NCBI GenBank assembly: GCA_951812955.1 | Contig: OX638340.1 | Location: 1-64,000, forward strand | DNA length: 64,000 bases | Reading direction: 5' to 3' | Source: an uncultured Gemmatimonadota bacterium | Lineage (GTDB): Bacteria; JAAXHH01 | Shown: positions 1 to 64,000 of the stretch, piece after piece | How positions within the stretch are numbered: the first letter of the stretch is position 1 | How the letters are laid out: each line of letters starts with the position of its first letter | Translations under genes and position numbers: made by a program | Notes under the pieces: generated by a model | The model's database searches: none | Told to the model about the DNA's origin: nothing | What the model saw: only the letters and a program-made list of their open reading frames with translations

Positions 1-264
1 CCCATATGTTCGGAAAGCCCGGGAATGGAACCGGCGTTGGAAGGTGGCTTATTCGTTGGTCCGATGCTGGTACAGCTCCACTGCGCCACGCAGGGAGCGT
101 CCATCGCCTATACCTTCAATGAGGACGACGACCCCCACTGGCTGTTGTACACCGAACCGCTGCGACTGGAATACGGCGAGCATCGATTGAAGGCAAGGGC
201 GATCCGCATAGGATACCGCGAAAGCCGCGAGATCCAGGTGAGATTCGTGGTGCGGGAGACATGA
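1..264 (+). CDS. 3' end of a larger gene whose 5' part lies outside the window; C-terminal chitobiase/beta-hexosaminidase-C-like (Fn3-associated) domain
   Basis: Frame 1 is open from base 1 to TGA 262-264. The tail 'LVQLHCATQGASIAYTFNEDDDPHWLLYTEPLRL..HRLKARAIRIGYRES' resembles the ~70-aa domain at the C-termini of secreted glycosidases. By-eye match only. Confidence 0.4.
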   Translation, partial: PICSESPGMEPALEGGLFVGPMLVQLHCATQGASIAYTFNEDDDPHWLLYTEPLRLEYGEHRLKARAIRIGYRESREIQVRFVVRET

Positions 265-424
265 TCGGAGTGGCCGAGACATGATCGATGTGGTGGTGTA
301 CAGGCGTTCGGAGAAATGGGGCGCCGGGTCCAGTCTCCAAATGGATTGACCGGCGGATCGGGATTGGTTAAGGAAATACAGGCATGAATCGTGCAATTCC
401 GCGCACAGAACCCGGGGGACCGCC

Positions 425-1276
425 ATGGATCCTTCCTGCATTGCCCACTGCCTGACGGAAGCAGAGCGGGACCAATTCGATAAGCAGGGCTATTTCATCG
501 TGGAGAACGTCCTGGCGGACGACATGGTCAAGGCCCTGAACCGCATCGCGGACCGTATCGACGAGGAAAACCGGCCGAAAGAGGGCGACGGCGTCTACCG
601 TGTCCTGAACCACTTCGACATCATCGGCCGGGACGACCTGCTGCTGGAACTGCTTGACTGGCCGAAAACCTTCCCCAAGGTCTGGGGTATACTCGGCTGG
701 CACATTCAGCTGTACCATTCCCATTTAATCGTCTCGCCACCGTGGCCGGCCGGACAGAAACCCAGGAAACGGCGCCTGGGCTGGCACCAGGACAGCGGCA
801 GGCTGAACATCGACCTGGAAACCTCGCCCCGCCCGCGGATATCGTTGAAAGTGGCGTTCTTTTTGAGCGACTGCACGGCAACTGACCGCGGGAACTTCCA
901 CGCCGTTCCGGGTAGCCATCGCAGAGACGAAATCGAGTTTCCCGAGGACGACGAGCTGGATCCGGACGGGGCTGTGCCGATCCAGGCGGCGGCCGGCGAC
1001 GCCGTGTTCTTTGATCGCCGCCTCTGGCACGCTTCGGGGATCAACTATTCCGAGATCAGCCGCAAGGTGCTTTTCTACGGATACAGCTACCGGTGGCTGC
1101 GTCCCCGGGACAACATGACGGTGGATCATTACATGAGCCGCTGCGACCCCATCCGGAGACAGCTTCTTGGCGCCGGACCATCGGGTGGTCATGGTTATAC
1201 TTCGCCCCTGCTCGAAGACATCCCCCTGCGCGAGTGGATCGGCAAACACGCGGGCCGGGAGAACGTGGTCGGCTGA
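425..1276 (+). CDS. Phytanoyl-CoA dioxygenase (PhyH) family Fe(II)/2-oxoglutarate oxygenase
   Basis: 283-aa ORF. It has 'GYFIVENVL' at the N-terminus, 'WHQDS' (the HxD iron ligands) and 'GDAVFFDRRLWHASGIN' (distal His), which are typical of PhyH-family proteins. Confidence 0.8.
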   Translation: MDPSCIAHCLTEAERDQFDKQGYFIVENVLADDMVKALNRIADRIDEENRPKEGDGVYRVLNHFDIIGRDDLLLELLDWPKTFPKVWGILGWHIQLYHSHLIVSPPWPAGQKPRKRRLGWHQDSGRLNIDLETSPRPRISLKVAFFLSDCTATDRGNFHAVPGSHRRDEIEFPEDDELDPDGAVPIQAAAGDAVFFDRRLWHASGINYSEISRKVLFYGYSYRWLRPRDNMTVDHYMSRCDPIRRQLLGAGPSGGHGYTSPLLEDIPLREWIGKHAGRENVVG

Positions 1277-1312
1277 GACGGTGATATGCTTGGACAGTCC
1301 TCAGATAGTCCG

Positions 1313-1420
1313 GTCCACCCAGGTGGTCGGGTCCTCCCAGGTGGTCGGGTCCTCCCAGGTGGTCGGGTCCACCCAGGTGGTCGGGTCCACCCAGGTGGTC
1401 GGGTCCTCCCAGGTGATTGG
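1313..1420. repeat. Tandem repeat, 18 bp x 6 (gtccWcccaggtggtcgg)
   Basis: Units at 1313-1330, 1331-1348, 1349-1366, 1367-1384, 1385-1402 and 1403-1420. Only the a/t at unit position 5 and the last unit (gtgattgg) differ. The array is intergenic and ends at the start of the next ORF. Confidence 0.97.
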
Positions 1421-1422
1421 GC

Positions 1423-1716
1423 ATGAGTGAATCAACCGGAAACATGGCGGAACAGCAGGCCCTGCTCGACCGGATCGCCGAGGCCGTGGTCGCGCGCGAA
1501 CTCACCGCGCCCGCGGTGCTCTTCCTTGAATCTATGAAACCCCTCTCGTTTCTGGGTGGTCAGTTCATGGCGTTTCTCAGTCCCTTCATTCACATGGTGG
1601 TCGATGCGTCAGAATACGACCGGATCGCCGAGGCCATCGAGCGCCGCGAGAACGTGGAATTTCTGATACAACGCATTGAGCATCATGCTTCCGGGAACGA
1701 TGACCCGGCCGACTGA
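1423..1716 (+). CDS. Small hypothetical protein (~97 aa) with one hydrophobic segment; possible first gene of the 1.4-8.0 kb operon
   Basis: ORF 1417..1716 has TTG at 1417 and ATG at 1423 and 1444. Composition looks protein-like, with hydrophobic 'APAVLFLESMKPLSFLGGQFMAFLSPFI'. I recognise no family, and the start is uncertain. Confidence 0.5.
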   Translation: MSESTGNMAEQQALLDRIAEAVVARELTAPAVLFLESMKPLSFLGGQFMAFLSPFIHMVVDASEYDRIAEAIERRENVEFLIQRIEHHASGNDDPAD

Positions 1717-1720
1717 TTTC

Positions 1721-1765
1721 TGTCCAACCAGGTTCTGGCCAATCAGGTTCCGGCCAACCAGATTC
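1721..1765. repeat. Tandem repeat, 15 bp x 3 (yggccaaycagrttc)
   Basis: tgtccaaccaggttc / tggccaatcaggttc / cggccaaccagattc, directly after the stop at 1716. Confidence 0.85.
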
Positions 1766-1835
1766 GTAAGTACGCGCAGACGCTCGGCGTACCGCTTCAG
1801 GTAGATGCTTTCCATGTTCACGTAGAAGAATCCCC

Positions 1836-3638
1836 ATGTCCCTTCCATCGGATATTGAAGTCATTCTGGCCACGGACTGCGGCAGCACGACGACCAAGGC
1901 CATCCTGATCGAAAAACGGTCCGGCGCCTACCGTCTCCTTGTTCGCGGCGAGGCGCCGACGACCGTGGAGGCGCCCTTCGAGGATGTCACGCGGGGCGTG
2001 CTCAACGCGGTGCGCGAGGTGGAGGAGCAATCCGGCCGCGCGATCCTCGACGGGGACCGGATCGTCTCGCCGGGGGCCGGGGGCCGGGGGGTTGACCTCT
2101 ACGTCTCGACGAGCAGCGCCGGCGGCGGGCTTCAGATGATGGTGGCCGGGGTGGTCAAGAGCATGACCGCCGAGAGCGCCGAACGGGCGGCCCTCGGCGC
2201 GGGCGCCATCGTCATGGAAACACTGGCGTCCAACGACGGGCGCCTGCCCCACGAACGCATCGAACGCATCCGGCAACTTCGACCGGACATGATCCTGCTT
2301 TCGGGCGGCGTGGACGGCGGTACAAAGTCCCACGTGGTCGAGATGGCAGAACTAATCTCCGCCGCCGACCCGAGACCCCGTCTGGGAAGCGGATACGATC
2401 TGCCGGTCATATTTGCCGGAAATACAGAGGCCGGCGAGGACGTCAGGCGGATCCTGGACGACAGGACGGAACTCAGCCAGGTGGAGAACCTGCGGCCCGT
2501 GCTCGAGGCGGAGAACCTGGGCCCCGCGCGGGAACGGATCCATACACTGTTCATGGAACACGTGATGGCCCAGGCGCCCGGTTACCGGGCCCTGATGGCG
2601 TGGACCCACGTGCCCATCATGCCCACCCCCGGCGCCGTGGGCAGGATGGTGCGGGTCGTCGCCGACCGCGACGGTATCGACGTGGCGGGCGTGGACATCG
2701 GCGGCGCGACCACCGATGTGTTCTCGGTCTTCGGCGGCGCCTTCAACCGGACCGTGAGTGCCAATCTCGGCATGAGTTACAGCATTTCCAACGTGTTGAC
2801 GGAAGCGGGACTGGAGGCCATTGCGCGGTGGCTGCCGTTCGATATGACCGACGCCGATCTGAAGGACCGCCTCGGCAACAAGATGATCCGTCCCACCAGC
2901 ATCCCCCAGACCATGGAGGAACTGATCATCGAGCAGGCCGTGGCCCGCGAAGCCCTGAGGTTGGCCTTCGAGCAGCACAGGAACTTTGCCGTGACGTTGA
3001 AGGGCGTGCAACAGCTTCGAACGATATCGGACACCTTTGACCAGCAGACGGGCGGACAGACCCTGGTCGACCTGATGAACCTGGACCTGATCATCGGCAG
3101 CGGCGGCGTGCTTTCCCATGCGCCGAACCGGTCACAGGCCGCGTTGATGCTGGTGGACGCCTTTCAGCCGGTAGGCATCACGAACCTGGCGGTGGACAGC
3201 ATATTCATGATGCCCCACCTGGGGGTGCTTTCCACCGTGCATGAGACCGCGGCGCTGGAGGTTTTCGACCGAGACTGCCTCGTATATCTCGGACCCTGCG
3301 TCGCCCCGGCCGGAAGGGGTAACGCGGGTTCGCACAGCGTGACGGTGAAGGCCAGGGCCGATGGCGTGGAAACCGTGTGCGAGGCCGTCGTGGGAGAACT
3401 GGCCGCGATCCCGACAGGGGAAGCGGAGGAAGTCGTACTGGAGGTCATTCCATCCCGCGGTTTTGACGTCGGCGCCGGCAGAGGCACGCCGGTCACCCGT
3501 ACCGTCCGCAATGGCCCGCTGGGCGTGATTATCGATACGCGCGGCAGACCGCTTCAACTGCCGGCCGACGCGGCCGAAAGGGTGGAGGTCCTGAAGCGAA
3601 GTTACCGCGCACTCGAAGTCTATCCGGAGTCCAGTTGA
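1836..3638 (+). CDS. GlmL/MutL-like (glutamate mutase L family) ASKHA-fold ATPase, long 600-aa form
   Basis: The N-terminal phosphate-1 motif 'ILATDCGSTTTKAILIEK' is characteristic of the GlmL/MutL family. A second 'GVDIGGATTDVFS' motif marks the second ASKHA lobe, and 'LIIGSGGVLSHAP' is also present. The stop TGA 3636-3638 overlaps the next ATG. Confidence 0.7.
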   Translation: MSLPSDIEVILATDCGSTTTKAILIEKRSGAYRLLVRGEAPTTVEAPFEDVTRGVLNAVREVEEQSGRAILDGDRIVSPGAGGRGVDLYVSTSSAGGGLQMMVAGVVKSMTAESAERAALGAGAIVMETLASNDGRLPHERIERIRQLRPDMILLSGGVDGGTKSHVVEMAELISAADPRPRLGSGYDLPVIFAGNTEAGEDVRRILDDRTELSQVENLRPVLEAENLGPARERIHTLFMEHVMAQAPGYRALMAWTHVPIMPTPGAVGRMVRVVADRDGIDVAGVDIGGATTDVFSVFGGAFNRTVSANLGMSYSISNVLTEAGLEAIARWLPFDMTDADLKDRLGNKMIRPTSIPQTMEELIIEQAVAREALRLAFEQHRNFAVTLKGVQQLRTISDTFDQQTGGQTLVDLMNLDLIIGSGGVLSHAPNRSQAALMLVDAFQPVGITNLAVDSIFMMPHLGVLSTVHETAALEVFDRDCLVYLGPCVAPAGRGNAGSHSVTVKARADGVETVCEAVVGELAAIPTGEAEEVVLEVIPSRGFDVGAGRGTPVTRTVRNGPLGVIIDTRGRPLQLPADAAERVEVLKRSYRALEVYPESS

Positions 3639-4762
3639 TGGCCCACGCCTATACATCGGGCCTGCGCGTATCGCCCCGGACCGTTGTCGCCCGGACACGG
3701 CGCCTTCCACTGAGTGGACAGGTGGTGGTGCAGGTGGATGACCGGGTACGGCCCGATACGGTGGTCGCAGAGACGTATCTGCCCGGACCGGTGCACAACG
3801 TCAACGTCGCCAATGCCCTGGCCATTGCGCCCGAGGACGTACCAGGCTGTATGCTGAAGCAACGGAACGATTCGGTGGAAAAAGGGGAGTTGATCGCCGA
3901 ATCAAAGGGGATTTTCGGGCTGTTCAAGTCCGCTGTCCGGTGCCCAGAGCGCGGAACAGTCGAAATGGTGTCGGATGTGACCGGCCAGGTGCTTATTCGG
4001 GAACCGTCGACCCCGGTACGGATCAACGCCTATCTCGATGGCAGGATAACCGAACTCCTTCCTGGAGAGGGTGTCATGGTGGAAACAGTCGGAGCCTTCA
4101 TCCAGGGCATCTTCGGCATAGGGGGCGAAGTGCACGCGCCGATAAATCAGATCGTCCAGTCGCCCGATGAGGAGGTCACCGAGGAGATGGTCGATGCGCG
4201 GTGCGCGGGACAGATCGTCTGCGGCGGATCCATGATCACCCTTGACGCGCTGCGTAAGTTGATAAGGGTCGGCGCGTCGGGTGTGGTGGTAGGGGGCATG
4301 CAGTACCACGACATCGGCGACCTCCTGGGTTACCAGATCGGCGTCGCGGTGACCGGCGGGGAAGACATCGGCCTGACCGTGGTGGTCACCGAAGGCTTCG
4401 GGCGGCTGCCCATGGCCGAGCGCACGTTCGACCTGATCGGGTCCATGGAGGGCCGGGAAGCCTCTATGAGCGGCGCCACGCAGATCCGGGCCGGTGTGAT
4501 TCGCCCCGAAATCATCATTAAGACCGACGGCTTCGAAGAACCGCAGGCACGATCGGATCCGGCGGCCCGCGGCCTGGTATCCGGGTCCCTGGTGCGCCTG
4601 ATCCGCAAGCCATGGTTTGGAGAAATCGCCACGGTGGCGTCGTTGCCGGAACAACCCGTCAGGCTTCCGACAGGCGCCCTGGCCCGGGTGCTGGAAGTTC
4701 GCAGGACGAACGGAGAGATCGTGACCGTGCCCCGAGCCAACGTGGAGATCGTGGAGTCCTGA
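3638..4762 (+). CDS. Hypothetical soluble protein (374 aa), translationally coupled on both sides
   Basis: ATG 3638 overlaps the upstream TGA (TGATG). Its own TGA 4760-4762 overlaps the next ATG. The N-terminal 'GQVVVQVDDRVRPDTVVAE' and 'GELIAESKG' resemble barrel-sandwich hybrid strands, and the C-terminal 'GSLVRLIRKPWFGEIATV' is KOW-like. Both resemblances are weak and by eye. Confidence 0.7.
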   Translation: MAHAYTSGLRVSPRTVVARTRRLPLSGQVVVQVDDRVRPDTVVAETYLPGPVHNVNVANALAIAPEDVPGCMLKQRNDSVEKGELIAESKGIFGLFKSAVRCPERGTVEMVSDVTGQVLIREPSTPVRINAYLDGRITELLPGEGVMVETVGAFIQGIFGIGGEVHAPINQIVQSPDEEVTEEMVDARCAGQIVCGGSMITLDALRKLIRVGASGVVVGGMQYHDIGDLLGYQIGVAVTGGEDIGLTVVVTEGFGRLPMAERTFDLIGSMEGREASMSGATQIRAGVIRPEIIIKTDGFEEPQARSDPAARGLVSGSLVRLIRKPWFGEIATVASLPEQPVRLPTGALARVLEVRRTNGEIVTVPRANVEIVES

Positions 4763-5700
4763 TGCGTCTATCCCCGTCACGCCGCAAGCCACACCCTGAT
4801 TCCTTCGCGATCGCGCTGCTGCGTGCTGTCCTCGCGTGTACGGTGTTCGTCGCCATGGCGCAGACGGATCTCCTTTTCGCACAGACTGACACCGAATCCG
4901 GCTGGTTCAACGCGGACCGGACCCAGGCCCTGGTACTCGGGATCGTCCTGACGGGCGCCATTCTGCTTTACGTTGTGCTGGCCGCCTCGGGCCGGCCCCT
5001 TTTCATTCGTAAAATCGCCGGCCTGGAAACGGTCGAGGAAGCCGTGGGCAGGGCGACGGAGATGGGCAAGCCCATCCTCTACGTCCCCGGCCTGAACGAC
5101 ATGGACGAGGTGCAGACCATCGCGTCCATGAACCTGCTGGGTCATCTCGCCACCATCATCGCGGGATACGACTCCAGGCTGCACGTACCCGTACGCAAGT
5201 CCCTCGTCATGAGCGTGGCGCGCGAGACCGTGCAGCAGTCCTACCTGTCCGCGGGGCGCCCCGACGCTTACCAGGAGGACGACATTCACTACGTGTCGGA
5301 CGCCCAATTCGCCTACGCGGCGGCCGTCGATGGCATCATCGTACGTGAACGGCCGGCCGCATGCTTCTACCTGGGCGGATTCTACGCCGAATCCCTTATC
5401 CTGGCGGAAACGGGCAACTCCATCGGGGCCATACAGATCGCGGGAACGGCCAGGCCTCCTCAACTGCCATTCTTCGTGGCGGCATGCGACTATACGCTGA
5501 TCGGCGAGGAACTTTTCGCCGCCAGCGCGTACCTGTCCAAGGAGCCGCGCATGCTCGGCAGCCTGAAGGGCCAGGACGCCGGCAAGGGCATCGCCATCGT
5601 GTTCATCCTGGCCGGCAGCGCGCTGGCCACACTGGAGTCCGTCACCGGAAACGAGACCGTCCGCGAAGTGTCGCAAATCGTCCTCTGGCTTTTCAGGTAG
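4762..5700 (+). CDS. Membrane protein of unknown function (312 aa): N-terminal signal/anchor, one TM, ~200-aa soluble domain, C-terminal TM(s)
   Basis: Trimmed from ORF 4612..5700 to ATG 4762, which overlaps the upstream stop. Hydrophobic segments are 'FAIALLRAVLACTVFVAMA', 'ALVLGIVLTGAILLYVVLAA' and 'GIAIVFILAGSALATL'. The central segment is 'FIRKIAGLETVEEAVGRATEMGKPILYVPG'. Confidence 0.75.
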   Translation: MRLSPSRRKPHPDSFAIALLRAVLACTVFVAMAQTDLLFAQTDTESGWFNADRTQALVLGIVLTGAILLYVVLAASGRPLFIRKIAGLETVEEAVGRATEMGKPILYVPGLNDMDEVQTIASMNLLGHLATIIAGYDSRLHVPVRKSLVMSVARETVQQSYLSAGRPDAYQEDDIHYVSDAQFAYAAAVDGIIVRERPAACFYLGGFYAESLILAETGNSIGAIQIAGTARPPQLPFFVAACDYTLIGEELFAASAYLSKEPRMLGSLKGQDAGKGIAIVFILAGSALATLESVTGNETVREVSQIVLWLFR

Positions 5701-5705
5701 ATCCC

Positions 5706-6386
5706 ATGCGTCGTAAAATACCGCTCATCATCACATTCATCATCGGCGTTGTCCTGGTCACAGGGTATTTCGTGACAAGGGGACCGTTCAACACGCTGTA
5801 TGAGAGTTTCTCCGATTATTTCGCCATCATTACGGTCTTCGCCTTCATCCTCGGCGGCGGCAGTCTGCTAAAGATTCATTTGAAACGCGTTTCCAACCGA
5901 TCCACGGACTGGCCCTACAGTGTGGTAACCCTGGCGGGGTTCCTCGTCACCCTGGTGATCGGACTGTTCAAGGTGGGCAATCCGGATGGGATGGGCGGGG
6001 AGATCCTGGCTGCCGGTTCCTGGCTGCGCTTCCTGTTCGACGGGGTCTACAATCCGCTGTCGGCGACCATGTTCTCCCTGCTGGCCTTCTTTGTCGCCTC
6101 GGCGTCCTACCGGGCCTTCAGAGCGCGTACGAAGGAGGCCACCATCCTCCTTTCCGCCGCCATGGTCATCCTGCTGGGCAGAACCCCCGTGGGCGCCTGG
6201 CTGACGGCCTGGATGCCGGAAATCCTGGGATTTCTCGAACTGCCGAACCTGGCCAACTGGATCATGGCCTGGCCGAACACGGCCGGCCAGCGTGCGATAA
6301 TGATCGGCATCGCCCTGGGGGTCATCGCGACCTCACTGCGCATCATCCTGGGGATCGAGCGCAACTACCTGGGCAGGAGGGAGTGA
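5706..6386 (+). CDS. Polytopic membrane protein of unknown function (226 aa, ~6 TM)
   Basis: Trimmed from ORF 5361..6386 to ATG 5706, 5 nt after the upstream TAG. It contains repeated hydrophobic helices, for example 'IPLIITFIIGVVLVTGYFV', 'YFAIITVFAFILGGGSLL' and 'YSVVTLAGFLVTLVIGLF'. Confidence 0.75.
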   Translation: MRRKIPLIITFIIGVVLVTGYFVTRGPFNTLYESFSDYFAIITVFAFILGGGSLLKIHLKRVSNRSTDWPYSVVTLAGFLVTLVIGLFKVGNPDGMGGEILAAGSWLRFLFDGVYNPLSATMFSLLAFFVASASYRAFRARTKEATILLSAAMVILLGRTPVGAWLTAWMPEILGFLELPNLANWIMAWPNTAGQRAIMIGIALGVIATSLRIILGIERNYLGRRE

Positions 6387-6388
6387 GC

Positions 6389-7288
6389 ATGCGGATTCCC
6401 GATTCCATCCTGCATATCGACCGGCGGATCATCTTCCTGCTCATCGGGGCGGCCGTCTGCATACCCCTGATCCTGCAGCCCCGCTTCCAGGACAGTCCCA
6501 CGCCTATCGTCCAGTCGATTTTCGACACGGTGGAGCGGCTGCCGTCCGGGTCGCGCGTATTCCTTTCCTTCGATTACGGTCCGGACACGGCGCCCGAACT
6601 GGATCCCATGGCCAAGGCCCTCGTGCGGCACACGATGACCCGGGGCCACGAGGTGTCCTTCTTCACCCTGTTCCCCGAAGGGCTGGGACAGATCAAGAAG
6701 ATCACGGACAACCTGCTGCCTGTGGAGTTCCCGGAGAAAGCCTATGGCAGGGATTTCGTGAACCTGGGTTACAAGGCCGGCCTGGGTGGCGCGATTAATA
6801 CGATGGTCGTCAACTTCCGAACGCTGATCAATGCCGACGCGGAGGGCACGCCGCTCGACGATCTGCCCATGACCGCGGATGTCGACGAGATGGTGGACTA
6901 TGCCATTATCCTCAGCCTGACCGCGGGCGACCCGGGACTGAAGGAGTGGATTCAGTTCGCGGGCGATATCGCGGGGATTCCCGTCATGGGCGGGGGCACC
7001 GCCGTGGTGGCGCCGGAACTGTATCCCTACTATCCTCAGCAACTGGTCGGCCTGATGGGCGGCCTCAAGGGCGCTTCCGAGTACGAGTCCGCCCTTGTGG
7101 ACCGGTATCCGGCCTACCGTAACGCCACCATGGACGCCACCATGCGCATGGGGCCCCAGGTCGTCACCCACGTGCTGATCGTCCTGCTGATCCTGCTGGG
7201 CAATCTGGCTTACTTCTTCGGCCGATCTGGCCGACCGGGCCGGAATGACCGGACGGACCGGGCGGACCAGGCGGACCGCAGGCGTTAA
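6389..7288 (+). CDS. Bitopic membrane protein of unknown function (299 aa) with an Arg/Asp-rich repeat tail
   Basis: AGGAGG at 6374-6379 lies 9 nt before ATG 6389 (GTG 6383 is an alternative). It has an N-terminal TM 'IIFLLIGAAVCIPLIL', a ~230-aa soluble domain and a C-terminal TM 'VVTHVLIVLLILLGNLAYFF'. The tail 'GRSGRPGRNDRTDRADQADRRR' is encoded by 9-bp repeats. Confidence 0.7.
   Translation: MRIPDSILHIDRRIIFLLIGAAVCIPLILQPRFQDSPTPIVQSIFDTVERLPSGSRVFLSFDYGPDTAPELDPMAKALVRHTMTRGHEVSFFTLFPEGLGQIKKITDNLLPVEFPEKAYGRDFVNLGYKAGLGGAINTMVVNFRTLINADAEGTPLDDLPMTADVDEMVDYAIILSLTAGDPGLKEWIQFAGDIAGIPVMGGGTAVVAPELYPYYPQQLVGLMGGLKGASEYESALVDRYPAYRNATMDATMRMGPQVVTHVLIVLLILLGNLAYFFGRSGRPGRNDRTDRADQADRRR
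7220..7282. repeat. Tandem repeat, 9 bp x 7 (GRCCNNNNN family), in frame at the 3' end of the CDS
   Basis: ggccgatct ggccgaccg ggccggaat gaccggacg gaccgggcg gaccaggcg gaccgcagg, followed by the stop TAA 7286-7288. Confidence 0.85.
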
Positions 7289-7299
7289 AGGAACGGCGT

Positions 7300-7974
7300 A
7301 TGGATGTTACACTGCAGCTTTGGATCGACGCGGCCCTGACGCTGATGATCCTCAGCTTCCTGTACCGTGACAATCCTTTCTACAAATTCGCCGAACATCT
7401 CTTTGTCGGCGTGTCCGCCGCGTACCTCATGGCAATCGGATTCTGGGACCACCTGGTCCCGAACCTGCTGGGCAAACTGTTCCCCTCGCTCATGTCGGGG
7501 GTCGTGCCCGGCGCCGTCGGCCGGTCGCCGGATTACTACTACATCATCCCCGCCGTCTTCGGCCTGCTGCTTCTTACCCGCCTGGTCGACCGCTGGGCCT
7601 GGCTCAGCCGGTGGGCGCTGGCGTTCATCGTCGGCGGCTCGGCGGGATTCAACCTGCCCCGCTTCCTGGATTCGGACTTCATCATTCAGGTCCAAAGCAC
7701 CATGGTTCCGCTCGTGGTGCTCGACCCGGCTGGCAATCTGCTCTGGGGCGCGAGTTTTTCCCACATTGTACTCGTTCTGGGCGTGATCTGCGGACTGGTG
7801 TACTTCTTCTTCTCCGTAGAACACAAGGGGATACTGGGACACGTGTCTCGTGCTGGGATCTGGGTGTTGATGGTGACCTTCGGCGCCGCCTTCGGATACA
7901 CGGTCATGGCGCGCATCTCCCTCCTCACCGGCAGGATGGAAGCCCTGGGCGCCTGGCTCGCCACCATGTTCTGA
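7300..7974 (+). CDS. Polytopic membrane protein of unknown function (224 aa, ~6 TM); last gene of the operon
   Basis: An AAGGA RBS precedes ATG 7300. The protein is almost entirely hydrophobic helices, for example 'LWIDAALTLMILSFLY', 'LFVGVSAAYLMAIGFW', 'IVLVLGVICGLVYFFF' and 'IWVLMVTFGAAFGY'. Confidence 0.75.
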   Translation: MDVTLQLWIDAALTLMILSFLYRDNPFYKFAEHLFVGVSAAYLMAIGFWDHLVPNLLGKLFPSLMSGVVPGAVGRSPDYYYIIPAVFGLLLLTRLVDRWAWLSRWALAFIVGGSAGFNLPRFLDSDFIIQVQSTMVPLVVLDPAGNLLWGASFSHIVLVLGVICGLVYFFFSVEHKGILGHVSRAGIWVLMVTFGAAFGYTVMARISLLTGRMEALGAWLATMF

Positions 7975-7988
7975 TTGGAGACCGTCGC

Positions 7989-8045
7989 GCGGCCCGGTCC
8001 GATGTCCGGGCGACCCGGTCCGATGTCCGGGCGACCCGGTACCGG
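7989..8045. repeat. Tandem repeat, 21 bp x ~2.7, each unit able to form a GCCCGG/CCGGGC hairpin; possible operon terminator
   Basis: gcggcccggtccgatgtccgg (7989-8009), gcgacccggtccgatgtccgg (8010-8030) and gcgacccggtaccgg (8031-8045). It lies 15 nt after the stop at 7974. Confidence 0.85.
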
Positions 8046-8156
8046 CACCCATGATTTCTGTTGCGCATTGCCATGGCCCGCTGTTATTTACTGAACCGTT
8101 CATTTCGGTCCCGGCCCGTGACGTCGGGACAGGGCGTACACGCGTAATGGAGTCCC

Positions 8157-9134
8157 ATGCAAGCCATCATCCCCGTTGCGGGCAGCGGAAGCCGGTTGCG
8201 CCCGATCACGCCAGGAACCCCCAAGGCCCTGGTTCCCGTCGCGGGGAAGCCGGTGCTCGAGTACATCCTCGAACAGATTGCCGGCCTGGGCATCCGCGAG
8301 GTCATACTGGTCATCTCCCCCTCGGGGGACGCCATCCGCGGCTTTGTCGATCAACGTGATGAGCTCGAGGCCCGGTACGTCGTACAACGCGAGCCGCTCG
8401 GGATCGGTCACGCCGTGTATCAGTGCCGCGGCCTGCTGAATGACGGCCCCGTCCTGGTCGTACTGGGCGATATAATCTACCTGTCGGACTATTCCTTCCT
8501 GGGCAAAGAACCGCCGGGCCACGCTATCGGCGTAAAGCGCGTATCAGGCGATCTTACCGGGTACGGGCTGGTAGAAGTCTTGGACGGGCGGATCACCCGG
8601 CTGGTGGAGAAACCCGATCATCCCATCTCCAATACGGCGATCGCCGGGATCTACTATTTTTCCAGGTCCGGTCCGCTCATGGATGGACTGGAGAACCTTG
8701 TCAAGTCAGATCGAAGGACCCGAAACGAGTATCAGCTAACGGACGCGCTGCAGTGGATGGTGGAAAAGGGCGAGCATCTGTCTCCCTTCGACGTCGACCA
8801 CTTGTACGACTGCGGCACGCCGGACCGTCTGCTGGAGGCCAACCGGCGGCTTCTGGACCTGAACGGGGGGAACTGCAGCATACCGGGCAGCGTCATCATA
8901 CCGCCCGTCGACATCGCCTCCGGCGCCCGGGTGCACCGATCCGTCGTCGGTCCCCACGTCGCCATCTCGTCCCGGGCCTCCGTCGTGCGCACCGTCGTAC
9001 GCGACGCCACCATCGGAACCTGCGCCCGGATCGAAAACTGTGATCTCAGGCGTTCCGTCGTTACGCCGCACGCCGTGTTGGCCGACACCGTAGAACGTGC
9101 ATCGACCGGCGCGCGTTGCGCGGTTTATGTCTGA
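8157..9134 (+). CDS. Sugar-phosphate nucleotidyltransferase (NTP_transferase N-domain plus left-handed beta-helix C-domain)
   Basis: The N-terminal signature 'IIPVAGSGSRLRPITPGTPKALVPVAGKPVLEYIL' is typical of glucose-1-P thymidylyl/uridylyl/mannose-1-P guanylyltransferases. The C-terminal half has hexapeptide-like repeats. Sugar specificity cannot be determined. Confidence 0.8.
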   Translation: MQAIIPVAGSGSRLRPITPGTPKALVPVAGKPVLEYILEQIAGLGIREVILVISPSGDAIRGFVDQRDELEARYVVQREPLGIGHAVYQCRGLLNDGPVLVVLGDIIYLSDYSFLGKEPPGHAIGVKRVSGDLTGYGLVEVLDGRITRLVEKPDHPISNTAIAGIYYFSRSGPLMDGLENLVKSDRRTRNEYQLTDALQWMVEKGEHLSPFDVDHLYDCGTPDRLLEANRRLLDLNGGNCSIPGSVIIPPVDIASGARVHRSVVGPHVAISSRASVVRTVVRDATIGTCARIENCDLRRSVVTPHAVLADTVERASTGARCAVYV

Positions 9135-9192
9135 CCATGTACCGATAACCGATCGTCCCCGATCCTCAGGCAGTTCATTAGGAGCATGACAC

Positions 9193-10335
9193 ATGACACC
9201 TGGTTACCTCTTTACTTCCGAATCCGTTACCGAAGGCCATCCCGATAAAGTCGCAGACCAGATCTCCGACGCCGTATTGGACTCCGTCATCGAGCAGGAC
9301 CCCTATTCCCGGGTGGCCTGCGAGACCTTCGTCACTACGGGCCTGGTGCTTGTCGGAGGGGAGATCACGACAGACGGCTACGTGGACGTGCAACGCGTGG
9401 CGCGCGAGACCGTCAAGTCCATCGGTTATACGGACTCGGGATTCGGGCTGGACTGGGAGTCCTGCGGCGTGGTCGTTTCCCTCGACCAGCAATCGGCCGA
9501 TATCGCCATGGGGGTGGACCGGGAGGGCGCCGGCGACCAGGGCATGATGTTCGGCTACGCGACCAACGAGACCCCTGAAATGATGCCTCTGCCCATTACC
9601 CTCGCCCACCGGCTGACCCGCAACCTCGCGTCGATCCGGAAGGACGGCGTTGCGCCTTACCTGCGTCCCGACGGAAAGTCACAGGTCACGGTGGAATACG
9701 TGGACGGCAGTCCCCGGCGGATCGACTCTGTGGTCATCGCCGCCCAGCACGACCCGGACGTCTCCGGCGAGAAGATCAGGGAGGACATCGTCAACGAGGT
9801 AATCGGTCCCGCGCTGCCGGCCGAGTTGGTTGACCCGGGCCGGATCAAGTACCACGTCAACGCGACCGGCCGTTTCGTTACGGGGGGACCGCAGGGCGAC
9901 GCCGGCCTGACAGGCCGGAAGATCATCGTGGACACGTACGGCGGCTACTGCCGCCACGGCGGCGGAGCCTATTCGGGCAAGGACCCGACCAAGGTGGACC
10001 GCTCGGCTTCCTATGCCGCGCGCTACGTCGCCAAGAACGTCGTCGCGGCGGGTCTGGCGGAGAAGTGCGAGATCCAGCTCGCCTACGTCATCGGCGTGGC
10101 CGAACCGGTTTCGGTCAATGTAGATACCTTCGGCACGGGGACCGTCGACGACCTGGAGATCACGCGCCTGATCCGCAAGCACTTCGACCTGACGCCGCAG
10201 GGCATCATTGAGCGTCTCGACCTGAGGCGGCCGATATACCGTCCCACGGCTTCCTACGGCCACTTCGGACGGAACGAGGCGGGTTTCACCTGGGAGCAAT
10301 GCGACAAGGTGGAGGAACTCAGGAACCACGCCTGA
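9193..10335 (+). CDS. metK: S-adenosylmethionine synthetase
   Basis: '[24 protein letters not shown]', '[12 protein letters not shown]', '[16 protein letters not shown]' and '[17 protein letters not shown]' are canonical MetK motifs. AGGAG lies 9 nt upstream. Confidence 0.97.
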
Positions 10336-10352
10336 GCAGGAAGGGGCTTGGT

Positions 10353-10388
10353 CCGTGAACGCGTTACTGCGGGTGACCGCGTTCACGG
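10353..10388. terminator. Perfect 11-bp inverted repeat between convergent metK and lptG; candidate bidirectional terminator
   Basis: CCGTGAACGCG (10353-10363) pairs with CGCGTTCACGG (10378-10388) around a 14-nt loop. There is no clear U-tract, so intrinsic termination is not assured. Confidence 0.45.
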
Positions 10389-10401
10389 TGTCACGGGGGT
10401 C

Positions 10402-11484
10402 TCATTTCGGCGCCCTGACCAGCAGAATCAGGGCGAGTAGTCCGAAGAGCGCGTTGGCGCCCCATGCCGCCGCCATGGGCGGGAGCAATCCGGCGTGACC
10501 GAAGGCCTGGGCAAATCGGAGCAGTCCCCAGTAGACGAAACAGATCCCGATACTCAGGGCAAATCCCACCGCGACGCCGCCCCGTCTCAGATGGGAGGCC
10601 AGCGCGCCGCCCAGCAGCACGATGATCAGACCCGCGCCCGGAAATGCGATCTTCAGGTTGAGGTCTACCAGGTAGCCCTGCACGTCTCCTCCTCCCCGCC
10701 GTACGTTCTGAATCAACTGGTCGAGTTCGCCGTAACTCATCTCCTCGGGGCGTTTCTGCCCTCGCAGGAAGTCCTCCGGCGTCTCGGACCATCCGTCGGG
10801 TTCCAACTCGGCGAACGAGGTGTATTCGGACAGTCCGCCTCCAACCAGAAACTGTCGTTTAACCCCGTTGAAAAGCAACCAGCGCCCATCCATCCAGACG
10901 GCGCGTTCCGCCGTGAGGACGCTGGTGACGGAGCCGTCGCGGAACTCGGTGACGTGTATCCCCGTGCCCTCCTCGATGCGTCCGTTGAAAACGCGGATAT
11001 AGATCTGGCGCCCTCCATCTCCCCTGAAATACACATCGTACCGGATGTGTTGCCCTGCGCCGCCTTGCATGTCCACGTGTTCCGATTTGATTTCGGCACG
11101 TTTCATGCTCGTGTGGGGAACAAGCCATTCACCGGCCCAGAACAGGCATGCGCATACCACCACGCTGACGAGGAGCATCGGCCGCAGCAACCGGTACAGG
11201 CTGAGCCCCGATGCTTTCATGGCGGTCAGTTCTCCCAGCCTGGTCAGCTGGCCGAAGGTATAAAGACTGGCGAGCAGCAGACTGACAGGAATCGTGAGCA
11301 CGAAGATGTAGGGCATGTAATAGACGTAGTAGAGCGCGATATAACCCGGTGCCACGTTGCGGTCCAGGAATCGGTCCAATTGCTCGATGAGATCGACCAC
11401 GAAGAAGATGCTGACGAAGGCGACCAGGCTGACGGCGATGGCGGTAATGAACAGGCGGAGTACGTACCGGGTGATCAGGGACAT
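10402..11484 (-). CDS. lptG: LPS export ABC permease, LptG-like (YjgP/YjgQ family)
   Basis: 360 aa. The architecture is 3 TM, a periplasmic beta-jellyroll region and 3 TM, and the protein begins 'ITRYVLRLFI'. It is paired with a second YjgP/YjgQ gene 37 bp upstream. Confidence 0.8.
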   Translation of the reverse strand: MSLITRYVLRLFITAIAVSLVAFVSIFFVVDLIEQLDRFLDRNVAPGYIALYYVYYMPYIFVLTIPVSLLLASLYTFGQLTRLGELTAMKASGLSLYRLLRPMLLVSVVVCACLFWAGEWLVPHTSMKRAEIKSEHVDMQGGAGQHIRYDVYFRGDGGRQIYIRVFNGRIEEGTGIHVTEFRDGSVTSVLTAERAVWMDGRWLLFNGVKRQFLVGGGLSEYTSFAELEPDGWSETPEDFLRGQKRPEEMSYGELDQLIQNVRRGGGDVQGYLVDLNLKIAFPGAGLIIVLLGGALASHLRRGGVAVGFALSIGICFVYWGLLRFAQAFGHAGLLPPMAAAWGANALFGLLALILLVRAPK

Positions 11485-11521
11485 GAAGTAGCGTTCCTCT
11501 GGTGATTTCGACGCAATGACG

Positions 11522-12748
11522 TCAGATGCGATCCCTGCCGCTGACCCAGACCAGGACGGCTCCGGGTACGCCTATGACGATGTTCGCGGCCCACATCGCC
11601 CAGACTGGATCGATCAGATCGCGGTCCGCCAGTTCTTCGCCGCCGAGCAGGCAGGCCCAGTACAGGAGGAAGAAGCAGAGGCTGACGCCGACGCTCACGC
11701 CCATGCCGCTCCGGCGGATACGCACACCCAGCGGCGCGCCGATCAGCACGAAGACGAGACACGCCGCCGAAATGGCGTACTTTTTGTGGATTTCGACGAC
11801 GTAGCTGTTCTTCTGCCGCTGCCTCAACGAGATCGTCCGCTGCGCTTTGGCCCTGGCCGCTTCGATGGAATCTGTCTTCGCCTGCGAGTGAACCGGCCCG
11901 GGTACAAGACTTGCCGCGACCTCGTCGATCTCCAGTTGCCATTCATCGATTTTCGCCTGCATCATTTCAATGTTCAATTCGCGGTCGCCCCGGGTTCCCG
12001 CCTCCGACCGCTGGACGCCGCTGGGCGCGGTGCGAATCGAAAACCGCTGCCGCTCGAAGACCTCTTTGAAATACCGCCCCGTAGACTCGTCCTGTTGAAG
12101 GAGCTCTCCGTCATAGAGCATCAGGTTGATCCTGCTGCCCGTCTCGTTGACGTGAAACTCGCCCGACCTGGCCGTCATGATGCGCGGGTAGCGCAGGTTC
12201 TCCGTTTCGTAGATGGTGATGCTTTCAATCTCATTGTTCCTCGGATTGACCCGGTCGATCAATATGCTGTATCCCGGAATGTCCTTCATGAATATGCCTG
12301 CGGTGAAAAGCAGCGTGGGACGGGCGCGGTGGATATCGTTCATGAGCGAACGGGCCCGGTAATTGGCTTCGGGCAGGATGACGTCCATAAAGTACAGGTG
12401 ACTGCCGCCAAGGAGTATTCCCAGAACCAGCACGGGTGAGACCATCTGGTAGAAACTGACGCCGCCCGCCTTGAACGCCGTGACTTCGTTATCGGCCGAA
12501 AGCCGGCCGAAAGCCATGAGACTGGCGACCAGTACGGACATGGGAATCGATACGGCGACGATCCAGGCAAGGTTGAGAAAGAAAACCTCGAGCACGGTAA
12601 GCAGTTCGAGGTTCTTGCCTATGATGAGGTCGGCAATCTGAAATATGATGTCCATCACGAGGATGAACGTGATGATCACGAATGAAAACAGAAAGGGCCC
12701 GACGTGCGCTTTAAGAACGTATCGGTAGAGGTGAACCGGGAGGGTCAT
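11522..12748 (-). CDS. lptF: LPS export ABC permease, LptF-like (YjgP/YjgQ family)
   Basis: 408 aa. It begins 'LYRYVLKAHVGPFLFSFVIITFILVM' and has the same TM / periplasmic domain / TM layout. Assignment of F versus G rests on gene order only. Confidence 0.75.
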   Translation of the reverse strand: MTLPVHLYRYVLKAHVGPFLFSFVIITFILVMDIIFQIADLIIGKNLELLTVLEVFFLNLAWIVAVSIPMSVLVASLMAFGRLSADNEVTAFKAGGVSFYQMVSPVLVLGILLGGSHLYFMDVILPEANYRARSLMNDIHRARPTLLFTAGIFMKDIPGYSILIDRVNPRNNEIESITIYETENLRYPRIMTARSGEFHVNETGSRINLMLYDGELLQQDESTGRYFKEVFERQRFSIRTAPSGVQRSEAGTRGDRELNIEMMQAKIDEWQLEIDEVAASLVPGPVHSQAKTDSIEAARAKAQRTISLRQRQKNSYVVEIHKKYAISAACLVFVLIGAPLGVRIRRSGMGVSVGVSLCFFLLYWACLLGGEELADRDLIDPVWAMWAANIVIGVPGAVLVWVSGRDRI

Positions 12749-12929
12749 GGGCCAATCCGGTGGAATACGGACCGGGGCAGGGTGTTCCGACGAGTTCGGT
12801 GCCGGGCATCGTCGACGATAGTTTCGATGTTATTGATGGTCCCTCGACTATATGAATATACCGCGTGGTATCGAGGGGAAGCAAGCTGTTTTATACTGAG
12901 CGACGCTCCCGATTTGCCGGGAATTTCGC

Positions 12930-12958
12930 TTGACTTGCCGTACGTGCCGCGCTATACT
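12930..12958 (+). promoter_or_regulatory. Sigma70-type promoter for ssb: TTGACT - 17 nt - TATACT
   Basis: TTGACT at 12930-12935 and TATACT at 12953-12958, with exactly 17-nt spacing. AAGGAG at 12979-12984 lies 8 nt before ATG 12993. Confidence 0.6.
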
Positions 12959-12992
12959 CATTTCATTCATTTACAGATAAGGAGCATCCTTG

Positions 12993-13430
12993 ATGGCCAG
13001 TTTAAACAAAGTCATTCTGATCGGTAATCTCGGCGCTGATCCCGAAATGAGGTACACGCCTTCCGGCCGGGCCGTGGTCAATTTCCGCATGGCCACTACG
13101 CGCCAGTGGAACACGCAGGACGGAGAACGGCGGGAAGAAACGGAATGGCACCGGATCGTAGCCTTTTCCAAACTCGCGGAGATCTGTGGCCAATATCTCA
13201 AGAAAGGCGCTCCGGTGTATGTTGAAGGACGGCTGCAAACCCGTTCCTGGGAGGATCAGAACGGGATGAAGCGATATATGACGGAGATCGTAGCGAACGA
13301 GATGCAAATGCTGAGTGCCCGCCAGCAGAGCGAGGTTTCATCGGACGCGCCCGGTGGAATCGGAAATACCGCGACGGAAGAGCCGCCTTCTTCGCCAGGG
13401 ACCGATTCCGACGACGACCTTCCGTTTTGA
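12993..13430 (+). CDS. ssb: Single-stranded DNA-binding protein
   Basis: '[34 protein letters not shown]...EWHRIVAF' is an OB-fold, and the acidic tip 'DSDDDLPF' is the canonical SSB C-terminus. Confidence 0.95.
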
Positions 13431-13499
13431 CGTCATTCGAGGGATAGTCCGTTTTCGCAGCCGGTTGATCCATACATCGTGGGCCAGTAGTGAGAACCC

Positions 13500-14198
13500 A
13501 TGACCGTTAGACTTAGCGGCAACGGACTTCCTCGAATAACGATCCTTATCGCCCGGCAGGAACCCGTCGATTCGCTGATCAGGTGGCTTCGCGGCGCGGG
13601 TTACCCTTTGACGGAACTGCGTTACACCGTCGTCGAAGACCTCCACGCCCGAATTCCCGATTCGGACATCCTGCTCTTCCATACGGATCGTCCAAGTTCG
13701 GACCTCCCCATTGTGATGGATGAATTGAAGTCTCGGCAGATACTGCGGGCTCCCGCGGTCATTGTGCTGACCGGCTGCGATGCCATCGGTGACTTGGACG
13801 TAACCCGTGGAATCGACGATTTCATTTGCGCGCCATACGATATCCGCGAGTTCGACCTGCGCATCAAGAACGTCCTCTGGCGCCGGCACAGCGTGCGGAT
13901 TCAGGATATGATCGTCTGGGGCGACCTGCTAATCAACCTGGGCAACTACGAAGTCACGATCCGGGGCAAGTCGATCGACCTGACGCTCAAGGAATACGAG
14001 TTGCTCAAGCACCTGGCCAGGCACCGGGGGAGGGTGTTCACCCGGGATGAACTGCTGACGGCCGTATGGGGATATGATTACTTCAGCGGTACGAGGACGG
14101 TGGACGTGCACGTGAGGCGGCTGCGGATGAAGATAGAACGCCACGGCGTTCATATCATCACGACCGTCCGGGGGGTCGGGTACAAGTTCGGAGACTGA
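13500..14198 (+). CDS. OmpR/PhoB-family winged-helix regulator with a degenerate (pseudo-)receiver domain
   Basis: The C-terminal 'LTLKEYELLKHLARHRGRVFTRDELLTAVWGYDYFSGTRTVDVHVRRLRMKIE...ITTVRGVGYKF' is a standard OmpR effector domain. The N-terminal ~120 aa have the receiver layout but lack key residues (see findings). Confidence 0.8.
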   Translation: MTVRLSGNGLPRITILIARQEPVDSLIRWLRGAGYPLTELRYTVVEDLHARIPDSDILLFHTDRPSSDLPIVMDELKSRQILRAPAVIVLTGCDAIGDLDVTRGIDDFICAPYDIREFDLRIKNVLWRRHSVRIQDMIVWGDLLINLGNYEVTIRGKSIDLTLKEYELLKHLARHRGRVFTRDELLTAVWGYDYFSGTRTVDVHVRRLRMKIERHGVHIITTVRGVGYKFGD

Positions 14199-14199
14199 A

Positions 14200-15942
14200 A
14201 TGCGCAGGACCGCGTTGATCATACTTACATCCGCGTGCGTGATTTTCGGGTGCGCGTACTACAATACCTTCTACAACGCCAGGAAAGCGTTCAAAGAAGG
14301 GGAGCGCATTCGGCTCAGTCAGCAGACGCCCGACGGCGGCTTGCCTCCACAGGCCATTGCCTCCTACGAACTCGCGATCGAAAACGCGGGTCTTGTCCTG
14401 CGGGACCATGCGGGAAGTTCCCTGGTCGACGACGCATTGGTCCTGATCGGCGACGCACTGGCGATCCAGGGGCGGCACGAACAGGCCGTTAAGAGATATC
14501 AACAAGTCCTGAGGTTGTTCCCGGACAGCGAATTTACCGGCCACTGCGTTTTTTCACTCGGTCTCGGCTTGCTCAACGCGGGTGATTCCACACGGGCAGA
14601 TGAGCTGCTGGATCGCTTCGTTCGCGAATATCCCGGCAGCGACCGAATCCCGGACGCCTTCATGCTGCGGGGGAAGATCTCCTTCGGCGGCGCCCGCTAC
14701 GAAGAGGCCGTCTCGCGGTTTCAAGATATTCTGGAACAGCATACGAGCCACGATATGAAAGCGGAAGCCAGGTACTACATCGCACGGTCCAAGCTGGAAC
14801 TGAGTCTATACGCCGATGCAAGGGAACACCTGGAACAAGCCATCGAGCAGGCCCGGTCGAACAGGTTGAAATTTCAGGCCAGTTTCATGCTGGGTGAAAG
14901 TATGCGGCGCGAAGGGAGTATTACCGGCGCGCTGGAGGTGTTCGAATCGCTGTTGGATCTGCGCGCCTACCGAGATTACCACCCCGAGGTCATGCTGGCG
15001 ATGGCGGCCTGCCTTGCCGAACTGGACCGGCATGAAGCGGCCGTTTCCAGGTACGAGTCCGTCATTTCGTTATACGAATCAGACCGAAATCACGCGGAGG
15101 AAGTCTCGCGTGCCATGTTCGAACTGGGGGAATTGTACCGGATCGCAGGCGACCTGGAGTTGGCGGAACAAAGGTACGCCGACGCGCGGCGCGCGAGTCC
15201 GCGTTCGTTCTGGGTCGGTGACGAGTCCGATCGCAAGTTCCGAGCCATCGGTGAACTGCGTCGTCTGAGCCAGAACCTTGGAAACATGCAGGTCGCGTTG
15301 GAATCGGTCAGACCTTCCGGCGATACCGAATCGACAAGCCCATCGAACTTCGCGAAGTTGATGGATAGCGTGATCGGGCTTCGATTCCAACTGGCTGAAC
15401 TTTATCTGTTCAGATTGGAGATGGCCGACTCGACATTGAGCCAGTATCGTGCCATAGAAAAGGAGTCGGCCGATCCCTCCATGGCCGCCAAGGCGGCCTT
15501 CGCGAGGGCCTGGGTACTCGAGGAAATATTGAAGGACAGGGTAAACGCGAGATCGGTCTATGACGCCATCGCCGTGCTGTATCCCGGGACTGCTCACGCC
15601 GTGGAGGCATCCATCGCACTATCGAAACCGATTGAAGGCGAACTTCCTCAGGACCGGCTGTTTGCGGAGGCGGAACGGCTGCTTTTCGAAGCGGACCAGC
15701 CGGACTCCGCGCGTGGCCTGTACGAACTGGTCATTCGCCGGTATCCGGATGGAGCATTCGCGCCGCGTGCGCTCTTTGCCCTTGGATGGCTCGCCGAGAC
15801 GCGTTTCGACGATCCGGAAACGGCCCTCGGACACTTCCATGAAATCGTGGAACGCTATCCCGGGTCGGAACAGGCGGAGTCCGTCCGCGACAAGATTCGC
15901 CTCATGGAAGAACTGCGTCCAGCGGCGGATCCGGACAAATGA
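14200..15942 (+). CDS. TPR-repeat lipoprotein (580 aa)
   Basis: ATG 14200 lies 1 nt after the regulator's stop. The signal with lipobox-like 'LTSACVIFGC' is followed by many 34-aa TPR-like units, for example 'EQAVKRYQQVLRLFPDSEF' and 'YEEAVSRFQDILEQHTS'. Confidence 0.75.
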   Translation: MRRTALIILTSACVIFGCAYYNTFYNARKAFKEGERIRLSQQTPDGGLPPQAIASYELAIENAGLVLRDHAGSSLVDDALVLIGDALAIQGRHEQAVKRYQQVLRLFPDSEFTGHCVFSLGLGLLNAGDSTRADELLDRFVREYPGSDRIPDAFMLRGKISFGGARYEEAVSRFQDILEQHTSHDMKAEARYYIARSKLELSLYADAREHLEQAIEQARSNRLKFQASFMLGESMRREGSITGALEVFESLLDLRAYRDYHPEVMLAMAACLAELDRHEAAVSRYESVISLYESDRNHAEEVSRAMFELGELYRIAGDLELAEQRYADARRASPRSFWVGDESDRKFRAIGELRRLSQNLGNMQVALESVRPSGDTESTSPSNFAKLMDSVIGLRFQLAELYLFRLEMADSTLSQYRAIEKESADPSMAAKAAFARAWVLEEILKDRVNARSVYDAIAVLYPGTAHAVEASIALSKPIEGELPQDRLFAEAERLLFEADQPDSARGLYELVIRRYPDGAFAPRALFALGWLAETRFDDPETALGHFHEIVERYPGSEQAESVRDKIRLMEELRPAADPDK

Positions 15943-16090
15943 TGCGTTGACATCCGGCCCGGCCGGCTGTATCGTAGAGGAGCGAAAGCTGGAAGGCCAT
16001 GCGGTCCGGCAATGATGCGAATCCATGGAACTGGACGATCCGCGGTATCCGGATGCGACCTGAATCCCGTCCGCCTCACAGCAAGCGAGC

Positions 16091-16951
16091 ATGTCGACCA
16101 TCCCCATCTGCCAGTATGACGCCGAGATCCTGTCCAACCGTCAAATCGGTCCCGGTCTTTACTGGATCGACCTGCTGGCACCCGAAATCTCACGCCACGC
16201 CCAGCCCGGTCATTTCGTACACCTGATCGCTTCCGACGTCTCGAAGGACAGCAGCAGGCAGACCTGGCTCCGTCACACCCCCCTGCTCAGGCGCCCCTTC
16301 AGCATTGCCGAACGCGATCCAGAAAAAGGCGTTTTCGGACTCATCTACCGGATCGTCGGCGGCGGAACAGAGATCCTCGCCACACGGCGCGAAGGAGAAC
16401 GCGTAGATGTACTCGGTCCGCTGGGAAGGACATTTGAGCCGATACGCGCGGGACGGCCGGTGATCATGGTCGCGGGCGGGGTCGGGGTAGCGCCCTTTCT
16501 CTCCCTGGCACAGGAGACGGTAAGAGATGGGCGGTCGGACCCGGCGGAAATGACGGTGCTGTTCGGCGCGGCGACGGCTGGCCTGTTGAGCGGGGAAGAG
16601 AAATTCCGCCAACTGGGGGTCGACGTCAAGCTGGCAACCGACGATGGCACGACCGGTCACCACGGCCTGGTGACGGATATGCTGGAACGGGAACTTGCCC
16701 GGTCGCCCCGGCAGTGCGCTTATCTCTATGCCTGTGGACCCACGCCCATGATGCGGCGCTGCCAGGCAATCGCCCGGGAGGCCGGTATCGACGGACAGGT
16801 TTCCCTGGAGGGGATCATGCCCTGCGGCGTGGGGGTCTGCATGGCCTGTGTCGTTCCCTGCGTCATCCCCGGCGATCGATCGTCACCCCGCCGCTACGAG
16901 CGGGTTTGCGACACCGGTCCGGTTTTCGATATGGAGGAGGTCGTGTTGTGA
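16091..16951 (+). CDS. pyrK: Dihydroorotate dehydrogenase B electron-transfer subunit
   Basis: It has an FAD/NAD-binding ferredoxin-reductase fold ('RRPFSIA', 'GGVGVAPF') and a C-terminal 2Fe-2S motif 'CGVGVCMACV'. It sits directly upstream of pyrD and overlaps it. Confidence 0.85.
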   Translation: MSTIPICQYDAEILSNRQIGPGLYWIDLLAPEISRHAQPGHFVHLIASDVSKDSSRQTWLRHTPLLRRPFSIAERDPEKGVFGLIYRIVGGGTEILATRREGERVDVLGPLGRTFEPIRAGRPVIMVAGGVGVAPFLSLAQETVRDGRSDPAEMTVLFGAATAGLLSGEEKFRQLGVDVKLATDDGTTGHHGLVTDMLERELARSPRQCAYLYACGPTPMMRRCQAIAREAGIDGQVSLEGIMPCGVGVCMACVVPCVIPGDRSSPRRYERVCDTGPVFDMEEVVL

Positions 16952-17898
16952 AGGCACAACCCGATTTATCGGTTAGCATCGGAGCGCTGAAACTCAGAAA
17001 CCCCGTCCTCGCCGCGTCGGGTACCTTCGGATACGGATCTGAATACGGCCGGTTCGTGAATCTCTCTGACTTCGGCGGAATCGTCACCAAGACACTCACG
17101 CCGGAACCCTGGCCCGGCAATCCTCCACCGAGGGCCGCGGAAACGGCCGCCGGCATGCTCAATTCCATCGGACTGCAGAACGTGGGCGTAGAGGCTTTTG
17201 TCCGGGACAAGATGCCGTATCTGAGAAAAATGGATACCGCGTTAATCGTCAACGTGGGCGGGGGGCCGGTCGAGGAATTCGTCTACGTGACCGAACGCCT
17301 GTCCGACTGTGAAGGCATCGATGCGCTGGAGATCAACATGTCCTGCCCAAACGTGTCGGGGGGGTTGGACTTCAGCACCGATCCGCGGCGCGCGGGAGAA
17401 CTCGTTTCCGCGCTGCGCAGCATCACGGACCTGCCGGTCATCGCAAAACTCACGCCGAACGTTACGGACGTCGGGGAAATCGCCCGCAGCGTCGAAGATG
17501 CCGGCGCCGACGCGATATCTGCAATCAACACGCTACGTGGCATGGCGGTGGACATCCGCACGCGCCGTCCCGTACTGGGCGCAGTCACGGGCGGTCTTTC
17601 GGGGCCGGCCATCAAGCCCGTGGCAATAGCGGCCGTTTACCGGATCGCAAGCCAGGTGGACGTTCCGGTCATCGGAATCGGCGGTATCATGAGTGGCGAA
17701 GACGCCGTAGAATTCCTCGTGGCCGGCGCCACGGCCGTTCAGGTTGGAACGGCCAACTTCGTCGAGCCCCGCTCAGGCGCGTCCGTCGCGCGGGAGTTGG
17801 CCGGCTGGTGCGCCGCGTCGGACATACACTCGGTCCGCACACTGATTGGAAGCATGCGGATCCCGTCACAAGAGGACGTTCCATGTCACCCTTTGTAG
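16948..17898 (+). CDS. pyrD: Dihydroorotate dehydrogenase, catalytic subunit (class 1B)
   Basis: Trimmed from ORF 16714 to GTG 16948, which overlaps the pyrK stop. Motifs are 'LKLRNPVLAASGTFGYG', 'GGIVTKTLT', 'NSIGLQN', 'LEINMSCPN' and 'GIGGI'. Confidence 0.9.
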   Translation: MKAQPDLSVSIGALKLRNPVLAASGTFGYGSEYGRFVNLSDFGGIVTKTLTPEPWPGNPPPRAAETAAGMLNSIGLQNVGVEAFVRDKMPYLRKMDTALIVNVGGGPVEEFVYVTERLSDCEGIDALEINMSCPNVSGGLDFSTDPRRAGELVSALRSITDLPVIAKLTPNVTDVGEIARSVEDAGADAISAINTLRGMAVDIRTRRPVLGAVTGGLSGPAIKPVAIAAVYRIASQVDVPVIGIGGIMSGEDAVEFLVAGATAVQVGTANFVEPRSGASVARELAGWCAASDIHSVRTLIGSMRIPSQEDVPCHPL

Positions 17899-18695
17899 AC
17901 AGTTTGAACCGTGCTCGCGACAGGACGAACAGCCTGGTCTGCGTGGGACTCGATCCGGACGTGGATCGGTTTCCGGAGCACTTGAAATCGGGAAATGATG
18001 CGGTATTCGAGTTCAACCGGTCGATCATCGAGCACACATCGGACCTCGTATCGGCCTATAAGCTGAACATCGCATTTTTCGAAGTCATGGGTGCCCGGGG
18101 CTACGAGGTGCTCGAGCGCACGCTCACGGTGATCCCGGAAGAGGTCGTGGTGATCTGCGATTGCAAGCGGGGCGACATGGGGAATAGCGCGCGCATGTAC
18201 GCGAAGGCGCTGTTCGAGCACTTCGGATTCGACGCGGTGACGGTCAATCCCTACCAGGGGCGGGATTCCGTTCAGCCCTTCCTGAATTACACCGACCGTG
18301 GGGTCTTCATCCTCTGCCTGACTTCCAACGAGAGCTCGCGCGATTTCCAGCACCTGTCCGTCAACGGACATCCACTGTATATCGAGGTGGCCAGTGCGGC
18401 AGAGTCCTGGAACACCGCCCGAAACGCGGGGCTGGTGGTGGGCGCTACGCAGGCGGAGTCACTGGCGGAGATACGTGCCGTCTCCCCCGACATGCCTCTG
18501 CTGATACCGGGGATCGGCGCCCAGGGCGGCGACCTGGAAACCGTCATCCGCGCCGGCGCCGACACCAGCGGCGGTGGACTGCTCATCAATTCCTCCCGGA
18601 GCATACTTTATTCCTCCGGCGGCCTCGATTTCGCCGAGTGCGCCCGGGCGGCGACGCTAAGGCTCAGAGCAGAGATCAACACCCTGCTTCCCTGA
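17883..18695 (+). CDS. pyrF: Orotidine 5'-phosphate decarboxylase (long type-2 form)
   Basis: Trimmed from ORF 17808 to ATG 17883. Motifs are 'LVCVGLDPD', 'AYKLNIAFFE', 'CDCKRGDMGNS' and 'LIPGIGAQGG'. It overlaps the pyrD 3' end by 16 bp. Confidence 0.85.
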   Translation: MSPFVDSLNRARDRTNSLVCVGLDPDVDRFPEHLKSGNDAVFEFNRSIIEHTSDLVSAYKLNIAFFEVMGARGYEVLERTLTVIPEEVVVICDCKRGDMGNSARMYAKALFEHFGFDAVTVNPYQGRDSVQPFLNYTDRGVFILCLTSNESSRDFQHLSVNGHPLYIEVASAAESWNTARNAGLVVGATQAESLAEIRAVSPDMPLLIPGIGAQGGDLETVIRAGADTSGGGLLINSSRSILYSSGGLDFAECARAATLRLRAEINTLLP

Positions 18696-18813
18696 ATACC
18701 ATGCTCGGTCCGGCGTCAGGCCACGCCACGGTTTTTCGGACCCTGCGTAACCGGATGTATCGACACGGGCGTAAATCCCGTGTTTCAAGGAACGTCGACC
18801 GATGCGGAACAGG

Positions 18814-18936
18814 ATCAATCGGACCAATCGGGCCAATCGGACCAGTCCGGCCAGGCGGACCGAGTGGGCAAATCTGGCCAAGCTGGCCAAGCTGACTAGG
18901 CGGACCAGGCGGACCGAGCTGACCAGGCGGACCAGA
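18814..18936. repeat. Degenerate tandem repeat, 9 bp x ~14 (GRCCRRNNN family), immediately 5' of the methyltransferase gene
   Basis: ..gaccaatcg ggccaatcg gaccagtcc ggccaggcg gaccgagtg ggcaaatct ggccaagct ggccaagct gactaggcg gaccaggcg gaccgagct gaccaggcg gaccagaga, followed by ATG 18940. It is stop-free and in frame with an upstream ATG at 18802. Confidence 0.9.
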
Positions 18937-18939
18937 GAC

Positions 18940-19479
18940 ATGGAGACCAACTTCGAGGTACGCAGTTTCGATGCGGAGATCACAAAGGAAGCGTACGACA
19001 GGCTGCCCAAGCTGCCGCTGTATTTCGTACTGGACAACCTGCGCAGCGCATTCAACGTGGGTTCCATATTCCGGACCTGCGACATCCTGCGGGTTAAAAG
19101 CCTCTTTCTGTGCGGTTACACGGCCTGTCCGCCCCACGCGAAGCTGGAGAAGACGGCCCTGGGCACCATAGATTACGTCCCCTGGCGTAATTTCGAGTCG
19201 GCCGTCGACGCGGTCGACTACCTGCGAGACAGAAGCGTCGCGGTGTGGGCCGCCGAAACGGCTTCGGGTTCGGTTCCGTATGACGAGGCGGTATTTCCGG
19301 ACGAATTGGCGATCGTCCTGGGTAACGAGGCGCTGGGCGTGAGCCGCGACGTGCTGGAACGGTGTGACGGCCTGGTCGAAATCCCCACGCGGGGCTACAA
19401 GAATTCGCTCAACGTGGCGTCCGCCTGCGCGGTCCTGGGATTCAAGGCGCTGGAGCAAATGGAAGGGAAATCGAACTGA
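18940..19479 (+). CDS. SpoU/TrmH-family RNA 2'-O-methyltransferase
   Basis: 'LDNLRSAFNVGSIFRTCD', 'AIVLGNEALGVS' and 'VEIPTRGYKNSLNVASACAV' are SPOUT motifs 1-3. The start is either ATG 18940 (179 aa) or ATG 18802, which would add a 46-aa Arg/Thr-rich repeat-encoded extension. Confidence 0.8.
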   Translation: METNFEVRSFDAEITKEAYDRLPKLPLYFVLDNLRSAFNVGSIFRTCDILRVKSLFLCGYTACPPHAKLEKTALGTIDYVPWRNFESAVDAVDYLRDRSVAVWAAETASGSVPYDEAVFPDELAIVLGNEALGVSRDVLERCDGLVEIPTRGYKNSLNVASACAVLGFKALEQMEGKSN

Positions 19480-19505
19480 CCGGGTCGAATGATCCTGCGG
19501 GAAGG

Positions 19506-20285
19506 CTACGGGTCGCTCGACCAGGTCTTCCTGCCCACGAAGAACGGTCCCAGCGAATCGATGTACAGGGCGGTCTGCTGGGTCTTACGCATGTCCTGGA
19601 CGACCCGTGAGAGCGGGTAAAGTTCCTTGCCGAGCAGTCCGATGACGAAGTCGTTGTCCGCCTCGTCCAGCCCGTAGCAAGCCAGGCGGATGTCGTGGGC
19701 GAAGTCGGCCCGGCCGTAGGCTCGGCCGATGTGGGCGTGCTCCATCAGGATCTGGCGCTGCTCCTTGTGTTCAAGGCGGGCGAAGGCGCCGTTCCGTCTC
19801 AGGGGATACCAGATAGCCCAGGGCCAGTCGGGATTGAGCACGGTGTTGCGCGGCCGGTGTATGAGCGATTCCTTCAGGTCCGGTTCGTATCCCATGGAGT
19901 AGGTCCTGCCGAACATCGTCATGTTTCCGCGTAGTTCCATCGCATCGAACGGACTGACAGTCAACAGGTTCCGGACGTCCGTTACGAAGGCATCCGGATC
20001 TTCGGCCAGGAACAGCACGCCGATACCCGTGGGATCGTTGACATCGAGATACACCGCGGAATCCAGACCGGATTTCCGCAGCGCGACGATGCATTCGCCG
20101 GTTATGTCCGGGGCCCGCCGGACGGATTCCCGGCTGGACACGGTGAACACATTGAGCTGCATGTACAGCCGTGTTTCGGCCGTCTGGGCCTGGCCGTTTA
20201 CTGGCGCTCCGCGTTCGAGTATATCTGGGGTCCTGCCGGTGTCTTCGTTCACGTCGCTTCCCTGCCTTCTCTTTGACGATTCCAT
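19506..20285 (-). CDS. Chlorite-dismutase-family protein, most likely coproheme decarboxylase (HemQ/ChdC)
   Basis: 'WAIWYPLRRNGAFARLEHKEQRQILMEHAHIGRAYG...CYGLDEADNDFVIGLL...VVQDMRKTQQTALY..LGPFFVG' follows the HemQ/Cld pattern. It is divergent from hemH. The start is uncertain (ATG 20285 chosen; the ORF extends to 20411). Confidence 0.65.
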   Translation of the reverse strand: MESSKRRQGSDVNEDTGRTPDILERGAPVNGQAQTAETRLYMQLNVFTVSSRESVRRAPDITGECIVALRKSGLDSAVYLDVNDPTGIGVLFLAEDPDAFVTDVRNLLTVSPFDAMELRGNMTMFGRTYSMGYEPDLKESLIHRPRNTVLNPDWPWAIWYPLRRNGAFARLEHKEQRQILMEHAHIGRAYGRADFAHDIRLACYGLDEADNDFVIGLLGKELYPLSRVVQDMRKTQQTALYIDSLGPFFVGRKTWSSDP

Positions 20286-20380
20286 CCCAAAACCCGTGGC
20301 TGGACGCGGGTAAATTACGGAGGAGACGGCAGCATGGCAAGCAAATCCGGGGTTATGAGATCTGACAGGGAGGAAGCCCG

Positions 20381-21430
20381 TTGAACTACGACGCATTGCT
20401 CCTGGTATCATTCGGGGGCCCGGAAGGCGCCGCCGACGTCCTCCCCTTTCTCGAGCGCGTGCTCAAAGGCCGGCGCGTTCCCAGGGAACGAATGATGGAG
20501 GTCGCGGAACACTACCACCATTTCGGTGGGGTCAGCCCGATAAACAGCCAGAACCGGGCACTGATCTCCGCCCTTGAAAGCGCGTTGGCGAACCGCGACC
20601 TTCCCCTCCCGATCTACTGGGGAAACCGGAACTGGCATCCCTTGCTGGCGGATACGGTCCGGCGGATGGCCGCGGACGGGATCCAACGGGCGCTGGCCCT
20701 CGTTACGTCCGCCTACAGCTCCTATTCGAACTGCAGGCAGTACCTCGAGAACATCGAGGATGCCCGGCGCGAGGTGGGCGGCGGCGCCCCGAAAATCGAC
20801 AAGATCAGGCCCTTTTTCCATCATCCGGGTTATATCGAAACGATGGAGGCACGCGTTCGTTCCGCCCTGGACCGCTTGCCGGAAGCGCGCCGCGCCTCGG
20901 CGCACCTGGTGTATACCGCCCACAGCATACCCCTGGCCATGGCTCGGGGATGCGCGTACGAAGCGCAACTCCGGGAAGCCTCCCGGCTCATCAGCGCGCG
21001 CGCGGGCGCTTCCTCCTGGACGCTGGCATTTCAAAGCCGCAGCGGTCCGCCCGCTCAGCCCTGGCTGGAACCCGATGTCTGTGATTACATCCGGTCGTTC
21101 CACGAGACTGGCGCGGGCCGGGCGGACCGAGCGGACCGAGCGGGCCGGGCGGACCGGGCGGACCGGGATATCGTGTTGATCCCCGTAGGATTCATCTCGG
21201 ACCACATGGAAGTGGCCTACGACCTGGACATTGAAGCGCGGGCGTGTTGCGATGAGCTCGGGGTACGCATGGTCCGGGCGGAAACGGCGGGGACTCATCC
21301 CCGCTTCGTGGAAATGATCGTGGAACTCGTCGAAGAACGCCTGTCCCTGACGACGGCCAGGGCGGCCGTGGGTGTCCTGGAACCGTGGCCCGATCGATGC
21401 CCGCCGGACTGCTGCCCTTCCGGCAGGTAG
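20381..21430 (+). CDS. hemH: Ferrochelatase (probably coproporphyrin ferrochelatase) with a repeat-encoded loop insertion and a Cys-rich C-terminus
   Basis: TTG start 20381 lies behind GGGAGGAAG. Motifs are 'LLLVSFGGPEG', 'SPINSQ', 'YTAHSIP' and 'PVGFISDHMEVAYDLD'. The C-terminus is 'DRCPPDCCPSGR'. Confidence 0.85.
   Translation: MNYDALLLVSFGGPEGAADVLPFLERVLKGRRVPRERMMEVAEHYHHFGGVSPINSQNRALISALESALANRDLPLPIYWGNRNWHPLLADTVRRMAADGIQRALALVTSAYSSYSNCRQYLENIEDARREVGGGAPKIDKIRPFFHHPGYIETMEARVRSALDRLPEARRASAHLVYTAHSIPLAMARGCAYEAQLREASRLISARAGASSWTLAFQSRSGPPAQPWLEPDVCDYIRSFHETGAGRADRADRAGRADRADRDIVLIPVGFISDHMEVAYDLDIEARACCDELGVRMVRAETAGTHPRFVEMIVELVEERLSLTTARAAVGVLEPWPDRCPPDCCPSGR
21117..21170. repeat. 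Tandem repeat, 9 bp x 6 (GRCCGRGCG), in frame inside hemH
   Basis: ggccgggcg gaccgagcg gaccgagcg ggccgggcg gaccgggcg gaccgggat. It is translated as 'GRADRADRAGRADRADRD' just before the conserved PVGF motif. Confidence 0.9.
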
Positions 21431-21455
21431 GTCATGTGGGAAGAACCGGCCATCC

Positions 21456-22490
21456 TCAGACCGGGACCTCCCACCGGTCCATGGGTTCGGTGGAACGTAC
21501 CCGGCGCATGCCCGCGTCGGCGAACCGGCCGAAGGCCTTCTCCGCCTCCCCAGTAAAATCGATCACACCGGGAACGACGACCGGTGAGGTGCAGTCCTCC
21601 AGCAGGCAGACTTTCGCGGTCATGGACGGCTTGCGCGCCTCGAACTCCGTCCGGAGATCTTCCACCGTCCACGCCACGCAATGACTCTTGGCCTGCCCGG
21701 CCACGATGACGGCGTCGAAGGTCATCAAGTGATCGACCAGCGGCGAATTCCTGTCACCCACCGGATGGCCGCCGGCGTCTTCCATTACGTCGGGGCGCAA
21801 CACGGAGTAGTTCTCTGTGAGGGCATGATTCCCTTTGAGTTCGAAGCGGGCCTGACGGACTCGCGCGATGCTGTGAAAGAAAACCGCCTCCTCGACCGCG
21901 GACACCAGGGCGTGGCCGATGCCCCCGAGCATGGCGTGGTACGGCCAGATCATGAGCGGATACTTGCCATCGCGCGCGAGGCGCCGGACGTAATGCAGCG
22001 CGTAGGCGGAAAGATCGATCCGGCCGCCGAACCAGGCCTCCACCGTGGGATTCACACGCCAGGTTCCCTGTTCTACGTCGTCCGGGGTGATGACCGTTTC
22101 GCCGCCTATGGGATGTCCGCCCCCTTCGTCGACCCAGAACATCGGGTGGAAGATCTGCTGGGCCGTGTGGGTGTCCATCGTGGGGATAATCTCCGTAATG
22201 GAATGGAGGTTGCGGTAGATGAAGGTGCATAGGCGGTCGTTGTCCTCCACGGCGCCACGTCCGCTCCGTCCACCGACGAAAAGCTCGAATCCGGGAAGAC
22301 AGAAAGTGTTCTGGCAGTCCACCAGGAGCAGGGCGGTTCGAAAGGCATCCTCGACCGAGGGCCGGATCCCGCGTTCTTCCGCCCAATCTCGGGCATCCGC
22401 GGCCCGTTCTCCGTATGGGACGCGCCAGACCGTCTCGACGGACCCCGACGTGTAGTGGGGCGGAACGTCTCCGAGTGGTTTAAAGTTCAT
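21456..22490 (-). CDS. Isochorismatase-family hydrolase, nicotinamidase-like (long 344-aa form)
   Basis: '[10 protein letters not shown]' holds the catalytic Asp region and '[17 protein letters not shown]' the nucleophile Cys. Its start overlaps the nadE stop by 11 bp, so the two are co-transcribed. Confidence 0.65.
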
Positions 22491-24549
22491 CGGGGATGCG
22501 ATCTAAATCCGACAGCCAGACCGCCGGAGAAGCATCGGACGGCATCCGCCAGTCGCCACGGGGGGATATACAGGTCATGCCGACCTTGGGCCCTTCCGGC
22601 AGGCAGTTCCGTTTGAACTGGTTCTGGAAGAACCGGACGATAAAGACGCGCAGCCAGGTCTTGATCTCCCGGAGTTCGTACTTTCCCTCGAATGCATGCA
22701 TTGCCATCCGGGCGATACGCGAGGGCGAGAAGCCGAATCGCATGAAGTAGTAGATGAAGAAGTCGTGCAGTTCGTAGGGACCGATTTTCTCTTCGGTTTT
22801 CTGGGCGATCTCCCGCTCGCGCGGTGGCAGCAATTCCGGTGAAATAGGCGTGTCGAGAATGTCCAGCAGCACGTCCCTCACTGCCGACTCCTGTTCGAAG
22901 ACCTCGTCGGCGGTCCAGCGGATCAGGTAGGAAATGAGGGTCTTGGGAATCCCTGCATTGACGCCGTAATGGCTGGCATGGTCGCCGAACATGGTGCACC
23001 ATCCCAGCGCCAGTTCCGAAAGGTCGCCGGTACCGAGTACGATACCCTTGACCTGGGCGGCCGTGGCGAGTTCCTCCAGTTTCCGGGTCCATGCCTGGGT
23101 GTTTTCGTAGACGAGGTCTTTCTTGTCTTCCGAATGCCCGATATCCCCGAAGAACTGCCGCACCGCGGGTTTGATGTCGATCTCCCGGAAAGTGGCGCCG
23201 ACCGCCCGGATCAGCGTACATGCGTTCGAGTAGGTTCGCTCCGTAGTGCCCAGTCCCGGCATGGTCAGGGCCACGATGCGGGACCGCGGCAGGCCGAGCA
23301 GGTCCATGGTGTGTACTGCGACATTCAGGGCGTGGGTCGAATCCTGGCCCCCTGACACCGCCACGACGACCCTCCGGGCATCCTCGGGCAGCGATCTCAG
23401 CTTGGTCGCGAGTCCGGTGGACTGGATCATGAACACTTCGCGGCACCGCTGGCTGCGATCCGCGAGATTTTGCGGTACGAAGGGATGAGAGGGTATATCG
23501 CGCTCGAAGGTCCGATGCGCTACTCCGGGCGCCTTCCCGGCATTCTTCGAACCCTCTTCTCCAGCGTGGCCGGCATCTTTCGAACCCTCTTCTCCATCGT
23601 GGCCGAACCGGAATCCCGGAAGGTAAGCGGACCGCCAGGATGACTTGTAGTCCATGGCGTTCTGACGGAAAGAGCCCTGGACGCCCCGCTCCAGCGTCAG
23701 CGCCTCCACGTCGACGTCCGCGACGATGCAGGCTCCATCAAGCTGGAAGCGTTCGGTTTTCGCCAGCATGTAGCCTCGTTCGGCGATGAACCCGTGGCCG
23801 TCCCAAACCACGTCCATGGTCGACTCCCCGAATCCCGCCGCGGCGTACATGTGGACGGCCTCGTTGCGGCCCGATGAAGCCAGGACGAGGTCCTCCCGGT
23901 ACTGCGCCTTGCCGATGACGATGTTGGAGGCCGACAGGTTCGCCAGAATGCTCGCGCCCGCCAGCGCCGCCCTGCTGCTCGGGGGCACCGGAACCCAGTC
24001 GTCTTCGCAGATCGTCGGATATATCACGACCCTGGGATCATCCGTACGCAACAGCACGTCGGGTCCGAATGGCGCTTCCCGGCCACAAAGAGATACAGAG
24101 TCGGTCTGCGCTTCCGCGGCCCGGGCAAAATACCGCGTCTCATAAAACTCGCGATATTGCGGGAGATAGGTCTTGGGCGCAACGGACAGGATGTCTCCGC
24201 GGCTGCAGGTTACCGCGACGTTGAAGACCGCGTGATCGATCCGCAGGGGCATGCCGAAACTGAAAGCCAGGCCGGTTTCCCTGGTCTGGTCCAGCAGTTC
24301 CTCAAGCGCCTTCAGCGCACCGTCCAGCAGCGCCTGGGAATGGAAGAGGTCGGCGCAGGTATAACCGGTCAGACTCAATTCCGGGAAAAGGACATAGGAA
24401 GCTCCCTTCCCGCCTGCCGCTTCGATCTGCTCCAGGTGATGCGCCACGTTCGCCGCGGGGTCGCCCACGCGAATACGGGGTACGGCGATGGCCAGGCGCA
24501 CGAAGCCGTGGCTGCGCACATCGAGAAACTGTTCGGGGCTGAGTTCCAT
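22480..24549 (-). CDS. nadE: Glutamine-dependent NAD+ synthetase (CN-hydrolase plus NAD synthase domains, 689 aa)
   Basis: The N-terminal nitrilase-like domain has '[16 protein letters not shown]' and 'ICEDDW'. The C-terminal ATP-PPase has '[13 protein letters not shown]'. The linker between them carries an 11-aa duplication. Confidence 0.9.
23538..23603. repeat. Tandem duplication, 33 bp x 2 (30/33 identical), in frame in the nadE interdomain linker
   Basis: cggcattcttcgaaccctcttctccagcgtggc / cggcatctttcgaaccctcttctccatcgtggc. On the minus strand it encodes '[22 protein letters not shown]'. Confidence 0.9.
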
Positions 24550-24727
24550 GGCCTCTGTATCCCGGACGATAACTAATGGACCGTTGCGAACCGGTGACCG
24601 TTACGATCCTATATCTTTGCAATCGGCTTATACTGGTCGCCGGCTGCCGGGCGTCACGAAAAAGATAAGGGATATGCGATCGGGCAGGCAAGACGCAATT
24701 TCCGGCGCGCCAAAGGGTTTCGGACGG

Positions 24728-25612
24728 TCAGTCTGCCTCGATCAGCCGCCCCTTCACGTCATGGCCGACCTCCACGGCGTCGCGGCCCTGCTGTTTTCTC
24801 CGCATCCGGTCGCGGTACCTCAGGGGCATTTCGCGGCGGCGCCAGGAAAGGAATCCCCGTTCGTGCCGGTCCCGGTTCCGGATCGATGCTGGCGCAGGAA
24901 CGGCGATGATTCCATGGGTAATCGAGGTCATCTTGCGGGACATGGCGATGATTTCCCCTTTGCTCACGATAAGGGTCACGCCGACGTTGGCTTCTACGAT
25001 GGGCACGCCGTTCTCCCTCGCGCGGGCGAGCACGGCCCGGTCCTGTGCGCGGAACCTCGAACCGAAGGAGGGAATGAGCAGGTACCGGGCGCCGTCGAGC
25101 ACCGGTATCCGCGCGATGTCCGGGTTCCACCGGTCGTTGCAGATGACCATGCCGGCCCGGCCGAAGGGGGTGTCGAAGGCGCGACTGTGCCTGCCCAGGC
25201 GGTTGAACCACCAGGAACGGTGATGGCCCTCGGCCAGTTGCATCTTGTGGTACTTGCCACGCAGGCGCCCCCGATGATCGAGGAACACGGCGCAATTGTA
25301 GACTTCGTCGTCGATCCGCTCCGCCAGGCCGAACACGAGGCACATGCTTAACGATCTCGCGAGCTCCCGGAACCGGGCGATGGTTCCGCTGCGCATGGTC
25401 AGCGACACGCGGTTCATTTCTTCCGGCGGGATCTCACCGTCTATGATTTCGTTGACCACATACCCTTCCAGCACGCCCTCCGGCGCGACGGCCAGTTCGG
25501 CACCCCCAGCCGCGGCCTCGCGGAACATCTCTTCCAGCCGTTCCGCATTTCCTTCGAGGTCCAGCTTGACGGGTTTGAACGAGATCGCCGCAACCCGTAC
25601 ATCTCGAAACAT
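24728..25612 (-). CDS. Carbon-nitrogen hydrolase (nitrilase superfamily)
   Basis: 'VAAISFKP...AELAVAPEGVLEGY' holds the catalytic Glu region, 'YHKMQL' the Lys and 'MVICNDRWNP' the Cys. GGAGG lies upstream of the ATG. Confidence 0.8.
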   Translation of the reverse strand: MFRDVRVAAISFKPVKLDLEGNAERLEEMFREAAAGGAELAVAPEGVLEGYVVNEIIDGEIPPEEMNRVSLTMRSGTIARFRELARSLSMCLVFGLAERIDDEVYNCAVFLDHRGRLRGKYHKMQLAEGHHRSWWFNRLGRHSRAFDTPFGRAGMVICNDRWNPDIARIPVLDGARYLLIPSFGSRFRAQDRAVLARARENGVPIVEANVGVTLIVSKGEIIAMSRKMTSITHGIIAVPAPASIRNRDRHERGFLSWRRREMPLRYRDRMRRKQQGRDAVEVGHDVKGRLIEAD

Positions 25613-25918
25613 GGTTCGCCTCCAGTTTTATCGGTCACGTCCCGGTTGGCCGGCTGGCCCGTCGGGTCAAAACGGACAACCTTCTCACGGTCTTTTGCAG
25701 GAATCGGTGCTCCGGGCCACGGGCTACAAGCATTGCGGTTTTTAGACTAATGGAATATACTGCCGACATTCACTACCGCGCAACGGTGGCCTGGTCTTCC
25801 CTCGGTCGCAACTCAGGACGGGGGATCGTCTCGCTTACCGGAACGATCTTCAATTCGAAGGCAAGATCGCAGTATACGAAGGCAAGTTCGCGCAAAATAG
25901 AGCCGAAAGGTGGTACCC

Positions 25919-26638
25919 ATGCCATCAACGGACACCCGAAACGAATCTGTAACGAAGGTCGCCGTCGTCCTGCTCAGCGGCGGGGTCGATTCGGCGACGG
26001 CGCTCGCCATCGCCCGGCACGACGGTTTCGACTGTCACGCCATCACCTTCGACTATGGACAGCGACACCGGTTTGAACTCGAGTCGGCCAAAAGGGTCGC
26101 CAGATCCATGGGGGTCGGTCGCCACGTAACCATACCTTTTGACCTGCGGGCAATCGGAGGGTCTTCGCTGACGGACGACTTACCCGTGCCCAGGGACCAG
26201 GATCCGGCGTCCATGGCCGCGCAGATACCTTCTACTTATGTCCCGGCCCGCAATACCATATTCCTTTCCTTCGCACTGGGTTGGGCTGAAGTACTTGGCG
26301 CATTCGACCTGTACATCGGCGCCAATGCCATCGATTACAGCGGCTATCCCGATTGCCGCCCCGAGTATATCGCGGCCTACGAGAACCTGGCGAACCTGGC
26401 CACGAGAGCGGGAGTGACCGGAGAGGGCAGGTTCAATATCCACGCGCCGCTCATCGAAATGTCCAAGGCGGATATCCTTCGCACCGGGGTCCGGCTCGGG
26501 GTGGACTACGCGCTCACGACAAGTTGCTACGACCCGGCGAGTGACGGGGCGGCCTGCGGCGGATGCGATGCCTGCATCCTGCGGCGAAACGGTTTTGAAG
26601 AAGCCGGCATCGTGGATCCGACGCGATACGCCTCATGA
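25919..26638 (+). CDS. queC: 7-cyano-7-deazaguanine synthase
   Basis: '[14 protein letters not shown]' is the PP-loop, 'FDYGQRH' is conserved, and the C-terminal Zn motif is 'CYDP...[11 protein letters not shown]'. ATG 25919 is preferred (GAAAGG lies 8 nt upstream) over GTG 25910. Confidence 0.9.
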
Positions 26639-29600
26639 GGACTCCGACGCGCGGGAGTCCGCTTCAATCCCGGCCAGCATTTCCCGCAGTCTTTTCGGGG
26701 AGACCGTCCTTGCGGTTCCGAGTTCCTGGGCGAAAACCGACACACGGTACTCTTCGAGCATCCATCTGAATTCACTGAGCAGGGCGGGATTCACGTCTTC
26801 CCGGTTGATCAACGCCCTCAGCGCGTCATCGAAGGGCCGGACCAGCGCGGCTTTTTTAAGGTCCTTCGAACGATCTTCCCGCGCCCGGAGATTCCGCGTT
26901 TCTACTGCCTTCAGAAATCGTACCAGGTTAGGCAATTCCACAGCCGGCGTTTTCAGCAGGAAGTCGCGCGGTATCAACCGCTTCAGATCGTCTTCCATGC
27001 CCGGGTACGCATCGGCCGTTCGCAGTTCTCCCCAGGAAACACTTTCCAGCTCCTGCATCTGTTGCCGAAACCAGTCCGGGAGTTTCTTCAAAAGCAAGCG
27101 CGCTGTCTCCACGTCTTCTTCGAAGCGCCGGGCCGTCAGGGGATACAGGGGCTCGCGGGTAAACAGCGCGCCCAGGAGGTGGCCGTAGGCGTAATCCAGC
27201 AGCGCTTCGAATCCGCCTGCATGTTCCGCCAGCCCGGGAAGATCCCGCAGGAATGCCAGGTCCCGGCGCATCCATGCCAGTTCGTCGCTCATCCGCCGTT
27301 CGAGCAGGCGGATCAGTCCCGTTCTCGTCTGCCGGTATGCCTCGTGCCGGTCCCGGAACAGGCGCAGATCCACCACGTCATCGTCAGCCTGCAGTCCGGG
27401 ATAGGCGTACTTCGGCAACGACCCCGACAGACCGGTTTCAATTTTGTCGGGCAGGTCGCCGGCCGGCCAGTCCCGCAGGTCATATCTTTCCCAGGTCTCC
27501 ACCGCCTTGCTCCAGTCTTCTGATTCGGCGGCGTTGGTACGGACCACGATTTCATTGCGGACCCGTTCCGGGTCGCGGGTCGTAAGGACGGTGCCGCCGT
27601 CCTCGCCGGTCACCAGGACGCGCATCCGGAGGTGATCCGGTATCGTGCCTGCCTCCCAGTCCGACCGGTCTATTTCGATTCCGTTATGTCTTGCGATGTA
27701 CTCCGTAAGCGCGCTGGCCAGGGAAGTATCAGTCGGGGACAGGTCCTCCGCGATCTTCCTGGCCGTATCGGGAATCGGTACGAGTAGCTTGCGTTTCCTT
27801 CCGGGCAATCCCCTCAGCATCGCCTCGATTTTCTCGCACAGCAGGCCCGGCACAAGCCAGTCCAGCGAATCGGGATTCAGCAGGTGTACCTTGTCCTGCG
27901 GCAGCGAAATGGTGACGCCGTCTTCTTCCCGGCCCGGTCGGCAGGCATACCGCAGGGGCAGCTTGTCGCCTTCCAGGTTGAAGTGTTCCGGAAAGTCCTC
28001 CGGCCAGTCTGGCAGGCCCGGACGGTCAATACGGTCCGGTTCATCCCCGGTTCCCGTGAGATCCTGAATCTCCATGCGAAGGAACGAGGCGTTTCCCTTC
28101 CCGCCGGTTTTGATCAACCGGTTGAGATCGTGTACCGAAGAAACCCTGGAAATCCGTTTCTCATAGAACCTGAAGGCGACCTCATCGAGATCGACACGAT
28201 AGGTGTTACGATGTTTCAATTGCCAGGTCTCGGCATCCCGGCGGATTTTGCGGTTGTGGTCCATGAAGCCGTAATGCGACCGCAGCTCGTCGTTGACCAG
28301 GGCCTCCCGGATGAAAATACGTGTCGCGTCATCGGGTTCGACCGCCTTGTAGTCGATCGTCCGGCGGTCGACCATCAGGCCGTGGAGGTGCAGCGTTTCG
28401 GTGACGGTCACCCGCTCGGCGGATCCGTCCCACCCCGGGTCCGTATGCGAGGCCCGGCACAGATGGCGGCCCAGTTCCGCGGCCCATCCAGGTTGTATTC
28501 GCGCCACGGTGCGCGCATAAAGCCGGTTGGTTTCGACCATTTCCGCGGCGACGATCCACGGCGCCGCTCCTACTCCCTCCCTTTGTCCGTCCTCTCCATC
28601 CTTCCCGTTATCGACGTCAAGCTGTCCCGTCGGACGCTTTCCTTGGCGTTTCGCGTCCGGCTTCCTTCGAAAGAGGACGGAACCGGGGAAGATCATGGCC
28701 GTTCGGTTCCGGGATCCGGTGTAGAGATTGCCTTCCCGCTGCTCGGCGACCTGGCTGAGCAGTCCGCTCAGGATCGAACGGTGGATTGCGTCGTAGTGCG
28801 CGCTACCGGATCGTCCCGACCGGCCGCGGAAACCGCCGGTTTCCCGGAGCGAGCGACGAAGTTGCACGTAGATGTCGCGCCATTCCCGCATGCGGTTGTA
28901 GGACAGATAGTGTTGCCGACAGAACCTGCGCATGGCCGCCTGGGTCTGCAGGTGCTCGAAAGTATTGTGAAAGGCATCCCAGATATTGAGCAGGGTCAGG
29001 AAATCCGAGGCCCCGTTCCTGAATTTGCGGTGTTCCCTGTCCGCCTGTTCCTGCTGGTCCAGGGGCCTTACCCGGGGATCTTGAATGCTGATGGCCGATG
29101 CGATCACGAGGATCTCCTGCAGGGCGCCTTCCTCGCGAGCCTGCAGCAGCATGCGCGACACCGTGGGCGACACCGGCAGTCTGGCCATGTCCCGCCCACG
29201 GCCGGTCAGCTTCCGTTCCCGGTCGATGGCGCCCAGTTCGGCAAGCAGCTGGAATCCGTCCCGTATGGCCTGGGGCGTGGGCCGGTCCAGAAAGGGGAAG
29301 GCGTGGACGTCGCCCAGTTTCAACACCAGCATGCGCAGGATGACCTCGGCGAGATTGGCGCGCTGCAACTCGGGCGTGGTATACTCTGCCCGGTTCGCCA
29401 GGTCGGATTCGCTGTAGAGTCTCAGGCAGACGCCTCCGGATACGCGTCCGCAGCGTCCCGCCCGCTGCAGGGCGCTGCTCTGCGCGATGGGCTCGATGGG
29501 CAGCCGCTGGGTGCGGGTCCTCGAGGCGTAGCGGCTTATCCGTGCGAAACCGGTGTCGACGACGTACTTTATGCGGGGTATGGTCAGCGAGGTCTCCGCG

Positions 29601-30676
29601 ACGTTTGTTGCCACCACGATGCGGCGGTTGTTGCCAGGCCGGAAGACACGTTGCTGGTCCGCGTTGGTCAGCCGGCCGAAAAGCGGCAGCACGTCGGTGT
29701 GCCGGTAGGACCTTCCTACGAGCCGCCTGCGTGTCTCGTGTATGTCCTTCTCCGTGGGAAGAAAAACAAGGATGTCGCCCTGGCCCGGTTCTTCCATTAT
29801 CCGGTCGACCGCGTCCACCGCCCCGTCGACATAGGTATAGTCCTCGGTTTCGCCCCGGGTTTCTTCGAGGGGTAGATAGCGTATTTCCACCGGGTACAGG
29901 CGTCCGGAAACCTCGATGACCGGTGCCTGGCCGAAGGCGTCTGAGAACGCGGTCGCATCGATCGTCGCCGAGGTGACCACGATTTTCAGATCCTTCCTGC
30001 GTCGGATCAGCAGCCGCAGGTATCCCAGCAGGAAATCGATGTTCAGGCTGCGCTCGTGGGCCTCGTCGATGATGATCGTGTCGTATTCCAGCAGGTCGGG
30101 ATCGTGCTGTATCTCGGCAAGCAGCATGCCGTCGGTCATCATCTTGACGCGGGTCTCGGCCACGGTCTCGTCCGTGAACCGGATCTTGCACCCGACTTCC
30201 CTTCCCCAGGTCACGTCGAGCTCTTCGGCGATGCGACGCGAGACTGACAGCGCGGCGACCCGGCGGGGCTGCGTGCACGCGATGCGTCCGTACACGCCCC
30301 GGCCCGCTTCGAGACATATTCTGGGCAGTTGCGTCGTCTTGCCCGAGCCGGTCTCTCCCGTTACGATGACGACGGGATGACCGCGCAGGGTTTCGAGTAT
30401 TTCATCCTTCTTTGCCGCAATGGGAAGTTGGGCGTCGATGGAGATGGACGCGTGGGACTGGAGGCGCTGATCCACGAGCGCGGCCGAAGCCTCGGCCCGA
30501 TTCTTCAACCTGGCAAGCCGGTCGTGGTCCCCTCGCCGAGCGCCGCGCAGCTTCTTCAACTGCCGCTCTATTTCGCGGCGGTCGTTCAGCGTGCACCGCG
30601 CGAGAAGTCCCCTTATTTCATCCGGCAAGTGATGACCGGGTGCCGGCATCCTGGAATGCGTAGTCTTGCCGTTCAT
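26633..30676 (-). CDS. hrpA: ATP-dependent RNA helicase HrpA (DEAH/RHA family, 1347 aa)
   Basis: '[14 protein letters not shown]', '[10 protein letters not shown]', 'TSAT', '[12 protein letters not shown]' and 'QRAGRCGR' are followed by the long HA2/OB/HrpA C-terminal region. Confidence 0.9.
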
Positions 30677-31189
30677 GAGTATCCGTTTCTTGCACGATTA
30701 AGGTTGACTCCGACCGAACCTGGCTGTTACGCAAGTAGGCCGGTACGACAAGGCTCGCTACGGTACCGCCGCAAAAAGTCACTGATGCGCACCAGTTTCG
30801 AATAGATGCTGATGGACCTGGTGAGCGGGGATGGGCGCGAATGCTCGCAGCGCGATAAATGACAGATTACGAATTAAGATCTCGGAATCAAAACCCATTC
30901 TTAACGTGTGTTAGGGAAAAGAAGAGGGGTAAATGCGCGACACGCTGGTTTTTAGGCTACCAAATGAACGCGTATTTTGATTTCTATTCGATCACCAGGA
31001 GCTAAATCAGTCTGCATGGGTTGACGGGAATAACACTTTACTGTAAAAATGGTTTGGTTTAATAACTTACATTACAAATTCTGCTACTAACGTAAGTCTG
31101 ACTCCAATTAGCATTCCACGTAGCCCGAACTCACGTAGCGTATCAGGAGTGCTATTCTTCCACAACCTGCCCGTGAGGAGAACGCAAAG

Positions 31190-32464
31190 ATGAATCCGGC
31201 GCAGCGATTGGTTTCTCACTTGATACCCCCTCTTGTGATGATTGCGGGGTTGCTGCCGGCGACCTTTAGCATGGCCTGTCGGGGCGGGCAGGATGCCCCC
31301 GAGCCAGATGCCGGCGGACGAGGAATGAATACGCCGCACCCGGCAACAGCGCAGGGTGAAGGCCGGGAGGACCCCGGGTTTTCCGACGGCCATGTCCTTT
31401 TTGGCCAGTCCGCCGCGTTCACCGGACCTGCACGGGAATTGGGCCAGGCGATGCGCCTTGGTATCGAGGCGGCATTTCTCGAGGCCAATCAGGGTGGAGG
31501 GGTCTATGGCCGCGAACTGCAGCTCAGGGCGTTGGATGACGGATATGAAACCTACTTTGCCGTTTCCAATACGCAACAGTTGATTGAGAATGAAAAGGTC
31601 TTCGCGCTGATCGGCGCGGTGGGCACGCCCACGTCCCGTGCCGCATTGCCGCTGGCCCGATCAGCCGGGGTGCCTTTCCTGGCTCCGTTCACGGGGGCGG
31701 AGTTCCTGCGCGACCGGGAACTGGACAATGTGCTCAACGTCCGGGCTTCGTACTACCAGGAAACCGAAGAGATGGTGTCGAGGCTCACCGAGGACCTGGG
31801 GATCACCCGCGTTGCCGTCCTCTATCAGGACGATTCCTTCGGCATGAACGGGCTGGAGGGCACGCGATTGGCGCTGGAACGCAGGGGACTGGCGCCGGTA
31901 GCGGCCGCGCATTACCCGCGCAATACCCGCGCGGTGAAGGGAGCATCACTCAATATCACGGCGGCCAATCCGGAAGCCGTGATCATGATCGGTTCCTACA
32001 GGCCGGTGGTCAGGACCATAGAGCTGGTGCGGCGGGAGATGGAACCGGTATTCATGACGGTCTCCTTTGTGGGGAGCAACGCCCTGGCGAACGCGTTGGG
32101 GTCCTCCGGGACCGGCGTGTACGTTACGCAAGTAGTCCCTCTCCCCAATGATGAAAACATCCCCGTGGTGGCTCGATATCAACGCGCCCTCTCCGAGTAC
32201 GACCCCAAGGCCGAGCCCGGTTTCGTTTCACTGGAGGGTTACCTGGCCGGACGCCTGGCCGTCGCCGGTCTCAAGGCTTGCGGCCCCGACCTGAGTCGAG
32301 CGTGCCTGCTCCAGTCGGTACGAAATGCCGGCGCCATAGAAATCGACGGCATCCAGCTCGAATACGGGCCGGACGATAACCAGGGTTCCAATGCCGTGTT
32401 CTTGACCGTGATTGGTGCGGACGGCAAGTATCACGGGGTCGAAGACCTGAGAGGCTCGTACTGA
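31190..32464 (+). CDS. Periplasmic substrate-binding protein, LivK/branched-chain-amino-acid type (type I PBP)
   Basis: GAGGAG RBS. A signal/lipoprotein-like N-terminus ('LLPATFSMAC') is followed by 'VLFGQSAAFTGPA...LGQAMRLG', 'VFALIGAVGTPTS' and 'PFLAPFTGA'. No cognate permease or ATPase genes are adjacent. Confidence 0.75.
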   Translation: MNPAQRLVSHLIPPLVMIAGLLPATFSMACRGGQDAPEPDAGGRGMNTPHPATAQGEGREDPGFSDGHVLFGQSAAFTGPARELGQAMRLGIEAAFLEANQGGGVYGRELQLRALDDGYETYFAVSNTQQLIENEKVFALIGAVGTPTSRAALPLARSAGVPFLAPFTGAEFLRDRELDNVLNVRASYYQETEEMVSRLTEDLGITRVAVLYQDDSFGMNGLEGTRLALERRGLAPVAAAHYPRNTRAVKGASLNITAANPEAVIMIGSYRPVVRTIELVRREMEPVFMTVSFVGSNALANALGSSGTGVYVTQVVPLPNDENIPVVARYQRALSEYDPKAEPGFVSLEGYLAGRLAVAGLKACGPDLSRACLLQSVRNAGAIEIDGIQLEYGPDDNQGSNAVFLTVIGADGKYHGVEDLRGSY

Positions 32465-32499
32465 AGTCCCCCTGAACTGCACCAGTGGAGAACCACAAG

Positions 32500-34257
32500 A
32501 TGTCCATGGAAGGCTTCTCGCTCCAAGAGATAGTGGATCTGTTCAGATTAGCTGAGCACACGCCCGAACTGCACCAATCGTTGCTGACGCTCGGTATGCT
32601 CATCATCGTTGCCAAGTTGGCCGAGGGCGCTTTTCGCAGGCTGCGGCTGAACTCCATCATAGCCTATGCAGCGACAGGTATGTTCCTTGGTCCGGTTTTG
32701 GAATTGACCGGTGTCTGGTGGATTGAGTCTACGCTGCACCTCGAGTTGGTTTTGGCGCTGGGCGTGTTCATCTTTTTTTTCCTGATCGGCCTGGACGAAG
32801 TGGATATTTCCAGTTTCATGTCGTCCCTCAAGGGCCATTACTTCCTCGCGGCTATACTGTCCGTGATCGTGTCACTCGGCATATCTATGCTGGTCACCAC
32901 CGAATTGGTTTTCGATTTCGGTCTGAAACTGAATTTCACCGAGTCGCTGGCGCTGGCCGGCGTACTGTCGATGACCAGTCTGGGCATCGTGGCCAAAGTG
33001 CTGACAGATGGTGGATACCTGAAACAGCCGGTCGGACTGCAGATTTTCACCGTGGTGATCATCGCCGAGTTGATTGCCCTGCTGCTGATCGGCTTCAGCA
33101 TCGGTGAGCACGCCCACCAGGTTTCACCTCTCGGCATTCTGGTTTTGCTGTGCAAAGTGGCCGGTTTTTCGGTGGTGACCTGGATATTGTCGTCGCGGGT
33201 GCTGCCGCCGTTGGTGGCGCTGTTGCAGCGGGTGATCCAGGTGCCCCAACTCTCCCTGGGTCTGCTGCTTGGCATGCTCTTCCTGATCGTGTACGGCGCG
33301 GAAGCAGTGGGGCTCCACGGCTCACTCGGCGCTTTACTGTTCGGAGCGTCGCTGTCGAGCCTTCCCTACCAGGTGCAGCGGGAGATTATTCCTGGGATTC
33401 GCAGCGTGGCCGAAGGGTTTTTCGTACCGCTCTTCTTTGCTTCCGTCGGATTGAGCTTCAGCTTTACCTTCGTAACCTTGCCGCTGGCGGCCATGGCGGG
33501 GTTGGCGCTGATCCCTCTAATTGGCAATTTCACCGGCGCCTTCATCGGGGCATACGTGTCGCGCCTCACCGTTCCCTACGCCGTGGCAACCGGGTTGATG
33601 GGCAAAGGAGTGGCTGAAATCGCGCTGTTGCTGGTTATGTGGGGATCTGGAATCATCGACGAGGTGGTATTCTCATTCCTTGTGCTGGTCATGTTCTGCT
33701 ACATCCTGTTCATGCCGGCGGTGATTAACTACGCGGTAGGCCGGGCCAGCCGCAGGACCGACCTGCCAGCGCAACTTGACGACATTCCGATGGGAATAGT
33801 CCGCTTCGCGCTGGAAGACATCAGGATTGATGACATTCTGGACCGCTCGCATGGGTATCCTGCGTCTTCGGTCTCAGTGCGTGATTTCACTGAGCAGTGG
33901 GTCGTTCCGCACCAGTCCCACTATGTCGTGGCAGATAAGGAAGCGCTGGTTGGGATCGTGTCCCTGGAGATGCTCCGCTACCTGCCTAAGGACGATTGGG
34001 GCAAGACCAGGCTAGACACCGTGGTACGCCGCCAAACCCCCAAGGCCTGGCCTGATGAGCAAGTCGAAGACATACTGCACCGAATGTCGGAGAGTTCTCT
34101 TTCCGTCATGCCCGTCGTGGAAAGGGATACGGAAAAGTTCATAGGCGCGGTCACCAGCAGCGACATCATCCAGCTCATGACCATGGATGCCATGGGCGAG
34201 AGCAGACCGCCGCACCGCTCGGTCAACACCTCGACAAGATCCCTGCAGGACCATTGA
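32500..34257 (+). CDS. Cation:proton antiporter (CPA2/Kef-like membrane domain) fused to a C-terminal CBS pair
   Basis: About 12 TM with 'LLTLGMLIIVAKLAEGAFRRLRL' typical of the Na_H_exchanger N-terminus. The C-terminal ~150 aa contain two CBS-like units ('HYVVADKEALVGIVSLEML' and 'LSVMPVVERDTEKFIGAVTSSDII'). ATG 32500 is preceded by GGAG. Confidence 0.8.
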   Translation: MSMEGFSLQEIVDLFRLAEHTPELHQSLLTLGMLIIVAKLAEGAFRRLRLNSIIAYAATGMFLGPVLELTGVWWIESTLHLELVLALGVFIFFFLIGLDEVDISSFMSSLKGHYFLAAILSVIVSLGISMLVTTELVFDFGLKLNFTESLALAGVLSMTSLGIVAKVLTDGGYLKQPVGLQIFTVVIIAELIALLLIGFSIGEHAHQVSPLGILVLLCKVAGFSVVTWILSSRVLPPLVALLQRVIQVPQLSLGLLLGMLFLIVYGAEAVGLHGSLGALLFGASLSSLPYQVQREIIPGIRSVAEGFFVPLFFASVGLSFSFTFVTLPLAAMAGLALIPLIGNFTGAFIGAYVSRLTVPYAVATGLMGKGVAEIALLLVMWGSGIIDEVVFSFLVLVMFCYILFMPAVINYAVGRASRRTDLPAQLDDIPMGIVRFALEDIRIDDILDRSHGYPASSVSVRDFTEQWVVPHQSHYVVADKEALVGIVSLEMLRYLPKDDWGKTRLDTVVRRQTPKAWPDEQVEDILHRMSESSLSVMPVVERDTEKFIGAVTSSDIIQLMTMDAMGESRPPHRSVNTSTRSLQDH

Positions 34258-34296
34258 AGCGGCAGTCTTTCTGCGGCCACCGCGCCAGGGATATTC

Positions 34297-35496
34297 CTAC
34301 ATCAGCAGGCCCGCCACGGTGGCGGTCATGTTGGCGGCCAGGGCGCCGCCGATCATGGACCGTATACCGAACCGGGCGATGTCCTTGCGACGCTCCGGCA
34401 CCAGCCCGCCGATCCCCCCGATCATGATCGCGATGGTACCGAAGTTGGCGAAACTGCACAGCGCGTAGGTGGCGATGACGAATGATCGCTCCGACAACTG
34501 TGCCTCCATCGCGCTGAGGTCCTGGTAGGCAAGAAATTCGTTCAGAATGGTCTTCTTGCCGATCAGCATGCCCACGGCCTGGGCGTCTTCCCACGAAACG
34601 CCCATGAGCAGCGCCAGCGGCGCGCAGACCCATCCCAGGATGCGTTCGAGGGACAGCGGCGCGCCGTCCAGATGGGGGGCGAGTCCCACAGCCCAGTTGA
34701 ACAGGCTGACGAAGGCGATGGCCACGATAAGCATGGCGGCCACGTTCAGTGCCAGTCTCAAACCGTCCGACGCTCCGCTGCAGGCTGCGTCGATAAAGTT
34801 GACGCCCGGTTTCGGCACGTCCACGGTCACCACGCCCAGGGTACGTGACGTTTCGGTCTCGGGCGTCATGATCTTGGCGATGACCAGCGCCGCGGGCGCC
34901 GACATGAGCGATGCGGCCAGGAGATGGCCCGCGTCGGCGCCCAGGGCGACATAGGCGGCGAGCACGGATCCGGCCACGGTCGCCATGCCCGAAGTCATCA
35001 TGGCCATGATCTCGGACCGGGTCATGGTCTTCAGGTAGGGCAGGATGACGAGGGGCGCCGTGGAGGCGCCGAGATAGACGTTCGCCGCCGCAGCCATGGA
35101 TTCCGAGCCGGACGCGCCCATGGCGCGCACCATGACCTTGGCCATCTGCCGGACGACCCACTGAATCCACCCCAGGTAGAACAGGATCGAAGTGATGGAG
35201 GAAACGAAGATGATCATCGGGAGCACGGAGAAGCCGAACAACGCCGTTTCCACCAGGTCGCCGAAGACGAATCGCGCCCCTTCGTTGGAGAAGGCGATTA
35301 CCTTGTTAATGGCCAGCCGGGCCAGGTCGAAGACCAGTTGGCCTGGCGCCGTGTGCAGCAGCAGCAGGGCGAGCAGGGCTTGAAGACCCAGGCCGCTTCC
35401 GATCAGCCGCCAGTTCAATCGCCGCCGGTTCTCCGAGAGAAGCCAGGCTATACCCAGAAGGACCAGCAAGCCTAAAAGGCCAATTACGCGTTCCAT
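34297..35496 (-). CDS. nupC: Concentrative nucleoside transporter (NupC/CNT family)
   Basis: 'GLLGLLVLLGIAWLLSENRR.INWRLI' is the characteristic CNT N-terminus, and the C-terminal 'FANFGTIAIMIGGIG' region is conserved. The start lies 3 nt after the GT2 stop. Confidence 0.85.
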   Translation of the reverse strand: MERVIGLLGLLVLLGIAWLLSENRRRLNWRLIGSGLGLQALLALLLLHTAPGQLVFDLARLAINKVIAFSNEGARFVFGDLVETALFGFSVLPMIIFVSSITSILFYLGWIQWVVRQMAKVMVRAMGASGSESMAAAANVYLGASTAPLVILPYLKTMTRSEIMAMMTSGMATVAGSVLAAYVALGADAGHLLAASLMSAPAALVIAKIMTPETETSRTLGVVTVDVPKPGVNFIDAACSGASDGLRLALNVAAMLIVAIAFVSLFNWAVGLAPHLDGAPLSLERILGWVCAPLALLMGVSWEDAQAVGMLIGKKTILNEFLAYQDLSAMEAQLSERSFVIATYALCSFANFGTIAIMIGGIGGLVPERRKDIARFGIRSMIGGALAANMTATVAGLLM

Positions 35497-35499
35497 TGG

Positions 35500-36981
35500 T
35501 TATCCCCGGCTGGCGGTTCGCGGCCACAGGGAGGCCAGGCCGACGTACAGGAATCCGGCGAAAAACAGGCAGAGGAAGGGGATGGAAGGGTAGATGCCGT
35601 TGATGGCCGTGTAGTATATCAACAGGCCGAAGTGCACGGCGAACAGCAGCTCCAGCGCCGGAAGCCAGTTCCGGATCCCCCGGTAGCGCAGCCTGCGCCA
35701 CCGGACCGCCTGCTCCGTCCTGCTTAGGATGCCGTATTTCGGCGTCCGTTGAAAACCCGACTTGAGGTTCAGCAGCGCTTCCATGACGGCCCGCGTGTTG
35801 TTGAGGCAGATGCCAATGCCGATGGACATGAGCACAGGGAGATAAAGGGGACACCAAATCCACCGGGTGCGGTTTATTTCGAACTGCGCAAACAGGTAGA
35901 AGAGCGATACGGATACCGTGGCCGCGCAAAGAAAGGGCAGGTCGATCCAGAAGGAATTGATCCACCCGGCCTGCACCCGGATTACTATTGATGGAAAGAT
36001 CAGGACCGACAGCAGCAGCATGAGCATGTAGGCCATGTTGTTGGTGAGGTGATAGGTCGCCTCAAGCTTGTTGCGGAAGGGCAGCGAGCTGCGCCATACC
36101 GATGGAAGCATTTTCTTCGCGGTCTGGATGGATCCCTTGGACCACCGGTGCTGCTGGGTCTTGAATGCGTTCATTTCCACCGGGAGTTCAGAGGGGGTGG
36201 ATACATCTTCCAGGAACAGGAACCGCTGGCCCTGGAGTTGCGCCCGGTAGCTGAGGTCGAGATCCTCGGTCAGCGTGTCGTGCTGCCAGCCGCCCGCCGC
36301 ATCGATGCAATCCCGCCGCCAGATCCCCGCCGTCCCGTTAAAGTTGAAGAACCTGCCCGACCGGTTTCGCGCGCCGTGCTCCATGACGAAGTGTCCGTCC
36401 AGCATGATCGCTTGGACTCTGGTCAGGATCGAGTAGCCGCGGTTGAGATAGGACCAACGGGTCTGCACCATGCCCACCCGTTCGTCACCGAATCGGTGCA
36501 TCGTGTTCCTCAGGAATCCCGTAGGCGGGATGAAGTCTGCGTCGAAAATGGCGATGAATTCTCCCCTGGCCGCCTGCATTCCCGCCTGCAACGCACCCGC
36601 TTTGTAGCCCGTACGATCCGTCCGGTGCAGGTAGTGGATGTCGAAGCCGGCTTCCCTGTATCTTGTCACGCACCGGGCCGCTATTTCGCGGGTCTCGTCG
36701 GTAGAGTCGTCCAGGACCTGGATTTCCAGGCAATCGCGTGGATAGTCGATCCGGCAGACGGCGTCGATCAGCCTTTCCACCACGTACTGTTCGTTGTAAA
36801 GGGGTAGTTGTACGGTAACCGAGGGGGGCGGATCTGCGAGGGCTTCCGGCTTTACAGGCCGGGCCCGTTTCTTATATTTATAATACAGATACACCATGAG
36901 GTAACGGTGCATGCCGTAGACTGCGAGCAGGAACAGGACGAAGAAGTAGAGGATAATGAAGATCAGCGAAAGATAGCTCAT
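35500..36981 (-). CDS. Family-2 glycosyltransferase, processive beta-glycan-synthase type (CslA/cellulose-synthase-like)
   Basis: An N-terminal TM is followed by 'VTVQLPLYNE', 'QVLDDSTD', 'IFDADF', 'TEDLDLS' and 'QQHRWSKG' (a QxxRW motif), then C-terminal TMs. Confidence 0.85.
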   Translation of the reverse strand: MSYLSLIFIILYFFVLFLLAVYGMHRYLMVYLYYKYKKRARPVKPEALADPPPSVTVQLPLYNEQYVVERLIDAVCRIDYPRDCLEIQVLDDSTDETREIAARCVTRYREAGFDIHYLHRTDRTGYKAGALQAGMQAARGEFIAIFDADFIPPTGFLRNTMHRFGDERVGMVQTRWSYLNRGYSILTRVQAIMLDGHFVMEHGARNRSGRFFNFNGTAGIWRRDCIDAAGGWQHDTLTEDLDLSYRAQLQGQRFLFLEDVSTPSELPVEMNAFKTQQHRWSKGSIQTAKKMLPSVWRSSLPFRNKLEATYHLTNNMAYMLMLLLSVLIFPSIVIRVQAGWINSFWIDLPFLCAATVSVSLFYLFAQFEINRTRWIWCPLYLPVLMSIGIGICLNNTRAVMEALLNLKSGFQRTPKYGILSRTEQAVRWRRLRYRGIRNWLPALELLFAVHFGLLIYYTAINGIYPSIPFLCLFFAGFLYVGLASLWPRTASRG

Positions 36982-36983
36982 AC

Positions 36984-38363
36984 ATGTCCGTTTCTGCTTA
37001 CAGATTCCATGCCCGTCTCCCCGGCCGGATCGCGATCCCCGGAATCCTGCTCGTGGCCGCCTGTGTCTGCATAGCGGCCATCGGGGACCTGAGGACCGGA
37101 CTGTTCGATCCCAACGCGTACCTGCCCGGGTTCGCGGCCACCCTGGTAACCCTGCCCGACGCCCTGCTGCTTTTCTGGATTCCCTTTGCCGCTGCTTTCG
37201 TCGTCTATACGATCGCCGTCGTACACCAGGTCCGTGCCGACGCTACGCCGGATCGGAGTCCACTCTGGTTCATCCTGGCCGCGGCCATCCTCTGCCGCAT
37301 CGTCCTGCTGTTCAGTCCACCCACGCTTTCCGACGACATCAACCGGTATTTGTGGGACGCCCGGATGCAGTTCCACGGCGTCAATCCCTATGTATATGCG
37401 CCGGAAAGCGAAGATATCGCCCACCTTCGCGATGAATTCCATGGGGGAATCAACAACAAGGATGTCCCGACGGTCTATCCGCCCCTGATGCAGACGGCTT
37501 TCATGGTCGCCGCGTACCTGTGGTACAGTCCAACTTCCATGAAACTGTTCTTCACCCTGTGCGACGTGGGCGTGATCGTGCTCATGATCCTGGTACTCGG
37601 TCGTCGAAACCGTCCGCCGGAGCGGGTGCTCATCTACGCCTGGAATCCCCTCGTCCTCGTTGAAATCTCCGGTAGCGGGCACAACGATTCGCTGCCCGTA
37701 GTCCTCATGCTCGCCGCGTTGCTGGCGGTAGACGGTCAGCGGTCTTACCGGGCGGTAGCCTGGCTCGCCCTTTCCATGCTCGCCAAATGGTTCACCGTCA
37801 TGCTTGTACCGGCCTTCTACCGCAAATTTCGCAGCCTGAAGCCGTTCTGGATCCTGCCGGCCCTGATCTTCGTCTCCTACCTGCCCTATCTCGACGCCGG
37901 TCCGAGCCTGTTCGGCGGACTCCTGGTCTACGGCGACAAATGGCGGTTCAACGACAGTATCTTCTCGATCTTGTTCTATCTGACGGATTCGCTGAACGTG
38001 TCCAAGATCATCGTGGCCACGCTCTTCGCCGGCCTGGTTGCGTATTGCGCGGCCTGGATACCAGATCCATTCCGTTCGGCTTTCATTCTTCTCGGTGCCT
38101 ATCTCGCGCTTACGCCCACGGTGCAACCCTGGTACCTGGTCTGGATCATCCCGTTCCTCTGCCTCTACCCCAACCCGGCATGGATCCTGCTTTCTGGCCT
38201 GGCCGCCCTTTCATACCATGTCGTGATCGGGTTCGTACTCAGCGGGACCTGGCACGAAGAAACCTGGGTTCGCTACGTGCAGTACGTCCCCTTCTACGGC
38301 CTGTTGATCGCGCAGTTTCTGAGGAACGGTTCGTGGCGGAACGCGCTGAAACCGGTTTCCTGA
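36984..38363 (+). CDS. Polytopic GT-C-like glycosyltransferase (DUF2029/GT87-like membrane protein)
   Basis: 459 aa with more than 10 TM. The first-loop motif 'LSDDINRYLWDARMQFHGVNPY' resembles polyprenyl-phosphate-dependent mannosyltransferases. It is divergent from the GT2 gene. Family call is by eye. Confidence 0.6.
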   Translation: MSVSAYRFHARLPGRIAIPGILLVAACVCIAAIGDLRTGLFDPNAYLPGFAATLVTLPDALLLFWIPFAAAFVVYTIAVVHQVRADATPDRSPLWFILAAAILCRIVLLFSPPTLSDDINRYLWDARMQFHGVNPYVYAPESEDIAHLRDEFHGGINNKDVPTVYPPLMQTAFMVAAYLWYSPTSMKLFFTLCDVGVIVLMILVLGRRNRPPERVLIYAWNPLVLVEISGSGHNDSLPVVLMLAALLAVDGQRSYRAVAWLALSMLAKWFTVMLVPAFYRKFRSLKPFWILPALIFVSYLPYLDAGPSLFGGLLVYGDKWRFNDSIFSILFYLTDSLNVSKIIVATLFAGLVAYCAAWIPDPFRSAFILLGAYLALTPTVQPWYLVWIIPFLCLYPNPAWILLSGLAALSYHVVIGFVLSGTWHEETWVRYVQYVPFYGLLIAQFLRNGSWRNALKPVS

Positions 38364-38592
38364 TTCACGCTGAAACAAGCGGGAAAACCCGGGCTGCGCA
38401 CGCATCCCGGCGCACCGGCGTAAATTAACCGGCACAGGGGTCGGATGCAAGGGCTAACGCGTCGCGCCGTGCGATGGCAACAGCCGATTTCGATTGACGA
38501 AATCCCGCCGTGAATGTACACTTCTCCGCCGAATTCGGCACCTTGACCGTTTCGATTACATGACCCCGACCACGTGCATCCCGGAGGAATCC

Positions 38593-39360
38593 ATGCCCGA
38601 TACATCCCTGTTCTCCCTGGAAGGCAAAACCATGATCGTTACTGGTGCGAGCAAGGGCATCGGCAAGGCCGTCGCGCTTGCGGCCGCCAGCGCCGGCGCC
38701 GACCTGGCGATCGGAAGCCGCACCCGGGCCGACCTGGAACTCGTGGCTACCGAGATCCGGTCGATGGGCCGTAGTTGCGCCGTTCATACGGTGGACGTGG
38801 GCAAGGTAGACTCGATCCGCGCGTTCGCGGACAAGGTGCTCGCTGAAGCAGGGGAAATCGACATCCTGGTCAACAACGCCGGGTGCAACCGGATCATGCC
38901 GGTGCTCGAAGTCACCGAAGAAGTGTACGACGAGATTATTGATGTGAACCTGAAAAGCGTATTCTTCCTCAGCCAGGCTCTCGCAGCCCACATGATCGAA
39001 CGAGGCCGCGGCGGCCGCATCATCAACGTTTCCTCCCAGGTGGGCGTGGTCGGCGGTCCATTGCGCGCGGCCTATACCGCGGCCAAGGGCGGCGTGTGCA
39101 CGCTGACCAAATCCATGGCGGCCGAATGGGCGGAGCACGGAATCACCGTGAATGCCGTGGCGCCGACCATGACGCGGACTCCTATGGTGGAGAAAGCGAT
39201 GGAGAACCCGGGATTCCGGGCCAATATCAAGAAGATTCTGCTGGGCCGGATTGCCGAACCGGAAGAAATCGCCAGTTCGATCATCTACCTCGCGTCCGAC
39301 GCCAGCGCCATGGTAACCGGCCACACCATGGTCGTGGACGGCGGATATACGGCCGTCTAA
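38593..39360 (+). CDS. Short-chain dehydrogenase/reductase (classical SDR)
   Basis: Trimmed to ATG 38593, with GGAGG 5 nt upstream. Motifs are 'IVTGASKGIGKA', 'NNAG', 'SS..G' and 'YTAAKGG' (YxxxK). Confidence 0.85.
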   Translation: MPDTSLFSLEGKTMIVTGASKGIGKAVALAAASAGADLAIGSRTRADLELVATEIRSMGRSCAVHTVDVGKVDSIRAFADKVLAEAGEIDILVNNAGCNRIMPVLEVTEEVYDEIIDVNLKSVFFLSQALAAHMIERGRGGRIINVSSQVGVVGGPLRAAYTAAKGGVCTLTKSMAAEWAEHGITVNAVAPTMTRTPMVEKAMENPGFRANIKKILLGRIAEPEEIASSIIYLASDASAMVTGHTMVVDGGYTAV

Positions 39361-39398
39361 CGGCGCGCAACGGCCCACACGGCTACTGCGCGGCCGTT
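39359..39398. terminator. Imperfect GC-rich stem-loop followed by TTT between a convergent gene pair
   Basis: AACGGCGCGCA (39359-39369) pairs with TGCGCGGCCGTT (39387-39398) with a one-nt bulge, followed by 'ttc'. Confidence 0.35.
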
Positions 39399-39465
39399 TC
39401 CTCACCGCTTCCGGTTCATCCCACATCGAGGCCGGTACCGCATCAAGTTCGGTACCACATCAAGG

Positions 39466-40461
39466 TCAGTTCCGCTGGCTTTTGACCAGGGCCCGGGCCC
39501 GGTTGTGCTCGCGGTTGGTGGTGGAGAAGATGTGCGTGCCGTCGCCTCGGGCTACGAAGAAAAGGTAGGGAACCTCCCGGGGATACAGGGCGGCGTGTAT
39601 GGATGCCATCCCGGGGCTGCAGATCGGTCCCGGCGGCAGCCCGTCATGCACGTAGGTGTTGTAGGGCGACGGGTCCGAAAGGTGCTTCTGGTACAGCCTC
39701 ATGTTGGGTCTTCCGATCCCGTATTGGACCGTTGGATCGGCCTCCAGACGAATGCCCCTTCGCAACCTGTTGTGAAACACCCCCGAAATTACCTCCCTTT
39801 CGTCGTCCACCATCGCTTCCTGTTCAATGATGGATGCCAGAGTAACGATCTCGTGTATGCTGTACCCCAGTTCCTCGGCCCGATTTCGGTACTCCGCCGT
39901 AATGGTTTGCAAATAACGGGACGTCATTTGCTTGAGGATGTCATCGACCGTCATGTCGGGGTACATGTTATAGGTCGCGGGATACAGGTATCCTTCCAGG
40001 GTAGACGCGTCGATCCCCAGCGATCGCACTACAGCCGGATCGGCGGACCGGTGTACGAATGCGGTGGAGTCTATACCTATCTTCGCTCGTAGAGTTCGGG
40101 CCGTTTCCGGTATGGTCAGGCCCTCCGGGACGTTGATACGATTGGCCGCGATCCTGCCCTCGGTGAGCATGCTCAGGATCTGGCCGGGGTCCATGTACGC
40201 CTCGATCTCGTAACGGCCCGCGTTGATCCCATGCTCTACCCCCTTGTAACGCGCCACGAATTCGAACAGGATCGCGTGACGTACGACGCCATGGTCTTCC
40301 AGTCCCCGGGCGACCTCGGACAGGGTCATGCCGGGGTCGACGTTGAAGATCAGGGCGTCTTCGCGGGGTACGGGCGTGGTAATAGACTGGTATGCCGCCG
40401 TGAGCAAGGCCGCTCCGGATAGTACGGCAAGTGCGATGACGCCAGGGATCAGTTTCTTCAA
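39466..40461 (-). CDS. mltG: Endolytic murein transglycosylase MltG (YceG family)
   Basis: An N-terminal TM is followed by 'RINVPEGLTIPE', 'LEGYLYPATY', 'LASIIEQEA' and 'NTYVHDGLPPGPICSPG', which are typical YceG motifs. Confidence 0.85.
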   Translation of the reverse strand: MKKLIPGVIALAVLSGAALLTAAYQSITTPVPREDALIFNVDPGMTLSEVARGLEDHGVVRHAILFEFVARYKGVEHGINAGRYEIEAYMDPGQILSMLTEGRIAANRINVPEGLTIPETARTLRAKIGIDSTAFVHRSADPAVVRSLGIDASTLEGYLYPATYNMYPDMTVDDILKQMTSRYLQTITAEYRNRAEELGYSIHEIVTLASIIEQEAMVDDEREVISGVFHNRLRRGIRLEADPTVQYGIGRPNMRLYQKHLSDPSPYNTYVHDGLPPGPICSPGMASIHAALYPREVPYLFFVARGDGTHIFSTTNREHNRARALVKSQRN

Positions 40462-41060
40462 TCTAGGGATTCCGTTTCGTCCGCCGTCCGCCGGCGGGCA
40501 TCCAGGTAGTTCTGCAGCATGATCGTGGCGGCGATTCGGTCCAGGCCGCCCTTGTTCCCCCTGACCTCCATGCCCATTTCGTCCATAGCGCGGCGGGCCG
40601 ATATACTGGTCAGTCTTTCATCCCAGGTACGGACTTCACAGGAAACCCGGTCGCGCAGTTGTCTGGCGAAGGCCTCGACCTTTTCGGCCATTCGGCCCGT
40701 GGTCCCGTCCATGTTAACCGGCAGCCCCAGGACGATTTCGAGGACCTGCTCCGCCTCCGCGGCCTCGGCGATGTGCTCGACGGATTCGCCGACACTCCGC
40801 GTAGCCTTCGTTTCCAGGCCGTGGGCGATCAGACCGGCCGGATCGCTCAGGGCGAGACCGATCCGGCGTTCTCCGAAATCGACGCCGAGTATCCTGCCCT
40901 CCGTGACGCGGCCGATCCCGGCGCTCGCGGACGGGTCGGCATAACCGGGATCAACGGGAATCCCGTCCACATGTTGCCGGGACCCTCCGTAACGCCGCTT
41001 GCGCGACGCCCTGCGTCTCCCTTCCGTCGCGGCACTGTTCGTCCTGTTCTTCCTGGGCAT
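40458..41060 (-). CDS. ruvX: Putative pre-16S rRNA nuclease / Holliday-junction-resolvase-like YqgF, with a ~55-aa basic N-terminal extension
   Basis: The core 'ILGVDFGERRIGLALSDP' and 'VLGLPVNMDGT' are present. The stop overlaps the mltG start. The start is uncertain (ATG 41060 or GTG 40970). Confidence 0.75.
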   Translation of the reverse strand: MPRKNRTNSAATEGRRRASRKRRYGGSRQHVDGIPVDPGYADPSASAGIGRVTEGRILGVDFGERRIGLALSDPAGLIAHGLETKATRSVGESVEHIAEAAEAEQVLEIVLGLPVNMDGTTGRMAEKVEAFARQLRDRVSCEVRTWDERLTSISARRAMDEMGMEVRGNKGGLDRIAATIMLQNYLDARRRTADETESLD

Positions 41061-41096
41061 GTCTTTCTCCCTGTCTCAGCCGGCAGCGGTACCCGT

Positions 41097-41984
41097 TCAG
41101 TGCTTCATAGCCCGTTCCCGCTCGATCATCGGCGGCAGCCCGGTCACGCTGATGCGCCAGAGCAGGCGGCTGTCACGGGGACCGGTGGCGGGTTCCAGCA
41201 CCGTGGCCTTGTGCAGGGTCGAAAAGGTATCCCACGCCCCCGCTTCGCCCACCCTGAAGTCGTACTCCGTCACGTATTCGGGCTTGATGGCGTGGGCGGC
41301 CAGTTCGTCCAGCAGATCGAAGGCCTCGTCATCCGGCATGCCGACGATGCCGAAGGAACTGCCGCAGACGCCGTATAGCGCCTTTCGTCCGGTGACCGGG
41401 TGGCGTTTGACCAGGGGATGATAAACGTTTTCGATCCGGTCCTTCTGGTCCAGCGTCAGTTTTTCCGCGGAGGTCGTTGATTCTTCGTTCAGGTCCGCCC
41501 GGTTGCCATAGTGATGCAGGACGGTCATGCGGTCTATGGCGTCTTTCGTCTTCGCGGGCAAATCGTCGTAGGCGGCCATCTGGTCGGCGAAGTAGGTCGG
41601 GCAGCCCCCATCGGGCCACTGCCTGCCGTACACGACCGTGGAACTGTTGGGCGGGTCCTGGTAGGCCACGTCCGTGTGCCAGAAGGCCGCGCCTTCATAA
41701 ACGCCGATGGGCTGTCCGTCTTCGAAAATGTTGGAGAGGTTGAGTATGGCCGGGTGGTTTTCGTGGCGCAGATGGTCCAGGAAATGAGGCTTCTGCACGC
41801 CGAACTCCCTGGTGAACGCGTCGTAGCGATCGAAGGTCATTTCCTGACGCGGGATCACGATCAGCCCATGGACGTGAAACACCTGGAGGATTTCCCCCAT
41901 GACGGCGGGCTCCAGCGGGCTGGACAGGTCGACCCCGGAGATCTCCATGCCGAATCCGGGCAGAGGTTTAGTGGAAATACGCAT
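41097..41984 (-). CDS. TauD/TfdA-family Fe(II)/2-oxoglutarate dioxygenase
   Basis: Trimmed to ATG 41984 behind GGGAGG. 'FGMEISGVDLS' is the N-terminal family motif, 'WHTDVAY' holds the HxD ligands, and the distal His/Arg region is 'WDTFSTLHKA'. Confidence 0.8.
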   Translation of the reverse strand: MRISTKPLPGFGMEISGVDLSSPLEPAVMGEILQVFHVHGLIVIPRQEMTFDRYDAFTREFGVQKPHFLDHLRHENHPAILNLSNIFEDGQPIGVYEGAAFWHTDVAYQDPPNSSTVVYGRQWPDGGCPTYFADQMAAYDDLPAKTKDAIDRMTVLHHYGNRADLNEESTTSAEKLTLDQKDRIENVYHPLVKRHPVTGRKALYGVCGSSFGIVGMPDDEAFDLLDELAAHAIKPEYVTEYDFRVGEAGAWDTFSTLHKATVLEPATGPRDSRLLWRISVTGLPPMIERERAMKH

Positions 41985-42030
41985 GGCCTTCACCTCCCGT
42001 ACTTCAAGGCGCCATCCGCAATACGCCAAT

Positions 42031-43014
42031 CTATGTCGGCGCGCCGTAGGGACTGTCCTGAAACATCGACTTGAGGTCCTGCGCCCACCCCGTGTCCGGC
42101 AGAAAACGGACACAGTCGTTCCAGCCCGATTCGAGACCCGCGCGGAACAGCGGTTCCGCGGAATCCCGCGGCCATGCGCCTATCAACCGGAACAGCGAAG
42201 GCGAATAAGCGGTGGGTCTCTCCAATTTAACCGCTTCCGGCCGGATCATGCAATGGGCGGCTGCCGGGCTCAACCGGTTTCCGTACCGCGCAAGCAACTC
42301 GTCTACCGGTGTTCCGGTATTCGGCGCCGGTTCGCCTTCCGTTAGGTAAAGCAGTCGCAACAGGGGGAGCATGGCCCCATCGGGCAGCGCGTCGTCCGGA
42401 CATTCGAGCAGGGAGGCATAGACCTCGTCGCCTGCATATTCCGAACCCAGGTCACCCAACCGGCCGTACCGGTCGACGATTTCCGGCGGCGCGGCGCACG
42501 GAACCGGCGCCAGGGTCCTTTCCGGAGGCAGCTCCGTTCCGGCGTCCGATGGGAAAACCTCCCGGTAAGCCGAAAGGGTGGCCCGCTTGACCTCGTACGG
42601 GTACATGTCCGGGTGGAAGTCCTGGACGCGGTCCGCGGCGTACGTGAGCCATCCAGGCGCGTATACGGCCTCGTCGCGGTAAAGACCGGCACGGACAGGA
42701 ACCGTGGCCTCTCCAGCCAGGACCCGCAACTCGCCGGGATCCAGGGGCAGGCCGCGGATGGCCCGGTGCGCCACGTCGAACAGTATCGCCACCCTGGACA
42801 GATCATCGTCCTCTTCGAGCCGCAATGTTGATCTAATGATCTTCTCGGCAGCTCTTCCAAGCCTGCCCAACGGTTCCACCACCGTCCAACTGCCCTTGAT
42901 TTCAGACTGACCCCGGCCGATCCAGCCGCCCCTGTTGAACCAGTTCGCGATCGATCGGACGAGCATGATGGCGACCACTACGAAGAGAGCGACGATGAGT
43001 ATGCGTTGGAACAT
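42031..43014 (-). CDS. Hypothetical membrane-anchored protein (327 aa)
   Basis: An N-terminal TM 'ILIVALFVVVAIMLV' is followed by a soluble domain with no motif I recognise. It sits between the M20 and TauD genes with 6- and 46-bp gaps. Confidence 0.55.
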   Translation of the reverse strand: MFQRILIVALFVVVAIMLVRSIANWFNRGGWIGRGQSEIKGSWTVVEPLGRLGRAAEKIIRSTLRLEEDDDLSRVAILFDVAHRAIRGLPLDPGELRVLAGEATVPVRAGLYRDEAVYAPGWLTYAADRVQDFHPDMYPYEVKRATLSAYREVFPSDAGTELPPERTLAPVPCAAPPEIVDRYGRLGDLGSEYAGDEVYASLLECPDDALPDGAMLPLLRLLYLTEGEPAPNTGTPVDELLARYGNRLSPAAAHCMIRPEAVKLERPTAYSPSLFRLIGAWPRDSAEPLFRAGLESGWNDCVRFLPDTGWAQDLKSMFQDSPYGAPT

Positions 43015-43020
43015 GATGTT

Positions 43021-44196
43021 CTACGGGGCGATTCCCAGCATGTCGACGACGATCCCGCAGTAGGCCCGGGCGACGCGGAGCGTGGATTCGATACTGACGA
43101 ATTCGTTGGCCTGGCAGGTGTTCCCCCCTTCGGGTCCGTACACCAGCGTCGGGATGCCTCCGGTCACGGCAAAATGATTCGTGTCGGCCACGCTTCGCGC
43201 CAGGGCGTAACGCACCGGCCGGCCGAGCTGCTCTTCGACCCGCTTCCTGGCGGACCGGACGAACTTCGAACCGGGATCCACGATATACGGCGCCGGAGCG
43301 GGTGTGGGACGGTCATCCCACGAGACGCGCCACTTCGACTCGATCGACAGGGATTGGATCAGTGCCTCGATATTCTCCACGGCCTGGCCGACCGACTGGC
43401 CGGGCAGAATGTGCCGGTCGAGGACGATCTGCGCGTGTTCCGGTACGAGGATGATGTTCCTCCCACCGCTGATTTCGATTACACAGATCGTACCGCCCAG
43501 GTCGTACTCGTCATTCCATCCCAATTCGATCCGATCCAGCGCGGCAATGATCATGGCCGCGTCATGGACCGCGTTGACGCCTTCGCCCGTGTATGCGGCG
43601 TGCGCCGTCTTGCCCGACAGGTCGATCTTGATCACGTGCCGTCCCCGCGAACCGATGCGGAGTCGGCCGGGCGGCGTGGGTTCGGGTATGAGGCAGCCCT
43701 CGCATCCTTCCAGCAGTCCGCTCTCGATCAGCGCGTGGGCGCCCCGCGACCAGTTCTCCTCGTCCGTCGTGGCGGAGACGATCAGGTCGCCGGAGAGTTC
43801 CGCACCGGACCGCACGATGGCCTCCACCGCGGCGAGCACGGCCGCCGCGCCGGCCTTCATGTCGTGGGCGCCGAGTCCGTATAGACATCCGTCCTTCACC
43901 ACCGGAGACCACGGGTCCGTCTCCCACCCGTCACACGCGTCGAAGGTGTCCTGGTGGAAATTCAGCATGAACGCGCGGCCGTTGCCGCGGCCGGTTATCC
44001 GCGCCGCCAGGCTGTCTCCCGATTCGGCAACCGGAATCCGGCGCACGTCGGCAAGCCCGATCTCCTCCAGGTGTCCGTGGATCATGTCGCCCAGGGCCTT
44101 TTCGTTTCCCGTGACCGATGGCACGGAAACCAGCGCCTCAATCAGTTCCGTAATCCGTTCCGCGGTAATGGTGTTGTAGATGGCGCCTGGGGTCAT
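43021..44196 (-). CDS. M20-family metallopeptidase (ArgE/DapE/CPG2-like)
   Basis: Trimmed to ATG 44196. Motifs are 'LVSVPSVTGNE', 'HQDTF', 'GLGAHDMKAG', 'TTDEE' and a dimerisation-domain insert. Confidence 0.8.
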   Translation of the reverse strand: MTPGAIYNTITAERITELIEALVSVPSVTGNEKALGDMIHGHLEEIGLADVRRIPVAESGDSLAARITGRGNGRAFMLNFHQDTFDACDGWETDPWSPVVKDGCLYGLGAHDMKAGAAAVLAAVEAIVRSGAELSGDLIVSATTDEENWSRGAHALIESGLLEGCEGCLIPEPTPPGRLRIGSRGRHVIKIDLSGKTAHAAYTGEGVNAVHDAAMIIAALDRIELGWNDEYDLGGTICVIEISGGRNIILVPEHAQIVLDRHILPGQSVGQAVENIEALIQSLSIESKWRVSWDDRPTPAPAPYIVDPGSKFVRSARKRVEEQLGRPVRYALARSVADTNHFAVTGGIPTLVYGPEGGNTCQANEFVSIESTLRVARAYCGIVVDMLGIAP

Positions 44197-44295
44197 GTCC
44201 CGTAGTATCGTCTCTGTAGAATTTCGTCCGTATCTGCAGGTCTTTCGCTCATTTTCATGATACAACGTAACGTCCTGTCAGACAAGAGAATTATC

Positions 44296-44324
44296 TTGAC
44301 ATTCAGGGCCCCGATCGTTAGTTA
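44296..44324 (+). promoter_or_regulatory. Possible promoter for lpdA (TTGACA - 17 nt - TAGTTA)
   Basis: There is a perfect -35 TTGACA at 44296-44301, but the -10 candidate TAGTTA at 44319-44324 is poor. GGAG lies 6 nt before ATG 44375. Confidence 0.3.
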
Positions 44325-44374
44325 TACCAGCGCTTTCAAGGCATTTCGGGTTCATCTATTTTATGGAGTAAGAC

Positions 44375-45769
44375 ATGGCATCAGCGCACTATGACGTGGC
44401 GGTGGTCGGCGGCGGTCCCGGCGGGTATGTTTCGGCGATTCGCGCCGCCCAGCTCGGATTGAAATCGGTTGTGATTGAAAAGGACAAACCCGGCGGCGTG
44501 TGCCTGAACTGGGGATGCATACCCACCAAGGCGTTGCTCAAGAACGCCGAACTCGTCCTTACCATGCGTCACGGGGAAGACTACGGCATCTCCTGCGACA
44601 ACCTCCGGTTCGACATGGGCAAGGCCGTGCAGCGAAGCCGGAAGGCCGCCAACACGCTCGCCGGCGGCATCAAGTTCCTACTCAAGAAGAACAATGTGGA
44701 TCTCGTCAGCGGCCACGGCCGGCTGGCATCGGCCGATTCCGTCGTAGTAACCGATGCTGGGGGTGAAACGCAGACCTTAAAGGCCCGTTCGGTCATTCTC
44801 GCGACGGGTTCGCGGTCCAAGGCCATCCCCGCCGTCCCCGTGGACGGAGAGCGTATCATCACCAGTACGGAAGCCATGCTGATCGAAGAACCGCCCGTTT
44901 CGATGACCATTATCGGAGGCGGCGCGATCGGCGTGGAGTTCGCCTACTATTACGCTGCCTACGGGACGAAGGTCACCATCGTCGAAATGCTGCCCCACCT
45001 CCTGCCCGTGGAAGACGAAGAGATCAGTGAAACGCTGGAGAAGAGCTTCGCGAAGCTGGGTATCGAAATCAAGACCGGGGCGCGTGTCGAAACGGCCGAA
45101 TCGGGTCCGGACGGAACGGCCGTGACCGTTACCGTCAACGGGGAACAGGAGACCCTGAAGGCCGACGTTACGCTGCTGGCCATAGGACGCGACGCGAACG
45201 TCGAGGATATAGGGCTGCAGGAACTCGGCGTGGAGACCGACAGAGGTTTCATCAAGGTGGATGAAAACTGTCAGACGTCGGTATCCGGTGTATACGCCAT
45301 CGGCGACGTCACGGGACCGCCCCTCCTCGCCCACAAGGCCTCTGCGGAAGGGATCAACCTGGTGGAACGGCTCGCGGGCCATTCAGCCCCGCCCATCGAT
45401 CGGGGAAACATCCCCGCGTGCACCTATTGCCAACCCCAGGTAGCCAGTGTCGGACTTACCGAAGCCCAGGCCGCAGAAGAACGCGAAATCCAGGTGTTCC
45501 GCATGCCCTACCGCTCCAGCGGCAAGGCCGTGGCCGTCGGGCAGACGGACGGCATGGTCAAGCTGATCGCTGACGCAAAGTACGGCGAGATACTCGGCGC
45601 GCACATCATCGGCGCGGACGCCACCGAACTGATCGCGGAGATCTGCACCGCGCGCACGTTGGAATCGACCACCCGGGAACTGCACAAGACCATACACGCC
45701 CACCCCACGCTGTCGGAACTGGTCATGGAAGCCGCCGCCGGGATGGAAGGCGCCGCGATCCACATCTAG
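44375..45769 (+). CDS. lpdA: Dihydrolipoyl dehydrogenase (E3)
   Basis: 'DVAVVGGGPGGYVSAIRAAQLG', the redox disulfide 'GGVCLNWGCIPTKAL', 'IIGGGAIGVEFA' and the C-terminal 'HAHPTLSE' are present. Confidence 0.93.
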   Translation: MASAHYDVAVVGGGPGGYVSAIRAAQLGLKSVVIEKDKPGGVCLNWGCIPTKALLKNAELVLTMRHGEDYGISCDNLRFDMGKAVQRSRKAANTLAGGIKFLLKKNNVDLVSGHGRLASADSVVVTDAGGETQTLKARSVILATGSRSKAIPAVPVDGERIITSTEAMLIEEPPVSMTIIGGGAIGVEFAYYYAAYGTKVTIVEMLPHLLPVEDEEISETLEKSFAKLGIEIKTGARVETAESGPDGTAVTVTVNGEQETLKADVTLLAIGRDANVEDIGLQELGVETDRGFIKVDENCQTSVSGVYAIGDVTGPPLLAHKASAEGINLVERLAGHSAPPIDRGNIPACTYCQPQVASVGLTEAQAAEEREIQVFRMPYRSSGKAVAVGQTDGMVKLIADAKYGEILGAHIIGADATELIAEICTARTLESTTRELHKTIHAHPTLSELVMEAAAGMEGAAIHI

Positions 45770-45866
45770 GATACCCGCGGTCAACCCGCGCTTCGATCCG
45801 TTCCGTTTCCGCGGGGGCTGGCGCGTCGCCCGATGACGGCCTCCACAGGCCAGGGCGGGTTCGACC

Positions 45867-48398
45867 ATGATACTCGGAAAACCGCCATACGCGGCCCGGA
45901 TGCGTAGCAAATCCCCTTTCCTGGCCGGCGTGTTGTTCTCCGCCTGCGTCTTCATCTCCGGAGTCGCGGGACAGGGGTGCGATTCCGGTTCCGAGCCTCA
46001 CCTGAACAGACTGGCCGGAGAAGCAAGCCCCTATCTGCGCGGCCATGCCCGGAACCCGGTGGATTGGTATCCGTGGGGCGCGGAAGCGATCGGACGCGCC
46101 CGCCGGGAGGGGAGGCCCATCTTCCTTTCCATCGGTTACTCGACCTGCCACTGGTGCCACGTCATGGAACGCAGGGTGTTTTCCGACCCCGGTATCGCCG
46201 CTTTCATGAATGCCCATTTCGTGAACATTAAGGTGGACCGCGAAGAACGCCCCGATGTAGATGAGATCTACATGGCGGCCACCCAGCTCATCACGGGCGG
46301 CGGCGGCTGGCCCAATTCGGTGTTCCTTACACCGGAACTCGAACCGTTTTTCGCCGGTACGTATTTCCCGCCGGAGGACCTGCCCGGCCGGCCCGGTTTC
46401 CCCCGGGTGCTGAACCTGTTGAAGGAGGCGTGGGACGCCCGCAGGGATGACCTGGTCGGACAGGCAGGCCGAGTGGCGGAAGCGATCCGGTCGCTTCAGC
46501 GCGACCAGGTCGCAGGAGACGGGACGGCGGTCCTGGACGAAGGAATACTCTCCGGTGCCCAATCGCACCTGAAAACGCGATACGATGCCGAAAACGGAGG
46601 ATTCGGCCCTGCGCCCAAGTTCCCGGCCCCTTTGCGAATTGAACTGGCGCTGAAAGAATACGAACGCACCGGCGACGGATCCCTGCTGTCCATGGCCACC
46701 CATACGCTGGACGTCATGATGAACGGCGGACTGTACGACCACGTGGGCGGCGGATTTCACCGGTATGCTACAGATTCCGGGTGGCGCATTCCCCACTTCG
46801 AAAAGATGTTGTATAACCAGGCAGACCTGGCCCGTGTCTACCTGCTGGCCTTCGAAATTACCGGCGAAACAGCCTACCGGGCCGTAGCCGAAGACGTGCT
46901 CGCCTTCGTCCAACGGGAGATGCGGGACCCCGGGAGCGCTTTCTATACCGCTGTGGATTCCGAGACCGACACCGTTGAAGGGCGTTACTACCTCTGGTCC
47001 GAGGAGGATATCAGGAAAACGCTTGGCGCAGACGCGGACGTCTTTCTGACACACTACGGCCTGGCGCCCATTTCCGGGACGGTCGCCGGAATCCCTGCCG
47101 TGGGTGACGTGGAAGGTGACGCGGTGGGCGTCGTGGATGGAGGCACGATAGGAGACGCGGAAGGAGATGCAGATGGTGACGCGGATGGTATCACCGGCGC
47201 GGGTGTCCTGTACGTAAGAACGGATAGGGATTCGGTCGGACCGCCCGACGGCCTGGATGAGCTGCGTGAAACGCTCCGATCGGCGCGTTCGAACCGAAAG
47301 CCTCCCGTGGTGGACACCAAGGTAATCACGGCCTGGAACGGCCAGATGATCGACGCCTTCGCCTACGCGGGGCTCGTGACGGACAACGGGCGTTACGTCG
47401 ACACAGCGGCGCGGGCCGCGGACTTCATCCTCGACCGCCTCTGGGACGACGGGTCCGGCCTCCACCGGATCTACCTGGAAGGAGCGGTTCATCGGGAAGC
47501 ATTTCAGGAGGACTACGCCTGCCTGATCCAGGGCCTGCAGAGACTGCATGAGGTCAGTGCGGAGCCGCGTTGGCTCGCCGCGGCCGAAATGCTCACGAAC
47601 CGGATGAACGAACGCTTCTGGGATACCGAGCGGGGCGGGTACTTCTTCGCGGAAGGCGGAGAATACCAGATCGTTCGCACGCGAAACGCCTTTGATGGCG
47701 CACGGGCATCCGGGAACGGCATGGCCGCCCGGTCACTGGTCTCAATGGCGCGCCTCACCGGCGACTATCGGTACCGGGCGCGAGCCGCACGCCTGTTCAA
47801 CGCATATGCTTCGTCGATGCATGAGATCCCCGGCCGGTTTACCTCCATGATCCTTGCGCTGCGGGACTATCTACACGACGAACGGATTCCGGTACAAATG
47901 GCTGGCGCGGATGGAGGGTCCCCCGCCGGGGAGCACGGGCGGAACGGAAGGACAGGCCCGGGAGAGGGGACGGACCCTTCGGGTGCGGGATTCGGCGGCG
48001 AACCAAAGGTCGTGGCCCGGCTGAGCGTCGTGGCGGGCCCGCGCGAGGAATCCTTCAACGCGACCGTATCGATCTCCATCGAGGACGGTTGGCACATTAA
48101 TGGCAATACGACTTCTGTCCCGGGACTGGTTCCCACGGCCCTTACTTTCAACGCGGATATCCCCATCGAGGCCGCCGCGATTTCTTACCCACCGGCTGAG
48201 ACGATGCGGTTCGCATTTGCCGACGCCCCGCTGGAGGTCTATCGTGGCGACGTCCGGCTGGGTGCCGATATCGATGTGGATCCCGGGTCCCTGGCGGAAG
48301 GCATGCTACTCTACGCGACCCTCTACTACCAGCCCTGCGACGACGCCGTGTGCCTCGAGCCGGCGGAGATCACGATGTCGGCCCCGATGCATCCGTGA
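45867..48398 (+). CDS. Thioredoxin-domain (DUF255/YyaL-type) protein with (alpha/alpha)6-barrel middle region and a C-terminal DsbD-alpha-like domain (843 aa)
   Basis: '[25 protein letters not shown]...[21 protein letters not shown]' is the DUF255 signature and '[25 protein letters not shown]' marks the barrel. The C-terminal 'GWHINGN...[13 protein letters not shown]' is DsbD-N-like. A signal-like N-terminus suggests the start could be ATG 45900. Confidence 0.8.
47100..47195. repeat. In-frame low-complexity Gly/Asp/Val repeat insertion in the DUF255 gene
   Basis: It encodes '[33 protein letters not shown]', with reiterated ggtgacgcgg / ggagacgcgg / ggtgacgcgg blocks. Confidence 0.6.
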
Positions 48399-48623
48399 TC
48401 GGGTTGAAGTGATCCGCAAGGAGAGTCCGGCACCGGGAGCGCGGGAGGATCGAGCGCGCCGGGAGCGCGGGAAAGAAGTTGCCGGATCCCCATGTACCGG
48501 TGTACAGTACAGGGATAACCGGGCGCGCATGAGGTTTTGGAACATCGCGATCCACGACCCGCGCCAGAGGTATATACCGTCACGTGGCCCCTTCCGGTCA
48601 CTTCGCCTTACGTACGAACCGCC

Positions 48624-50330
48624 ATGTCTGAAACGAACTTTGATCCCGATCCGCGGCTGAGCGCGCCGATGCGCCGGCATCTCCGTACCCTCGATCTGGA
48701 TACGGTGGATGCCTACAGGAACTGGTGCCGTGAAAACGGATTCAACGCCCGCCTGAACAAGACTCTGCCACAGCGCCGAAAGGAACTGGCCTCGGCGCGG
48801 AGGACCACGAAACAGCATCGGATCGATTCCGAACTCGAGGCGCATATCCGTGCGCTGGCTCTCGGCACGATCGCGGAGTACCAGGCCTGGTGCCGGACGC
48901 ATGGCGTGGGAGACGGCCTTCAGAAGAGCAAGGCCCAGCGGCGCCAGGAGATCACGCTTGCGCGGCAGTCGCGAAACCGCGAGTTCGCCGAGCGGTCGAC
49001 CACCAGCCAGCACAGGCGTCGCCGAAAGGACATGTTGAAACGGATCGCCGCCGGTGAGATCGGCGACATGGAGCTCACCAGCCCCGTTCTGCTCAGGGTG
49101 CATCACCTCTTTCACAACGCGCCGTTCGATCCGGAGGCCAGGACGGCCTTCCTGTCGCTTCTTCTGCACGTCGAAAAACATGGAAGACTTTTTCATATCA
49201 AACCCGCCGTGCCTCAATACGGGCCGCAGCCGTACAACAATTTCGTGGACGGACTCGCGTCGCTGGCCGCCTGGCATGACCGCTGGATCCGGAAGGTCGA
49301 GGACTGGAAACCGGATAGCCACAACGGAAGGCGGCAGTTCGGCGCGTTGGCGCGCCATCTCCTGGCCGAATACGACGTGCCGTCGTGCATGGATACGGCG
49401 TACTTCACCGGATTGGATCCAGGCGCGAGAATCCGGCAGGGTTGGTTCGTTCACGTCGGTGGAGGCAAGAACATCAGGAAGGCTTCCATTCCGTTGCGAT
49501 TTACGAAGCGCATGGCCCACGAATTCATCGTTTCCGCCCCGTCTCAATACACGGTGGACGCGGCCCTTCGCTGGGCACAGGTGATCGGGATGGGAGGAGA
49601 CGACCTGTTAGCGGAGGCGGTCTGCGACTCGATGCTTGGGGAAGCGGTCGGGGAGGAGCCTTTCTGGGAGACCGTCCTGCACTTTTTCGTGAACAATCCC
49701 ATGCTCGACGTGGCGCATGTCGGTCCGATCATCGATTATGTCCATCACCAGCGGCATGTCGGTCAGGAGCGGCGGAATCCGGACGGAAGCGTTCGTCTCA
49801 TCGATCCCCCCGATCCGGATTTCACCATGAAGGGCCGTACGCCCGAATCCATGTTGCGGCGGGTGGAAGCCTGGCACGCCTCGATATCCAAGGCCTCGGT
49901 GAAGACGCCCAGAACCTGGCCGTCGTCCGGGATCCAGGGATTCGAGTGGGTGGATGAGGACGAAAGGGCGGGCGAGATCCGCAATTGGGCGATCGAGGAG
50001 GTTCTCAACGAACGGGCCCTATCGGAAGAGGGCAAGGCCATGCGGCATTGCGTGGCCACCTACAGGACCTCGTGCGCCAACGGCCACCGGTCCATCTGGT
50101 CATTGAAGGTGAGTTACACGAGTTCCGGCACCGTTCGCCGCGTCCTGACCATAGAACTGATCAATAACAGGAGGTACATCCGGCAGGTGCGCGGCAAAAG
50201 CAATTCCCGGCCCCTGGACGCCCACAGCGGTCGCGCCCAGGAAGGGTGGGACGTATTGCTCCGGTGGGCAAACCAGGAAGGCCTGACGCTACCTAGGGAA
50301 GGGTCGCCGTTCATGAGGAGATTGCATTAG
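48624..50330 (+). CDS. PcfJ-like domain protein (568 aa) with a duplicated N-terminal ~38-aa motif
   Basis: Trimmed to ATG 48624. The C-terminal 'EGKAMRHCVATYRTSCANGHRSIWSLK...TIELINNRRYIRQVRGKSN' resembles the PcfJ-like family, which has an invariant Cys. The N-terminal tandem motif is described in findings. Confidence 0.55.
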   Translation: MSETNFDPDPRLSAPMRRHLRTLDLDTVDAYRNWCRENGFNARLNKTLPQRRKELASARRTTKQHRIDSELEAHIRALALGTIAEYQAWCRTHGVGDGLQKSKAQRRQEITLARQSRNREFAERSTTSQHRRRRKDMLKRIAAGEIGDMELTSPVLLRVHHLFHNAPFDPEARTAFLSLLLHVEKHGRLFHIKPAVPQYGPQPYNNFVDGLASLAAWHDRWIRKVEDWKPDSHNGRRQFGALARHLLAEYDVPSCMDTAYFTGLDPGARIRQGWFVHVGGGKNIRKASIPLRFTKRMAHEFIVSAPSQYTVDAALRWAQVIGMGGDDLLAEAVCDSMLGEAVGEEPFWETVLHFFVNNPMLDVAHVGPIIDYVHHQRHVGQERRNPDGSVRLIDPPDPDFTMKGRTPESMLRRVEAWHASISKASVKTPRTWPSSGIQGFEWVDEDERAGEIRNWAIEEVLNERALSEEGKAMRHCVATYRTSCANGHRSIWSLKVSYTSSGTVRRVLTIELINNRRYIRQVRGKSNSRPLDAHSGRAQEGWDVLLRWANQEGLTLPREGSPFMRRLH

Positions 50331-50336
50331 ACGTGT

Positions 50337-50391
50337 AAAGCGACGGCATATGGGCGGCCGCGTTGGAAGCGGCAAGGTATGCCGTCGCTTT
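50337..50391. terminator. Perfect 14-bp inverted repeat 7 nt after the PcfJ-like stop codon
   Basis: AAAGCGACGGCATA (50337-50350) pairs with TATGCCGTCGCTTT (50378-50391) around a 27-nt loop, and the right arm ends in TTT. Confidence 0.5.
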
Positions 50392-50569
50392 GTGATTGGG
50401 TATGCTCCCGCGGGGCGCCGGAGTCATACCGAATCCTTTGACCATTGGCAGGCAATCGATCGTGCCCGTGATGCGATCACAGGTCTCGTTTCCTGCCCTG
50501 TACTACACCATTAGACGCCGAAATGCAAAAAAAGATGCACTAAATCGCTCATCGGGCACCTGATCCCGC

Positions 50570-51130
50570 ATGCGCCAATCCAGGGACCTTTCGGGAATGC
50601 CATATATCGAATCAATAACCTTTCTCGCCGCGATCACAGGCTTTGCCGGGTTGACCGCAAATATGGTCCTGGTCGCGGCAAACCGCCACCGGCGATATCA
50701 CATGATTCCGGTCGCTCTGATCGTTTTCGCCCATGTCCTTCTCGTCTGGCACTTCAGGTACGAATGGGAGATCGCCCAGGCCACGAGAAACGGCTACGCG
50801 GGGTTCGTGATATTTCATACCGCCCTGCTGGGCATCCTGTCCGCCCCGCTGGTCGGAAGCCGGCTGGCAAGGCGGCTCGTGGCCTTCTCGTTCTGCGTCG
50901 CCGCCATGGGCGCCAGCGGAGCCGTACTGCGCTACGAAGAAGTGGCGATCTATCGCCTGCCGGTTCTTGTTTTCGACCTCGCGGGACTAACCGCGCTGGC
51001 CTATTGGATGTTCAGGCCATGCGGACCAGCGAACGAGTTTTACAGACGGTATTTTGGCGTGAACCGGTACGAAAGGGAACCGGGCCGCAGCGTAGGGGCT
51101 GAAAACCGGCAAAACGACCGGGGAGACTGA
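50570..51130 (+). CDS. Hypothetical membrane protein (~5 TM, 186 aa)
   Basis: Hydrophobic helices are 'ITFLAAITGFAGLTANMVLVAA', 'MIPVALIVFAHVLLVW', 'FVIFHTALLGILSAPLV', 'LVAFSFCVAAMGASGAV' and 'LPVLVFDLAGLTALAYW'. I recognise no family. The start may be ATG 50597. Confidence 0.55.
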   Translation: MRQSRDLSGMPYIESITFLAAITGFAGLTANMVLVAANRHRRYHMIPVALIVFAHVLLVWHFRYEWEIAQATRNGYAGFVIFHTALLGILSAPLVGSRLARRLVAFSFCVAAMGASGAVLRYEEVAIYRLPVLVFDLAGLTALAYWMFRPCGPANEFYRRYFGVNRYEREPGRSVGAENRQNDRGD

Positions 51131-51162
51131 ATCGACCACAGCGATCCGGGAGGGGATGCTAG

Positions 51163-51972
51163 ATGATGAACCTGGCTGAACAGAAGGCCTTTTTCGAGGA
51201 AGAGGGATACCTGATCGTCGAGGACCTGCTGTCGGAAGACGAATTGGCCGGATGCCGCGAGGAAATCGAACGGCTGCACCGGTTTTCCGCGGAACTCGAG
51301 GCCGCCGGCGATCCGAGATCTTCGCGTTTCCAGCGCGAACCCTACGCGAAGGGCGCCAACCGTGCGGACGGCCTGCCCGTGCTTCGGAAAATCGAAAACA
51401 CGCGGGAAACCTCGGCGTTTTTTCGCGATCTCTCCGTCCATCCGAACCTGCTTAGCGTGGTGGGAGGGCTGCTCGGTCCCGACCTGCTGCTGTTCCGAAG
51501 CACCCTGATGCTCAAGCCGGCTTTTCACGGCTCCGCACACGCGCCGCACCAGGATTCGGCCTACTGGCCGATAGAACCACCCGTGCTCGTAACCGTCAGC
51601 ATTGCCCTGAACGATGCCACGACCGAGAACGGCTGTTTCTACGTCATCCCCCGAAGCCATACCTGGGGCATGAAAGACTGGGGACATATCGCACAGGCGC
51701 AGGATACGGAGCCGGCGCATGGGCACGACTTGAAGGAGGCGCCCCAGCTCGAGGTGCCGCTGAAGGCTGGAAGCGCGCTGTTTTTCCACAGCCTGATGGT
51801 GCACGGATCCGGTCCCAACAGGTCTCCCGATCCACGCAATACGGCGCTTTACGCCTACTTTCCGCCCGGCGTCCGCTACGTTCCGGGGGAAGGCAGCCCC
51901 AGGGTGAAAACCTATCCGGTGGCGTGCGGTCTGGACGGAAAGAAGACCTTCACGCTTGAGGCCGCGGGTTAG
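51163..51972 (+). CDS. Phytanoyl-CoA dioxygenase (PhyH) family oxygenase, second copy
   Basis: 'FFEEEGYLIVEDLL', 'PHQDSAYW' (HxD) and 'GSALFFHSLMVHGSGPNRS' are present. Confidence 0.8.
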   Translation: MMNLAEQKAFFEEEGYLIVEDLLSEDELAGCREEIERLHRFSAELEAAGDPRSSRFQREPYAKGANRADGLPVLRKIENTRETSAFFRDLSVHPNLLSVVGGLLGPDLLLFRSTLMLKPAFHGSAHAPHQDSAYWPIEPPVLVTVSIALNDATTENGCFYVIPRSHTWGMKDWGHIAQAQDTEPAHGHDLKEAPQLEVPLKAGSALFFHSLMVHGSGPNRSPDPRNTALYAYFPPGVRYVPGEGSPRVKTYPVACGLDGKKTFTLEAAG

Positions 51973-52216
51973 GGTCGTATTCCGGTTCCGTTACGGCCAT
52001 GCTTGCCTACAAACACACATTTATCGATTTATAGTTCCGGTTACAATAAAAATAAACTATATTATAATTATAAATCACATTTAATGATGGCATCCCGGGT
52101 CCGAAGCGGAACGCCATGGCGAGGGCGATTGGCAGGCAAACCAAGCTCCCGCAATGGATGCCGTCCTTATCGGTTCGTTTTCCTGAGACCAGTCAGCACC
52201 GAGTCGGGGAGATTTC

Positions 52217-52396
52217 ATGCGAAACACAGAAGCGCAACAGATCAACGCGGCACTGAATGAATTGCGTGGAGAACTACGCGAGGTAGTCATCCTGTTGTCG
52301 ACGATAGCCAGGTACATAGACGATTTCCGGTACGAGACGCACAAGTTGAACCGGTACTTGCGGAGAATCCCCCGCGAAGATCAGTCCGGGGCCTGA
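52217..52396 (+). CDS. Small ORF (59 aa), below the ORF-track cutoff; hypothetical helical protein
   Basis: ATG 52217 lies 5 nt after GGGGAG (52206-52211), and the stop is TGA 52394-52396. The product is 'MRNTEAQQINAALNELRGELREVVILLSTIARYIDDFRYETHKLNRYLRRIPREDQSGA'. The only evidence is the RBS and an open frame. Confidence 0.4.
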   Translation: MRNTEAQQINAALNELRGELREVVILLSTIARYIDDFRYETHKLNRYLRRIPREDQSGA

Positions 52397-52519
52397 CCCG
52401 CGGTTCCAAGCTGTCCGCGCTGCAGGTGCGCCCCCGTGCTGACCGTGCGATCCATGGAACCCTTGCCGTCCTTGCCCGTCCTTGCCGTCCAGACGATACG
52501 CACCTTCCGTGAGCTTCCT

Positions 52520-53530
52520 ATGTACTATGACCAGGGTTCGTTCGATATTCGATGCGAGTGGGGTGAGGAAGGGCTTCAGGAACTGCTGTCCGGCAGCAGG
52601 GCCGTGGTCATCGTCGACGTCCTGTCGTTTTCCACCAGCGTAGACATCGCGGCGGGCAATGGCGCCCTGGTCTACCCGTGCCGAACGAGGGACCATACGG
52701 CGGCTGCCTATGCCCGGTCGCGTGACGCGCTGTTGGCCAACACCACCCGGGAATTCGAAGGAGGCGGATATTCTCTGTCCCCTTCGTCCCTGGTGAACAT
52801 TCCCGCCGGTACCGCCCTGGTCCTGCCCTCTCCCAACGGGTCGACGCTCTCCCTGTCGACCGGCGATACGCCGACATTCGCGGGTTGCCTAAGGAACGCA
52901 ACGGCCCTTGCGGGCATTTTGCGGCGATACGGAACCGGCATCAGTATAATCCCCGCGGGAGAACGGTGGAAGGAACAACAGACGCTCAGACCGGCGATCG
53001 AAGACCTGGTCGGCGCGGGGGCCGTCATTCACGCGCTGGAGGGCTCCCGTTCACCGGAGGCCGAAACCGCCGCCAGCGCATTTGCGGCGTTCAAGGATGA
53101 CCTGCCGTCGGTCATTGGCGCATCGGGGTCCGGCAAAGAACTGATAGGCAGGGGTTTCGAGGAAGACGTGCGGCTGGCAGCGGCCCTGGACGCGAGCGAC
53201 AGTGTTCCGGTTCTGAAGGATGGGCCTACCGGTCGTCCCGCGAATCCGGCGTCGTGGAGTTGTGACTGCAATGCGGTCTTTGCGGCGGATTCCTTACACT
53301 TCGTAAGCCTTCCACGCACCCAGGCAACCGTGCCCTCGACGGACGTGAAGAAGCCGTTTTCCGGGCTCGGCGATGTACCCGGAAATCGAGTGCATCCCGA
53401 CCGCGCCGTGCCGGCAGATCCCGCTCGGGTCGTTCTCGTGATCGGCCAGAATCTCCTTGATCGTGTCCACGTTGATCGTCCCCCAACGCGACCGGACAAG
53501 CTGCCGGATGCGGTCCAGGCGCGGACATGA
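52520..53530 (+). CDS. 2-phosphosulfolactate phosphatase (ComB) family protein with an anomalous ~100-aa C-terminal tail
   Basis: 'AVVIVDVLSFSTSV', 'SPNGS', 'IIPAGERW', 'EDLVGAGAVI' and 'DVRLAAALDASDSVPVLKDG' match the ~235-aa ComB fold. The frame then stays open to 53530, antisense to the next gene. The start is uncertain (52436, 52454 or 52520). Confidence 0.6.
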   Translation: MYYDQGSFDIRCEWGEEGLQELLSGSRAVVIVDVLSFSTSVDIAAGNGALVYPCRTRDHTAAAYARSRDALLANTTREFEGGGYSLSPSSLVNIPAGTALVLPSPNGSTLSLSTGDTPTFAGCLRNATALAGILRRYGTGISIIPAGERWKEQQTLRPAIEDLVGAGAVIHALEGSRSPEAETAASAFAAFKDDLPSVIGASGSGKELIGRGFEEDVRLAAALDASDSVPVLKDGPTGRPANPASWSCDCNAVFAADSLHFVSLPRTQATVPSTDVKKPFSGLGDVPGNRVHPDRAVPADPARVVLVIGQNLLDRVHVDRPPTRPDKLPDAVQART

Positions 53531-54325
53531 GTCGGGCAGGTGTCCGGATTCGTGATCGGCGAACTCGGAAGTCAGGTAATGGTTGGTATGCAGGCAGGCG
53601 TCCGGATGGGCGTCCTGGTACCGGGCAATCCCTTCGGGCCGTATTTCCACGGTATCGATGCTTCCCTGTCCGTCGCACAGTACCAGGTTGGCGGCCGAGC
53701 AGGTGCGGTGCCTGGCAAGAAGTCCCACGCAGTCCCCGACCGTCCGCTGTTCCAGGACCAGACGCTTGATCGGGTAGTGGGGCAATCCCATCCGCCACGT
53801 ACATCCGTAGAGGGCATTGGCGAAATGGGCTACGCCGTACTCGTTCATTCCTGAATAACCCAGCTGCCCGGCGAATGTGAACATCAGCGCACGGGGCCGG
53901 CCATCGCAGGGTTTTACCCGCAACAGGATCGCGACATCGGCGTATTCCGGCTCTAGATCCTGGTTTTGTCCGGCCAGCGTGTTCCCATCCGCTGTTGCCG
54001 ACCGCGTGAGCGCGAAGGCGGTACAGGCCCCGACCGCCATTTGCGCGGCTTCGGCGCGGGCCTGGCACAGCACGGCTTCCTCCAGGCTGATGCCCGCGCC
54101 AGCCGCCAGTCCTCGCACCTCTTCGGCGAAGGCAGGACTCAGTTGCTCGAACAGCGGCCAGAAACCCATGGCGTTCCGGCACAGCGCATCCCGGGGCCTC
54201 CCGGTCAGCCGCTCGATCCAGAGCAGGTACCGCTGGACGGGACCGGCTGCCTGCGCGCCATGCTGGTAACCCATTTCGTAGCCGCTGCCTTCGACTTCAA
54301 TCAGGGGGAAAGTATGATCGTTCAT
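53294..54325 (-). CDS. Peptidase C45 family (acyl-CoA:6-aminopenicillanic-acid acyltransferase-like Ntn hydrolase)
   Basis: 'IEVEGSGYEMGYQHGAQA' is the N-terminal family motif and 'VGACTAFAL' is a candidate Ntn Cys. 'NQDLEPE', 'GMNEYGVA' and 'HTNHY' are also present. Confidence 0.75.
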   Translation of the reverse strand: MNDHTFPLIEVEGSGYEMGYQHGAQAAGPVQRYLLWIERLTGRPRDALCRNAMGFWPLFEQLSPAFAEEVRGLAAGAGISLEEAVLCQARAEAAQMAVGACTAFALTRSATADGNTLAGQNQDLEPEYADVAILLRVKPCDGRPRALMFTFAGQLGYSGMNEYGVAHFANALYGCTWRMGLPHYPIKRLVLEQRTVGDCVGLLARHRTCSAANLVLCDGQGSIDTVEIRPEGIARYQDAHPDACLHTNHYLTSEFADHESGHLPDSCPRLDRIRQLVRSRWGTINVDTIKEILADHENDPSGICRHGAVGMHSISGYIAEPGKRLLHVRRGHGCLGAWKAYEV

Positions 54326-54379
54326 GGTGCTCTCCTCCGGTTTTGTCCGGGCCCGGTCTGACTGCCGAGCAAAGTGCCT

Positions 54380-57300
54380 TCAACGCGGGTTCCCGGTGTA
54401 CGTCCAAGCCCTCCATCCTTGCAGCATCGGGAAATAAAGACCCAGGTTTACCGGTCCGGAATACATTGACTGCAAGACGCTCGCATAGCCCTCCAACTGG
54501 TCGCGGTACCGCCGCTGTTCATTGTCCAGGAACCCTTCGAGGTCCCCGCCGGTATGGGCGCTGGTCTTGTAGTCGATGATCCAGCGCCTGCCCTCGGACA
54601 CGAAAGTCCGGTCCACGACGTATCGTTGGATCCTTCCGTCTAGAAACGTGGTAAGGGCAAGCTCTCTTTCGTCGCTCGGGTGCCGCGTCAGGATCCAGCG
54701 GCCTCGTTCGTCAGCGACGGTATTGCCGAGGGCGGACGTCGCCCTAGCAACCGCCTCGTCCAGCTTCTCACCGGCCAGTCCTTCCTGCCTGAGCGCAATG
54801 CGGAGCGTGTCCTCCCGGAAGTTCAGAAGATCCGGTGCGTACATGCGCTGAAGCATCCGATGCACGACAACCCCGACCCGGCGCTGAAGTTCGGTTACCC
54901 ACTCGAAGGTGGGATGCGCCGATTCGTGGCCTACCGGATCCGAGGGGTCAAGCCGCGGTTTAAGGTCGACGTTTTCAGGTAAAGGTCCGGGCGTCCAGCC
55001 CGCAACCAGGCGGCGGAGCGGCACGCCCCGGGGCTTCGCGTCGGCCAGATCTTCCTCCGGTTCCTGCTCTCCGCGGTCCTTCATCATCGACTGGAATTCA
55101 GGCTCTACCGCGTTCCAGATTCTTGCCAGCAGCGTTCGTGAGCCCGGCGTTTTCAGCGTTCCGCGCTCTGGATCGGTTTCGGCGTGACCGAGCAGATGCA
55201 GGCATTTCCGCGCCCTGGTGGCAGCTACATAGAGCAGGCGGGTCCGTTCGTGGTCGCGCTTTCGAGATTCAATGCCACCCAGGTAGGCGTAAAGCGGGTC
55301 CTTATCGCCGCCAGTCGCGCGAATAGGCGCCAGCAGAAGCCGGGACCGATCGCCGCGGGCATATTCGTGCCACAGGAGTAATTTCGGATCCTCCGCCCGG
55401 GGAAGCCGGCCCAGCCCCGGAAGGATGACGGTATCGAATTCCAGCCCCTTGGCCCGGTGAATCGTCAGCAATTGCACGTCCCCGCCGGCTTCGACGTCTG
55501 AAGGAGCGAAAAGGCGCTCGACGTCATCGGCGAATTCCTTCTCGTCCGGGATGCCCAGTCCGTCCTGGGCCCGTTCCAGGAGATCGAGAAAAGCGGAAGC
55601 GTCTTCACGTTCCGTCCGCGTTTCCAGACACTCCGGTCCGCCCAGCGCGGTCCAGGCGCCTTCCACCAGCCGTCGTGGCGGCAACCTGCCCCGCAGGGTG
55701 AACGCGTCGGCGAAAATGGGTATCAGGCGGCCGATCCTGGATACGGCGTCAGGAGACAGCCGCTCCCGTCTCTCGCGGTCCTGCAGAAGGTCCCATACGG
55801 CGGATGCGGCGTTGCCTCCAACCAGGATTTCCAAATCCTTCAACGTGAGGCCGCACCACGGAGCGCGCAATATCGCCAGCCAGGCCAACCGGTCGCCGGG
55901 ATGCAGGAGCGCCTGTGTCAGTGACATCAAGTCCCGCACCACCGGACGGTCCCCCAGGGCGTCGATCTCCACGGCCCGGAATCTCTTGCCGTTTTCTCGC
56001 AGGGCGGAAACGATACCGGTCAGATGACTGCGGGCGGAGACCAGGACGGCGATGGTCTCGCCCGGTCGCTCCGCCTGCGCCTCGGAGATAACTTCGACCA
56101 CCCGTTCGGCTTCGGCGTCCTGGTCACGGACCAGGAAGGGGTGGAAGCGCACGCAACTGTCCGCTTTCTCGGACTTGAAGGCCACGGAAGGCTCGTAAGT
56201 TACCGCGCCCGACAGGATGTCCTCGTCAGGGGGGAACGCGTCACGCAGCGCGCGGTTCACCCAGACCACGACCCGAGGATACGAGCGGAAGTTCACCGAC
56301 AGCGCGAGGGGGATCGGCCGGATGGCGCCGACCCCGTTTTTCCGGGCCTGAAGAAAGAGCCCCACCTCCGCTTCGCGGAAACCGTATATCGACTGCATGG
56401 GATCGCCCACCAGGAACAGCGTCCGGCCGTCTCCGGGGCGCCAGTCCCTGATCAGGCTGGTGAGCAGGCCGTACTGGCTCTGGGAGGTATCCTGAAACTC
56501 GTCGATGAGCAGGTGCCGGATGTGAAAGTCCAGGCTGCGGGCCAGGTCGGTGGGCACCTTGTCGGGACCCAGCGCGGCCCGCGCCCCGATGCCGATCTCC
56601 GTGAAGTCGACGCACCCTTCTTCCCGGAACACGAGCCTGAGCTGCGCCACGGCCACGGGCAGCAGGAGCATCAGCGCGTTCAGGACGTCCCACTGTCCAT
56701 CTTCGAAACGCGGAGCGGGCAGCGACCGCAGCTCATGCAACGACTCGGCGAATACCGGGTCCAGGTCGATGCGGGCGAGCCTTTCTTTGGCGGCGCGTCC
56801 GGCATCGGTGGGGGGGAATCCATGGTTCCTGTTGACCGCCCTGCGCCGGGTTCCCTGAGCGGTCAGGAACAATTCCGCGAAACCGATCCAGCAGGGAAGG
56901 GATTCGGCATCGGAACCTGGAAATCCGGAAAGTCCGATGCATGCATCTATCGCGCTCGCCCGGTTCTCCGCACGCAGATTCTCTGCCGCGAAACCGGCGA
57001 GTTCAACGGTTTCGTTTCGGTGCTGTTCCGCGAATGCGCTGCGGACATGCTCCAGGGCGCTTTCGATAACCAGCCTGAGGGATGACTCCAGGTCCCTGCG
57101 CAATGCTTCGTGCTTTCGAGGCGCCGCGGATTCGCTCATCGCACCGGGATTCGCAGGATCGGACAGGTGCCGCATCCACTGGTCCCGGGTGCCCAGCATG
57201 ATACTCAGCAGACGCTCGACTCTACCGAAGTGGTTGTCCAGGTGGGAAAGCAGTCTGGACAAAGCCCCCGTCACGTCTGGCGGTGTCTCATCTGCGTCCA

Positions 57301-57787
57301 GCATGGCCACTGTGCGGCGTGCCGCACGGGCGTACAGGTGTCCTGCATTGTCCACCGGCCGAGGCGCCGCGCCCATGCGTGAAACCCAGGGCATCCGCCG
57401 TACCAGCATGGCACAGAGCGAATCGATCGTTTGTATTCGAAGGCGCGCGGGATGCTCGGCCAGCCGCCAGTCCAGCGCGTCGTTGCGGGCAACGGCATCC
57501 CTCGCAAGCTGCCAGGTATGGATTTCGTGAGGCGTCGCAGGGCGCGGTCCCGCGGCGCTTCTCAGGGCCGCGACGATCCGATGGCGCATCTCCGCGGCCG
57601 CCTTCCTGGTAAAGGTAATGGCCACGACGGCCTCCGGACGGTCCACCTGTGCCAGCAAGGCCAGGTATCGCTGTATAAGCAATTCGGTCTTGCCGGACCC
57701 CGCGGGCGCCTGGACGATGAACGACCGGGTATGGTCGAGCGCTTGTAGGCGTTGCGCCTGGTCTGCCACGCGTTCAGCCACGGTCAT
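54380..57787 (-). CDS. addA: AddA-type UvrD-family helicase with C-terminal PD-(D/E)XK nuclease
   Basis: Trimmed to ATG 57787. Motifs are 'VQAPAGSGKTELLIQR', 'LLIDEFQDTS', 'LSVNFRS', 'TIHRAKGLEFD', 'LLYVAATRA' and the C-terminal 'IIDYKTS' nuclease motif. Confidence 0.85.
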   Translation of the reverse strand: MTVAERVADQAQRLQALDHTRSFIVQAPAGSGKTELLIQRYLALLAQVDRPEAVVAITFTRKAAAEMRHRIVAALRSAAGPRPATPHEIHTWQLARDAVARNDALDWRLAEHPARLRIQTIDSLCAMLVRRMPWVSRMGAAPRPVDNAGHLYARAARRTVAMLDADETPPDVTGALSRLLSHLDNHFGRVERLLSIMLGTRDQWMRHLSDPANPGAMSESAAPRKHEALRRDLESSLRLVIESALEHVRSAFAEQHRNETVELAGFAAENLRAENRASAIDACIGLSGFPGSDAESLPCWIGFAELFLTAQGTRRRAVNRNHGFPPTDAGRAAKERLARIDLDPVFAESLHELRSLPAPRFEDGQWDVLNALMLLLPVAVAQLRLVFREEGCVDFTEIGIGARAALGPDKVPTDLARSLDFHIRHLLIDEFQDTSQSQYGLLTSLIRDWRPGDGRTLFLVGDPMQSIYGFREAEVGLFLQARKNGVGAIRPIPLALSVNFRSYPRVVVWVNRALRDAFPPDEDILSGAVTYEPSVAFKSEKADSCVRFHPFLVRDQDAEAERVVEVISEAQAERPGETIAVLVSARSHLTGIVSALRENGKRFRAVEIDALGDRPVVRDLMSLTQALLHPGDRLAWLAILRAPWCGLTLKDLEILVGGNAASAVWDLLQDRERRERLSPDAVSRIGRLIPIFADAFTLRGRLPPRRLVEGAWTALGGPECLETRTEREDASAFLDLLERAQDGLGIPDEKEFADDVERLFAPSDVEAGGDVQLLTIHRAKGLEFDTVILPGLGRLPRAEDPKLLLWHEYARGDRSRLLLAPIRATGGDKDPLYAYLGGIESRKRDHERTRLLYVAATRARKCLHLLGHAETDPERGTLKTPGSRTLLARIWNAVEPEFQSMMKDRGEQEPEEDLADAKPRGVPLRRLVAGWTPGPLPENVDLKPRLDPSDPVGHESAHPTFEWVTELQRRVGVVVHRMLQRMYAPDLLNFREDTLRIALRQEGLAGEKLDEAVARATSALGNTVADERGRWILTRHPSDERELALTTFLDGRIQRYVVDRTFVSEGRRWIIDYKTSAHTGGDLEGFLDNEQRRYRDQLEGYASVLQSMYSGPVNLGLYFPMLQGWRAWTYTGNPR

Positions 57788-60425
57788 CCTCCGGTTCCTC
57801 CGTCCCCTGTCCAATTCGGCACAGCGACGGCAGCGCGCAGTGCCTGCAGGTCTGAGCCGGGTCTTTGGGATCCACATGGGCCCGGCCCTCCCGGAAGTCG
57901 CGGCCGAGGCGGTCCAGCACCGTCCTCCAGTCGCCTATGGTCTGTTCCATCGGCGGCTGCTCCTCGGGTACCCGGACCCCCGGCACGATGCCCGGGGACT
58001 CGGCCAACCCCCTGAATCCGGCTTCTCCCGTCCTCAGCCTGGCGAACACGACACCCGCTACCGGCGCATCCGCGCAAACGGCGTATATGGGCAGCTGGGG
58101 ATCATCCGGTCTCGCGCCTTTCCAGTCTGATGGCCCGCATTCGCCGGTCTTGTAATCGAGGATGACCAGTTTCCCGTCCTCCAGGCGATCCACCCGGTCC
58201 GCCCGTATATTCACCTCGATGCCGCCGACTTCAACCGTCCGTCTTTCCTCCTGGTCGACGACCGTGAAGGGCTGCCGAAGGCGTTCCAGGCGCAGCCAGT
58301 CTCCGATGACGGAAATCAACCTGGCCTGCTCGATTTCCGCGAACCGGGGATTTCGCAGGATCCGGCCGCCCAGCATGCCCCGGACTTCGGGTTCGACGTG
58401 CGAACGCACGATTTCCGTCAGCTCCTCTTCAGTCACTTCGAGCAGCCCCCCGTGAGACTTGAGCCGTCCCCACACCCGTTCGAGAACGCGATGGACGAGC
58501 AGTCCCCGCTCGAGTGCGTTCAGTCCGGATTCAGGTTCCTCCAGCGCCCTGGCGCCAAGGCGCATTTCTGCAAATGCCTTGAATGGACAGGCCGCCTGGA
58601 GCTTGAACAGGAAGGTCCCGCCCCCGAGCGCCATATCGTCGCACGGCGGTCCGTAGTGGTCGTCCACCATCTCCAGCACGGAAGCGCTTCGGAGTCGTTC
58701 CCCGTCACCGGGCGACAGCTGGATCCCCAGTTCAGCAGCCGAGGTTTCGGGCAACATGCTTACGAGCGGGCTGACGCGCAGGTCCGTGTCCTCTTCCCGC
58801 TCCGGATAGCTGACGACGACGGAACGCGCGGCCGAAAGAAGGCGTCCTGTGAGCGTCCGGGTGAGTTCGAGTTCCCGTTCAGGCGACGATCCGGGGAGGT
58901 CGTAACGGCGTTGAAGACGAAGTGGAATGAACGGATCCGGTGCGGGATCGGCCGGCCACGCGCCGTCATGCATGCCCATCATCCAGAGCCGGTCGAAACG
59001 CAGGCCCGAGCTTTCTAAAACACCCAGAATCTGCACGGGGGCCGGCGTGGATTCCGGTTGAAACAACCTGGCCGAAGCGAGATTTCTCAGCATGGACACC
59101 GCCGCGTGGCGTGTTACGCGGCCGGACACGGCGTCCAGACCGGCCAGCTCGGAGAGCAACTCGTGCCAGACTTCCAGGGTCTGGTATTCGATACTGTCGA
59201 GCGTGCGGTCACCGGGCCATCCAATGTCGCGTAGGAACCCCGACAGGACCGGAGCCCAGTCGCTTGGCAGCCGCGGGGCCTGAATCGCCTTGTACTTCTC
59301 TGCCCATGTCCCACACAGGGACGTGAATACGGGACACCCGTCGGCGTCCCCTCGTCTGCCGGCCAACCCGATCAACTCCGATATGGAGACATCCGGTGCT
59401 CCTCGGGCGCGCAGAGCGGCGTCCAGCATGGCCCGGCGGGTCATTTCCTCCGCGGCCCCGGGTAGAAACGGAGACCGGAGTACACGGCCCGCAAGCTCGA
59501 CGGCGATATCCCCGGGGTCGATACCGAGGAACAGCAACGCCGTCTCGATTACGGGGTATTCATCGAGAGGCAGCCCCAGGGAGATGTTGAAGCATCGCGC
59601 CGGGTCGAGGTCAGGCCGGAGCCGGTCGCGGGGATGAAACACCTCGCCGAATACGCGCTCGATCTCACTTCTACGCCGTTCCAGTCCGGGCACGATGATG
59701 CCGATTCGGTACGCCGGGTCATGGGCGTCCGGATCGATTTCCACACACCCGCGGGCCCATTCTGCGGCGGCACGGAGCTCGCGGCCGGCGTCGGCAAGGC
59801 CCAGGCGCGCGGCGTCGCCGGCTTCATCAGGGCGCGCGCTTTCCCGGATCTCCACGCCGCGCCTTGCGAGGGCGTCGATCAGGCTCTGTTGGACAGGCGA
59901 GAGTTCCAGGAATCCCGCGAATTCGACTTCTTCGGGAACGGGAAACGCTTCCTGGTCGATGAGGTCACCCACAGCCGCGGTCAGTTCGGCGTTCGAAATC
60001 CAGTCGTTGCGGCGGCAACGATCGCGAAACGCTTCGGCCCAAGACAGAAAGGTCCGGGCGTCCGCGGATTCATTCCACGCCTCGTCGTCGACCGGCAGCG
60101 CCCAGCCGCACAGATGGTCCCAGGACCTGGTGGCGGCCTCAACGGTCGAAGGGACGTCCAGCAGGCTTTCAGATTCTACAGGCCCATCAGGCCCGGATCG
60201 AATGATGTTTTCCCAAATCAACCGTTCTTCAGCCGGCCGGAGCAGGCGTGCCAGCGTGGCCGGGTGATCGTAGAACAGCCCGTTCTGCCAGGTCTCCGAA
60301 AGCCATGCGGAGAGCGGCAGGATCTGTGCGGTTGGCCACGTGGTTTGCCCCGCCGTCTCCTGGTCCCGGTCATGGCTCAGGCGGAGATCGCGTGCGAGGC
60401 GCGTGGTCGCAGTGATAACGGTCAT
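57774..60425 (-). CDS. addB: AddB-type PD-(D/E)XK nuclease subunit with a C-terminal Fe-S Cys cluster
   Basis: The C-terminal 'ADRVDRLEDGKLVILDYKTG' nuclease motif is followed by 'CRHCALPSLC'. The stop overlaps the addA start by 14 bp. The start is ATG 60425 or 60452. Confidence 0.8.
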   Translation of the reverse strand: MTVITATTRLARDLRLSHDRDQETAGQTTWPTAQILPLSAWLSETWQNGLFYDHPATLARLLRPAEERLIWENIIRSGPDGPVESESLLDVPSTVEAATRSWDHLCGWALPVDDEAWNESADARTFLSWAEAFRDRCRRNDWISNAELTAAVGDLIDQEAFPVPEEVEFAGFLELSPVQQSLIDALARRGVEIRESARPDEAGDAARLGLADAGRELRAAAEWARGCVEIDPDAHDPAYRIGIIVPGLERRRSEIERVFGEVFHPRDRLRPDLDPARCFNISLGLPLDEYPVIETALLFLGIDPGDIAVELAGRVLRSPFLPGAAEEMTRRAMLDAALRARGAPDVSISELIGLAGRRGDADGCPVFTSLCGTWAEKYKAIQAPRLPSDWAPVLSGFLRDIGWPGDRTLDSIEYQTLEVWHELLSELAGLDAVSGRVTRHAAVSMLRNLASARLFQPESTPAPVQILGVLESSGLRFDRLWMMGMHDGAWPADPAPDPFIPLRLQRRYDLPGSSPERELELTRTLTGRLLSAARSVVVSYPEREEDTDLRVSPLVSMLPETSAAELGIQLSPGDGERLRSASVLEMVDDHYGPPCDDMALGGGTFLFKLQAACPFKAFAEMRLGARALEEPESGLNALERGLLVHRVLERVWGRLKSHGGLLEVTEEELTEIVRSHVEPEVRGMLGGRILRNPRFAEIEQARLISVIGDWLRLERLRQPFTVVDQEERRTVEVGGIEVNIRADRVDRLEDGKLVILDYKTGECGPSDWKGARPDDPQLPIYAVCADAPVAGVVFARLRTGEAGFRGLAESPGIVPGVRVPEEQPPMEQTIGDWRTVLDRLGRDFREGRAHVDPKDPAQTCRHCALPSLCRIGQGTEEPEDDRG

Positions 60426-60734
60426 GGAGGCAATATCCGGATTACACGGCAAGCGGTCTCAGGAATAGATTGGGCGGCGGTGCTGGCAGTCCGCTCGATT
60501 GTGCAGAAAATGCGGGGATAGACGCGCTTGAGGAAAGCAGTTTTTGACCTGGCCGGAATTTGGGGTTGTAATCGAAAGCATTCGCAGATCAAGAATCTCA
60601 TTACGGACCATGTTTGAAATAGATGCGTTACGTCGAGTATAACCGTACAGAAGCTATCTTGCGCAAAAAATTAAATAAAATACATCTAAGTTAAAAATAT
60701 TTGTTACGTATTATTCATTTATCGGATATATTGC

Positions 60735-60770
60735 TTGACATAGCCTAATTGTCACCGGCATAAGTATATA
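60735..60770 (+). promoter_or_regulatory. Possible marR promoter/operator: TTGACA with partial inverted copy TGTCAc, then TAAGTATATA
   Basis: TTGACA at 60735-60740 and 'ttgtcac' at 60749-60755 (5/6 inverted match). The AT-rich -10 candidates at 60761-70 give non-ideal 20-24 nt spacing. Confidence 0.25.
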
Positions 60771-60895
60771 TGAAACCCATGCATGTCGTGTTCCGGTCCG
60801 CTCCGCGCTGCGGTACAGACCGGATTTCGGAACTGCAAGAGATCTAATATCCTGTGGTTGGCGTGACGGGACATGAGCAGCGCGAGCGAGTCATC

Positions 60896-61369
60896 ATGAA
60901 TAAACATCAGAGAAGGAAGTTAACGGACAGGTTCGTGTTTGCCGTGGAACAGCTGAATCGCCAGATGTCCGGCGGGCATTGGGTAAAACTGCGGACAATG
61001 AACCTGAATGTTCACCAGGTCAACACGCTTCTGGTACTGAACCATTACGGTCCGCTGTGCATGAGCGCGATTGCCGGGCTGTTGGGCAGTACGCAGTCAC
61101 ACACCACGAACGTTGTGCGTAAACTGGTCGGCAAGAAGTACATGAAGCGAAAATCGGACCCGAATGATCGAAGAGTCGTGATCGGTGAAATCACAGACCT
61201 GGGTAAGCAAGCCGCGAATCGGTACCAGGATATCATCAGGCAACGAGCGACCATGGTGTCCGAAAGATGGGACGTGGAGCAATTGGAATCCGTTGTCACC
61301 TCATTGGAGTTACTGGGGCGCGGCGATGGGGAATCACAGTACAAGCCCGATTCCGGCCAATCCGGATGA
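60896..61369 (+). CDS. MarR-family transcriptional regulator
   Basis: The winged-HTH layout is 'LNVHQVNTLLVLNHYGPLCMSAIAGLLGSTQSHTTNVVRKLVGKKYMKRKSDPNDRRVVIGEITDLGK'. ATG 60896 is preferred over GTG 60854. Confidence 0.8.
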   Translation: MNKHQRRKLTDRFVFAVEQLNRQMSGGHWVKLRTMNLNVHQVNTLLVLNHYGPLCMSAIAGLLGSTQSHTTNVVRKLVGKKYMKRKSDPNDRRVVIGEITDLGKQAANRYQDIIRQRATMVSERWDVEQLESVVTSLELLGRGDGESQYKPDSGQSG

Positions 61370-61437
61370 GCACGAAGCATGTCGAGGCCGACTGGTCATC
61401 CGGTTAGGTGAACGTGAACATAGCTCCGGGATTACTT

Positions 61438-62574
61438 TCAGGCCGTCTCGCCGGCCAGGGTCGTGATTGCCTCCACCAGCGTATTCAACTCGGAATCACT
61501 GGTGTAGAACGCCACCGAAATCCGTACACCGGTCGGTTTGTTGATGTGGGTAGCCCGCTGGGTGATTTGCCAGCGGTTGCGGAGCGCTTCCGAGACCTCG
61601 TTTCCCTCCATGCCCTCGATTGCGAAAGCGACGATGCCGGACTGGGTTTCGGCGTGGCGTGAGCTGGTGACCCGCACGCCGGGAATGGCGTCGAAGCGCG
61701 AGCGCAGTGATTCCGCCTTTCGTCCCGCCTCCGCGGCGATGGCTTCCGGCCCGCCGATGCCGGTCATGAAGTCAAGGCTGGCGGCAAGACCCTGGTAGAG
61801 CATGCAGGCCGGGGTTCCTGTCTCGTACTGACGGGCCGTGCCATCGGGCTCGTGCGGCCGCCGCAGCGGTTTTAGTACTTGCTGCGCGCCTTTCCGAACA
61901 AATAGAAACCCGGTGCCCATCGGCGAGAGCATCCACTTGTAGCAGTTGGTGGCGTAGAAATCGCAACCCATATCGTGCAGATCCACCGGAAACTGTCCAA
62001 TGGCCTGGCAACCGTCCCAGAGCGTGAGAATGCCGCGTTCTCGAGCCAGTGCGCAGATCTCCCTGGCGGGCAGCCGGGTCCCGGTATCCGTCGTGACGTG
62101 GCTGAAACAGAATAGCCGGGTACGGGGGGTGATGGCCTGTTCCAGCCGATCCAGGATCAGGTCCGTATCCTGGTCGATATCGACCACCTTGATGACCGCC
62201 CCTTCCCGGTCTGCCAGACCCTCGGCGGCCTGCAGGGGGACCGGATGTTCTTCGTTGGTAATAATCACTTCGTCGCCCGGTTGCCAGCGAAGCCCGCCGA
62301 GAACCATGCCGTAACCCTCGCCGGTGCTCATCGACAACGCGATCTCCTCTGTTTCGGCGCCGAAGAAGCCGGCGATCGTGGCCGGCATTTCGGAAGCCGC
62401 CCGCTCCATCTCGGTGTACCAGTCGAACGTGCTCACACTGCCGCTGAGCAACTGCTGATAGCTATCGGCTATCGCTCCGTTCACGCTGACAGGGGGCTGA
62501 CCGAATCCTCCAGTGTTGAAATAAACACCGTGTTGCAGGCCCGGAATCTGATCTCGTATCCGTGCGACATCCAT
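61438..62574 (-). CDS. Class-V aminotransferase (cysteine desulfurase / isopenicillin-N-epimerase-like PLP enzyme)
   Basis: Trimmed to ATG 62574 behind GAGGAG. Motifs are 'GVYFNTGGFG', 'FSHVTTDTG', 'WDGCQAIG' and 'ATNCYKWMLSPMGTGFL' (PLP Lys). Confidence 0.8.
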   Translation of the reverse strand: MDVARIRDQIPGLQHGVYFNTGGFGQPPVSVNGAIADSYQQLLSGSVSTFDWYTEMERAASEMPATIAGFFGAETEEIALSMSTGEGYGMVLGGLRWQPGDEVIITNEEHPVPLQAAEGLADREGAVIKVVDIDQDTDLILDRLEQAITPRTRLFCFSHVTTDTGTRLPAREICALARERGILTLWDGCQAIGQFPVDLHDMGCDFYATNCYKWMLSPMGTGFLFVRKGAQQVLKPLRRPHEPDGTARQYETGTPACMLYQGLAASLDFMTGIGGPEAIAAEAGRKAESLRSRFDAIPGVRVTSSRHAETQSGIVAFAIEGMEGNEVSEALRNRWQITQRATHINKPTGVRISVAFYTSDSELNTLVEAITTLAGETA

Positions 62575-62591
62575 GGGCTTCCCTCTCCTCG

Positions 62592-63479
62592 TTAAATCGC
62601 CAGATGTTTCCTGAAGAATCCGACGGTGCGGTTCCACGCCAGCGCGGCCGCCGTCTCGTTGTACCGGGGTGTCGAGTTGTTGTGGAAACCGTGCAGCGTC
62701 CCCTCGAACATGTGCATTTCGTAGGTCACGCCGTTCGCTTCGAGTGCCGCTTCGTACTCGGGCCACATGGCGTTGATACGCGGATCGGTTCCCGCGTAGA
62801 TGATCATCAAGGCCGCCTCGATCTTCGGCACGTCCTCGCTCGCGGCCGTGGCACCGTAGTACGGCACGCCGGCGTTCAGTTCGCTGCCGAGGGCGACCGC
62901 CAGGCGATTGGTCATCCCCCCTCCCCAGCAGAATCCCGTGGCGCCGAGGCGCCCGTTCGACAGTTCGTGCGCCTTAAGATACCGGGCACTGTTGATCATG
63001 TCCTGATCCAGCTTCGCCGGGTCGAGACTCCGCTGCAAGGTACGGCCATCGTCATCGTTACCGGGGTACCCGCCGACCGGAGCCAGTCCATCCGGTGCCA
63101 GCGCGAGGAATCCGGCCACGGCCGCGCGCCGCGCCACGTCCTCGATGTAGGGATTGAGGCCGCGATTCTCGTGGAAAACCACGACGGATGGAAAGGGCCC
63201 GTCGCCGGTGGGTTGCACGAGGTATCCGCGCATAGTCCCGGACGTGCCTCCGGGAGACGGGTACTCGACGTACCTGCCCTTGATCCGCCGGTCGGTGAAG
63301 GAGATCGTCTGGGCCTCGGCGTAGCGCGGCAGGAGCGATTCGGCCATCCAGAGCGCGGAGGCGCCGCCGATCGTGATCGCCGAGGCGCGCTTGAAAAACG
63401 TGCGCCGGTCGATATGGCCGTGACAATATTCGTCATACAGGACGAAGATGCGCGGGTCGATCTTTTTTTCAGAAGACAT
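62592..63479 (-). CDS. Dienelactone hydrolase family protein with a Tat-type signal
   Basis: 'IDRRTFFKRASAITIGGASALW' is a twin-arginine signal. 'VVVFHENRGLNPYIEDVARR' and 'GATGFCWGG' (nucleophile elbow) are present, along with the C-terminal 'HGF' His. Confidence 0.8.
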   Translation of the reverse strand: MSSEKKIDPRIFVLYDEYCHGHIDRRTFFKRASAITIGGASALWMAESLLPRYAEAQTISFTDRRIKGRYVEYPSPGGTSGTMRGYLVQPTGDGPFPSVVVFHENRGLNPYIEDVARRAAVAGFLALAPDGLAPVGGYPGNDDDGRTLQRSLDPAKLDQDMINSARYLKAHELSNGRLGATGFCWGGGMTNRLAVALGSELNAGVPYYGATAASEDVPKIEAALMIIYAGTDPRINAMWPEYEAALEANGVTYEMHMFEGTLHGFHNNSTPRYNETAAALAWNRTVGFFRKHLAI

Positions 63480-63816
63480 GGGTCTTTGCTCCTTAAGGCT
63501 GGCGATTTGCTCACTTGCTCACTCGTTCGCGCCGCACGGCCGAGATTCGCACCGGATGAGGTTCTGCACCGGGCTAGGTCCTTCCAGGACTATTGCCTAC
63601 TCCAATAGTGACTAACCGGCATTTTAGTGACGAATAACGGCATGCCCAACGGATCACCAGTATAAAATACAATCTGGACCCGCGATTTCAAGGAGGATGC
63701 AGGGGACTTGCCAGAATGGATAGTGCTTGATGTTGGCATTGTCCGCTGTAATTTGCATGACCGTTCACCTGTTATACTAGTGGATACTGGTAGAGGAGTA
63801 TTGTGTATGACAAGCA

Positions 63817-64000
63817 CGCTTCCGGATCTCACGGCAAAACTCGTTTCGATTGACTCGACGAACCCCTCGCTGGTCTCGTCCGGAGCGGGCGAAGCGGAAA
63901 TTGCCGCCTTCGTAGCGGACTGGTGCCGGGATCAGGCCCTCGATGTTCGAATCATAGAGGCCGATGGGCGTCCGAACGTGGTTGCTGTCGCGAAGGGTAC
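63817..64000 (+). CDS. 5' end of an M20-family peptidase/deacylase gene (continues beyond the window)
   Basis: GAGGAG at 63804-63809 lies 7 nt before ATG 63817. 'LVSIDSTNPSLVSSGAGEAEIAAFVADW...GRPNVVAV' is a typical M20 N-terminus. It is absent from the ORF track because there is no stop in the window. Confidence 0.6.

What the first reader, a model, noticed from the sequence alone, without database searches (positions are those of the whole stretch)
1417..7974. Translationally coupled operon: GlmL/MutL-like ASKHA ATPase, a soluble partner and four membrane proteins of unknown family
Six to seven same-strand genes are packed with almost no spacing:
- TGATG overlaps at 3636-3640 and 4760-4764;
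- a 5-nt gap at 5701-5705;
- a 2-nt gap at 6387-6388;
- an 11-nt gap at 7289-7299.
The only member I can place is the 600-aa protein, which has the GlmL/MutL-type motifs 'DCGSTTTK' and 'DIGGATTD'. In characterised cases this family accompanies soluble B12-dependent mutases, yet no mutase or B12 genes are present here. Its partners instead are a 374-aa soluble protein, two bitopic proteins with ~200-aa soluble domains (312 and 299 aa) and two ~6-TM proteins (226 and 224 aa). None of these shows transporter, secretion or respiratory motifs that I recognise. An ATPase with stoichiometrically coupled membrane subunits suggests an uncharacterised membrane-associated machine. Repeat arrays also bracket the operon (1313-1420 and 1721-1765 upstream, 7220-7282 and 7989-8045 at the end).
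Basis: partly seen in the sequence, partly recalled or inferred. Interest (0 to 1): 0.75.

Follow-up and report, generated by a model that had tools for sequence, protein, structure and literature searches.

The report
Widespread uncharacterised ATPase-plus-membrane-complex gene cluster
This is a real seven-gene cluster found in many bacterial phyla: an actin-fold ATPase, two soluble partners and a four-protein inner-membrane complex whose families have no characterised member, so it looks like an undescribed kind of membrane machine.

Summary
Seven same-strand genes (g0-g6, 1423-7974) are packed exactly as described.

Only two match a Pfam family: g1 is a MutL/GlmL-type ASKHA ATPase, and g3 is DUF6754. 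g4, g5 and g6 match nothing in Pfam, NCBIfam or PADLOC. g5 also gave no match to PDB sequences.

The cluster consists of two modules:
- **g0-g1-g2.** g2 follows g1 in 50 of 57 metagenome loci. g1 and g2 are fused in one locus.
- **g3-g4-g5-g6 cassette.** The gene order is fixed in 82 loci from many phyla, with 1-4 tandem paralogous copies. g5-g6 fusions exist.

The two modules sit together in about half of the loci. No mutase or B12 gene recurs nearby.

g2 folds confidently (pLDDT 85.5) into a barrel-sandwich hybrid, a swivelling beta/beta/alpha domain and a KOW-like barrel. The swivelling domain is the kind seen in PEP-utilising enzymes and in the diol-dehydratase reactivase DdrA.

Best reading (about 0.4): g1+g2 is a split, reactivase-like ATP switch. 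It acts on the Rossmann-like cytoplasmic domain of g3 and drives a membrane complex that has a conserved periplasmic domain.

The flanking repeats are copy-number-variable and occur across the genome. They are not part of the system.

The literature search found no paper that mentions DUF6754.

The parts
1423..1716 (+). g0: small (97-99 aa) helical protein with a moderately hydrophobic central segment. It travels with g1, either just upstream of g1 or between g2 and g3.
   Evidence: The ORF is. No Pfam match. It is conserved in 17 g3-anchored loci (alignment A9) and in 52 of 68 g1-anchored loci. It is called as a 97-aa gene in L086. The longest ORF starts at TTG 1417.
1836..3638 (+). g1: ASKHA (actin-fold) ATPase of the Pfam MutL family. 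It carries an extra conserved C-terminal domain of about 120 aa (482-600) that GlmL lacks.
   Evidence: PF13941 scores E = 3e-127 over residues 10-481. It falls below the NCBIfam GlmL, Or-4 and glmL_fam cut-offs. Mean column identity is 71% across phyla, and most residues of the phosphate-binding motifs are invariant. No relative was found among PDB sequences.
3638..4762 (+). g2: soluble 374-aa partner made of an N-terminal barrel-sandwich hybrid domain, a central swivelling beta/beta/alpha domain and a C-terminal KOW/SH3-like barrel.
4762..5700 (+). g3: DUF6754 protein. It runs from a short periplasmic N-terminus through a TM, a Rossmann-like cytoplasmic domain of about 200 aa and a second TM to a periplasmic C-terminus. 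It is the first gene of the cassette.
   Evidence: PF20539 scores E = 1.6e-118. It is 55-65% identical across phyla, with 60-90 invariant positions. Homologues carry an N-terminal signal peptide plus FN3 or a PQQ propeller, or a C-terminal Peptidase_S49 domain. The AF2 model is weak (61.5) and gives only generic Rossmann matches.
5706..6386 (+). g4: polytopic membrane protein with about 6 TM segments and no known family. It carries the invariant ASASYRAFRAR-type motif.
   Evidence: Hydropathy. Alignment A6. Pfam gave only weak, sub-threshold matches. It always follows g3. One paralogue has an FG-GAP propeller inserted.
6389..7288 (+). g5: bitopic protein with N- and C-terminal TM segments and a conserved alpha/beta domain of about 225 aa between them, inferred to be periplasmic. 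No known family. Its tail is lengthened by a 9-nt coding repeat (7247-7278).
   Evidence: No Pfam or PDB match. The family holds 4,676 50%-identity clusters at E <= 1e-3. Both ends carry positive charge (DRR... and ...RRR). Natural g5-g6 fusions are P0373, P0375 and P0384.
7300..7974 (+). g6: polytopic membrane protein of about 6 TM segments (3 above the hydropathy threshold used, the rest read by eye) with no known family. It is the last gene of the cassette.
   Evidence: Hydropathy. Alignment A7. Pfam gave only chance-level matches. It always follows g5 and is fused to g5 in three cluster representatives.

Best explanation
The locus encodes a two-module system.

**Module B (g3-g4-g5-g6)** is a hetero-oligomeric inner-membrane complex.
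- g3 contributes a highly conserved Rossmann-like domain on the cytoplasmic face.
- g5 contributes a conserved alpha/beta domain on the periplasmic face.
- g4 and g6 form the polytopic membrane core.

**Module A (g0-g1-g2)** is a cytoplasmic nucleotide switch.
- g1 binds and hydrolyses ATP.
- g2 supplies the swivelling domain that, in the related B12-enzyme reactivases (DdrA/GdrA), is built into the ATPase chain. There it holds a Rossmann-like partner subunit and releases it on ATP turnover.

I infer that g1-g2 dock on the cytoplasmic domain of g3. ATP-driven clamping and release would then be transmitted through the membrane complex to the periplasmic side, as mechanical work or transport.

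One module A serves one to four paralogous cassettes. The cassettes' variable periplasmic add-ons (FN3, beta-propellers, a peptidase) would set target specificity.

**Shown:** gene content, conservation, synteny, fusions, the fold of g2 and the absence of known families.

**Inferred:** topology, the physical complex, the g1-g2-g3 contact, the direction of coupling and the substrate.
For: **Evidence that the genes work together**
- The order g3-g4-g5-g6 is invariant in 82 loci from many phyla, in 1-4 tandem copies.
- Paralogue types keep a fixed order, C7-C5-C2.
- g5-g6 fusions exist, and a g1-g2 fusion exists.
- g2 follows g1 in 50 of 57 loci. g0 accompanies g1 in 52 of 68. A cassette lies within 10 kb in 19 of 38.
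- g2 stop and g3 start overlap here and in many phyla.

**Evidence for an active ATPase**
- Most residues of the ATP-binding motifs of g1 are invariant.

**Evidence for the reactivase analogy**
- MutL/GlmL, EutA and diol-dehydratase reactivase all belong to the actin superfamily set analysed in PMC5597319.
- g2 has a confident swivelling domain that matches DdrA among others.
- In the reactivases, a Rossmann-like beta subunit sits on the swivelling domain and leaves after ATP hydrolysis (PMC7674605).
- The g3 cytoplasmic domain is Rossmann-like.

**Evidence for topology**
- Signal peptide plus FN3 or a propeller lies N-terminal to the first g3 TM.
- Peptidase_S49 follows the last g3 TM.
- Both ends of g5 are positively charged.

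**Evidence for a tightly packed assembly**
- Conservation is very high. Mean column identity is 71% for g1 and 64% for g2, and g3 is about 60% identical across phyla.
Against: - No direct evidence of protein contacts.
- The modules lie apart in about half of the loci. In WOR-3, g2 stands alone. In Planctomicrobium only g2-g3 are adjacent.
- The g3 model is poor exactly in its most conserved stretch (residues 205-271, pLDDT below 50). Its fold assignment is therefore only generic.
- No substrate, cofactor or phenotype is known.
Confidence: 0.4

Rival explanations
1. Transporter plus enzyme. The cassette is a secondary or otherwise self-sufficient transporter. g0-g1-g2 is an independent ATP-dependent soluble enzyme, in the manner of hydantoinase, oxoprolinase or acetone carboxylase, that acts on the transported compound. 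The two are linked only metabolically.
For: - MutL has weak hydantoinase-family similarity.
- The modules are separable. A cassette is absent within 10 kb in 19 of 38 g1 loci, and many cassette-only loci exist.
- g2 is alone in WOR-3.
Against: - No other catabolic genes recur nearby.
- The periplasmic FN3, propeller and peptidase add-ons, and the 2-4 paralogous cassettes per ATPase, are unusual for a small-molecule importer.
- The cassette proteins match no transporter family.
- g2/g3 start-stop overlaps are conserved across phyla.
Confidence: 0.2
2. Membrane enzyme plus dedicated reactivase. The cassette is a cofactor-bearing membrane enzyme. g1-g2 is its repair or maturation chaperone, strictly analogous to GlmL, EutA and DdrAB, rather than its motor.
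For: - g1 has family ties to GlmL-type accessory proteins.
- g2 has the swivelling domain seen in DdrA.
- g3 has very many invariant polar residues clustered after beta-strands, like an active site.
- One A module serves several cassettes.
Against: - No B12, radical-SAM or other cofactor motifs or genes recur.
- g1 is far more conserved than is usual for accessory chaperones (the comparison itself is my judgement).
- The periplasmic decorations suggest the output is outside the cytoplasm.
Confidence: 0.2
3. Phosphorelay or group-translocation machine. g1 phosphorylates the g2 swivelling domain, which carries the phosphoryl group to g3 or to a substrate. This would be a split analogue of PEP-utilising enzymes, the PTS or P-type ATPases.
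For: - A PPDK gene lies about 1 kb downstream of the triple cassette in 13-17 Zixibacteria/Ignavibacteria loci.
- g3 has a D113-x-D115-x-V motif that is invariant in the main paralogue type.
Against: - g2 has no conserved histidine. The position expected from the TSH motif (my own manual motif alignment) is Ile in the window and in the consensus.
- hhalign of g2 against PPDK gives probability 0.5%.
- D113 and D115 are replaced in C2-type paralogues.
- The barrel-sandwich domain lacks a conserved biotin/lipoyl lysine.
Confidence: 0.08
4. Membrane-tethered cytomotive filament. g1 polymerises like other actin-fold proteins. The cassette and g0 anchor or position the filament at the membrane.
For: - g1 has the actin fold.
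- Its conservation across phyla (71% mean column identity) is of the order seen in polymer-forming proteins (the comparison is my judgement).
- The actin superfamily has evolved polymers several times (PMC5597319).
Against: - The MutL/GlmL, EutA and DdrA branch is listed among the non-polymerising enzymes in that paper.
- The large insert and the extra C-terminal domain are not filament-like.
- No evidence of polymerisation was found.
Confidence: 0.05

Closest known systems
GlmL/MutL, the accessory protein of coenzyme-B12-dependent glutamate (methylaspartate) mutase, and the related Or-4 protein of ornithine degradation
   Same: g1 belongs to the same Pfam family (PF13941, E = 3e-127). It has the same ASKHA core and phosphate-binding motifs.
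   Different: - g1 scores well below the NCBIfam cut-offs: 235 against 475, 219 against 600 and 173 against 204.
- It carries an extra conserved C-terminal domain of about 120 aa.
- It is never next to mutase or B12 genes. It is next to g0, g2 and a membrane cassette instead.
Diol/glycerol dehydratase reactivase (DdrAB/GdrAB) and EutA
   Same: - An actin-fold ATPase works together with a swivelling beta/beta/alpha domain.
- In the reactivases that domain holds a Rossmann-like partner subunit, which is released after ATP hydrolysis (PMC7674605).
   Different: - Here the swivelling domain is on a separate polypeptide. It is flanked by a barrel-sandwich hybrid and a KOW-like barrel.
- The presumed client is a membrane complex, not a soluble B12 enzyme.
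- No sequence-level homology of g2 to DdrA was detected.
PEP-utilising enzyme mobile domain (PPDK, Enzyme I, rifampin phosphotransferase)
   Different: There is no conserved phospho-acceptor histidine, and profile comparison shows no similarity.
RnfC / NqrA N-terminal domain of ion-translocating oxidoreductases
   Different: There are no flavin, Fe-S or NADH domains. g4, g5 and g6 match no Rnf/Nqr family.
Modular ATP-driven envelope machines (ECF transporters with a shared energising module; FtsEX/MacB/LolCDE-type mechanotransmission). This is an analogy only.
   Same: One ATPase module serves several alternative membrane modules. The periplasmic domains are likely the output.
   Different: The ATPase is actin-fold, not P-loop/ABC. 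There is no sequence or family relationship.

Membership tests
Pfam MutL (PF13941) | Score above the gathering threshold over the full model | tested here: met
   425.5 bits against a cut-off of 27. Residues 10-481 cover model positions 1-450.
GlmL sensu stricto (NCBIfam NF040745; TIGR01319 glmL_fam; Or-4 NF040744) | Score above the curated cut-offs | tested here: not met
   235 against 475, 173.4 against 204 and 219.3 against 600.
GlmL sensu stricto | Genomic association with B12-dependent mutase subunits (GlmS/GlmE, OraS/OraE) | tested here: not met
   No mutase or B12-binding family is among the recurrent neighbours in the 82 g3-anchored loci. The HMM survey of the 80 g1-anchored loci covered only g0-g6. 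The window genes flanking the cluster are PhyH, NTP_transferase, MetK and LptF/G.
Pfam DUF6754 (PF20539) | Score above the gathering threshold | tested here: met
   394.9 bits against a cut-off of 27 for g3.
DdrA/GdrA/EutA-type reactivase | ASKHA ATPase combined with a swivelling domain | tested here: inconclusive
DdrA/GdrA/EutA-type reactivase | Client is an adenosylcobalamin enzyme; releases damaged cofactor | not testable with these tools
   No B12 genes lie nearby. The biochemistry is unknown.
PEP-utilising phosphohistidine carrier | Conserved phospho-acceptor His in the mobile domain | tested here: not met
   No invariant His in 29 or 59 g2 sequences. hhalign against PPDK gives probability 0.5%.
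Biotin/lipoyl carrier domain | Conserved modified lysine at the hairpin tip | tested here: not met
   The fold is matched (Biotin_lipoyl in 23 of 29 members), but the candidate lysines vary between members.
Known transporter, secretion or respiratory membrane families (ABC, P-type, Rnf/Nqr, MotA/ExbB and others) | Significant match of g3-g6 to any curated family | tested here: not met
   Pfam and NCBIfam on the window proteins gave no significant match. Pfam on 44-46 members of each of g4, g5 and g6 gave only scattered, sub-threshold matches.
Anti-phage defence systems (PADLOC) | A match to any defence protein model | tested here: not met
   Zero hits for all seven proteins.

The most novel reading that the evidence does not exclude
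A previously unrecognised class of primary-active envelope machine in which an actin-fold (ASKHA) ATPase with a detachable swivelling-domain subunit energises a four-subunit inner-membrane complex. P-loop (ABC, F/V-type) and P-type ATPases are not involved. The machine would be present in thousands of lineages, including Gemmatimonadota, Planctomycetota, Acidobacteriota, Zixibacteria, Ignavibacteria, WOR-3 and others. One ATPase would be shared among paralogous membrane cassettes that differ in their periplasmic adaptors.
Probability: 0.3. Interest if true: 0.9.

Novelty: categorically new. Interest (0 to 1): 0.8.

Why it matters
All well-studied ATP-driven membrane machines use P-loop or P-type ATPases. 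A widespread system coupling an actin-fold ATPase to a dedicated membrane complex would add a new principle of energy coupling at the bacterial envelope.

The components are among the most conserved 'unknowns' I have seen. g1 is 60-66% identical between phyla. The g5 family alone spans 4,676 50%-identity clusters. They occur in environmentally dominant but poorly cultured phyla, so their function probably matters for the physiology of those groups.

The finding also corrects a likely annotation error. These g1 proteins match the GlmL/MutL family, but they have no mutase partner. Metabolic reconstructions should not read them as evidence for glutamate fermentation.

Tried and rejected
- **Internal duplication (g3~g5, g4~g6).** BLASTP and hhalign show no relationship. 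The g1/g2 '100%' result came from fused sequences in the alignment.
- **HAD/P-type-like Asp-phosphate site in g3 (D113xD115xV).** It is invariant in the main type but replaced in C2-type paralogues, so it is not a universal catalytic motif.
- **Biotin/lipoyl carrier role for g2.** No conserved lysine.
- **Phosphohistidine relay.** No conserved His, and no profile similarity to PPDK.
- **Rnf/Nqr relative.** Only the barrel-sandwich domain is shared.
- **Defence system.** No PADLOC hit.
- **Riboswitch or known RNA in the leader or intergenic regions.** No Rfam hit at E <= 1.
- **Promoter and terminator scan.** Nothing above the level of shuffled sequence.
- **Repeat arrays as functional brackets.** Rejected. 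They are copy-number-variable against L086 and occur elsewhere in the window.
- **Foldseek of g2 against the PDB.** Only single-domain matches.
- **Foldseek against AFDB.** Unavailable.
- **PDB sequence-profile searches for g1, g2, g3 and g5.** Nothing except FN3 in the N-terminal extensions of g3 homologues.
- **Literature.** No paper mentions DUF6754, PF20539 or PF13941. A bare 'GlmL' search returned only noise.
- **Second copy in the window.** None.


Full report
**1. What is in the window**

Seven same-strand genes occupy 1423-7974:

| Gene | Coordinates | Size |
|---|---|---|
| g0 | 1423-1716 | 97 aa (longest ORF starts at TTG 1417) |
| g1 | 1836-3638 | 600 aa |
| g2 | 3638-4762 | 374 aa |
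| g3 | 4762-5700 | 312 aa |
| g4 | 5706-6386 | 226 aa |
| g5 | 6389-7288 | 299 aa |
| g6 | 7300-7974 | 224 aa |

- TGATG overlaps at 3636-3640 and 4760-4764.
- Gaps of 5, 2 and 11 nt between the later genes.

A near-identical locus on a 3.85-Mb contig (L086) has the same gene calls and the same flanks: PhyH upstream, then NTP_transferase, MetK and LptF/LptG downstream. The closest named relatives are Gemmatimonadota.

**2. Family assignment**

- g1 is a full-length member of Pfam MutL (PF13941, E = 3e-127). It scores well below the NCBIfam cut-offs for GlmL, the Or-4 protein and the broader glmL_fam.
- g1 has an extra conserved C-terminal domain of about 120 aa beyond the GlmL model.
- g3 is DUF6754 (PF20539, E = 1.6e-118).
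- g0, g4, g5 and g6 match nothing in Pfam, NCBIfam or PADLOC. This holds even when 44-46 diverse members of each of g4, g5 and g6 are scanned one by one.
- Profile searches of PDB sequences find no solved relative of g1, g2, the g3 core or g5.
- No paper in the library mentions DUF6754, PF20539 or PF13941.

**3. Conservation and synteny**

The 79 loci kept include:
- Zixibacteria, Ignavibacteria, Gemmatimonadota and Eisenbacteria
- Planctomycetota, including cultured Planctomicrobium
- Phycisphaerae and Acidobacteriota
- WOR-3, Coatesbacteria, Aegiribacteria, Cloacimonadota and Neomarinimicrobiota

HMM mapping of all ORFs in 82 loci shows three things:
- g3-g4-g5-g6 always occur in that order.
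- The cassette is present as one to four tandem copies.
- g0, g1 or g2 lie beside it in about 35 loci.

Clustering the g3 core separates ancient paralogue types. These keep a fixed order (C7-C5-C2) in triple-cassette genomes. Single-cassette genomes mostly carry the C5 type. The window's g3 falls in a cluster of its own (C6) at the threshold used.

The reciprocal test anchored on g1 in metagenome contigs:
- g2 follows g1 in 50 of 57 loci with room.
- g0 is present in 52 of 68. In about ten loci it sits between g2 and g3 instead of before g1.
- A cassette lies within 10 kb in 19 of 38.

The system is therefore two separable modules, A (g0-g1-g2) and B (g3-g6), that are usually but not always adjacent. 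Examples of dispersal:
- g2 alone next to a TMEM260-like GT-C glycosyltransferase in WOR-3
- a g1-g2 pair alone
- g2-g3 alone in Planctomicrobium

Natural fusions support physical association within modules. g1-g2 is fused in L071. g5-g6 is fused in three cluster representatives.

Conservation is striking:
- g1: mean column identity 71%, and 59-66% identity to the window protein across phyla.
- g2: mean column identity 64%.
- g3 core: 55-65% identity with 60-90 invariant positions.
- g5: about 50% identity.
- The g5 family alone comprises 4,676 50%-identity clusters at E <= 1e-3.

**4. Anatomy**

*g2.* It folds confidently (pLDDT 85.5) into three domains:
- A C-terminal KOW/SH3-like barrel.

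No PDB chain matches the whole g2 architecture.

*g3.* It has a signal-like segment, a TM, a domain of about 200 aa and a C-terminal TM. Homologues place a signal peptide plus FN3 or a PQQ propeller before the first TM. One places a Peptidase_S49 domain after the last. That puts the conserved domain in the cytoplasm. The AF2 model is weak and lowest in the most conserved stretch (205-271). The confident part is a generic Rossmann-like alpha/beta fold.

*g5.* Basic residues sit at both ends, outside its two TM segments. Its conserved alpha/beta domain is therefore inferred to be periplasmic. Variants carry CARDB or HEAT insertions.

*g4 and g6.* Both are polytopic proteins. g4 has about 6 TM segments. 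g6 has about 6 by eye, of which 3 exceed the hydropathy threshold used. Both have invariant Arg, Glu and His residues. One g4 paralogue carries an FG-GAP propeller.

**5. Mechanism**

MutL/GlmL, EutA and diol-dehydratase reactivase are all in the actin-superfamily set analysed in PMC5597319. In the reactivases, the ATPase chain contains a swivelling domain on which a Rossmann-like beta subunit sits. ATP hydrolysis releases that subunit (PMC7674605).

Here the same ingredients appear: an ASKHA ATPase, a swivelling domain and a Rossmann-like partner. They are distributed over g1, g2 and the cytoplasmic domain of g3, and g2/g3 are translationally coupled in many phyla.

My best reading (confidence about 0.4) is that g1-g2 is a split, reactivase-like nucleotide switch. 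It clamps and releases the g3 domain, and so drives the g3-g6 membrane complex, whose output is periplasmic. One A module serves several paralogous cassettes with different periplasmic adaptors.

The rivals are:
- an independent ATP-dependent enzyme plus a transporter
- a membrane enzyme with a repair chaperone
- a phosphorelay
- a tethered filament

**6. Comparison and novelty**

g1 is a Pfam-level MutL member. It fails the GlmL membership tests on score cut-offs and on mutase association. Nothing else in the system belongs to a characterised family, and the composition as a whole has no described counterpart. I therefore rate it categorically new. The function remains inferred.

**7. The repeat arrays**

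All four arrays are real. Three of them (not 1718-1765) vary in copy number relative to L086:

| Array | Window | L086 |
|---|---|---|
| Upstream 18-mer | 6 copies | about 2 copies |
| Downstream 21-mer | 2.5 copies | 1.5 copies |
| g5 tail repeat | reference | 18 nt longer |

Similar arrays occur elsewhere in the window. They are a slippage-prone feature of this genome, not part of the system.

Noticed in passing
window 1308-1415, 1718-1765, 7247-7278, 7989-8040; also 18812-18935 and 21113-21167: Short G+C-rich tandem repeats (9-, 15-, 18- and 21-nt units) are scattered through the window. Three of the four beside the cluster (not 1718-1765) differ in copy number from the near-identical locus L086. 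The one at 7247-7278 is coding and changes the length of the cytoplasmic tail of g5 (299 against 305 aa).
   Followed up: partly
L005, L009, L012, L015, L018-L020, L024, L028, L030, L034, L039, L060 (about 1 kb downstream of the third cassette): A pyruvate phosphate dikinase gene, which itself contains a swivelling phosphohistidine domain, lies on the same strand just after the triple cassette in 13-17 Zixibacteria/Ignavibacteria loci. No sequence relation to g2 was found by hhalign. It may be lineage synteny or a functional hint.
   Followed up: partly
L035:9482-11866; L077:8309-10768; L001:13289-15061; P0441; P0457: Cassette proteins acquire extra domains in some lineages. g3 gains a C-terminal Peptidase_S49 (SppA-like) domain. 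g3 gains an N-terminal PQQ/BamB-like propeller. g4 gains an FG-GAP propeller. g5 gains CARDB or HEAT-repeat insertions. FN3 is the common N-terminal add-on of g3 outside Gemmatimonadota.
   Followed up: partly
L003:2259-2878: A nucleotidyltransferase/HepT-like toxin-antitoxin pair is inserted between g1 and g2 in one genome. In six other loci (for example L062:1475-2290) a 272-aa secreted or anchored protein of no known family sits between g1 and g2.
   Followed up: no
L049:3788-9085 (Planctomicrobium sp. SH661) and L038, L046, L063: In Planctomicrobium only g2-g3 are adjacent. They are preceded by an FGGY kinase and the SRP receptor FtsY. No g1 or g4-g6 lie within the locus.
   Followed up: partly
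L083:7150-12346 and L084:7163-12339 (WOR-3): g2 stands alone, 10-14 nt after a 945-aa TMEM260-like (GT-C O-mannosyltransferase-type) TPR protein and before a DegT-type aminotransferase. In the window, a sugar-phosphate nucleotidyltransferase follows g6. Together these are a faint glycan or cell-surface theme.
   Followed up: no
L050:5598-6035 and homologues in L048, L067-L069, L072, L079: A 146-aa two-TM protein of no known family sits immediately upstream of g0 in seven loci. It is absent from the window and could be an eighth, optional member.
   Followed up: partly
L108 and L113: The HMM map reads g1 g2 g2 g0 g1 g2. This suggests a tandem duplication of the ATPase module in some metagenome contigs.
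   Followed up: no
window 4762-5700 (g3 residues 205-271): AlphaFold2 is least confident (pLDDT below 50) exactly where g3 is most conserved (AESLILAETG ... PFFVAACDYTLIGEELFAASAYL, with five invariant acidic residues). This is what one would expect if the segment only folds against partner subunits or in the membrane.
   Followed up: partly
window 425-1276 and 8157-12748: The flanking genes are a PhyH-family dioxygenase, an NTP_transferase with a hexapeptide-repeat tail, MetK, and the LPS-export permeases LptF and LptG. The organism is therefore a diderm that exports LPS.
   Followed up: yes

What the first reader, a model, noticed from the sequence alone, without database searches (positions are those of the whole stretch)
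7220..7282. 9-bp repeat array forms the C-terminal tail of an operon membrane protein; same family recurs at 18814 and 21117
Seven 9-bp units (ggccgatct ... gaccaggcg gaccgcagg) encode the tail 'GRSGRPGRNDRTDRADQADRRR' after the last TM helix. Units such as gaccaggcg and gaccgagcK recur in the arrays at 18814-18936 and 21117-21170, so this is one dispersed repeat family with by-eye consensus G-R-C-C-N5. Every instance keeps the host frame open because the unit is a multiple of 3. The family therefore behaves like a genome-wide source of in-frame Arg/Asp/Ala/Thr-rich low-complexity insertions.
Basis: seen in the sequence. Interest (0 to 1): 0.5.

Follow-up and report, generated by a model that had tools for sequence, protein, structure and literature searches.

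The report
In-frame 9-bp repeat arrays, grown in place
Three genes of a Gemmatimonadota bacterium carry fast-changing runs of a similar 9-base unit that add floppy charged peptide to a protein tail, a protein start and an enzyme loop; this is ordinary replication-slippage variation, not a spreading genetic element.

Summary
Three 9-bp arrays lie at 7220-7282, 18811-18936 and 21113-21166. They share the unit GRCCRRKCK and are far more frequent than in shuffles or in 1.3 Mb of unrelated genomes.

They are coding-region variable-number tandem repeats that grew in place.
- Relatives of about 80-86% nucleotide identity carry a single unit at the SpoU and ferrochelatase sites, and two proto-units at the tail site.
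- Strains 95-97% identical to the window differ by whole units. The tail has 7 versus 9 units, the SpoU N-terminus has 8, 10, 15 or 16, and the ferrochelatase loop has 3, 5 or 6.
- Across the clade the ferrochelatase loop runs from 8 to 44 residues, mostly in 3-residue steps.
- Arrays resemble their orthologues in other genomes (6.5/9) more than other arrays in the same genome (5.7/9). That argues against copying between loci.
- All three sites tolerate insertions: a cytoplasmic tail, an N-terminus, and a low-confidence surface loop.

The reading "one dispersed family, a genome-wide source of insertions" is only partly supported. The units are related, but I found no sign of dispersal, and the genome-wide claim could not be tested. 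The same unit class occurs in many unrelated metagenomes and is read in all six frames. Why the unit is shared remains unexplained. Interest is low to moderate.

The parts
6383..7288 (+). ORF for a 301-aa membrane protein with no Pfam family. It is the fifth gene of a conserved cluster: MutL-like PF13941, an unknown gene, DUF6754, a 226-aa gene, this gene, and a 224-aa gene.
   Evidence: More than 1200 homologues were found, typically 282-292 aa.
7160..7219 (+). Coding sequence of the last hydrophobic helix, VVTHVLIVLLILLGNLAYFF.
   Evidence: Read directly from the translation. The helix is conserved in all homologues.
7220..7282 (+). Array 1: seven 9-bp units in codon phase GRC-CRR-KCK, encoding GRS GRP GRN DRT DRA DQA DRR. 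It is followed by CGT TAA.
   Evidence: There are 9 units in L001 (95.5% nt identity) and 7 diverged units in L003. L007 and L008 have no array, only AGCCGCAGA AGCCGACAG AGG TAA.
18802..19479 (+). ORF of a SpoU/TrmH-family RNA methyltransferase as read from the upstream ATG. The Pfam domain starts at residue 73.
   Evidence: Gene callers used the equivalent upstream ATG in L089, L090 and L091.
18811..18936 (+). Array 2: fourteen 9-bp units in codon phase CKG-RCC-RRK. It lies between the conserved ATGCGGAAC (18802-18810) and GAC followed by the conserved ATG of METNF (18940).
   Evidence: There are 7 such units in L090, 9 in L089 and 15 in L091, which gives the 8/10/15/16 series when ATGCSGAAC is counted as a unit. 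L212, L213 and L009 carry one unit. The ATG frame is stop-free in all four alleles.
20381..21430 (+). ORF of a coproporphyrin-type ferrochelatase.
   Evidence: Pfam PF00762, E 3e-83. The best solved relative is 28wn_A, a coproporphyrin III ferrochelatase. A chlorite-dismutase-family gene lies next to it.
21113..21166 (+). Array 3: six 9-bp units (GCG GRC CGR), encoding AGR ADR ADR AGR ADR ADR. It is inserted between helix H233-250 and strand E263-267.
   Evidence: It aligns to a 16-residue gap in 28wn_A. The 10-residue blocks 241-250 and 251-260 have mean pLDDT 68 and 52, in a model with mean 88.9. L213 carries the single unit GCG GAC CGG.

Best explanation
These are three independent coding-region tandem-repeat arrays of variable copy number. 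Each arose in place by duplication of a local three-codon segment containing an Arg codon.

Each array then expanded, contracted and turned over through slipped-strand mispairing or unequal sister-strand exchange. Point changes, mostly transitions at unit positions 2, 5, 6 and 7, make variant units (D/G, R/Q, A/T/S), and single variants are then re-amplified.

Because the unit is 9 bp, every change is in frame. Arrays persist only where extra disordered hydrophilic peptide is tolerated. Here that means the cytoplasmic tail after the last membrane helix, the extreme N-terminus of the methyltransferase, and a surface loop of ferrochelatase. The added peptide is probably close to neutral.

Shown: tandem structure, whole-unit copy-number differences between close strains, single-unit states in relatives, locus-specific unit signatures, and the loop location.
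Inferred: slippage as the molecular process, near-neutrality, the cytoplasmic orientation of the tail, and translation of array 2.
For: 1. Allelic series between strains.
- The tail has 7 units in the window and 9 in L001 at 95.5% nt identity. The 9 include DQT three times.
- The SpoU N-terminus has 8, 10, 15 or 16 units in genomes 94.6-97.2% identical to the window.
- The ferrochelatase loop has 3, 5 or 6 units in the same genomes.
- Across 55 clade members of 71-95% protein identity, loop lengths run from 8 to 44 residues. Forty of the 55 fall in the series 8+3n.

2. Seeds in relatives without arrays.
- L213 ferrochelatase reads GGG GCG GAC CGG GAT, exactly one unit.
- L212, L213 and L009 SpoU read ATG CGG AAC CGG GCC GGG GAC ATG...CGT ACC GGG..., and ...CGC CCC GGA....
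- L007 and L008 tails read AGCCGCAGA AGCCGACAG AGG TAA.
- One 3.73-Mb contig carries the unexpanded state at all three loci (P0020, P0167 and L212).

3. Homogenisation within arrays. L089 is 97.2% identical to the window but uses GCT for Ala in three consecutive identical units, where the window uses GCG.

4. No exchange between loci. Unit identity is 6.47 of 9 for the same locus in different genomes, 5.68 for different loci in the same genome, and 5.53 for different loci in different genomes.

5. Tolerant positions.
- The insert aligns to a gap in the closest solved structure.
- It is the least confident internal part of the predicted structure.
- Unrelated planctomycete ferrochelatases carry their own different inserts in the same loop.
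- Published work finds repeats and indels enriched at protein termini in prokaryotes (PMC3315296).

6. Not driven by codon preference. The arrays use rare codons: CGA 0.06, TCT 0.01 and GCT 0.05 of their synonymous sets.
Against: - Independent in-place growth does not by itself explain why three arrays converged on the same unit, including an identical consensus GACCGGGCG at loci 1 and 3 and an exact 18-mer shared by loci 1 and 2.
- The seed heptamer GRCCGGG is common: 75 copies in the window against 58 expected. This makes shared seeds plausible, but it also leaves open why only these sites expanded.
- At least one 9-bp array in the clade has a different unit: the SSB gene of L007, CCGTCCGGG.
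- Slippage itself was not observed.
- Near-neutrality is assumed from position only.
Confidence: 0.75

Rival explanations
1. The shared unit reflects a sequence-specific tendency to expand. Units built around CGG-N-CCG or GG-N-CC interrupted palindromes, or GGG runs every 9 nt, would stabilise slipped hairpin or quadruplex intermediates. Seeds of this type would then expand far more often than other 9-mers. This refines the main explanation rather than replacing it.
For: - The same unit occurs at three loci in two codon phases.
- The predicted folds pair CGG with CCG across units. The + strand of locus 1 folds better than all 200 shuffles, z = -3.2.
Against: - Five of the six strand folds are no better than dinucleotide shuffles, with z from -1.9 to +0.5.
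- The metagenome scan was selected by the pattern itself, so it cannot show that this unit class is commoner than others.
- An SSB array in the clade uses a different unit.
- Most locus-2 units lack the full CGG-N-CCG core.
Confidence: 0.15
2. This is a truly dispersed DNA family. Array sequence would be copied from one locus to another by ectopic gene conversion, template switching or an insertion process.
For: - An exact 18-mer is shared by loci 1 and 2 in the window.
- Loci 1 and 3 have the same consensus unit.
- All three arrays are in one orientation and lie within 14 kb of each other.
Against: - Relatives without arrays keep one unit at the site rather than an empty site.
- The arrays share no flanks.
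- Each locus keeps its own signature across genomes. Position 5 is A in 12 of 14 units at locus 2 and G in 6 of 6 at locus 3.
- Different loci in the same genome are no more alike than different loci in different genomes, 5.68 against 5.53.
- The AGGCGGACC unit that forms the shared 18-mer is present once in the 97%-identical strain L089. Its repetition in the window therefore looks like a local duplication.
Confidence: 0.06
3. The peptides are selected for a function, for example charged flexible tails or linkers that tune membrane-protein topology, enzyme interactions or solubility. The common [DG][RQ][ATS] vocabulary would then be convergent at the protein level.
For: - Loci 1 and 3 use the same codon phase and the same tripeptide vocabulary (DRA, DQA, DQT, GRA) in several genomes.
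- The ancestral tail is Arg-rich, as expected for a cytoplasmic stop-transfer segment.
Against: - Locus 2 reads the unit in another phase and gives different peptides.
- Length ranges from 0 to 12 extra units among close relatives, with no preferred value.
- The net charge of the tail varies: +4, +2 and +7 by my count from the sequences.
- The arrays use rare codons.
- Many close relatives do without them.
Confidence: 0.08
4. The arrays are an artefact, or the wrong strand was read. They would be assembly errors, or parts of antisense collagen-like (G-X-Y)n genes.
For: - The reverse strand of arrays 1 and 2 reads GPPGPPGPSGHSGPVGQIG and GPPGQLGPPGPP...GPIGPIGPI within open frames.
- Forty of the 120 metagenome hits are most plausibly read as G-X-Y on the reverse strand.
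Against: - The arrays recur with different alleles in independent assemblies, including multi-megabase long contigs.
- The + strand frames belong to genes supported by Pfam and by homology, and they continue on both sides of the arrays.
- The antisense frames have no such support.
Confidence: 0.01

Closest known systems
Variable-number tandem repeats in bacterial coding regions, i.e. in-frame minisatellites evolving by slipped-strand mispairing (reviewed in PMC3899988; positional analysis in PMC3315296)
   Same: Head-to-tail units whose length is a multiple of three. Whole-unit copy-number differences between close strains. Conserved flanks. Homogenisation within arrays. Location at protein termini and other indel-tolerant positions.
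   Different: Here three housekeeping or operon genes within 14 kb carry arrays of nearly the same 9-bp unit in two codon phases. One array sits inside the fold of an essential enzyme, ferrochelatase, and ranges from 0 to 12 extra units across a clade of uncultured Gemmatimonadota.
Phase-variable contingency loci (simple sequence repeats that switch genes on and off)
   Same: The same presumed slippage process and the same hypervariability.
   Different: The 9-bp unit never shifts the frame, so the coding arrays cannot act as on/off switches. The host genes are not surface or virulence genes.
Bacterial collagen-like (G-X-Y)n repeat genes and their 9-bp-periodic DNA (from my own knowledge; supported here only by the frame analysis of metagenome hits)
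   Same: The same DNA unit class. GRCC at 9-bp spacing reads as GGY-C.. (Gly-X-Y) on the opposite strand. Forty of the 120 metagenome arrays matching the unit pattern are best read that way.
   Different: In this window the G-X-Y frames are antisense to well-supported genes. The translated frames give D/G-R/Q-A/T/S or R/L-T/A-X peptides, not collagen.
Mycobacterial polymorphic GC-rich repetitive sequences (PGRS, 9-bp CGGCGGCAA-type repeats in PE_PGRS genes; recalled from memory, not tested)
   Same: GC-rich 9-bp units repeated in frame. They are polymorphic between strains and give low-complexity peptide.
   Different: PGRS arrays are long, Gly/Ala-rich and confined to one gene family with a PE domain. 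The arrays here are short and Arg/Asp/Ala/Thr-rich, and they sit in unrelated conserved genes.
Interspersed bacterial repeats such as REP elements and MITEs
   Same: Similar short sequence at several places in one genome.
   Different: There are no shared termini, no inverted repeats and no empty sites. The 'empty' sites retain one unit, and the copies are tandem, not single.

Membership tests
Coding-region VNTR / in-frame minisatellite | Head-to-tail copies of one unit | tested here: met
   TRF period 9 at all three loci.
Coding-region VNTR / in-frame minisatellite | Copy number differs between closely related genomes by whole units while the flanks stay conserved | tested here: met
   The tail has 7 or 9 units. 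The SpoU N-terminus has 8, 10, 15 or 16. The ferrochelatase loop has 3, 5 or 6, all at 94.6-97.2% nt identity. Loop lengths follow 8+3n in 40 of 55 clade members.
Coding-region VNTR / in-frame minisatellite | Arises in place from local sequence, so that relatives without the array keep the unit in single copy | tested here: met
   L213 reads GCG GAC CGG GAT. L212 reads CGG GCC GGG. L007 reads AGCCGCAGA AGCCGACAG.
Coding-region VNTR / in-frame minisatellite | Change of copy number by replication slippage or unequal exchange, observed directly | not testable with these tools
   This needs long-read population data or a reporter assay. The organism is uncultured.
Dispersed or mobile repeat family (REP, MITE or insertion-type) | Copies share ends or flanks, and empty sites lack the element entirely | tested here: not met
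   The flanks of the three arrays are unrelated, read directly. Sites without arrays retain one unit.
Dispersed or mobile repeat family (REP, MITE or insertion-type) | Copies within a genome are more alike than orthologous copies, showing recent spread or conversion | tested here: not met
   Unit identity is 6.47 of 9 for the same locus across genomes, 5.68 for different loci in the same genome, and 5.53 for different loci in different genomes.
Dispersed or mobile repeat family (REP, MITE or insertion-type) | Many copies genome-wide | not testable with these tools
   Only 64 kb plus pieces of relatives of about 21 kb could be read. The window has three arrays in its first 21 kb and none in the remaining 43 kb.
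Phase-variable contingency locus | A change in copy number shifts the reading frame or alters promoter spacing | tested here: not met
   The unit is 9 bp and the arrays lie inside ORFs. Array 2 sits at the start of its gene, so an effect on translation initiation cannot be excluded.
Collagen-like (G-X-Y)n protein | Gly at every third residue in the frame of a real gene | tested here: not met
   The G-X-Y frames are antisense to genes supported by Pfam.

The most novel reading that the evidence does not exclude
GRCCRRKCK may be an intrinsically expansion-prone 9-mer class in GC-rich bacteria, for example because its CGG/CCG interrupted palindromes stabilise slipped intermediates. One DNA-level process would then repeatedly create in-frame arrays that are read in whichever of the six frames the host gene dictates. 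Outcomes would range from D-R-A-type tails and loops, as here, to Gly-X-Y collagen-like tracts on the opposite strand. In this Gemmatimonadota clade the process would be active enough to remodel even an essential enzyme between strains of one species.
Probability: 0.12. Interest if true: 0.55.

Novelty: new member of a known kind. Interest (0 to 1): 0.3.

Why it matters
The practical value is modest but real.
- These arrays are hypervariable strain markers for an uncultured symbiont clade.
- They are likely sources of assembly and gene-length inconsistencies in metagenome-assembled genomes.
- The ferrochelatase loop gives a natural series of 0 to 12 extra tripeptide units inside an essential enzyme. 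That is a clean example of how much low-complexity insertion a surface loop tolerates.

If the shared unit reflects a sequence-specific tendency to expand, it would link short charged tails, N-terminal extensions and collagen-like tracts to one mutational process. My evidence does not show that.

Tried and rejected
- Exact-protein look-ups for three window proteins found nothing. The window's own genome is not in that collection, or its genes were called differently. I used relatives instead.
- A protein search with a synthetic (DRA)n-type query, meant to list other host proteins, returned only 23 short weak hits. HMMER's composition correction makes it uninformative, and it spent the last protein search.
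- Single-strand DNA folding of the arrays was done to test hairpin-driven expansion. Only one of six strands beat the shuffles, so the result is inconclusive.
- Codon preference does not explain the shared unit. The arrays use rare codons.
- The antisense collagen-like ORF reading is rejected, because the sense genes have Pfam and homology support.
- Gene conversion between loci is rejected on the unit-identity comparison.
- Rfam scans of the whole window and of the conserved intergenic block 7960-8170 gave no hits.
- Literature searches for this repeat in Gemmatimonadota or sponge symbionts found nothing specific.
No whole-genome census was therefore possible.

Full report
**What is in the sequence**

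ORF 6383-7288 (301 aa) ends with a hydrophobic helix, VVTHVLIVLLILLGNLAYFF. Seven in-register 9-bp units follow at 7220-7282, then CGT TAA, and together they encode GRSGRPGRNDRTDRADQADRRR.

Two further arrays of the same type are present.
- Fourteen units at 18811-18936 lie between ATGCGGAAC (18802) and GAC-ATG (18940). They form the start of a SpoU-family methyltransferase ORF.
- Six units at 21113-21166 lie inside a ferrochelatase ORF.

In a common register the unit is GRCCRRKCK. Loci 1 and 3 read it as GRC-CRR-KCK, giving D/G, R/Q and A/S/T. Locus 2 reads it one phase off as CKG-RCC-RRK, giving R/L, T/A and N/S/K/R/E.

**Is it more than chance?**

- Runs of at least four GRCC at 9-bp spacing occur four times in the window, all on the + strand. 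Dinucleotide shuffles give 0.01 such runs each and never more than four GRCC in a run.
- In 1.3 Mb from 79 unrelated genomes there is one such locus. That background holds only five period-9 arrays of at least three copies, none with this unit.
- Mean unit identity between loci in the shared register is 5.3-6.4 of 9. Within a locus it is 5.7-7.3, and in other registers or on the other strand the median is 2.4-3.1.
- Loci 1 and 3 have the same TRF consensus, GACCGGGCG.
- Loci 1 and 2 share an exact 18-mer.
- A two-unit pattern occurs six times, only inside the arrays.

**Source organism and relatives**

The closest proteins come from Gemmatimonadota metagenome-assembled genomes. One is named "Gemmatimonadetes bacterium" in GCA_009838645.1. 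I recall these assemblies as sponge-associated, but I did not verify that.

Nucleotide identity of the fetched relatives to the window is:

| Locus | Identity to window |
|---|---|
| L089 | 97.2% |
| L001 (same 3.85-Mb contig as L091) | 95.5% |
| L091 (same 3.85-Mb contig as L001) | 94.6% |
| L090 | 94.7% |
| L213 | 85.9% |
| L003 | 83.6% |
| L009 | 82.2% |
| L212 | 80.3% |
| L007 | 79.7% |

**Locus 1, the tail**

- Homologues of about 88% identity and below are 282-292 aa and end in a short Arg-rich tail such as ...YFISRRSRQR.
- Only the window and two close relatives have the repeat tail, and all three differ. The tails are GRSGRPGRNDRTDRADQADRRR, GRSGRPGRSGRADQADQTDQTDQTDRRR and GRSGRAARAGRTGQGNRAVRRP.
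- The DNA alignment shows conserved flanks, including the stop codon, the ribosome-binding site and the start of the next gene. The extra units are inserted between them.
- In the relatives without an array, the site reads AGCCGCAGA AGCCGACAG AGG TAA. That is already a two-unit proto-repeat.

**Locus 2, the SpoU start**

- Four genomes 94.6-97.2% identical to the window carry 8, 10, 15 and 16 units. This count includes ATGCSGAAC. All lie between the same ATG context (AAGGAAC...ATG) and GAC-ATG-GAG.
- More distant relatives have a single unit:
  - L212: ATG CGG AAC CGG GCC GGG GAC ATG
  - L213: ...CGT ACC GGG...
  - L009...CGC CCC GGA...
- The ATG frame is free of stops in all four expanded alleles. 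One other + strand frame has stops in all four alleles, and the third has stops in two of them.
- This fits translation from the upstream ATG, but it is not proof.

**Locus 3, the ferrochelatase loop**

- Among 55 clade members of 71-95% protein identity, the stretch between the conserved DYIRSFH helix and the IVxIPVGF strand is 8 to 44 residues long.
- Forty of them fall on the series 8, 11, 14 ... 44. Examples are ADRD, ADRADRD, ADRADRADRD, and up to ...DQTDQSDQADQTDQSDQSDQAGQADRADRD.
- L213 carries exactly one unit, GCG GAC CGG, followed by GAT.
- L089 is 97% identical to the window overall, but it has five units, three of them identical and using GCT where the window uses GCG. That shows rapid turnover and homogenisation within the array.
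- The insert aligns to a 16-residue gap in the closest solved ferrochelatase, 28wn_A.
- In an AlphaFold model (mean pLDDT 88.9), the 10-residue blocks 241-250 and 251-260 have mean pLDDT 68 and 52. They lie between helix 233-250 and strand 263-267.
- Planctomycete ferrochelatases carry their own unrelated inserts at the same loop. The site is therefore generally permissive.

**Dispersed family or growth in place?**

- One 3.73-Mb contig has the unexpanded state at all three loci (P0020, P0167, L212).
- Other contigs have one array expanded but not another. The 3.92-Mb contig, for example, has no tail but a 346-aa ferrochelatase. The loci therefore vary independently.
- Unit identity is highest for the same locus across genomes (6.47 of 9). 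It is no higher between loci of one genome (5.68) than between loci of different genomes (5.53).
- The arrays share no flanks.
- The AGGCGGACC unit that makes up the shared 18-mer is present once in L089's locus 2 and repeated in the window. This points to a local duplication.
- The seed heptamer GRCCGGG is ordinary in this genome, with 75 copies against 58 expected.

All of this favours independent in-place expansion and argues against a sequence that spreads.

**Why the same unit?**

This is not resolved.
- Codon preference does not explain it, because the arrays use rare codons.
- Hairpin potential is not convincingly above shuffles. Only one strand of six gave a notable result, z = -3.2.
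In those contigs the longest open frame across the array is spread over all six frames. Forty are Gly-X-Y on the reverse strand, eighteen are [DG][RQ][AS] as at loci 1 and 3, and twenty-two are in the locus-2 phase.
- The unit class is therefore not specific to this lineage. Because the scan was selected by the pattern, it cannot show that the class is over-represented.

**Comparison with what is known**

The behaviour matches coding-region variable-number tandem repeats evolving by slipped-strand mispairing.
- Such repeats and their indels are known to concentrate at protein termini and other structurally tolerant positions (PMC3315296; review PMC3899988).
- The arrays fail the tests for a mobile or interspersed repeat, for a phase-variable switch and for a collagen-like gene.

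I rate this as a new member of a known kind. The interesting residue is the shared unit across three nearby genes and the wide allelic range inside an essential enzyme.

**Limits**

- No whole genome could be scanned, so the genome-wide claim is untested.
- Slippage, neutrality, tail topology and translation of array 2 are inferences.

Noticed in passing
window 1308-1415: An 18-bp unit (GTCGGGTCC[A/T]CCCAGGTG) repeated six times. It lies in the intergenic region between the PhyH-family gene (425-1276) and the first small ORF of the cluster (1417-1716). L001 (95.5% identical) has about two units, and L003 and L007 have essentially none. This is a non-coding variable tandem repeat just upstream of an operon.
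   Followed up: partly
window 1718-1765: A 15-bp unit (TTCTGGCCAACCAGG) repeated 3.2 times between ORF 1417-1716 and the MutL-like gene (1836). L001 also has about 3 copies, at 5331-5377. The unit contains CTGGCCAA, which also occurs in units of array 2.
   Followed up: no
window 7989-8040: A 21-bp unit (GCGACCCGGTCCGATGTCCGG) repeated 2.5 times just downstream of the 224-aa gene (7300-7974). L001 has one copy fewer and L003 has none. Its reverse strand contains GACCGGG.
   Followed up: partly
window about 8050-8156: An intergenic block upstream of the nucleotidyl-transferase gene (8157). It is almost invariant across relatives that are only about 80-84% identical overall, and it includes a GTCCCGG...CGGGAC inverted repeat. 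Rfam gave no match at E up to 1. It may be a conserved leader or regulatory RNA.
   Followed up: partly
window 47103-47189: A degenerate 12-bp array of 7.2 copies and 67% matches, inside a large ORF (45837-48398). It encodes GD(A/V)(E/D)-like tetrapeptide repeats.
   Followed up: no
window 23537-23605: A 33-bp unit repeated 2.1 times inside a long minus-strand ORF (22480-24600). It encodes a duplicated GHxGEEGSKxA segment.
   Followed up: no
L007 16860-16903; SSB genes of L001, L007, L008 and L212: The SSB gene of a relative carries a different 9-bp array, CCGTCCGGG repeated 4.9 times. SSB length varies among relatives: 145, 152, 158 and 161 aa. Not all 9-bp arrays in the clade are of the GRCC type.
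   Followed up: no
L003 19654-19710: A 6-bp unit (GACCCG) repeated 9.5 times at the 3' end of the TPR-protein gene of a relative.
   Followed up: no
L036 and proteins P0186, P0191, P0192, P0196: Ferrochelatases from Planctomycetota and other lineages carry their own unrelated inserts, some of them repetitive (for example DPSHPADPSHP), at the same helix-to-strand loop. The loop appears to be a general hot spot for insertions.
   Followed up: partly
window 1836-7974: A conserved six-gene cluster: a MutL-like PF13941 protein, an unknown 374-aa protein, DUF6754, and three small membrane proteins. None has an assigned function. Homologues of the 301-aa member are found in many phyla, with more than 1200 hits, including proteins named as Fermentibacteria and 'Candidatus Alcyoniella'.
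   Followed up: no
window 19506-20252 (-) and 20381-21430 (+): The ferrochelatase lies next to a divergently oriented chlorite-dismutase-family gene. Its best solved relative is a coproporphyrin III ferrochelatase. This suggests the coproporphyrin-dependent haem pathway.
   Followed up: no

What the first reader, a model, noticed from the sequence alone, without database searches (positions are those of the whole stretch)
21117..21170. The 9-bp repeat family inserted in frame inside ferrochelatase, just before the PVGFxSDHxEV motif
Six units encode 'GRADRADRAGRADRADRD' between '...YIRSFHETGA' and 'IVLIPVGFISDHMEVAYDLD'. Other ferrochelatases have only a short connector here, so this is an ~18-aa insertion of repeat origin in an essential enzyme. 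The array also has a 27-bp higher-order structure, (ggccgggcg gaccgRgcg gaccgRgNN) x 2, which implies duplication of a three-unit block. It is a clear example of the repeat family invading coding sequence while preserving the frame.
Basis: partly seen in the sequence, partly recalled or inferred. Interest (0 to 1): 0.5.

Follow-up and report, generated by a model that had tools for sequence, protein, structure and literature searches.

The report
Variable 9-bp repeat inside ferrochelatase gene
A short 9-base DNA stutter has expanded in frame inside a surface loop of an essential haem-synthesis enzyme of a Gemmatimonadota bacterium; its copy number differs even between near-identical genomes, making it an ordinary slippage-type variable repeat in an unusual place.

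Summary
Window 21113-21169 holds six head-to-tail 9-bp units (GCG-GAC-CGG type, with a 27-bp higher order). They lie in frame in a 349-aa coproporphyrin ferrochelatase gene (20381-21430, +).

Comparison with relatives shows a hypervariable coding VNTR.
- Genomes 95-97% identical in DNA carry 3, 5 or 6 units.
- Across the Gemmatimonadota clade the connector runs from 19 aa (the base state, ...G-A-D-R-D) to 55 aa. In 40 of 55 proteins the length is 19 + 3n aa.
- Basal branches and 53 of 63 outgroup proteins have the short connector.

The array therefore grew in place from a native single-copy seed. Nothing points to a foreign repeat inserted here.

It sits between a helix and the strand leading to the PVGFISDHMEV active-site motif, 16 residues before the catalytic Glu. 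The model gives low pLDDT there.

Two more arrays of the same unit in the window expanded from single-copy seeds in the same clade: 7220-7278 (a C-terminal tail) and 18813-18938 (a SpoU N-terminal tail). That clade is generally richer in tandem repeats.

Most likely mechanism: replication slippage, tolerated in a permissive loop, with no catalytic role. This is a new member of a known kind, of moderate interest.

The parts
20381..21430 (+). Coproporphyrin-type ferrochelatase gene (cpfC/hemH), 349 aa, TTG start; host of the array
   Evidence: ORF list. Pfam PF00762, E = 3e-83. Best solved relative is 28wn 'Coproporphyrin III ferrochelatase', E = 1.4e-74. AF2 model pLDDT 91.7; Foldseek top hits are B. 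subtilis and Listeria CpfC. The catalytic His (H181, AHSIP) and Glu (E277, DHMEV) align to the B. subtilis His and Glu known as H183 and E264 in that enzyme's standard numbering (my knowledge).
21113..21169 (+). In-frame 9-bp tandem array, six units (codon phase GCG-GRC-CGR), encoding residues 245-263 (AGRADRADRAGRADRADRD); a variable-number tandem repeat
   Evidence: TRF period 9 x 6.1. Codon-level comparison with relatives: L001/L005/L006 have 3 units, L004 has 5, L008 has 5 degenerate units, and L007 has none. Fifty-five clade proteins have connectors of 19-55 aa.
21116..21142 (+). First 27-bp higher-order block (GGCCGGGCG GACCGAGCG GACCGAGCG)
   Evidence: TRF period 27, 2.0 copies, 96% matches, score 99, higher than the period-9 score of 82.
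21143..21169 (+). Second 27-bp higher-order block (GGCCGGGCG GACCGGGCG GACCGGGAT); its last unit is the native seed that abuts the conserved R-D-I-V strand start
   Evidence: The final GAC CGG GAT is conserved in all near relatives.
19506..20252 (-). Divergently transcribed chlorite-dismutase-family gene (ChdC/HemQ-like), which places the ferrochelatase in the coproporphyrin-dependent haem pathway
   Evidence: Pfam PF06778, E = 2e-12. The same 248-aa gene is called in all syntenic relatives.
18813..18938 (+). Second array of the same unit family, 14 units, between the conserved upstream ATG (18802) and the conserved DMETNFEV core of a SpoU-type methyltransferase; read in a different frame (R-R-T)
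   Evidence: Unit numbers are 17, 15, 8 and 7 in L001, L006, L004 and L005. The base state in L007 is MRNRAGD-METN.
7220..7278 (+). Third array of the family, 6-7 units, forming the C-terminal tail (GRSGRPGRNDRTDRADQADRRR*) of ORF 6383..7288; same reading frame as in ferrochelatase (D-R-A)
   Evidence: Homologues: the base state is 284 aa ending YFISRRSRQR*, and expanded tails of 299-305 aa occur only in the window's subclade.

Best explanation
The feature is a hypervariable, in-frame 9-bp minisatellite (a coding VNTR) in the coproporphyrin ferrochelatase gene of a Gemmatimonadota bacterium.

Shown:
- The ancestral connector between the last helix and the strand that carries the PVGFISDHMEV motif was short (...G-A/G-D-R-D) and contained one copy of the unit GCG-GAC-CGG.
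- In one derived clade this unit has been multiplied head to tail.
- Copy number differs between genomes that are 95-97% identical in DNA.
- Changes come mostly in steps of 9 bp.

Inferred:
- The changes arise by slipped-strand mispairing during replication or by unequal exchange between sister copies.
- This includes one duplication of a three-unit (27-bp) block in the lineage of this window.
- Because the unit is three codons, the frame never breaks.
- The array persists because the site is a solvent-exposed connector at the end of the beta-strand opposite the active site. Selection therefore only filters out lengths or frames that disturb folding.
- The added Asp/Arg/Ala stretch probably extends the preceding helix a little and otherwise forms a flexible charged loop with no catalytic role.

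The same process acted at two or more other sites in this 64-kb window, in a lineage that is generally rich in tandem repeats.
For: - Repeat and frame.
- Copy-number polymorphism at the DNA level in syntenic loci: window 6 units, L004 5, L001/L002/L003/L005/L006 3, L008 5 degenerate, L007 0. Nucleotide identity to the window over 21 kb is 97.4% (L004), about 95% (L001/L005/L006), 88% (L008) and 81% (L007).
- Among 55 clade proteins the connector is 19-55 aa, and 40 of 55 fit 19 + 3n.
- The NJ tree built with the insert masked shows all basal branches at 19 aa, while sister tips in the derived clade differ in length, e.g. window 34 vs P0001 25, and P0004 31 vs P0002 42.
- The native seed is present in the base state.
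- Structure: the AF2 model has mean pLDDT 91.7 but only 71 and 54 for residue blocks 241-250 and 251-260. Helix 233-251 is followed by coil, then strand 263-268. In alignments to 28wn and B. subtilis ferrochelatase the insert is a clean 15-16-residue gap, 16 residues before the catalytic Glu.
- All 70-odd invariant residues of the family are intact.
- Two other arrays of the same unit expanded from single-copy sequence in the same clade, one of them in another reading frame. This argues for a DNA-level process rather than a peptide-level one.
- Syntenic 21-kb regions of the clade hold 4-8 tandem-repeat loci (periods 9 to 54) against 1 in L007.
- The general pattern that coding SSRs sit at termini and are avoided mid-protein is known (PMC3315296 abstract). 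Two of the three arrays follow it, and the third sits in a permissive loop.
Against: - No read-level data were available, so variation within the sampled population is not shown. Variation is shown only between assemblies.
- Neutrality is inferred, not measured.
- The three arrays share almost the same unit (GACCGGGCG / GACCAGGCG) and the same strand. Generic slippage does not by itself predict this.
- Single-stranded folding of the array is no better than shuffles (z = -0.9 and +0.9). There is thus no obvious hairpin to explain elevated slippage.
- A few tips inside the derived clade have the short state (P0024, P0053, P0050, P0041, P0044, P0052). The direction of some changes (contraction versus never expanded) is therefore unresolved.
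Confidence: 0.78

Rival explanations
1. Sequence-directed spread. The arrays belong to one genuine DNA family that is seeded or homogenised between loci (ectopic gene conversion or template switching from one array into sites with GAC-CGN microhomology), or is expanded by a lineage-specific factor that recognises the GGACCRRGC motif. Under this view it is not independent local slippage.
For: - Units at three loci in 64 kb are identical or differ at one of 9 positions, and all lie on the same strand.
- Other Gemmatimonadota genomes carry GACCAGGCK arrays at further loci, mostly co-oriented with the host gene.
- All three base-state sites already contain a GAY-CGN or AAC-CGG seed. L007 has the identical 9-mer GGAACCGGG at both the ferrochelatase and the SpoU site.
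- Expansion at all three loci is confined to the same clade.
Against: - The same clade also has variable tandem repeats of unrelated units and periods (17, 21, 26, 33 bp). A general propensity is therefore enough to explain the arrays.
- GRCCRRKCN arrays turn up in many unrelated high-GC phyla, so the unit may simply reflect high-GC codon composition.
- Unit variants are locus-specific (CAATCG / CAAGCT types at SpoU only). This argues against frequent exchange between loci.
Confidence: 0.12
2. Adaptive loop. The Asp/Arg-rich insert is selected for a function, such as contact with ChdC or an iron donor, a solubility or charge effect, or a length 'tuning knob' for enzyme behaviour.
For: - The array is retained in most members of a large clade.
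- It is always read in the hydrophilic D-R/Q-A frame in this gene.
- Unrelated lineages (some labelled Pirellulales) also enlarged this loop.
Against: - Length and sequence are not conserved even between genomes 95-97% identical in DNA.
- Several clade members and all basal relatives do without it.
- The same DNA unit is read in another frame at SpoU.
- Model confidence is low in the insert.
- The amino-acid repertoire (D/G, R/Q, A/S/T) is what point mutations of the DNA unit give.
Confidence: 0.08
3. Assembly artefact or pseudogene. The array would be a mis-assembly of a repeat, or the gene would be decaying.
For: Short tandem repeats can be mis-sized in short-read assemblies. The exact 349-aa protein is not on record elsewhere.
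Against: - Independent assemblies, including megabase-scale contigs of 3.7-3.9 Mb, carry arrays at exactly this site.
- The frame is intact, all invariant residues are present, and the model is confident outside the insert.
Confidence: 0.02

Closest known systems
Variable-number tandem repeats / long simple sequence repeats in bacterial coding regions (for example the 6-9-bp SSRs of Burkholderia mallei/pseudomallei and MLVA loci of Xanthomonas; review by Zhou, Aertsen & Michiels 2014, cited in PMC12699852; Lin & Kussell, PMC3315296)
   Same: Short units repeated head to tail, copy number differing between close strains, unit length a multiple of three so that the frame is kept, and slippage as the accepted mechanism. 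Arrays prefer protein termini and permissive regions.
   Different: Here the host is an uncultured Gemmatimonadota lineage and the gene is a core haem-biosynthesis enzyme, not a surface or contingency gene. The array lies in the interior of the fold. No on/off phase variation is possible.
Slippage-driven low-complexity regions in eukaryotic housekeeping proteins (e.g. Plasmodium falciparum LCRs, PMC3140889; vertebrate LCRs, PMC3523016)
   Same: In-frame, compositionally biased inserts that expand in surface loops of otherwise conserved enzymes. They are highly polymorphic and largely tolerated rather than required.
   Different: That is a eukaryotic phenomenon, usually with 3-bp units or homopolymeric amino-acid runs. 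Here there is a defined 9-bp unit with higher-order blocks in a bacterium.
Cyanobacterial STRR (short tandemly repeated repetitive) heptamer families (from my own knowledge, not checked here)
   Same: A lineage-typical short unit found as tandem arrays at many genomic sites.
   Different: STRR units are 7 bp and mostly intergenic, so they are not frame-preserving. The unit sequence is unrelated.
Lineage-specific loop insertions in the same ferrochelatase connector (Planctomycetota homologues P0066, P0067, P0071, P0072, P0081, P0109)
   Same: Same position between the last helix and the PxGF strand, with similar added length (5-40 aa).
   Different: Those inserts are not repetitive and were not seen to vary in 3-aa steps.
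Collagen-like G-X-Y triplet repeats
   Same: Three-residue periodicity encoded by 9-bp periodic high-GC DNA.
   Different: Gly is not at every third position here (D/G alternate). The array is only 6 units long and sits inside an enzyme loop. This reading is rejected.

Membership tests
Coding-region VNTR / minisatellite generated by slippage | Head-to-tail copies of a short unit, significantly above chance | tested here: met
   TRF period 9 x 6.1 and period 27 x 2.0. 10 matches against 0.43 expected.
Coding-region VNTR / minisatellite generated by slippage | Copy number differs between closely related genomes while the flanks are conserved | tested here: met
   3, 5 and 6 units in syntenic loci at 95-97% nucleotide identity. 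The connector spans 19-55 aa across the clade.
Coding-region VNTR / minisatellite generated by slippage | Length changes occur in multiples of the unit | tested here: met
   40 of 55 connectors equal 19 + 3n aa. The rest belong to sublineages with a 20-aa base or with degenerate arrays.
Coding-region VNTR / minisatellite generated by slippage | Length heterogeneity within one population or over generations (an actual mutation rate) | not testable with these tools
   No reads or cultures were available.
Coproporphyrin ferrochelatase (CpfC, class II chelatase) | Ferrochelatase fold and domain | tested here: met
   PF00762, E = 3e-83. Foldseek against B. subtilis and Listeria CpfC gives E about 1e-27 and TM about 0.77-0.89.
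Coproporphyrin ferrochelatase (CpfC, class II chelatase) | Catalytic His and Glu conserved | tested here: met
   H181 (AHSIP) and E277 (DHMEV) align with the B. subtilis His and Glu known as H183 and E264 in that enzyme's standard numbering, which is my knowledge. Both are invariant in 52 homologues.
Coproporphyrin ferrochelatase (CpfC, class II chelatase) | Genomic link to coproheme decarboxylase (ChdC/HemQ), which distinguishes the coproporphyrin-dependent pathway | tested here: met
   A divergent neighbour at 19506-20252 is PF06778 and is syntenic in all relatives.
Coproporphyrin ferrochelatase (CpfC, class II chelatase) | Substrate preference for coproporphyrin III | not testable with these tools
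   Needs an enzyme assay.
Mobile or inserted repeat element ('invading' family) | Empty site in relatives lacks any copy of the unit; target-site or terminal signatures are present | tested here: not met
   Base-state sites already contain one unit-like copy (GCG GAC CGG GAT, or GGG AAC CGG GAT). No flanking duplications or terminal structures were seen.
Collagen-like triplet repeat | Gly at every third residue over a long run | tested here: not met
   GRA DRA DRA GRA DRA DRD: Gly heads only 2 of 6 triplets.

The most novel reading that the evidence does not exclude
One Gemmatimonadota clade may have a lineage-specific, sequence-biased expansion process. It would act preferentially on GAC-CGN / GGACCRRGC seeds on the sense strand and would systematically lengthen loops and tails of housekeeping proteins, here ferrochelatase, a SpoU methyltransferase and a membrane protein. 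Possible causes are an altered replication or repair function, or a motif-recognising factor. This would make protein length in core enzymes a fast-evolving, strain-specific trait.
Probability: 0.12. Interest if true: 0.6.

Novelty: new member of a known kind. Interest (0 to 1): 0.35.

Why it matters
The case shows that a slippage-prone minisatellite can live inside the fold of an essential haem enzyme and change length between conspecific genomes without breaking the gene.

Practical consequences:
- The site is a ready-made strain-typing marker for this uncultured lineage.
- It is a likely source of mis-assembly and of spurious 'novel' protein clusters in metagenomic catalogues. Many 90% clusters here differ mainly by this loop.
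- It marks a natural permissive site in CpfC for engineering insertions.

If the shared unit and strand of the arrays reflect a directed process, the clade would be a useful model for repeat expansion in bacteria.

Tried and rejected
1. Exact-protein look-up of the 349-aa product found no record, so the source genome could not be identified directly. Relatives were used instead.
It shows that such arrays are widespread and read in many frames. It cannot measure enrichment or give a census for this lineage. A stricter pattern would have been more informative.
3. Hairpin-driven slippage: single-stranded DNA folds of both strands are no more stable than shuffles (z = -0.91 and +0.94). Rejected as an explanation.
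4. G-quadruplex: the sense strand at 21142-21167 fits G3-N2-G3-N6-G3-N6-G3 (read). However, the sister arrays of GACCAGGCG type lack G3 runs and expand as well, so this is not a common cause. It was not tested further.
5. Collagen-like repeat: rejected because Gly is not periodic.
6. Mobile element or insertion: rejected because empty sites already hold the seed and no terminal signatures exist.
7. Pseudogene: rejected because the frame is intact, the invariant residues are present and the model is confident.
8. Literature searches for a described 9-bp repeat family in Gemmatimonadota found nothing specific.
Distances from the insert to the active site were therefore inferred from secondary-structure order, not measured.

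Full report
**Observation**

Window 21113-21169 reads GCG GGC CGG GCG GAC CGA GCG GAC CGA GCG GGC CGG GCG GAC CGG GCG GAC CGG GAT. It lies in ORF 20381..21430 (+), 349 aa, and encodes A245 to D263 between ...DYIRSFHETG and IVLIPVGFISDHMEV.

Tandem Repeats Finder reports period 9 x 6.1 copies (score 82) and period 27 x 2.0 copies at 96% matches (score 99). A two-unit degenerate pattern finds 10 matches in the window against 0.43 expected, with none of 100 shuffles reaching 10. A scan for runs of three or more G-R-C-C-R-R-N-C-N units gives 8 array calls against 0.48 in Markov simulations.

Otherwise the description is accurate.

**The host gene**

The ORF matches Pfam Ferrochelatase end to end (E = 3e-83). 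Its closest solved relative is a coproporphyrin III ferrochelatase (28wn, E = 1.4e-74), followed by the B. subtilis and Listeria enzymes. An AlphaFold2 model built on 52 homologues has mean pLDDT 91.7 and pTM 0.91. It superposes on B. subtilis and Listeria CpfC with Foldseek E about 1e-27.

The catalytic His (H181) and Glu (E277) are aligned and invariant. C118, C340 and C345 are invariant and C344 is nearly so. From my own knowledge of Fe-S ferrochelatases, this suggests a [2Fe-2S]-type enzyme; this was not tested.

The divergent neighbour at 19506-20252 (-) is a chlorite-dismutase-family protein (PF06778). The same neighbour occurs in every syntenic relative. This is the usual signature of the coproporphyrin-dependent pathway (established knowledge). 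The gene looks fully functional.

**Where the array sits**

- In alignments to 28wn and to B. subtilis ferrochelatase the array is a clean 15-16-residue gap.
- In B. subtilis it falls after ...FEQKG and before YQAFVYVPVGF. That is 16 residues upstream of the catalytic Glu, known as E264 in that enzyme's standard numbering (my knowledge).
- In the model, helix 233-251 runs into the first part of the array, residues 252-262 are coil, and strand 263-268 follows.
- Block pLDDT falls to 71 (residues 241-250) and 54 (251-260), while the neighbouring blocks are at 92-96.
- The active-site motif lies at the C-terminal end of that strand, so the insert is at the opposite end of the sheet.

**Comparative evidence**

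A search of the large protein collection returned many close homologues. Those that carry a name are labelled Gemmatimonadota ferrochelatase, and their lengths run from 334 to 400 aa. Printing the region showed that nearly all the length variation is at this one site.

I measured the stretch between the conserved WLEPDV and PVGF anchors:
- The 55 clade proteins have 19 to 55 aa, and 40 of 55 fit 19 + 3n.
- The 19-aa state reads ...SFHESGADRDIVVV.
- Of 63 more distant homologues, 53 have 17-20 aa and about 10 have long, non-repetitive inserts.

An NJ tree built with the insert masked puts all basal branches at 19 aa. It shows a large derived clade in which sister tips differ: window 34 vs P0001 25, P0004 31 vs P0002 42, and P0007 25 vs P0005 37.

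DNA from syntenic loci was fetched through exact-protein look-ups. At the nucleotide level:

| Locus | Identity to the window over about 21 kb | Ferrochelatase array |
|---|---|---|
| L004 | 97.4% | 5 units |
| L001, L005, L006 | about 95% | 3 units |
| L008 | 88% | 5 degenerate units |
| L007 | 81% | none (GGT GGC GGG AAC CGG GAT) |

The array is thus a variable-number tandem repeat that changes faster than the surrounding sequence. It grew from a native single copy of GCG-GAC-CGG.

**The '9-bp family'**

The window holds two more arrays of the same unit, both on the + strand.

*Array at 18813-18938.*
- It has 14 units and lies between a conserved upstream ATG and the conserved DMETNFEV core of a SpoU methyltransferase (PF00588).
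- It is read there as R-R-T, a different frame from ferrochelatase.
- Relatives have 17 units (with a 45-bp higher order), 15, 8 and 7.
- L007 has only MRNRAGD before METN.

*Array at 7220-7278.*
- It forms the C-terminal tail of ORF 6383..7288, which has no Pfam match.
- The base state in most relatives is 284 aa ending YFISRRSRQR*.
- Tails of 299-305 aa occur only in the window's subclade.

All three arrays therefore expanded from single-copy native sequence in the same clade. Because one of them is read in another frame, the common denominator is the DNA and not the peptide.

Other Gemmatimonadota genomes carry GACCAGGCK arrays at other loci, mostly co-oriented with the gene and read as D-Q-A.

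Most hits were in Streptomyces, Kitasatospora, Myxococcota, Planctomycetota and others, read in many frames and on both strands. The unit type is therefore common in high-GC genomes and is not a private element of this lineage.

TRF on the syntenic 21 kb gives 4-8 tandem-repeat loci (periods 9, 17, 18, 21, 26, 33, 45, 54) in the window's clade against 1 in L007. The clade is generally prone to tandem duplication.

**Mechanism**

The simplest account is slipped-strand mispairing, plus unequal exchange for the multi-unit blocks. It acts on a short native direct repeat, and selection acts only as a filter:
- A 9-bp unit cannot break the frame.
- The D/G-R/Q-A/S repertoire is hydrophilic.
- The site is a surface connector.

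This agrees with the known tendency of coding SSRs to sit at termini and be avoided mid-protein unless structure permits (PMC3315296). Hairpin formation does not explain the instability. A G-quadruplex motif exists in this particular array but not in its GACCAGGCG sisters.

What slippage alone does not predict is that three arrays share nearly the same unit and strand, and that L007 carries the identical 9-mer GGAACCGGG at two of the empty sites. I keep a sequence-directed process as a minority rival at about 0.12.

An adaptive role for the loop is unlikely given the lack of conservation of length or sequence among near-identical genomes. An artefact or pseudogene reading is excluded by independent assemblies of megabase-scale contigs and by the intact gene.

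**Comparison with known systems**

This works like the coding VNTRs and long SSRs described in several bacteria, and like slippage-born low-complexity inserts in eukaryotic housekeeping proteins. It meets every testable defining feature of a coding VNTR. It fails the tests for an inserted mobile element and for a collagen-like repeat.

I found no description of this repeat in Gemmatimonadota or in ferrochelatase in the searched literature.

**Verdict**

Novelty: a new member of a known kind. Interest: 0.35.

Noticed in passing
window 18813-18938 (+): A 14-unit array of the same 9-bp family lies in the N-terminal extension of a SpoU-type methyltransferase and is read as R-R-T. Copy number is 7-17 in relatives, with a 45-bp higher order in L001, and the base state in L007 is MRNRAGD. 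Whether translation starts at the upstream ATG (18802) or at the conserved inner ATG (18940) is unresolved.
   Followed up: partly
window 7220-7278 (+): The same family forms the C-terminal tail of an uncharacterised membrane-like protein (ORF 6383..7288, no Pfam match). The tail has expanded from a 284-aa base state to 299-305 aa only in the window's subclade.
   Followed up: partly
window 23537-23605 (gene on - strand, 22480..24549): A 33-bp x 2.1 in-frame repeat (…[19 protein letters not shown]…) sits in the linker between the CN_hydrolase and NAD_synthase domains of a glutamine-dependent NAD synthetase. Orthologues are 626-700 aa, and TRF shows 2.1-2.9 copies in relatives.
   Followed up: partly
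window 47103-47189 (gene 45867..48398, +): A 12-bp x 7.2 degenerate in-frame repeat (GDVEGDAVG…[13 protein letters not shown]) lies inside a DUF255 / thioredoxin-domain protein. It was not compared with relatives.
   Followed up: no
window 1308-1415: An 18-bp unit (GTCGGGTCCACCCAGGTG) is repeated 6 times at 95% identity, just downstream of ORF 425..1276 and probably intergenic. It is the highest-scoring tandem repeat in the window (TRF score 188).
   Followed up: no
window 7989-8040: A 21-bp x 2.5 repeat (GCGACCCGGTCCGATGTCCGG) lies just after ORF 7300..7974. L130 has about one copy and L129 has unrelated sequence there, so this is another lineage-specific tandem duplication.
   Followed up: partly
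window 21456-22490 (-): A 344-aa ORF with no Pfam hit lies between ferrochelatase and the NAD synthetase. Gene calls of 344-359 aa at the corresponding position appear in L004, L005 and L007, but none in L001, L006 and L008. This is a presence/absence difference among close genomes. Its [10 protein letters not shown] motif resembles isochorismatase/nicotinamidase family proteins (my recollection, untested).
   Followed up: no
window 21398-21427 and residue C118: The ferrochelatase ends in CPPDCCPSGR. C118, C340 and C345 are invariant and C344 is nearly invariant in 52 homologues. This suggests a [2Fe-2S]-binding, actinobacterial-like CpfC in Gemmatimonadota and Planctomycetota.
   Followed up: no
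window 21142-21167 (+): The second half of the array fits a canonical G-quadruplex motif (G3-N2-G3-N6-G3-N6-G3) on the sense strand. Sister arrays built of GACCAGGCG lack it.
   Followed up: no
L001 13464-13515, L005 14171-14257, L006 13470-13511: A 17-bp tandem repeat (TGACCGTTACGAACCGG) in the intergenic region next to the NAD synthetase varies from 2.5 to 5.1 copies among genomes about 95% identical in DNA to the window over this region. This is another strain-level VNTR with a unit unrelated to the 9-bp family.
   Followed up: no
L033 4277-4348 and L064 7114-7185: Arrays in two other Gemmatimonadota genomes end with the same tail (…ADQETPQ*) and are followed by similar downstream sequence, so the two loci look orthologous (not checked further). 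The tails consist of GACCAGGCK units: 8 exact pattern units in L033, with about 10 D-Q-A triplets in the translation, and 3 + 4 pattern units in L064 inside a longer run of related triplets. The family and its variability therefore extend well beyond this window.
   Followed up: partly
P0122 name (F4Y38_10960) and loci L044 (IRC1_bin_16), L061 (SB0665_bin_8): Several related MAG names look like sponge-microbiome bins (my recollection, unverified). If so, the repeat-rich clade may be host-associated, which would fit the reported link between long SSRs and host adaptation.
   Followed up: no
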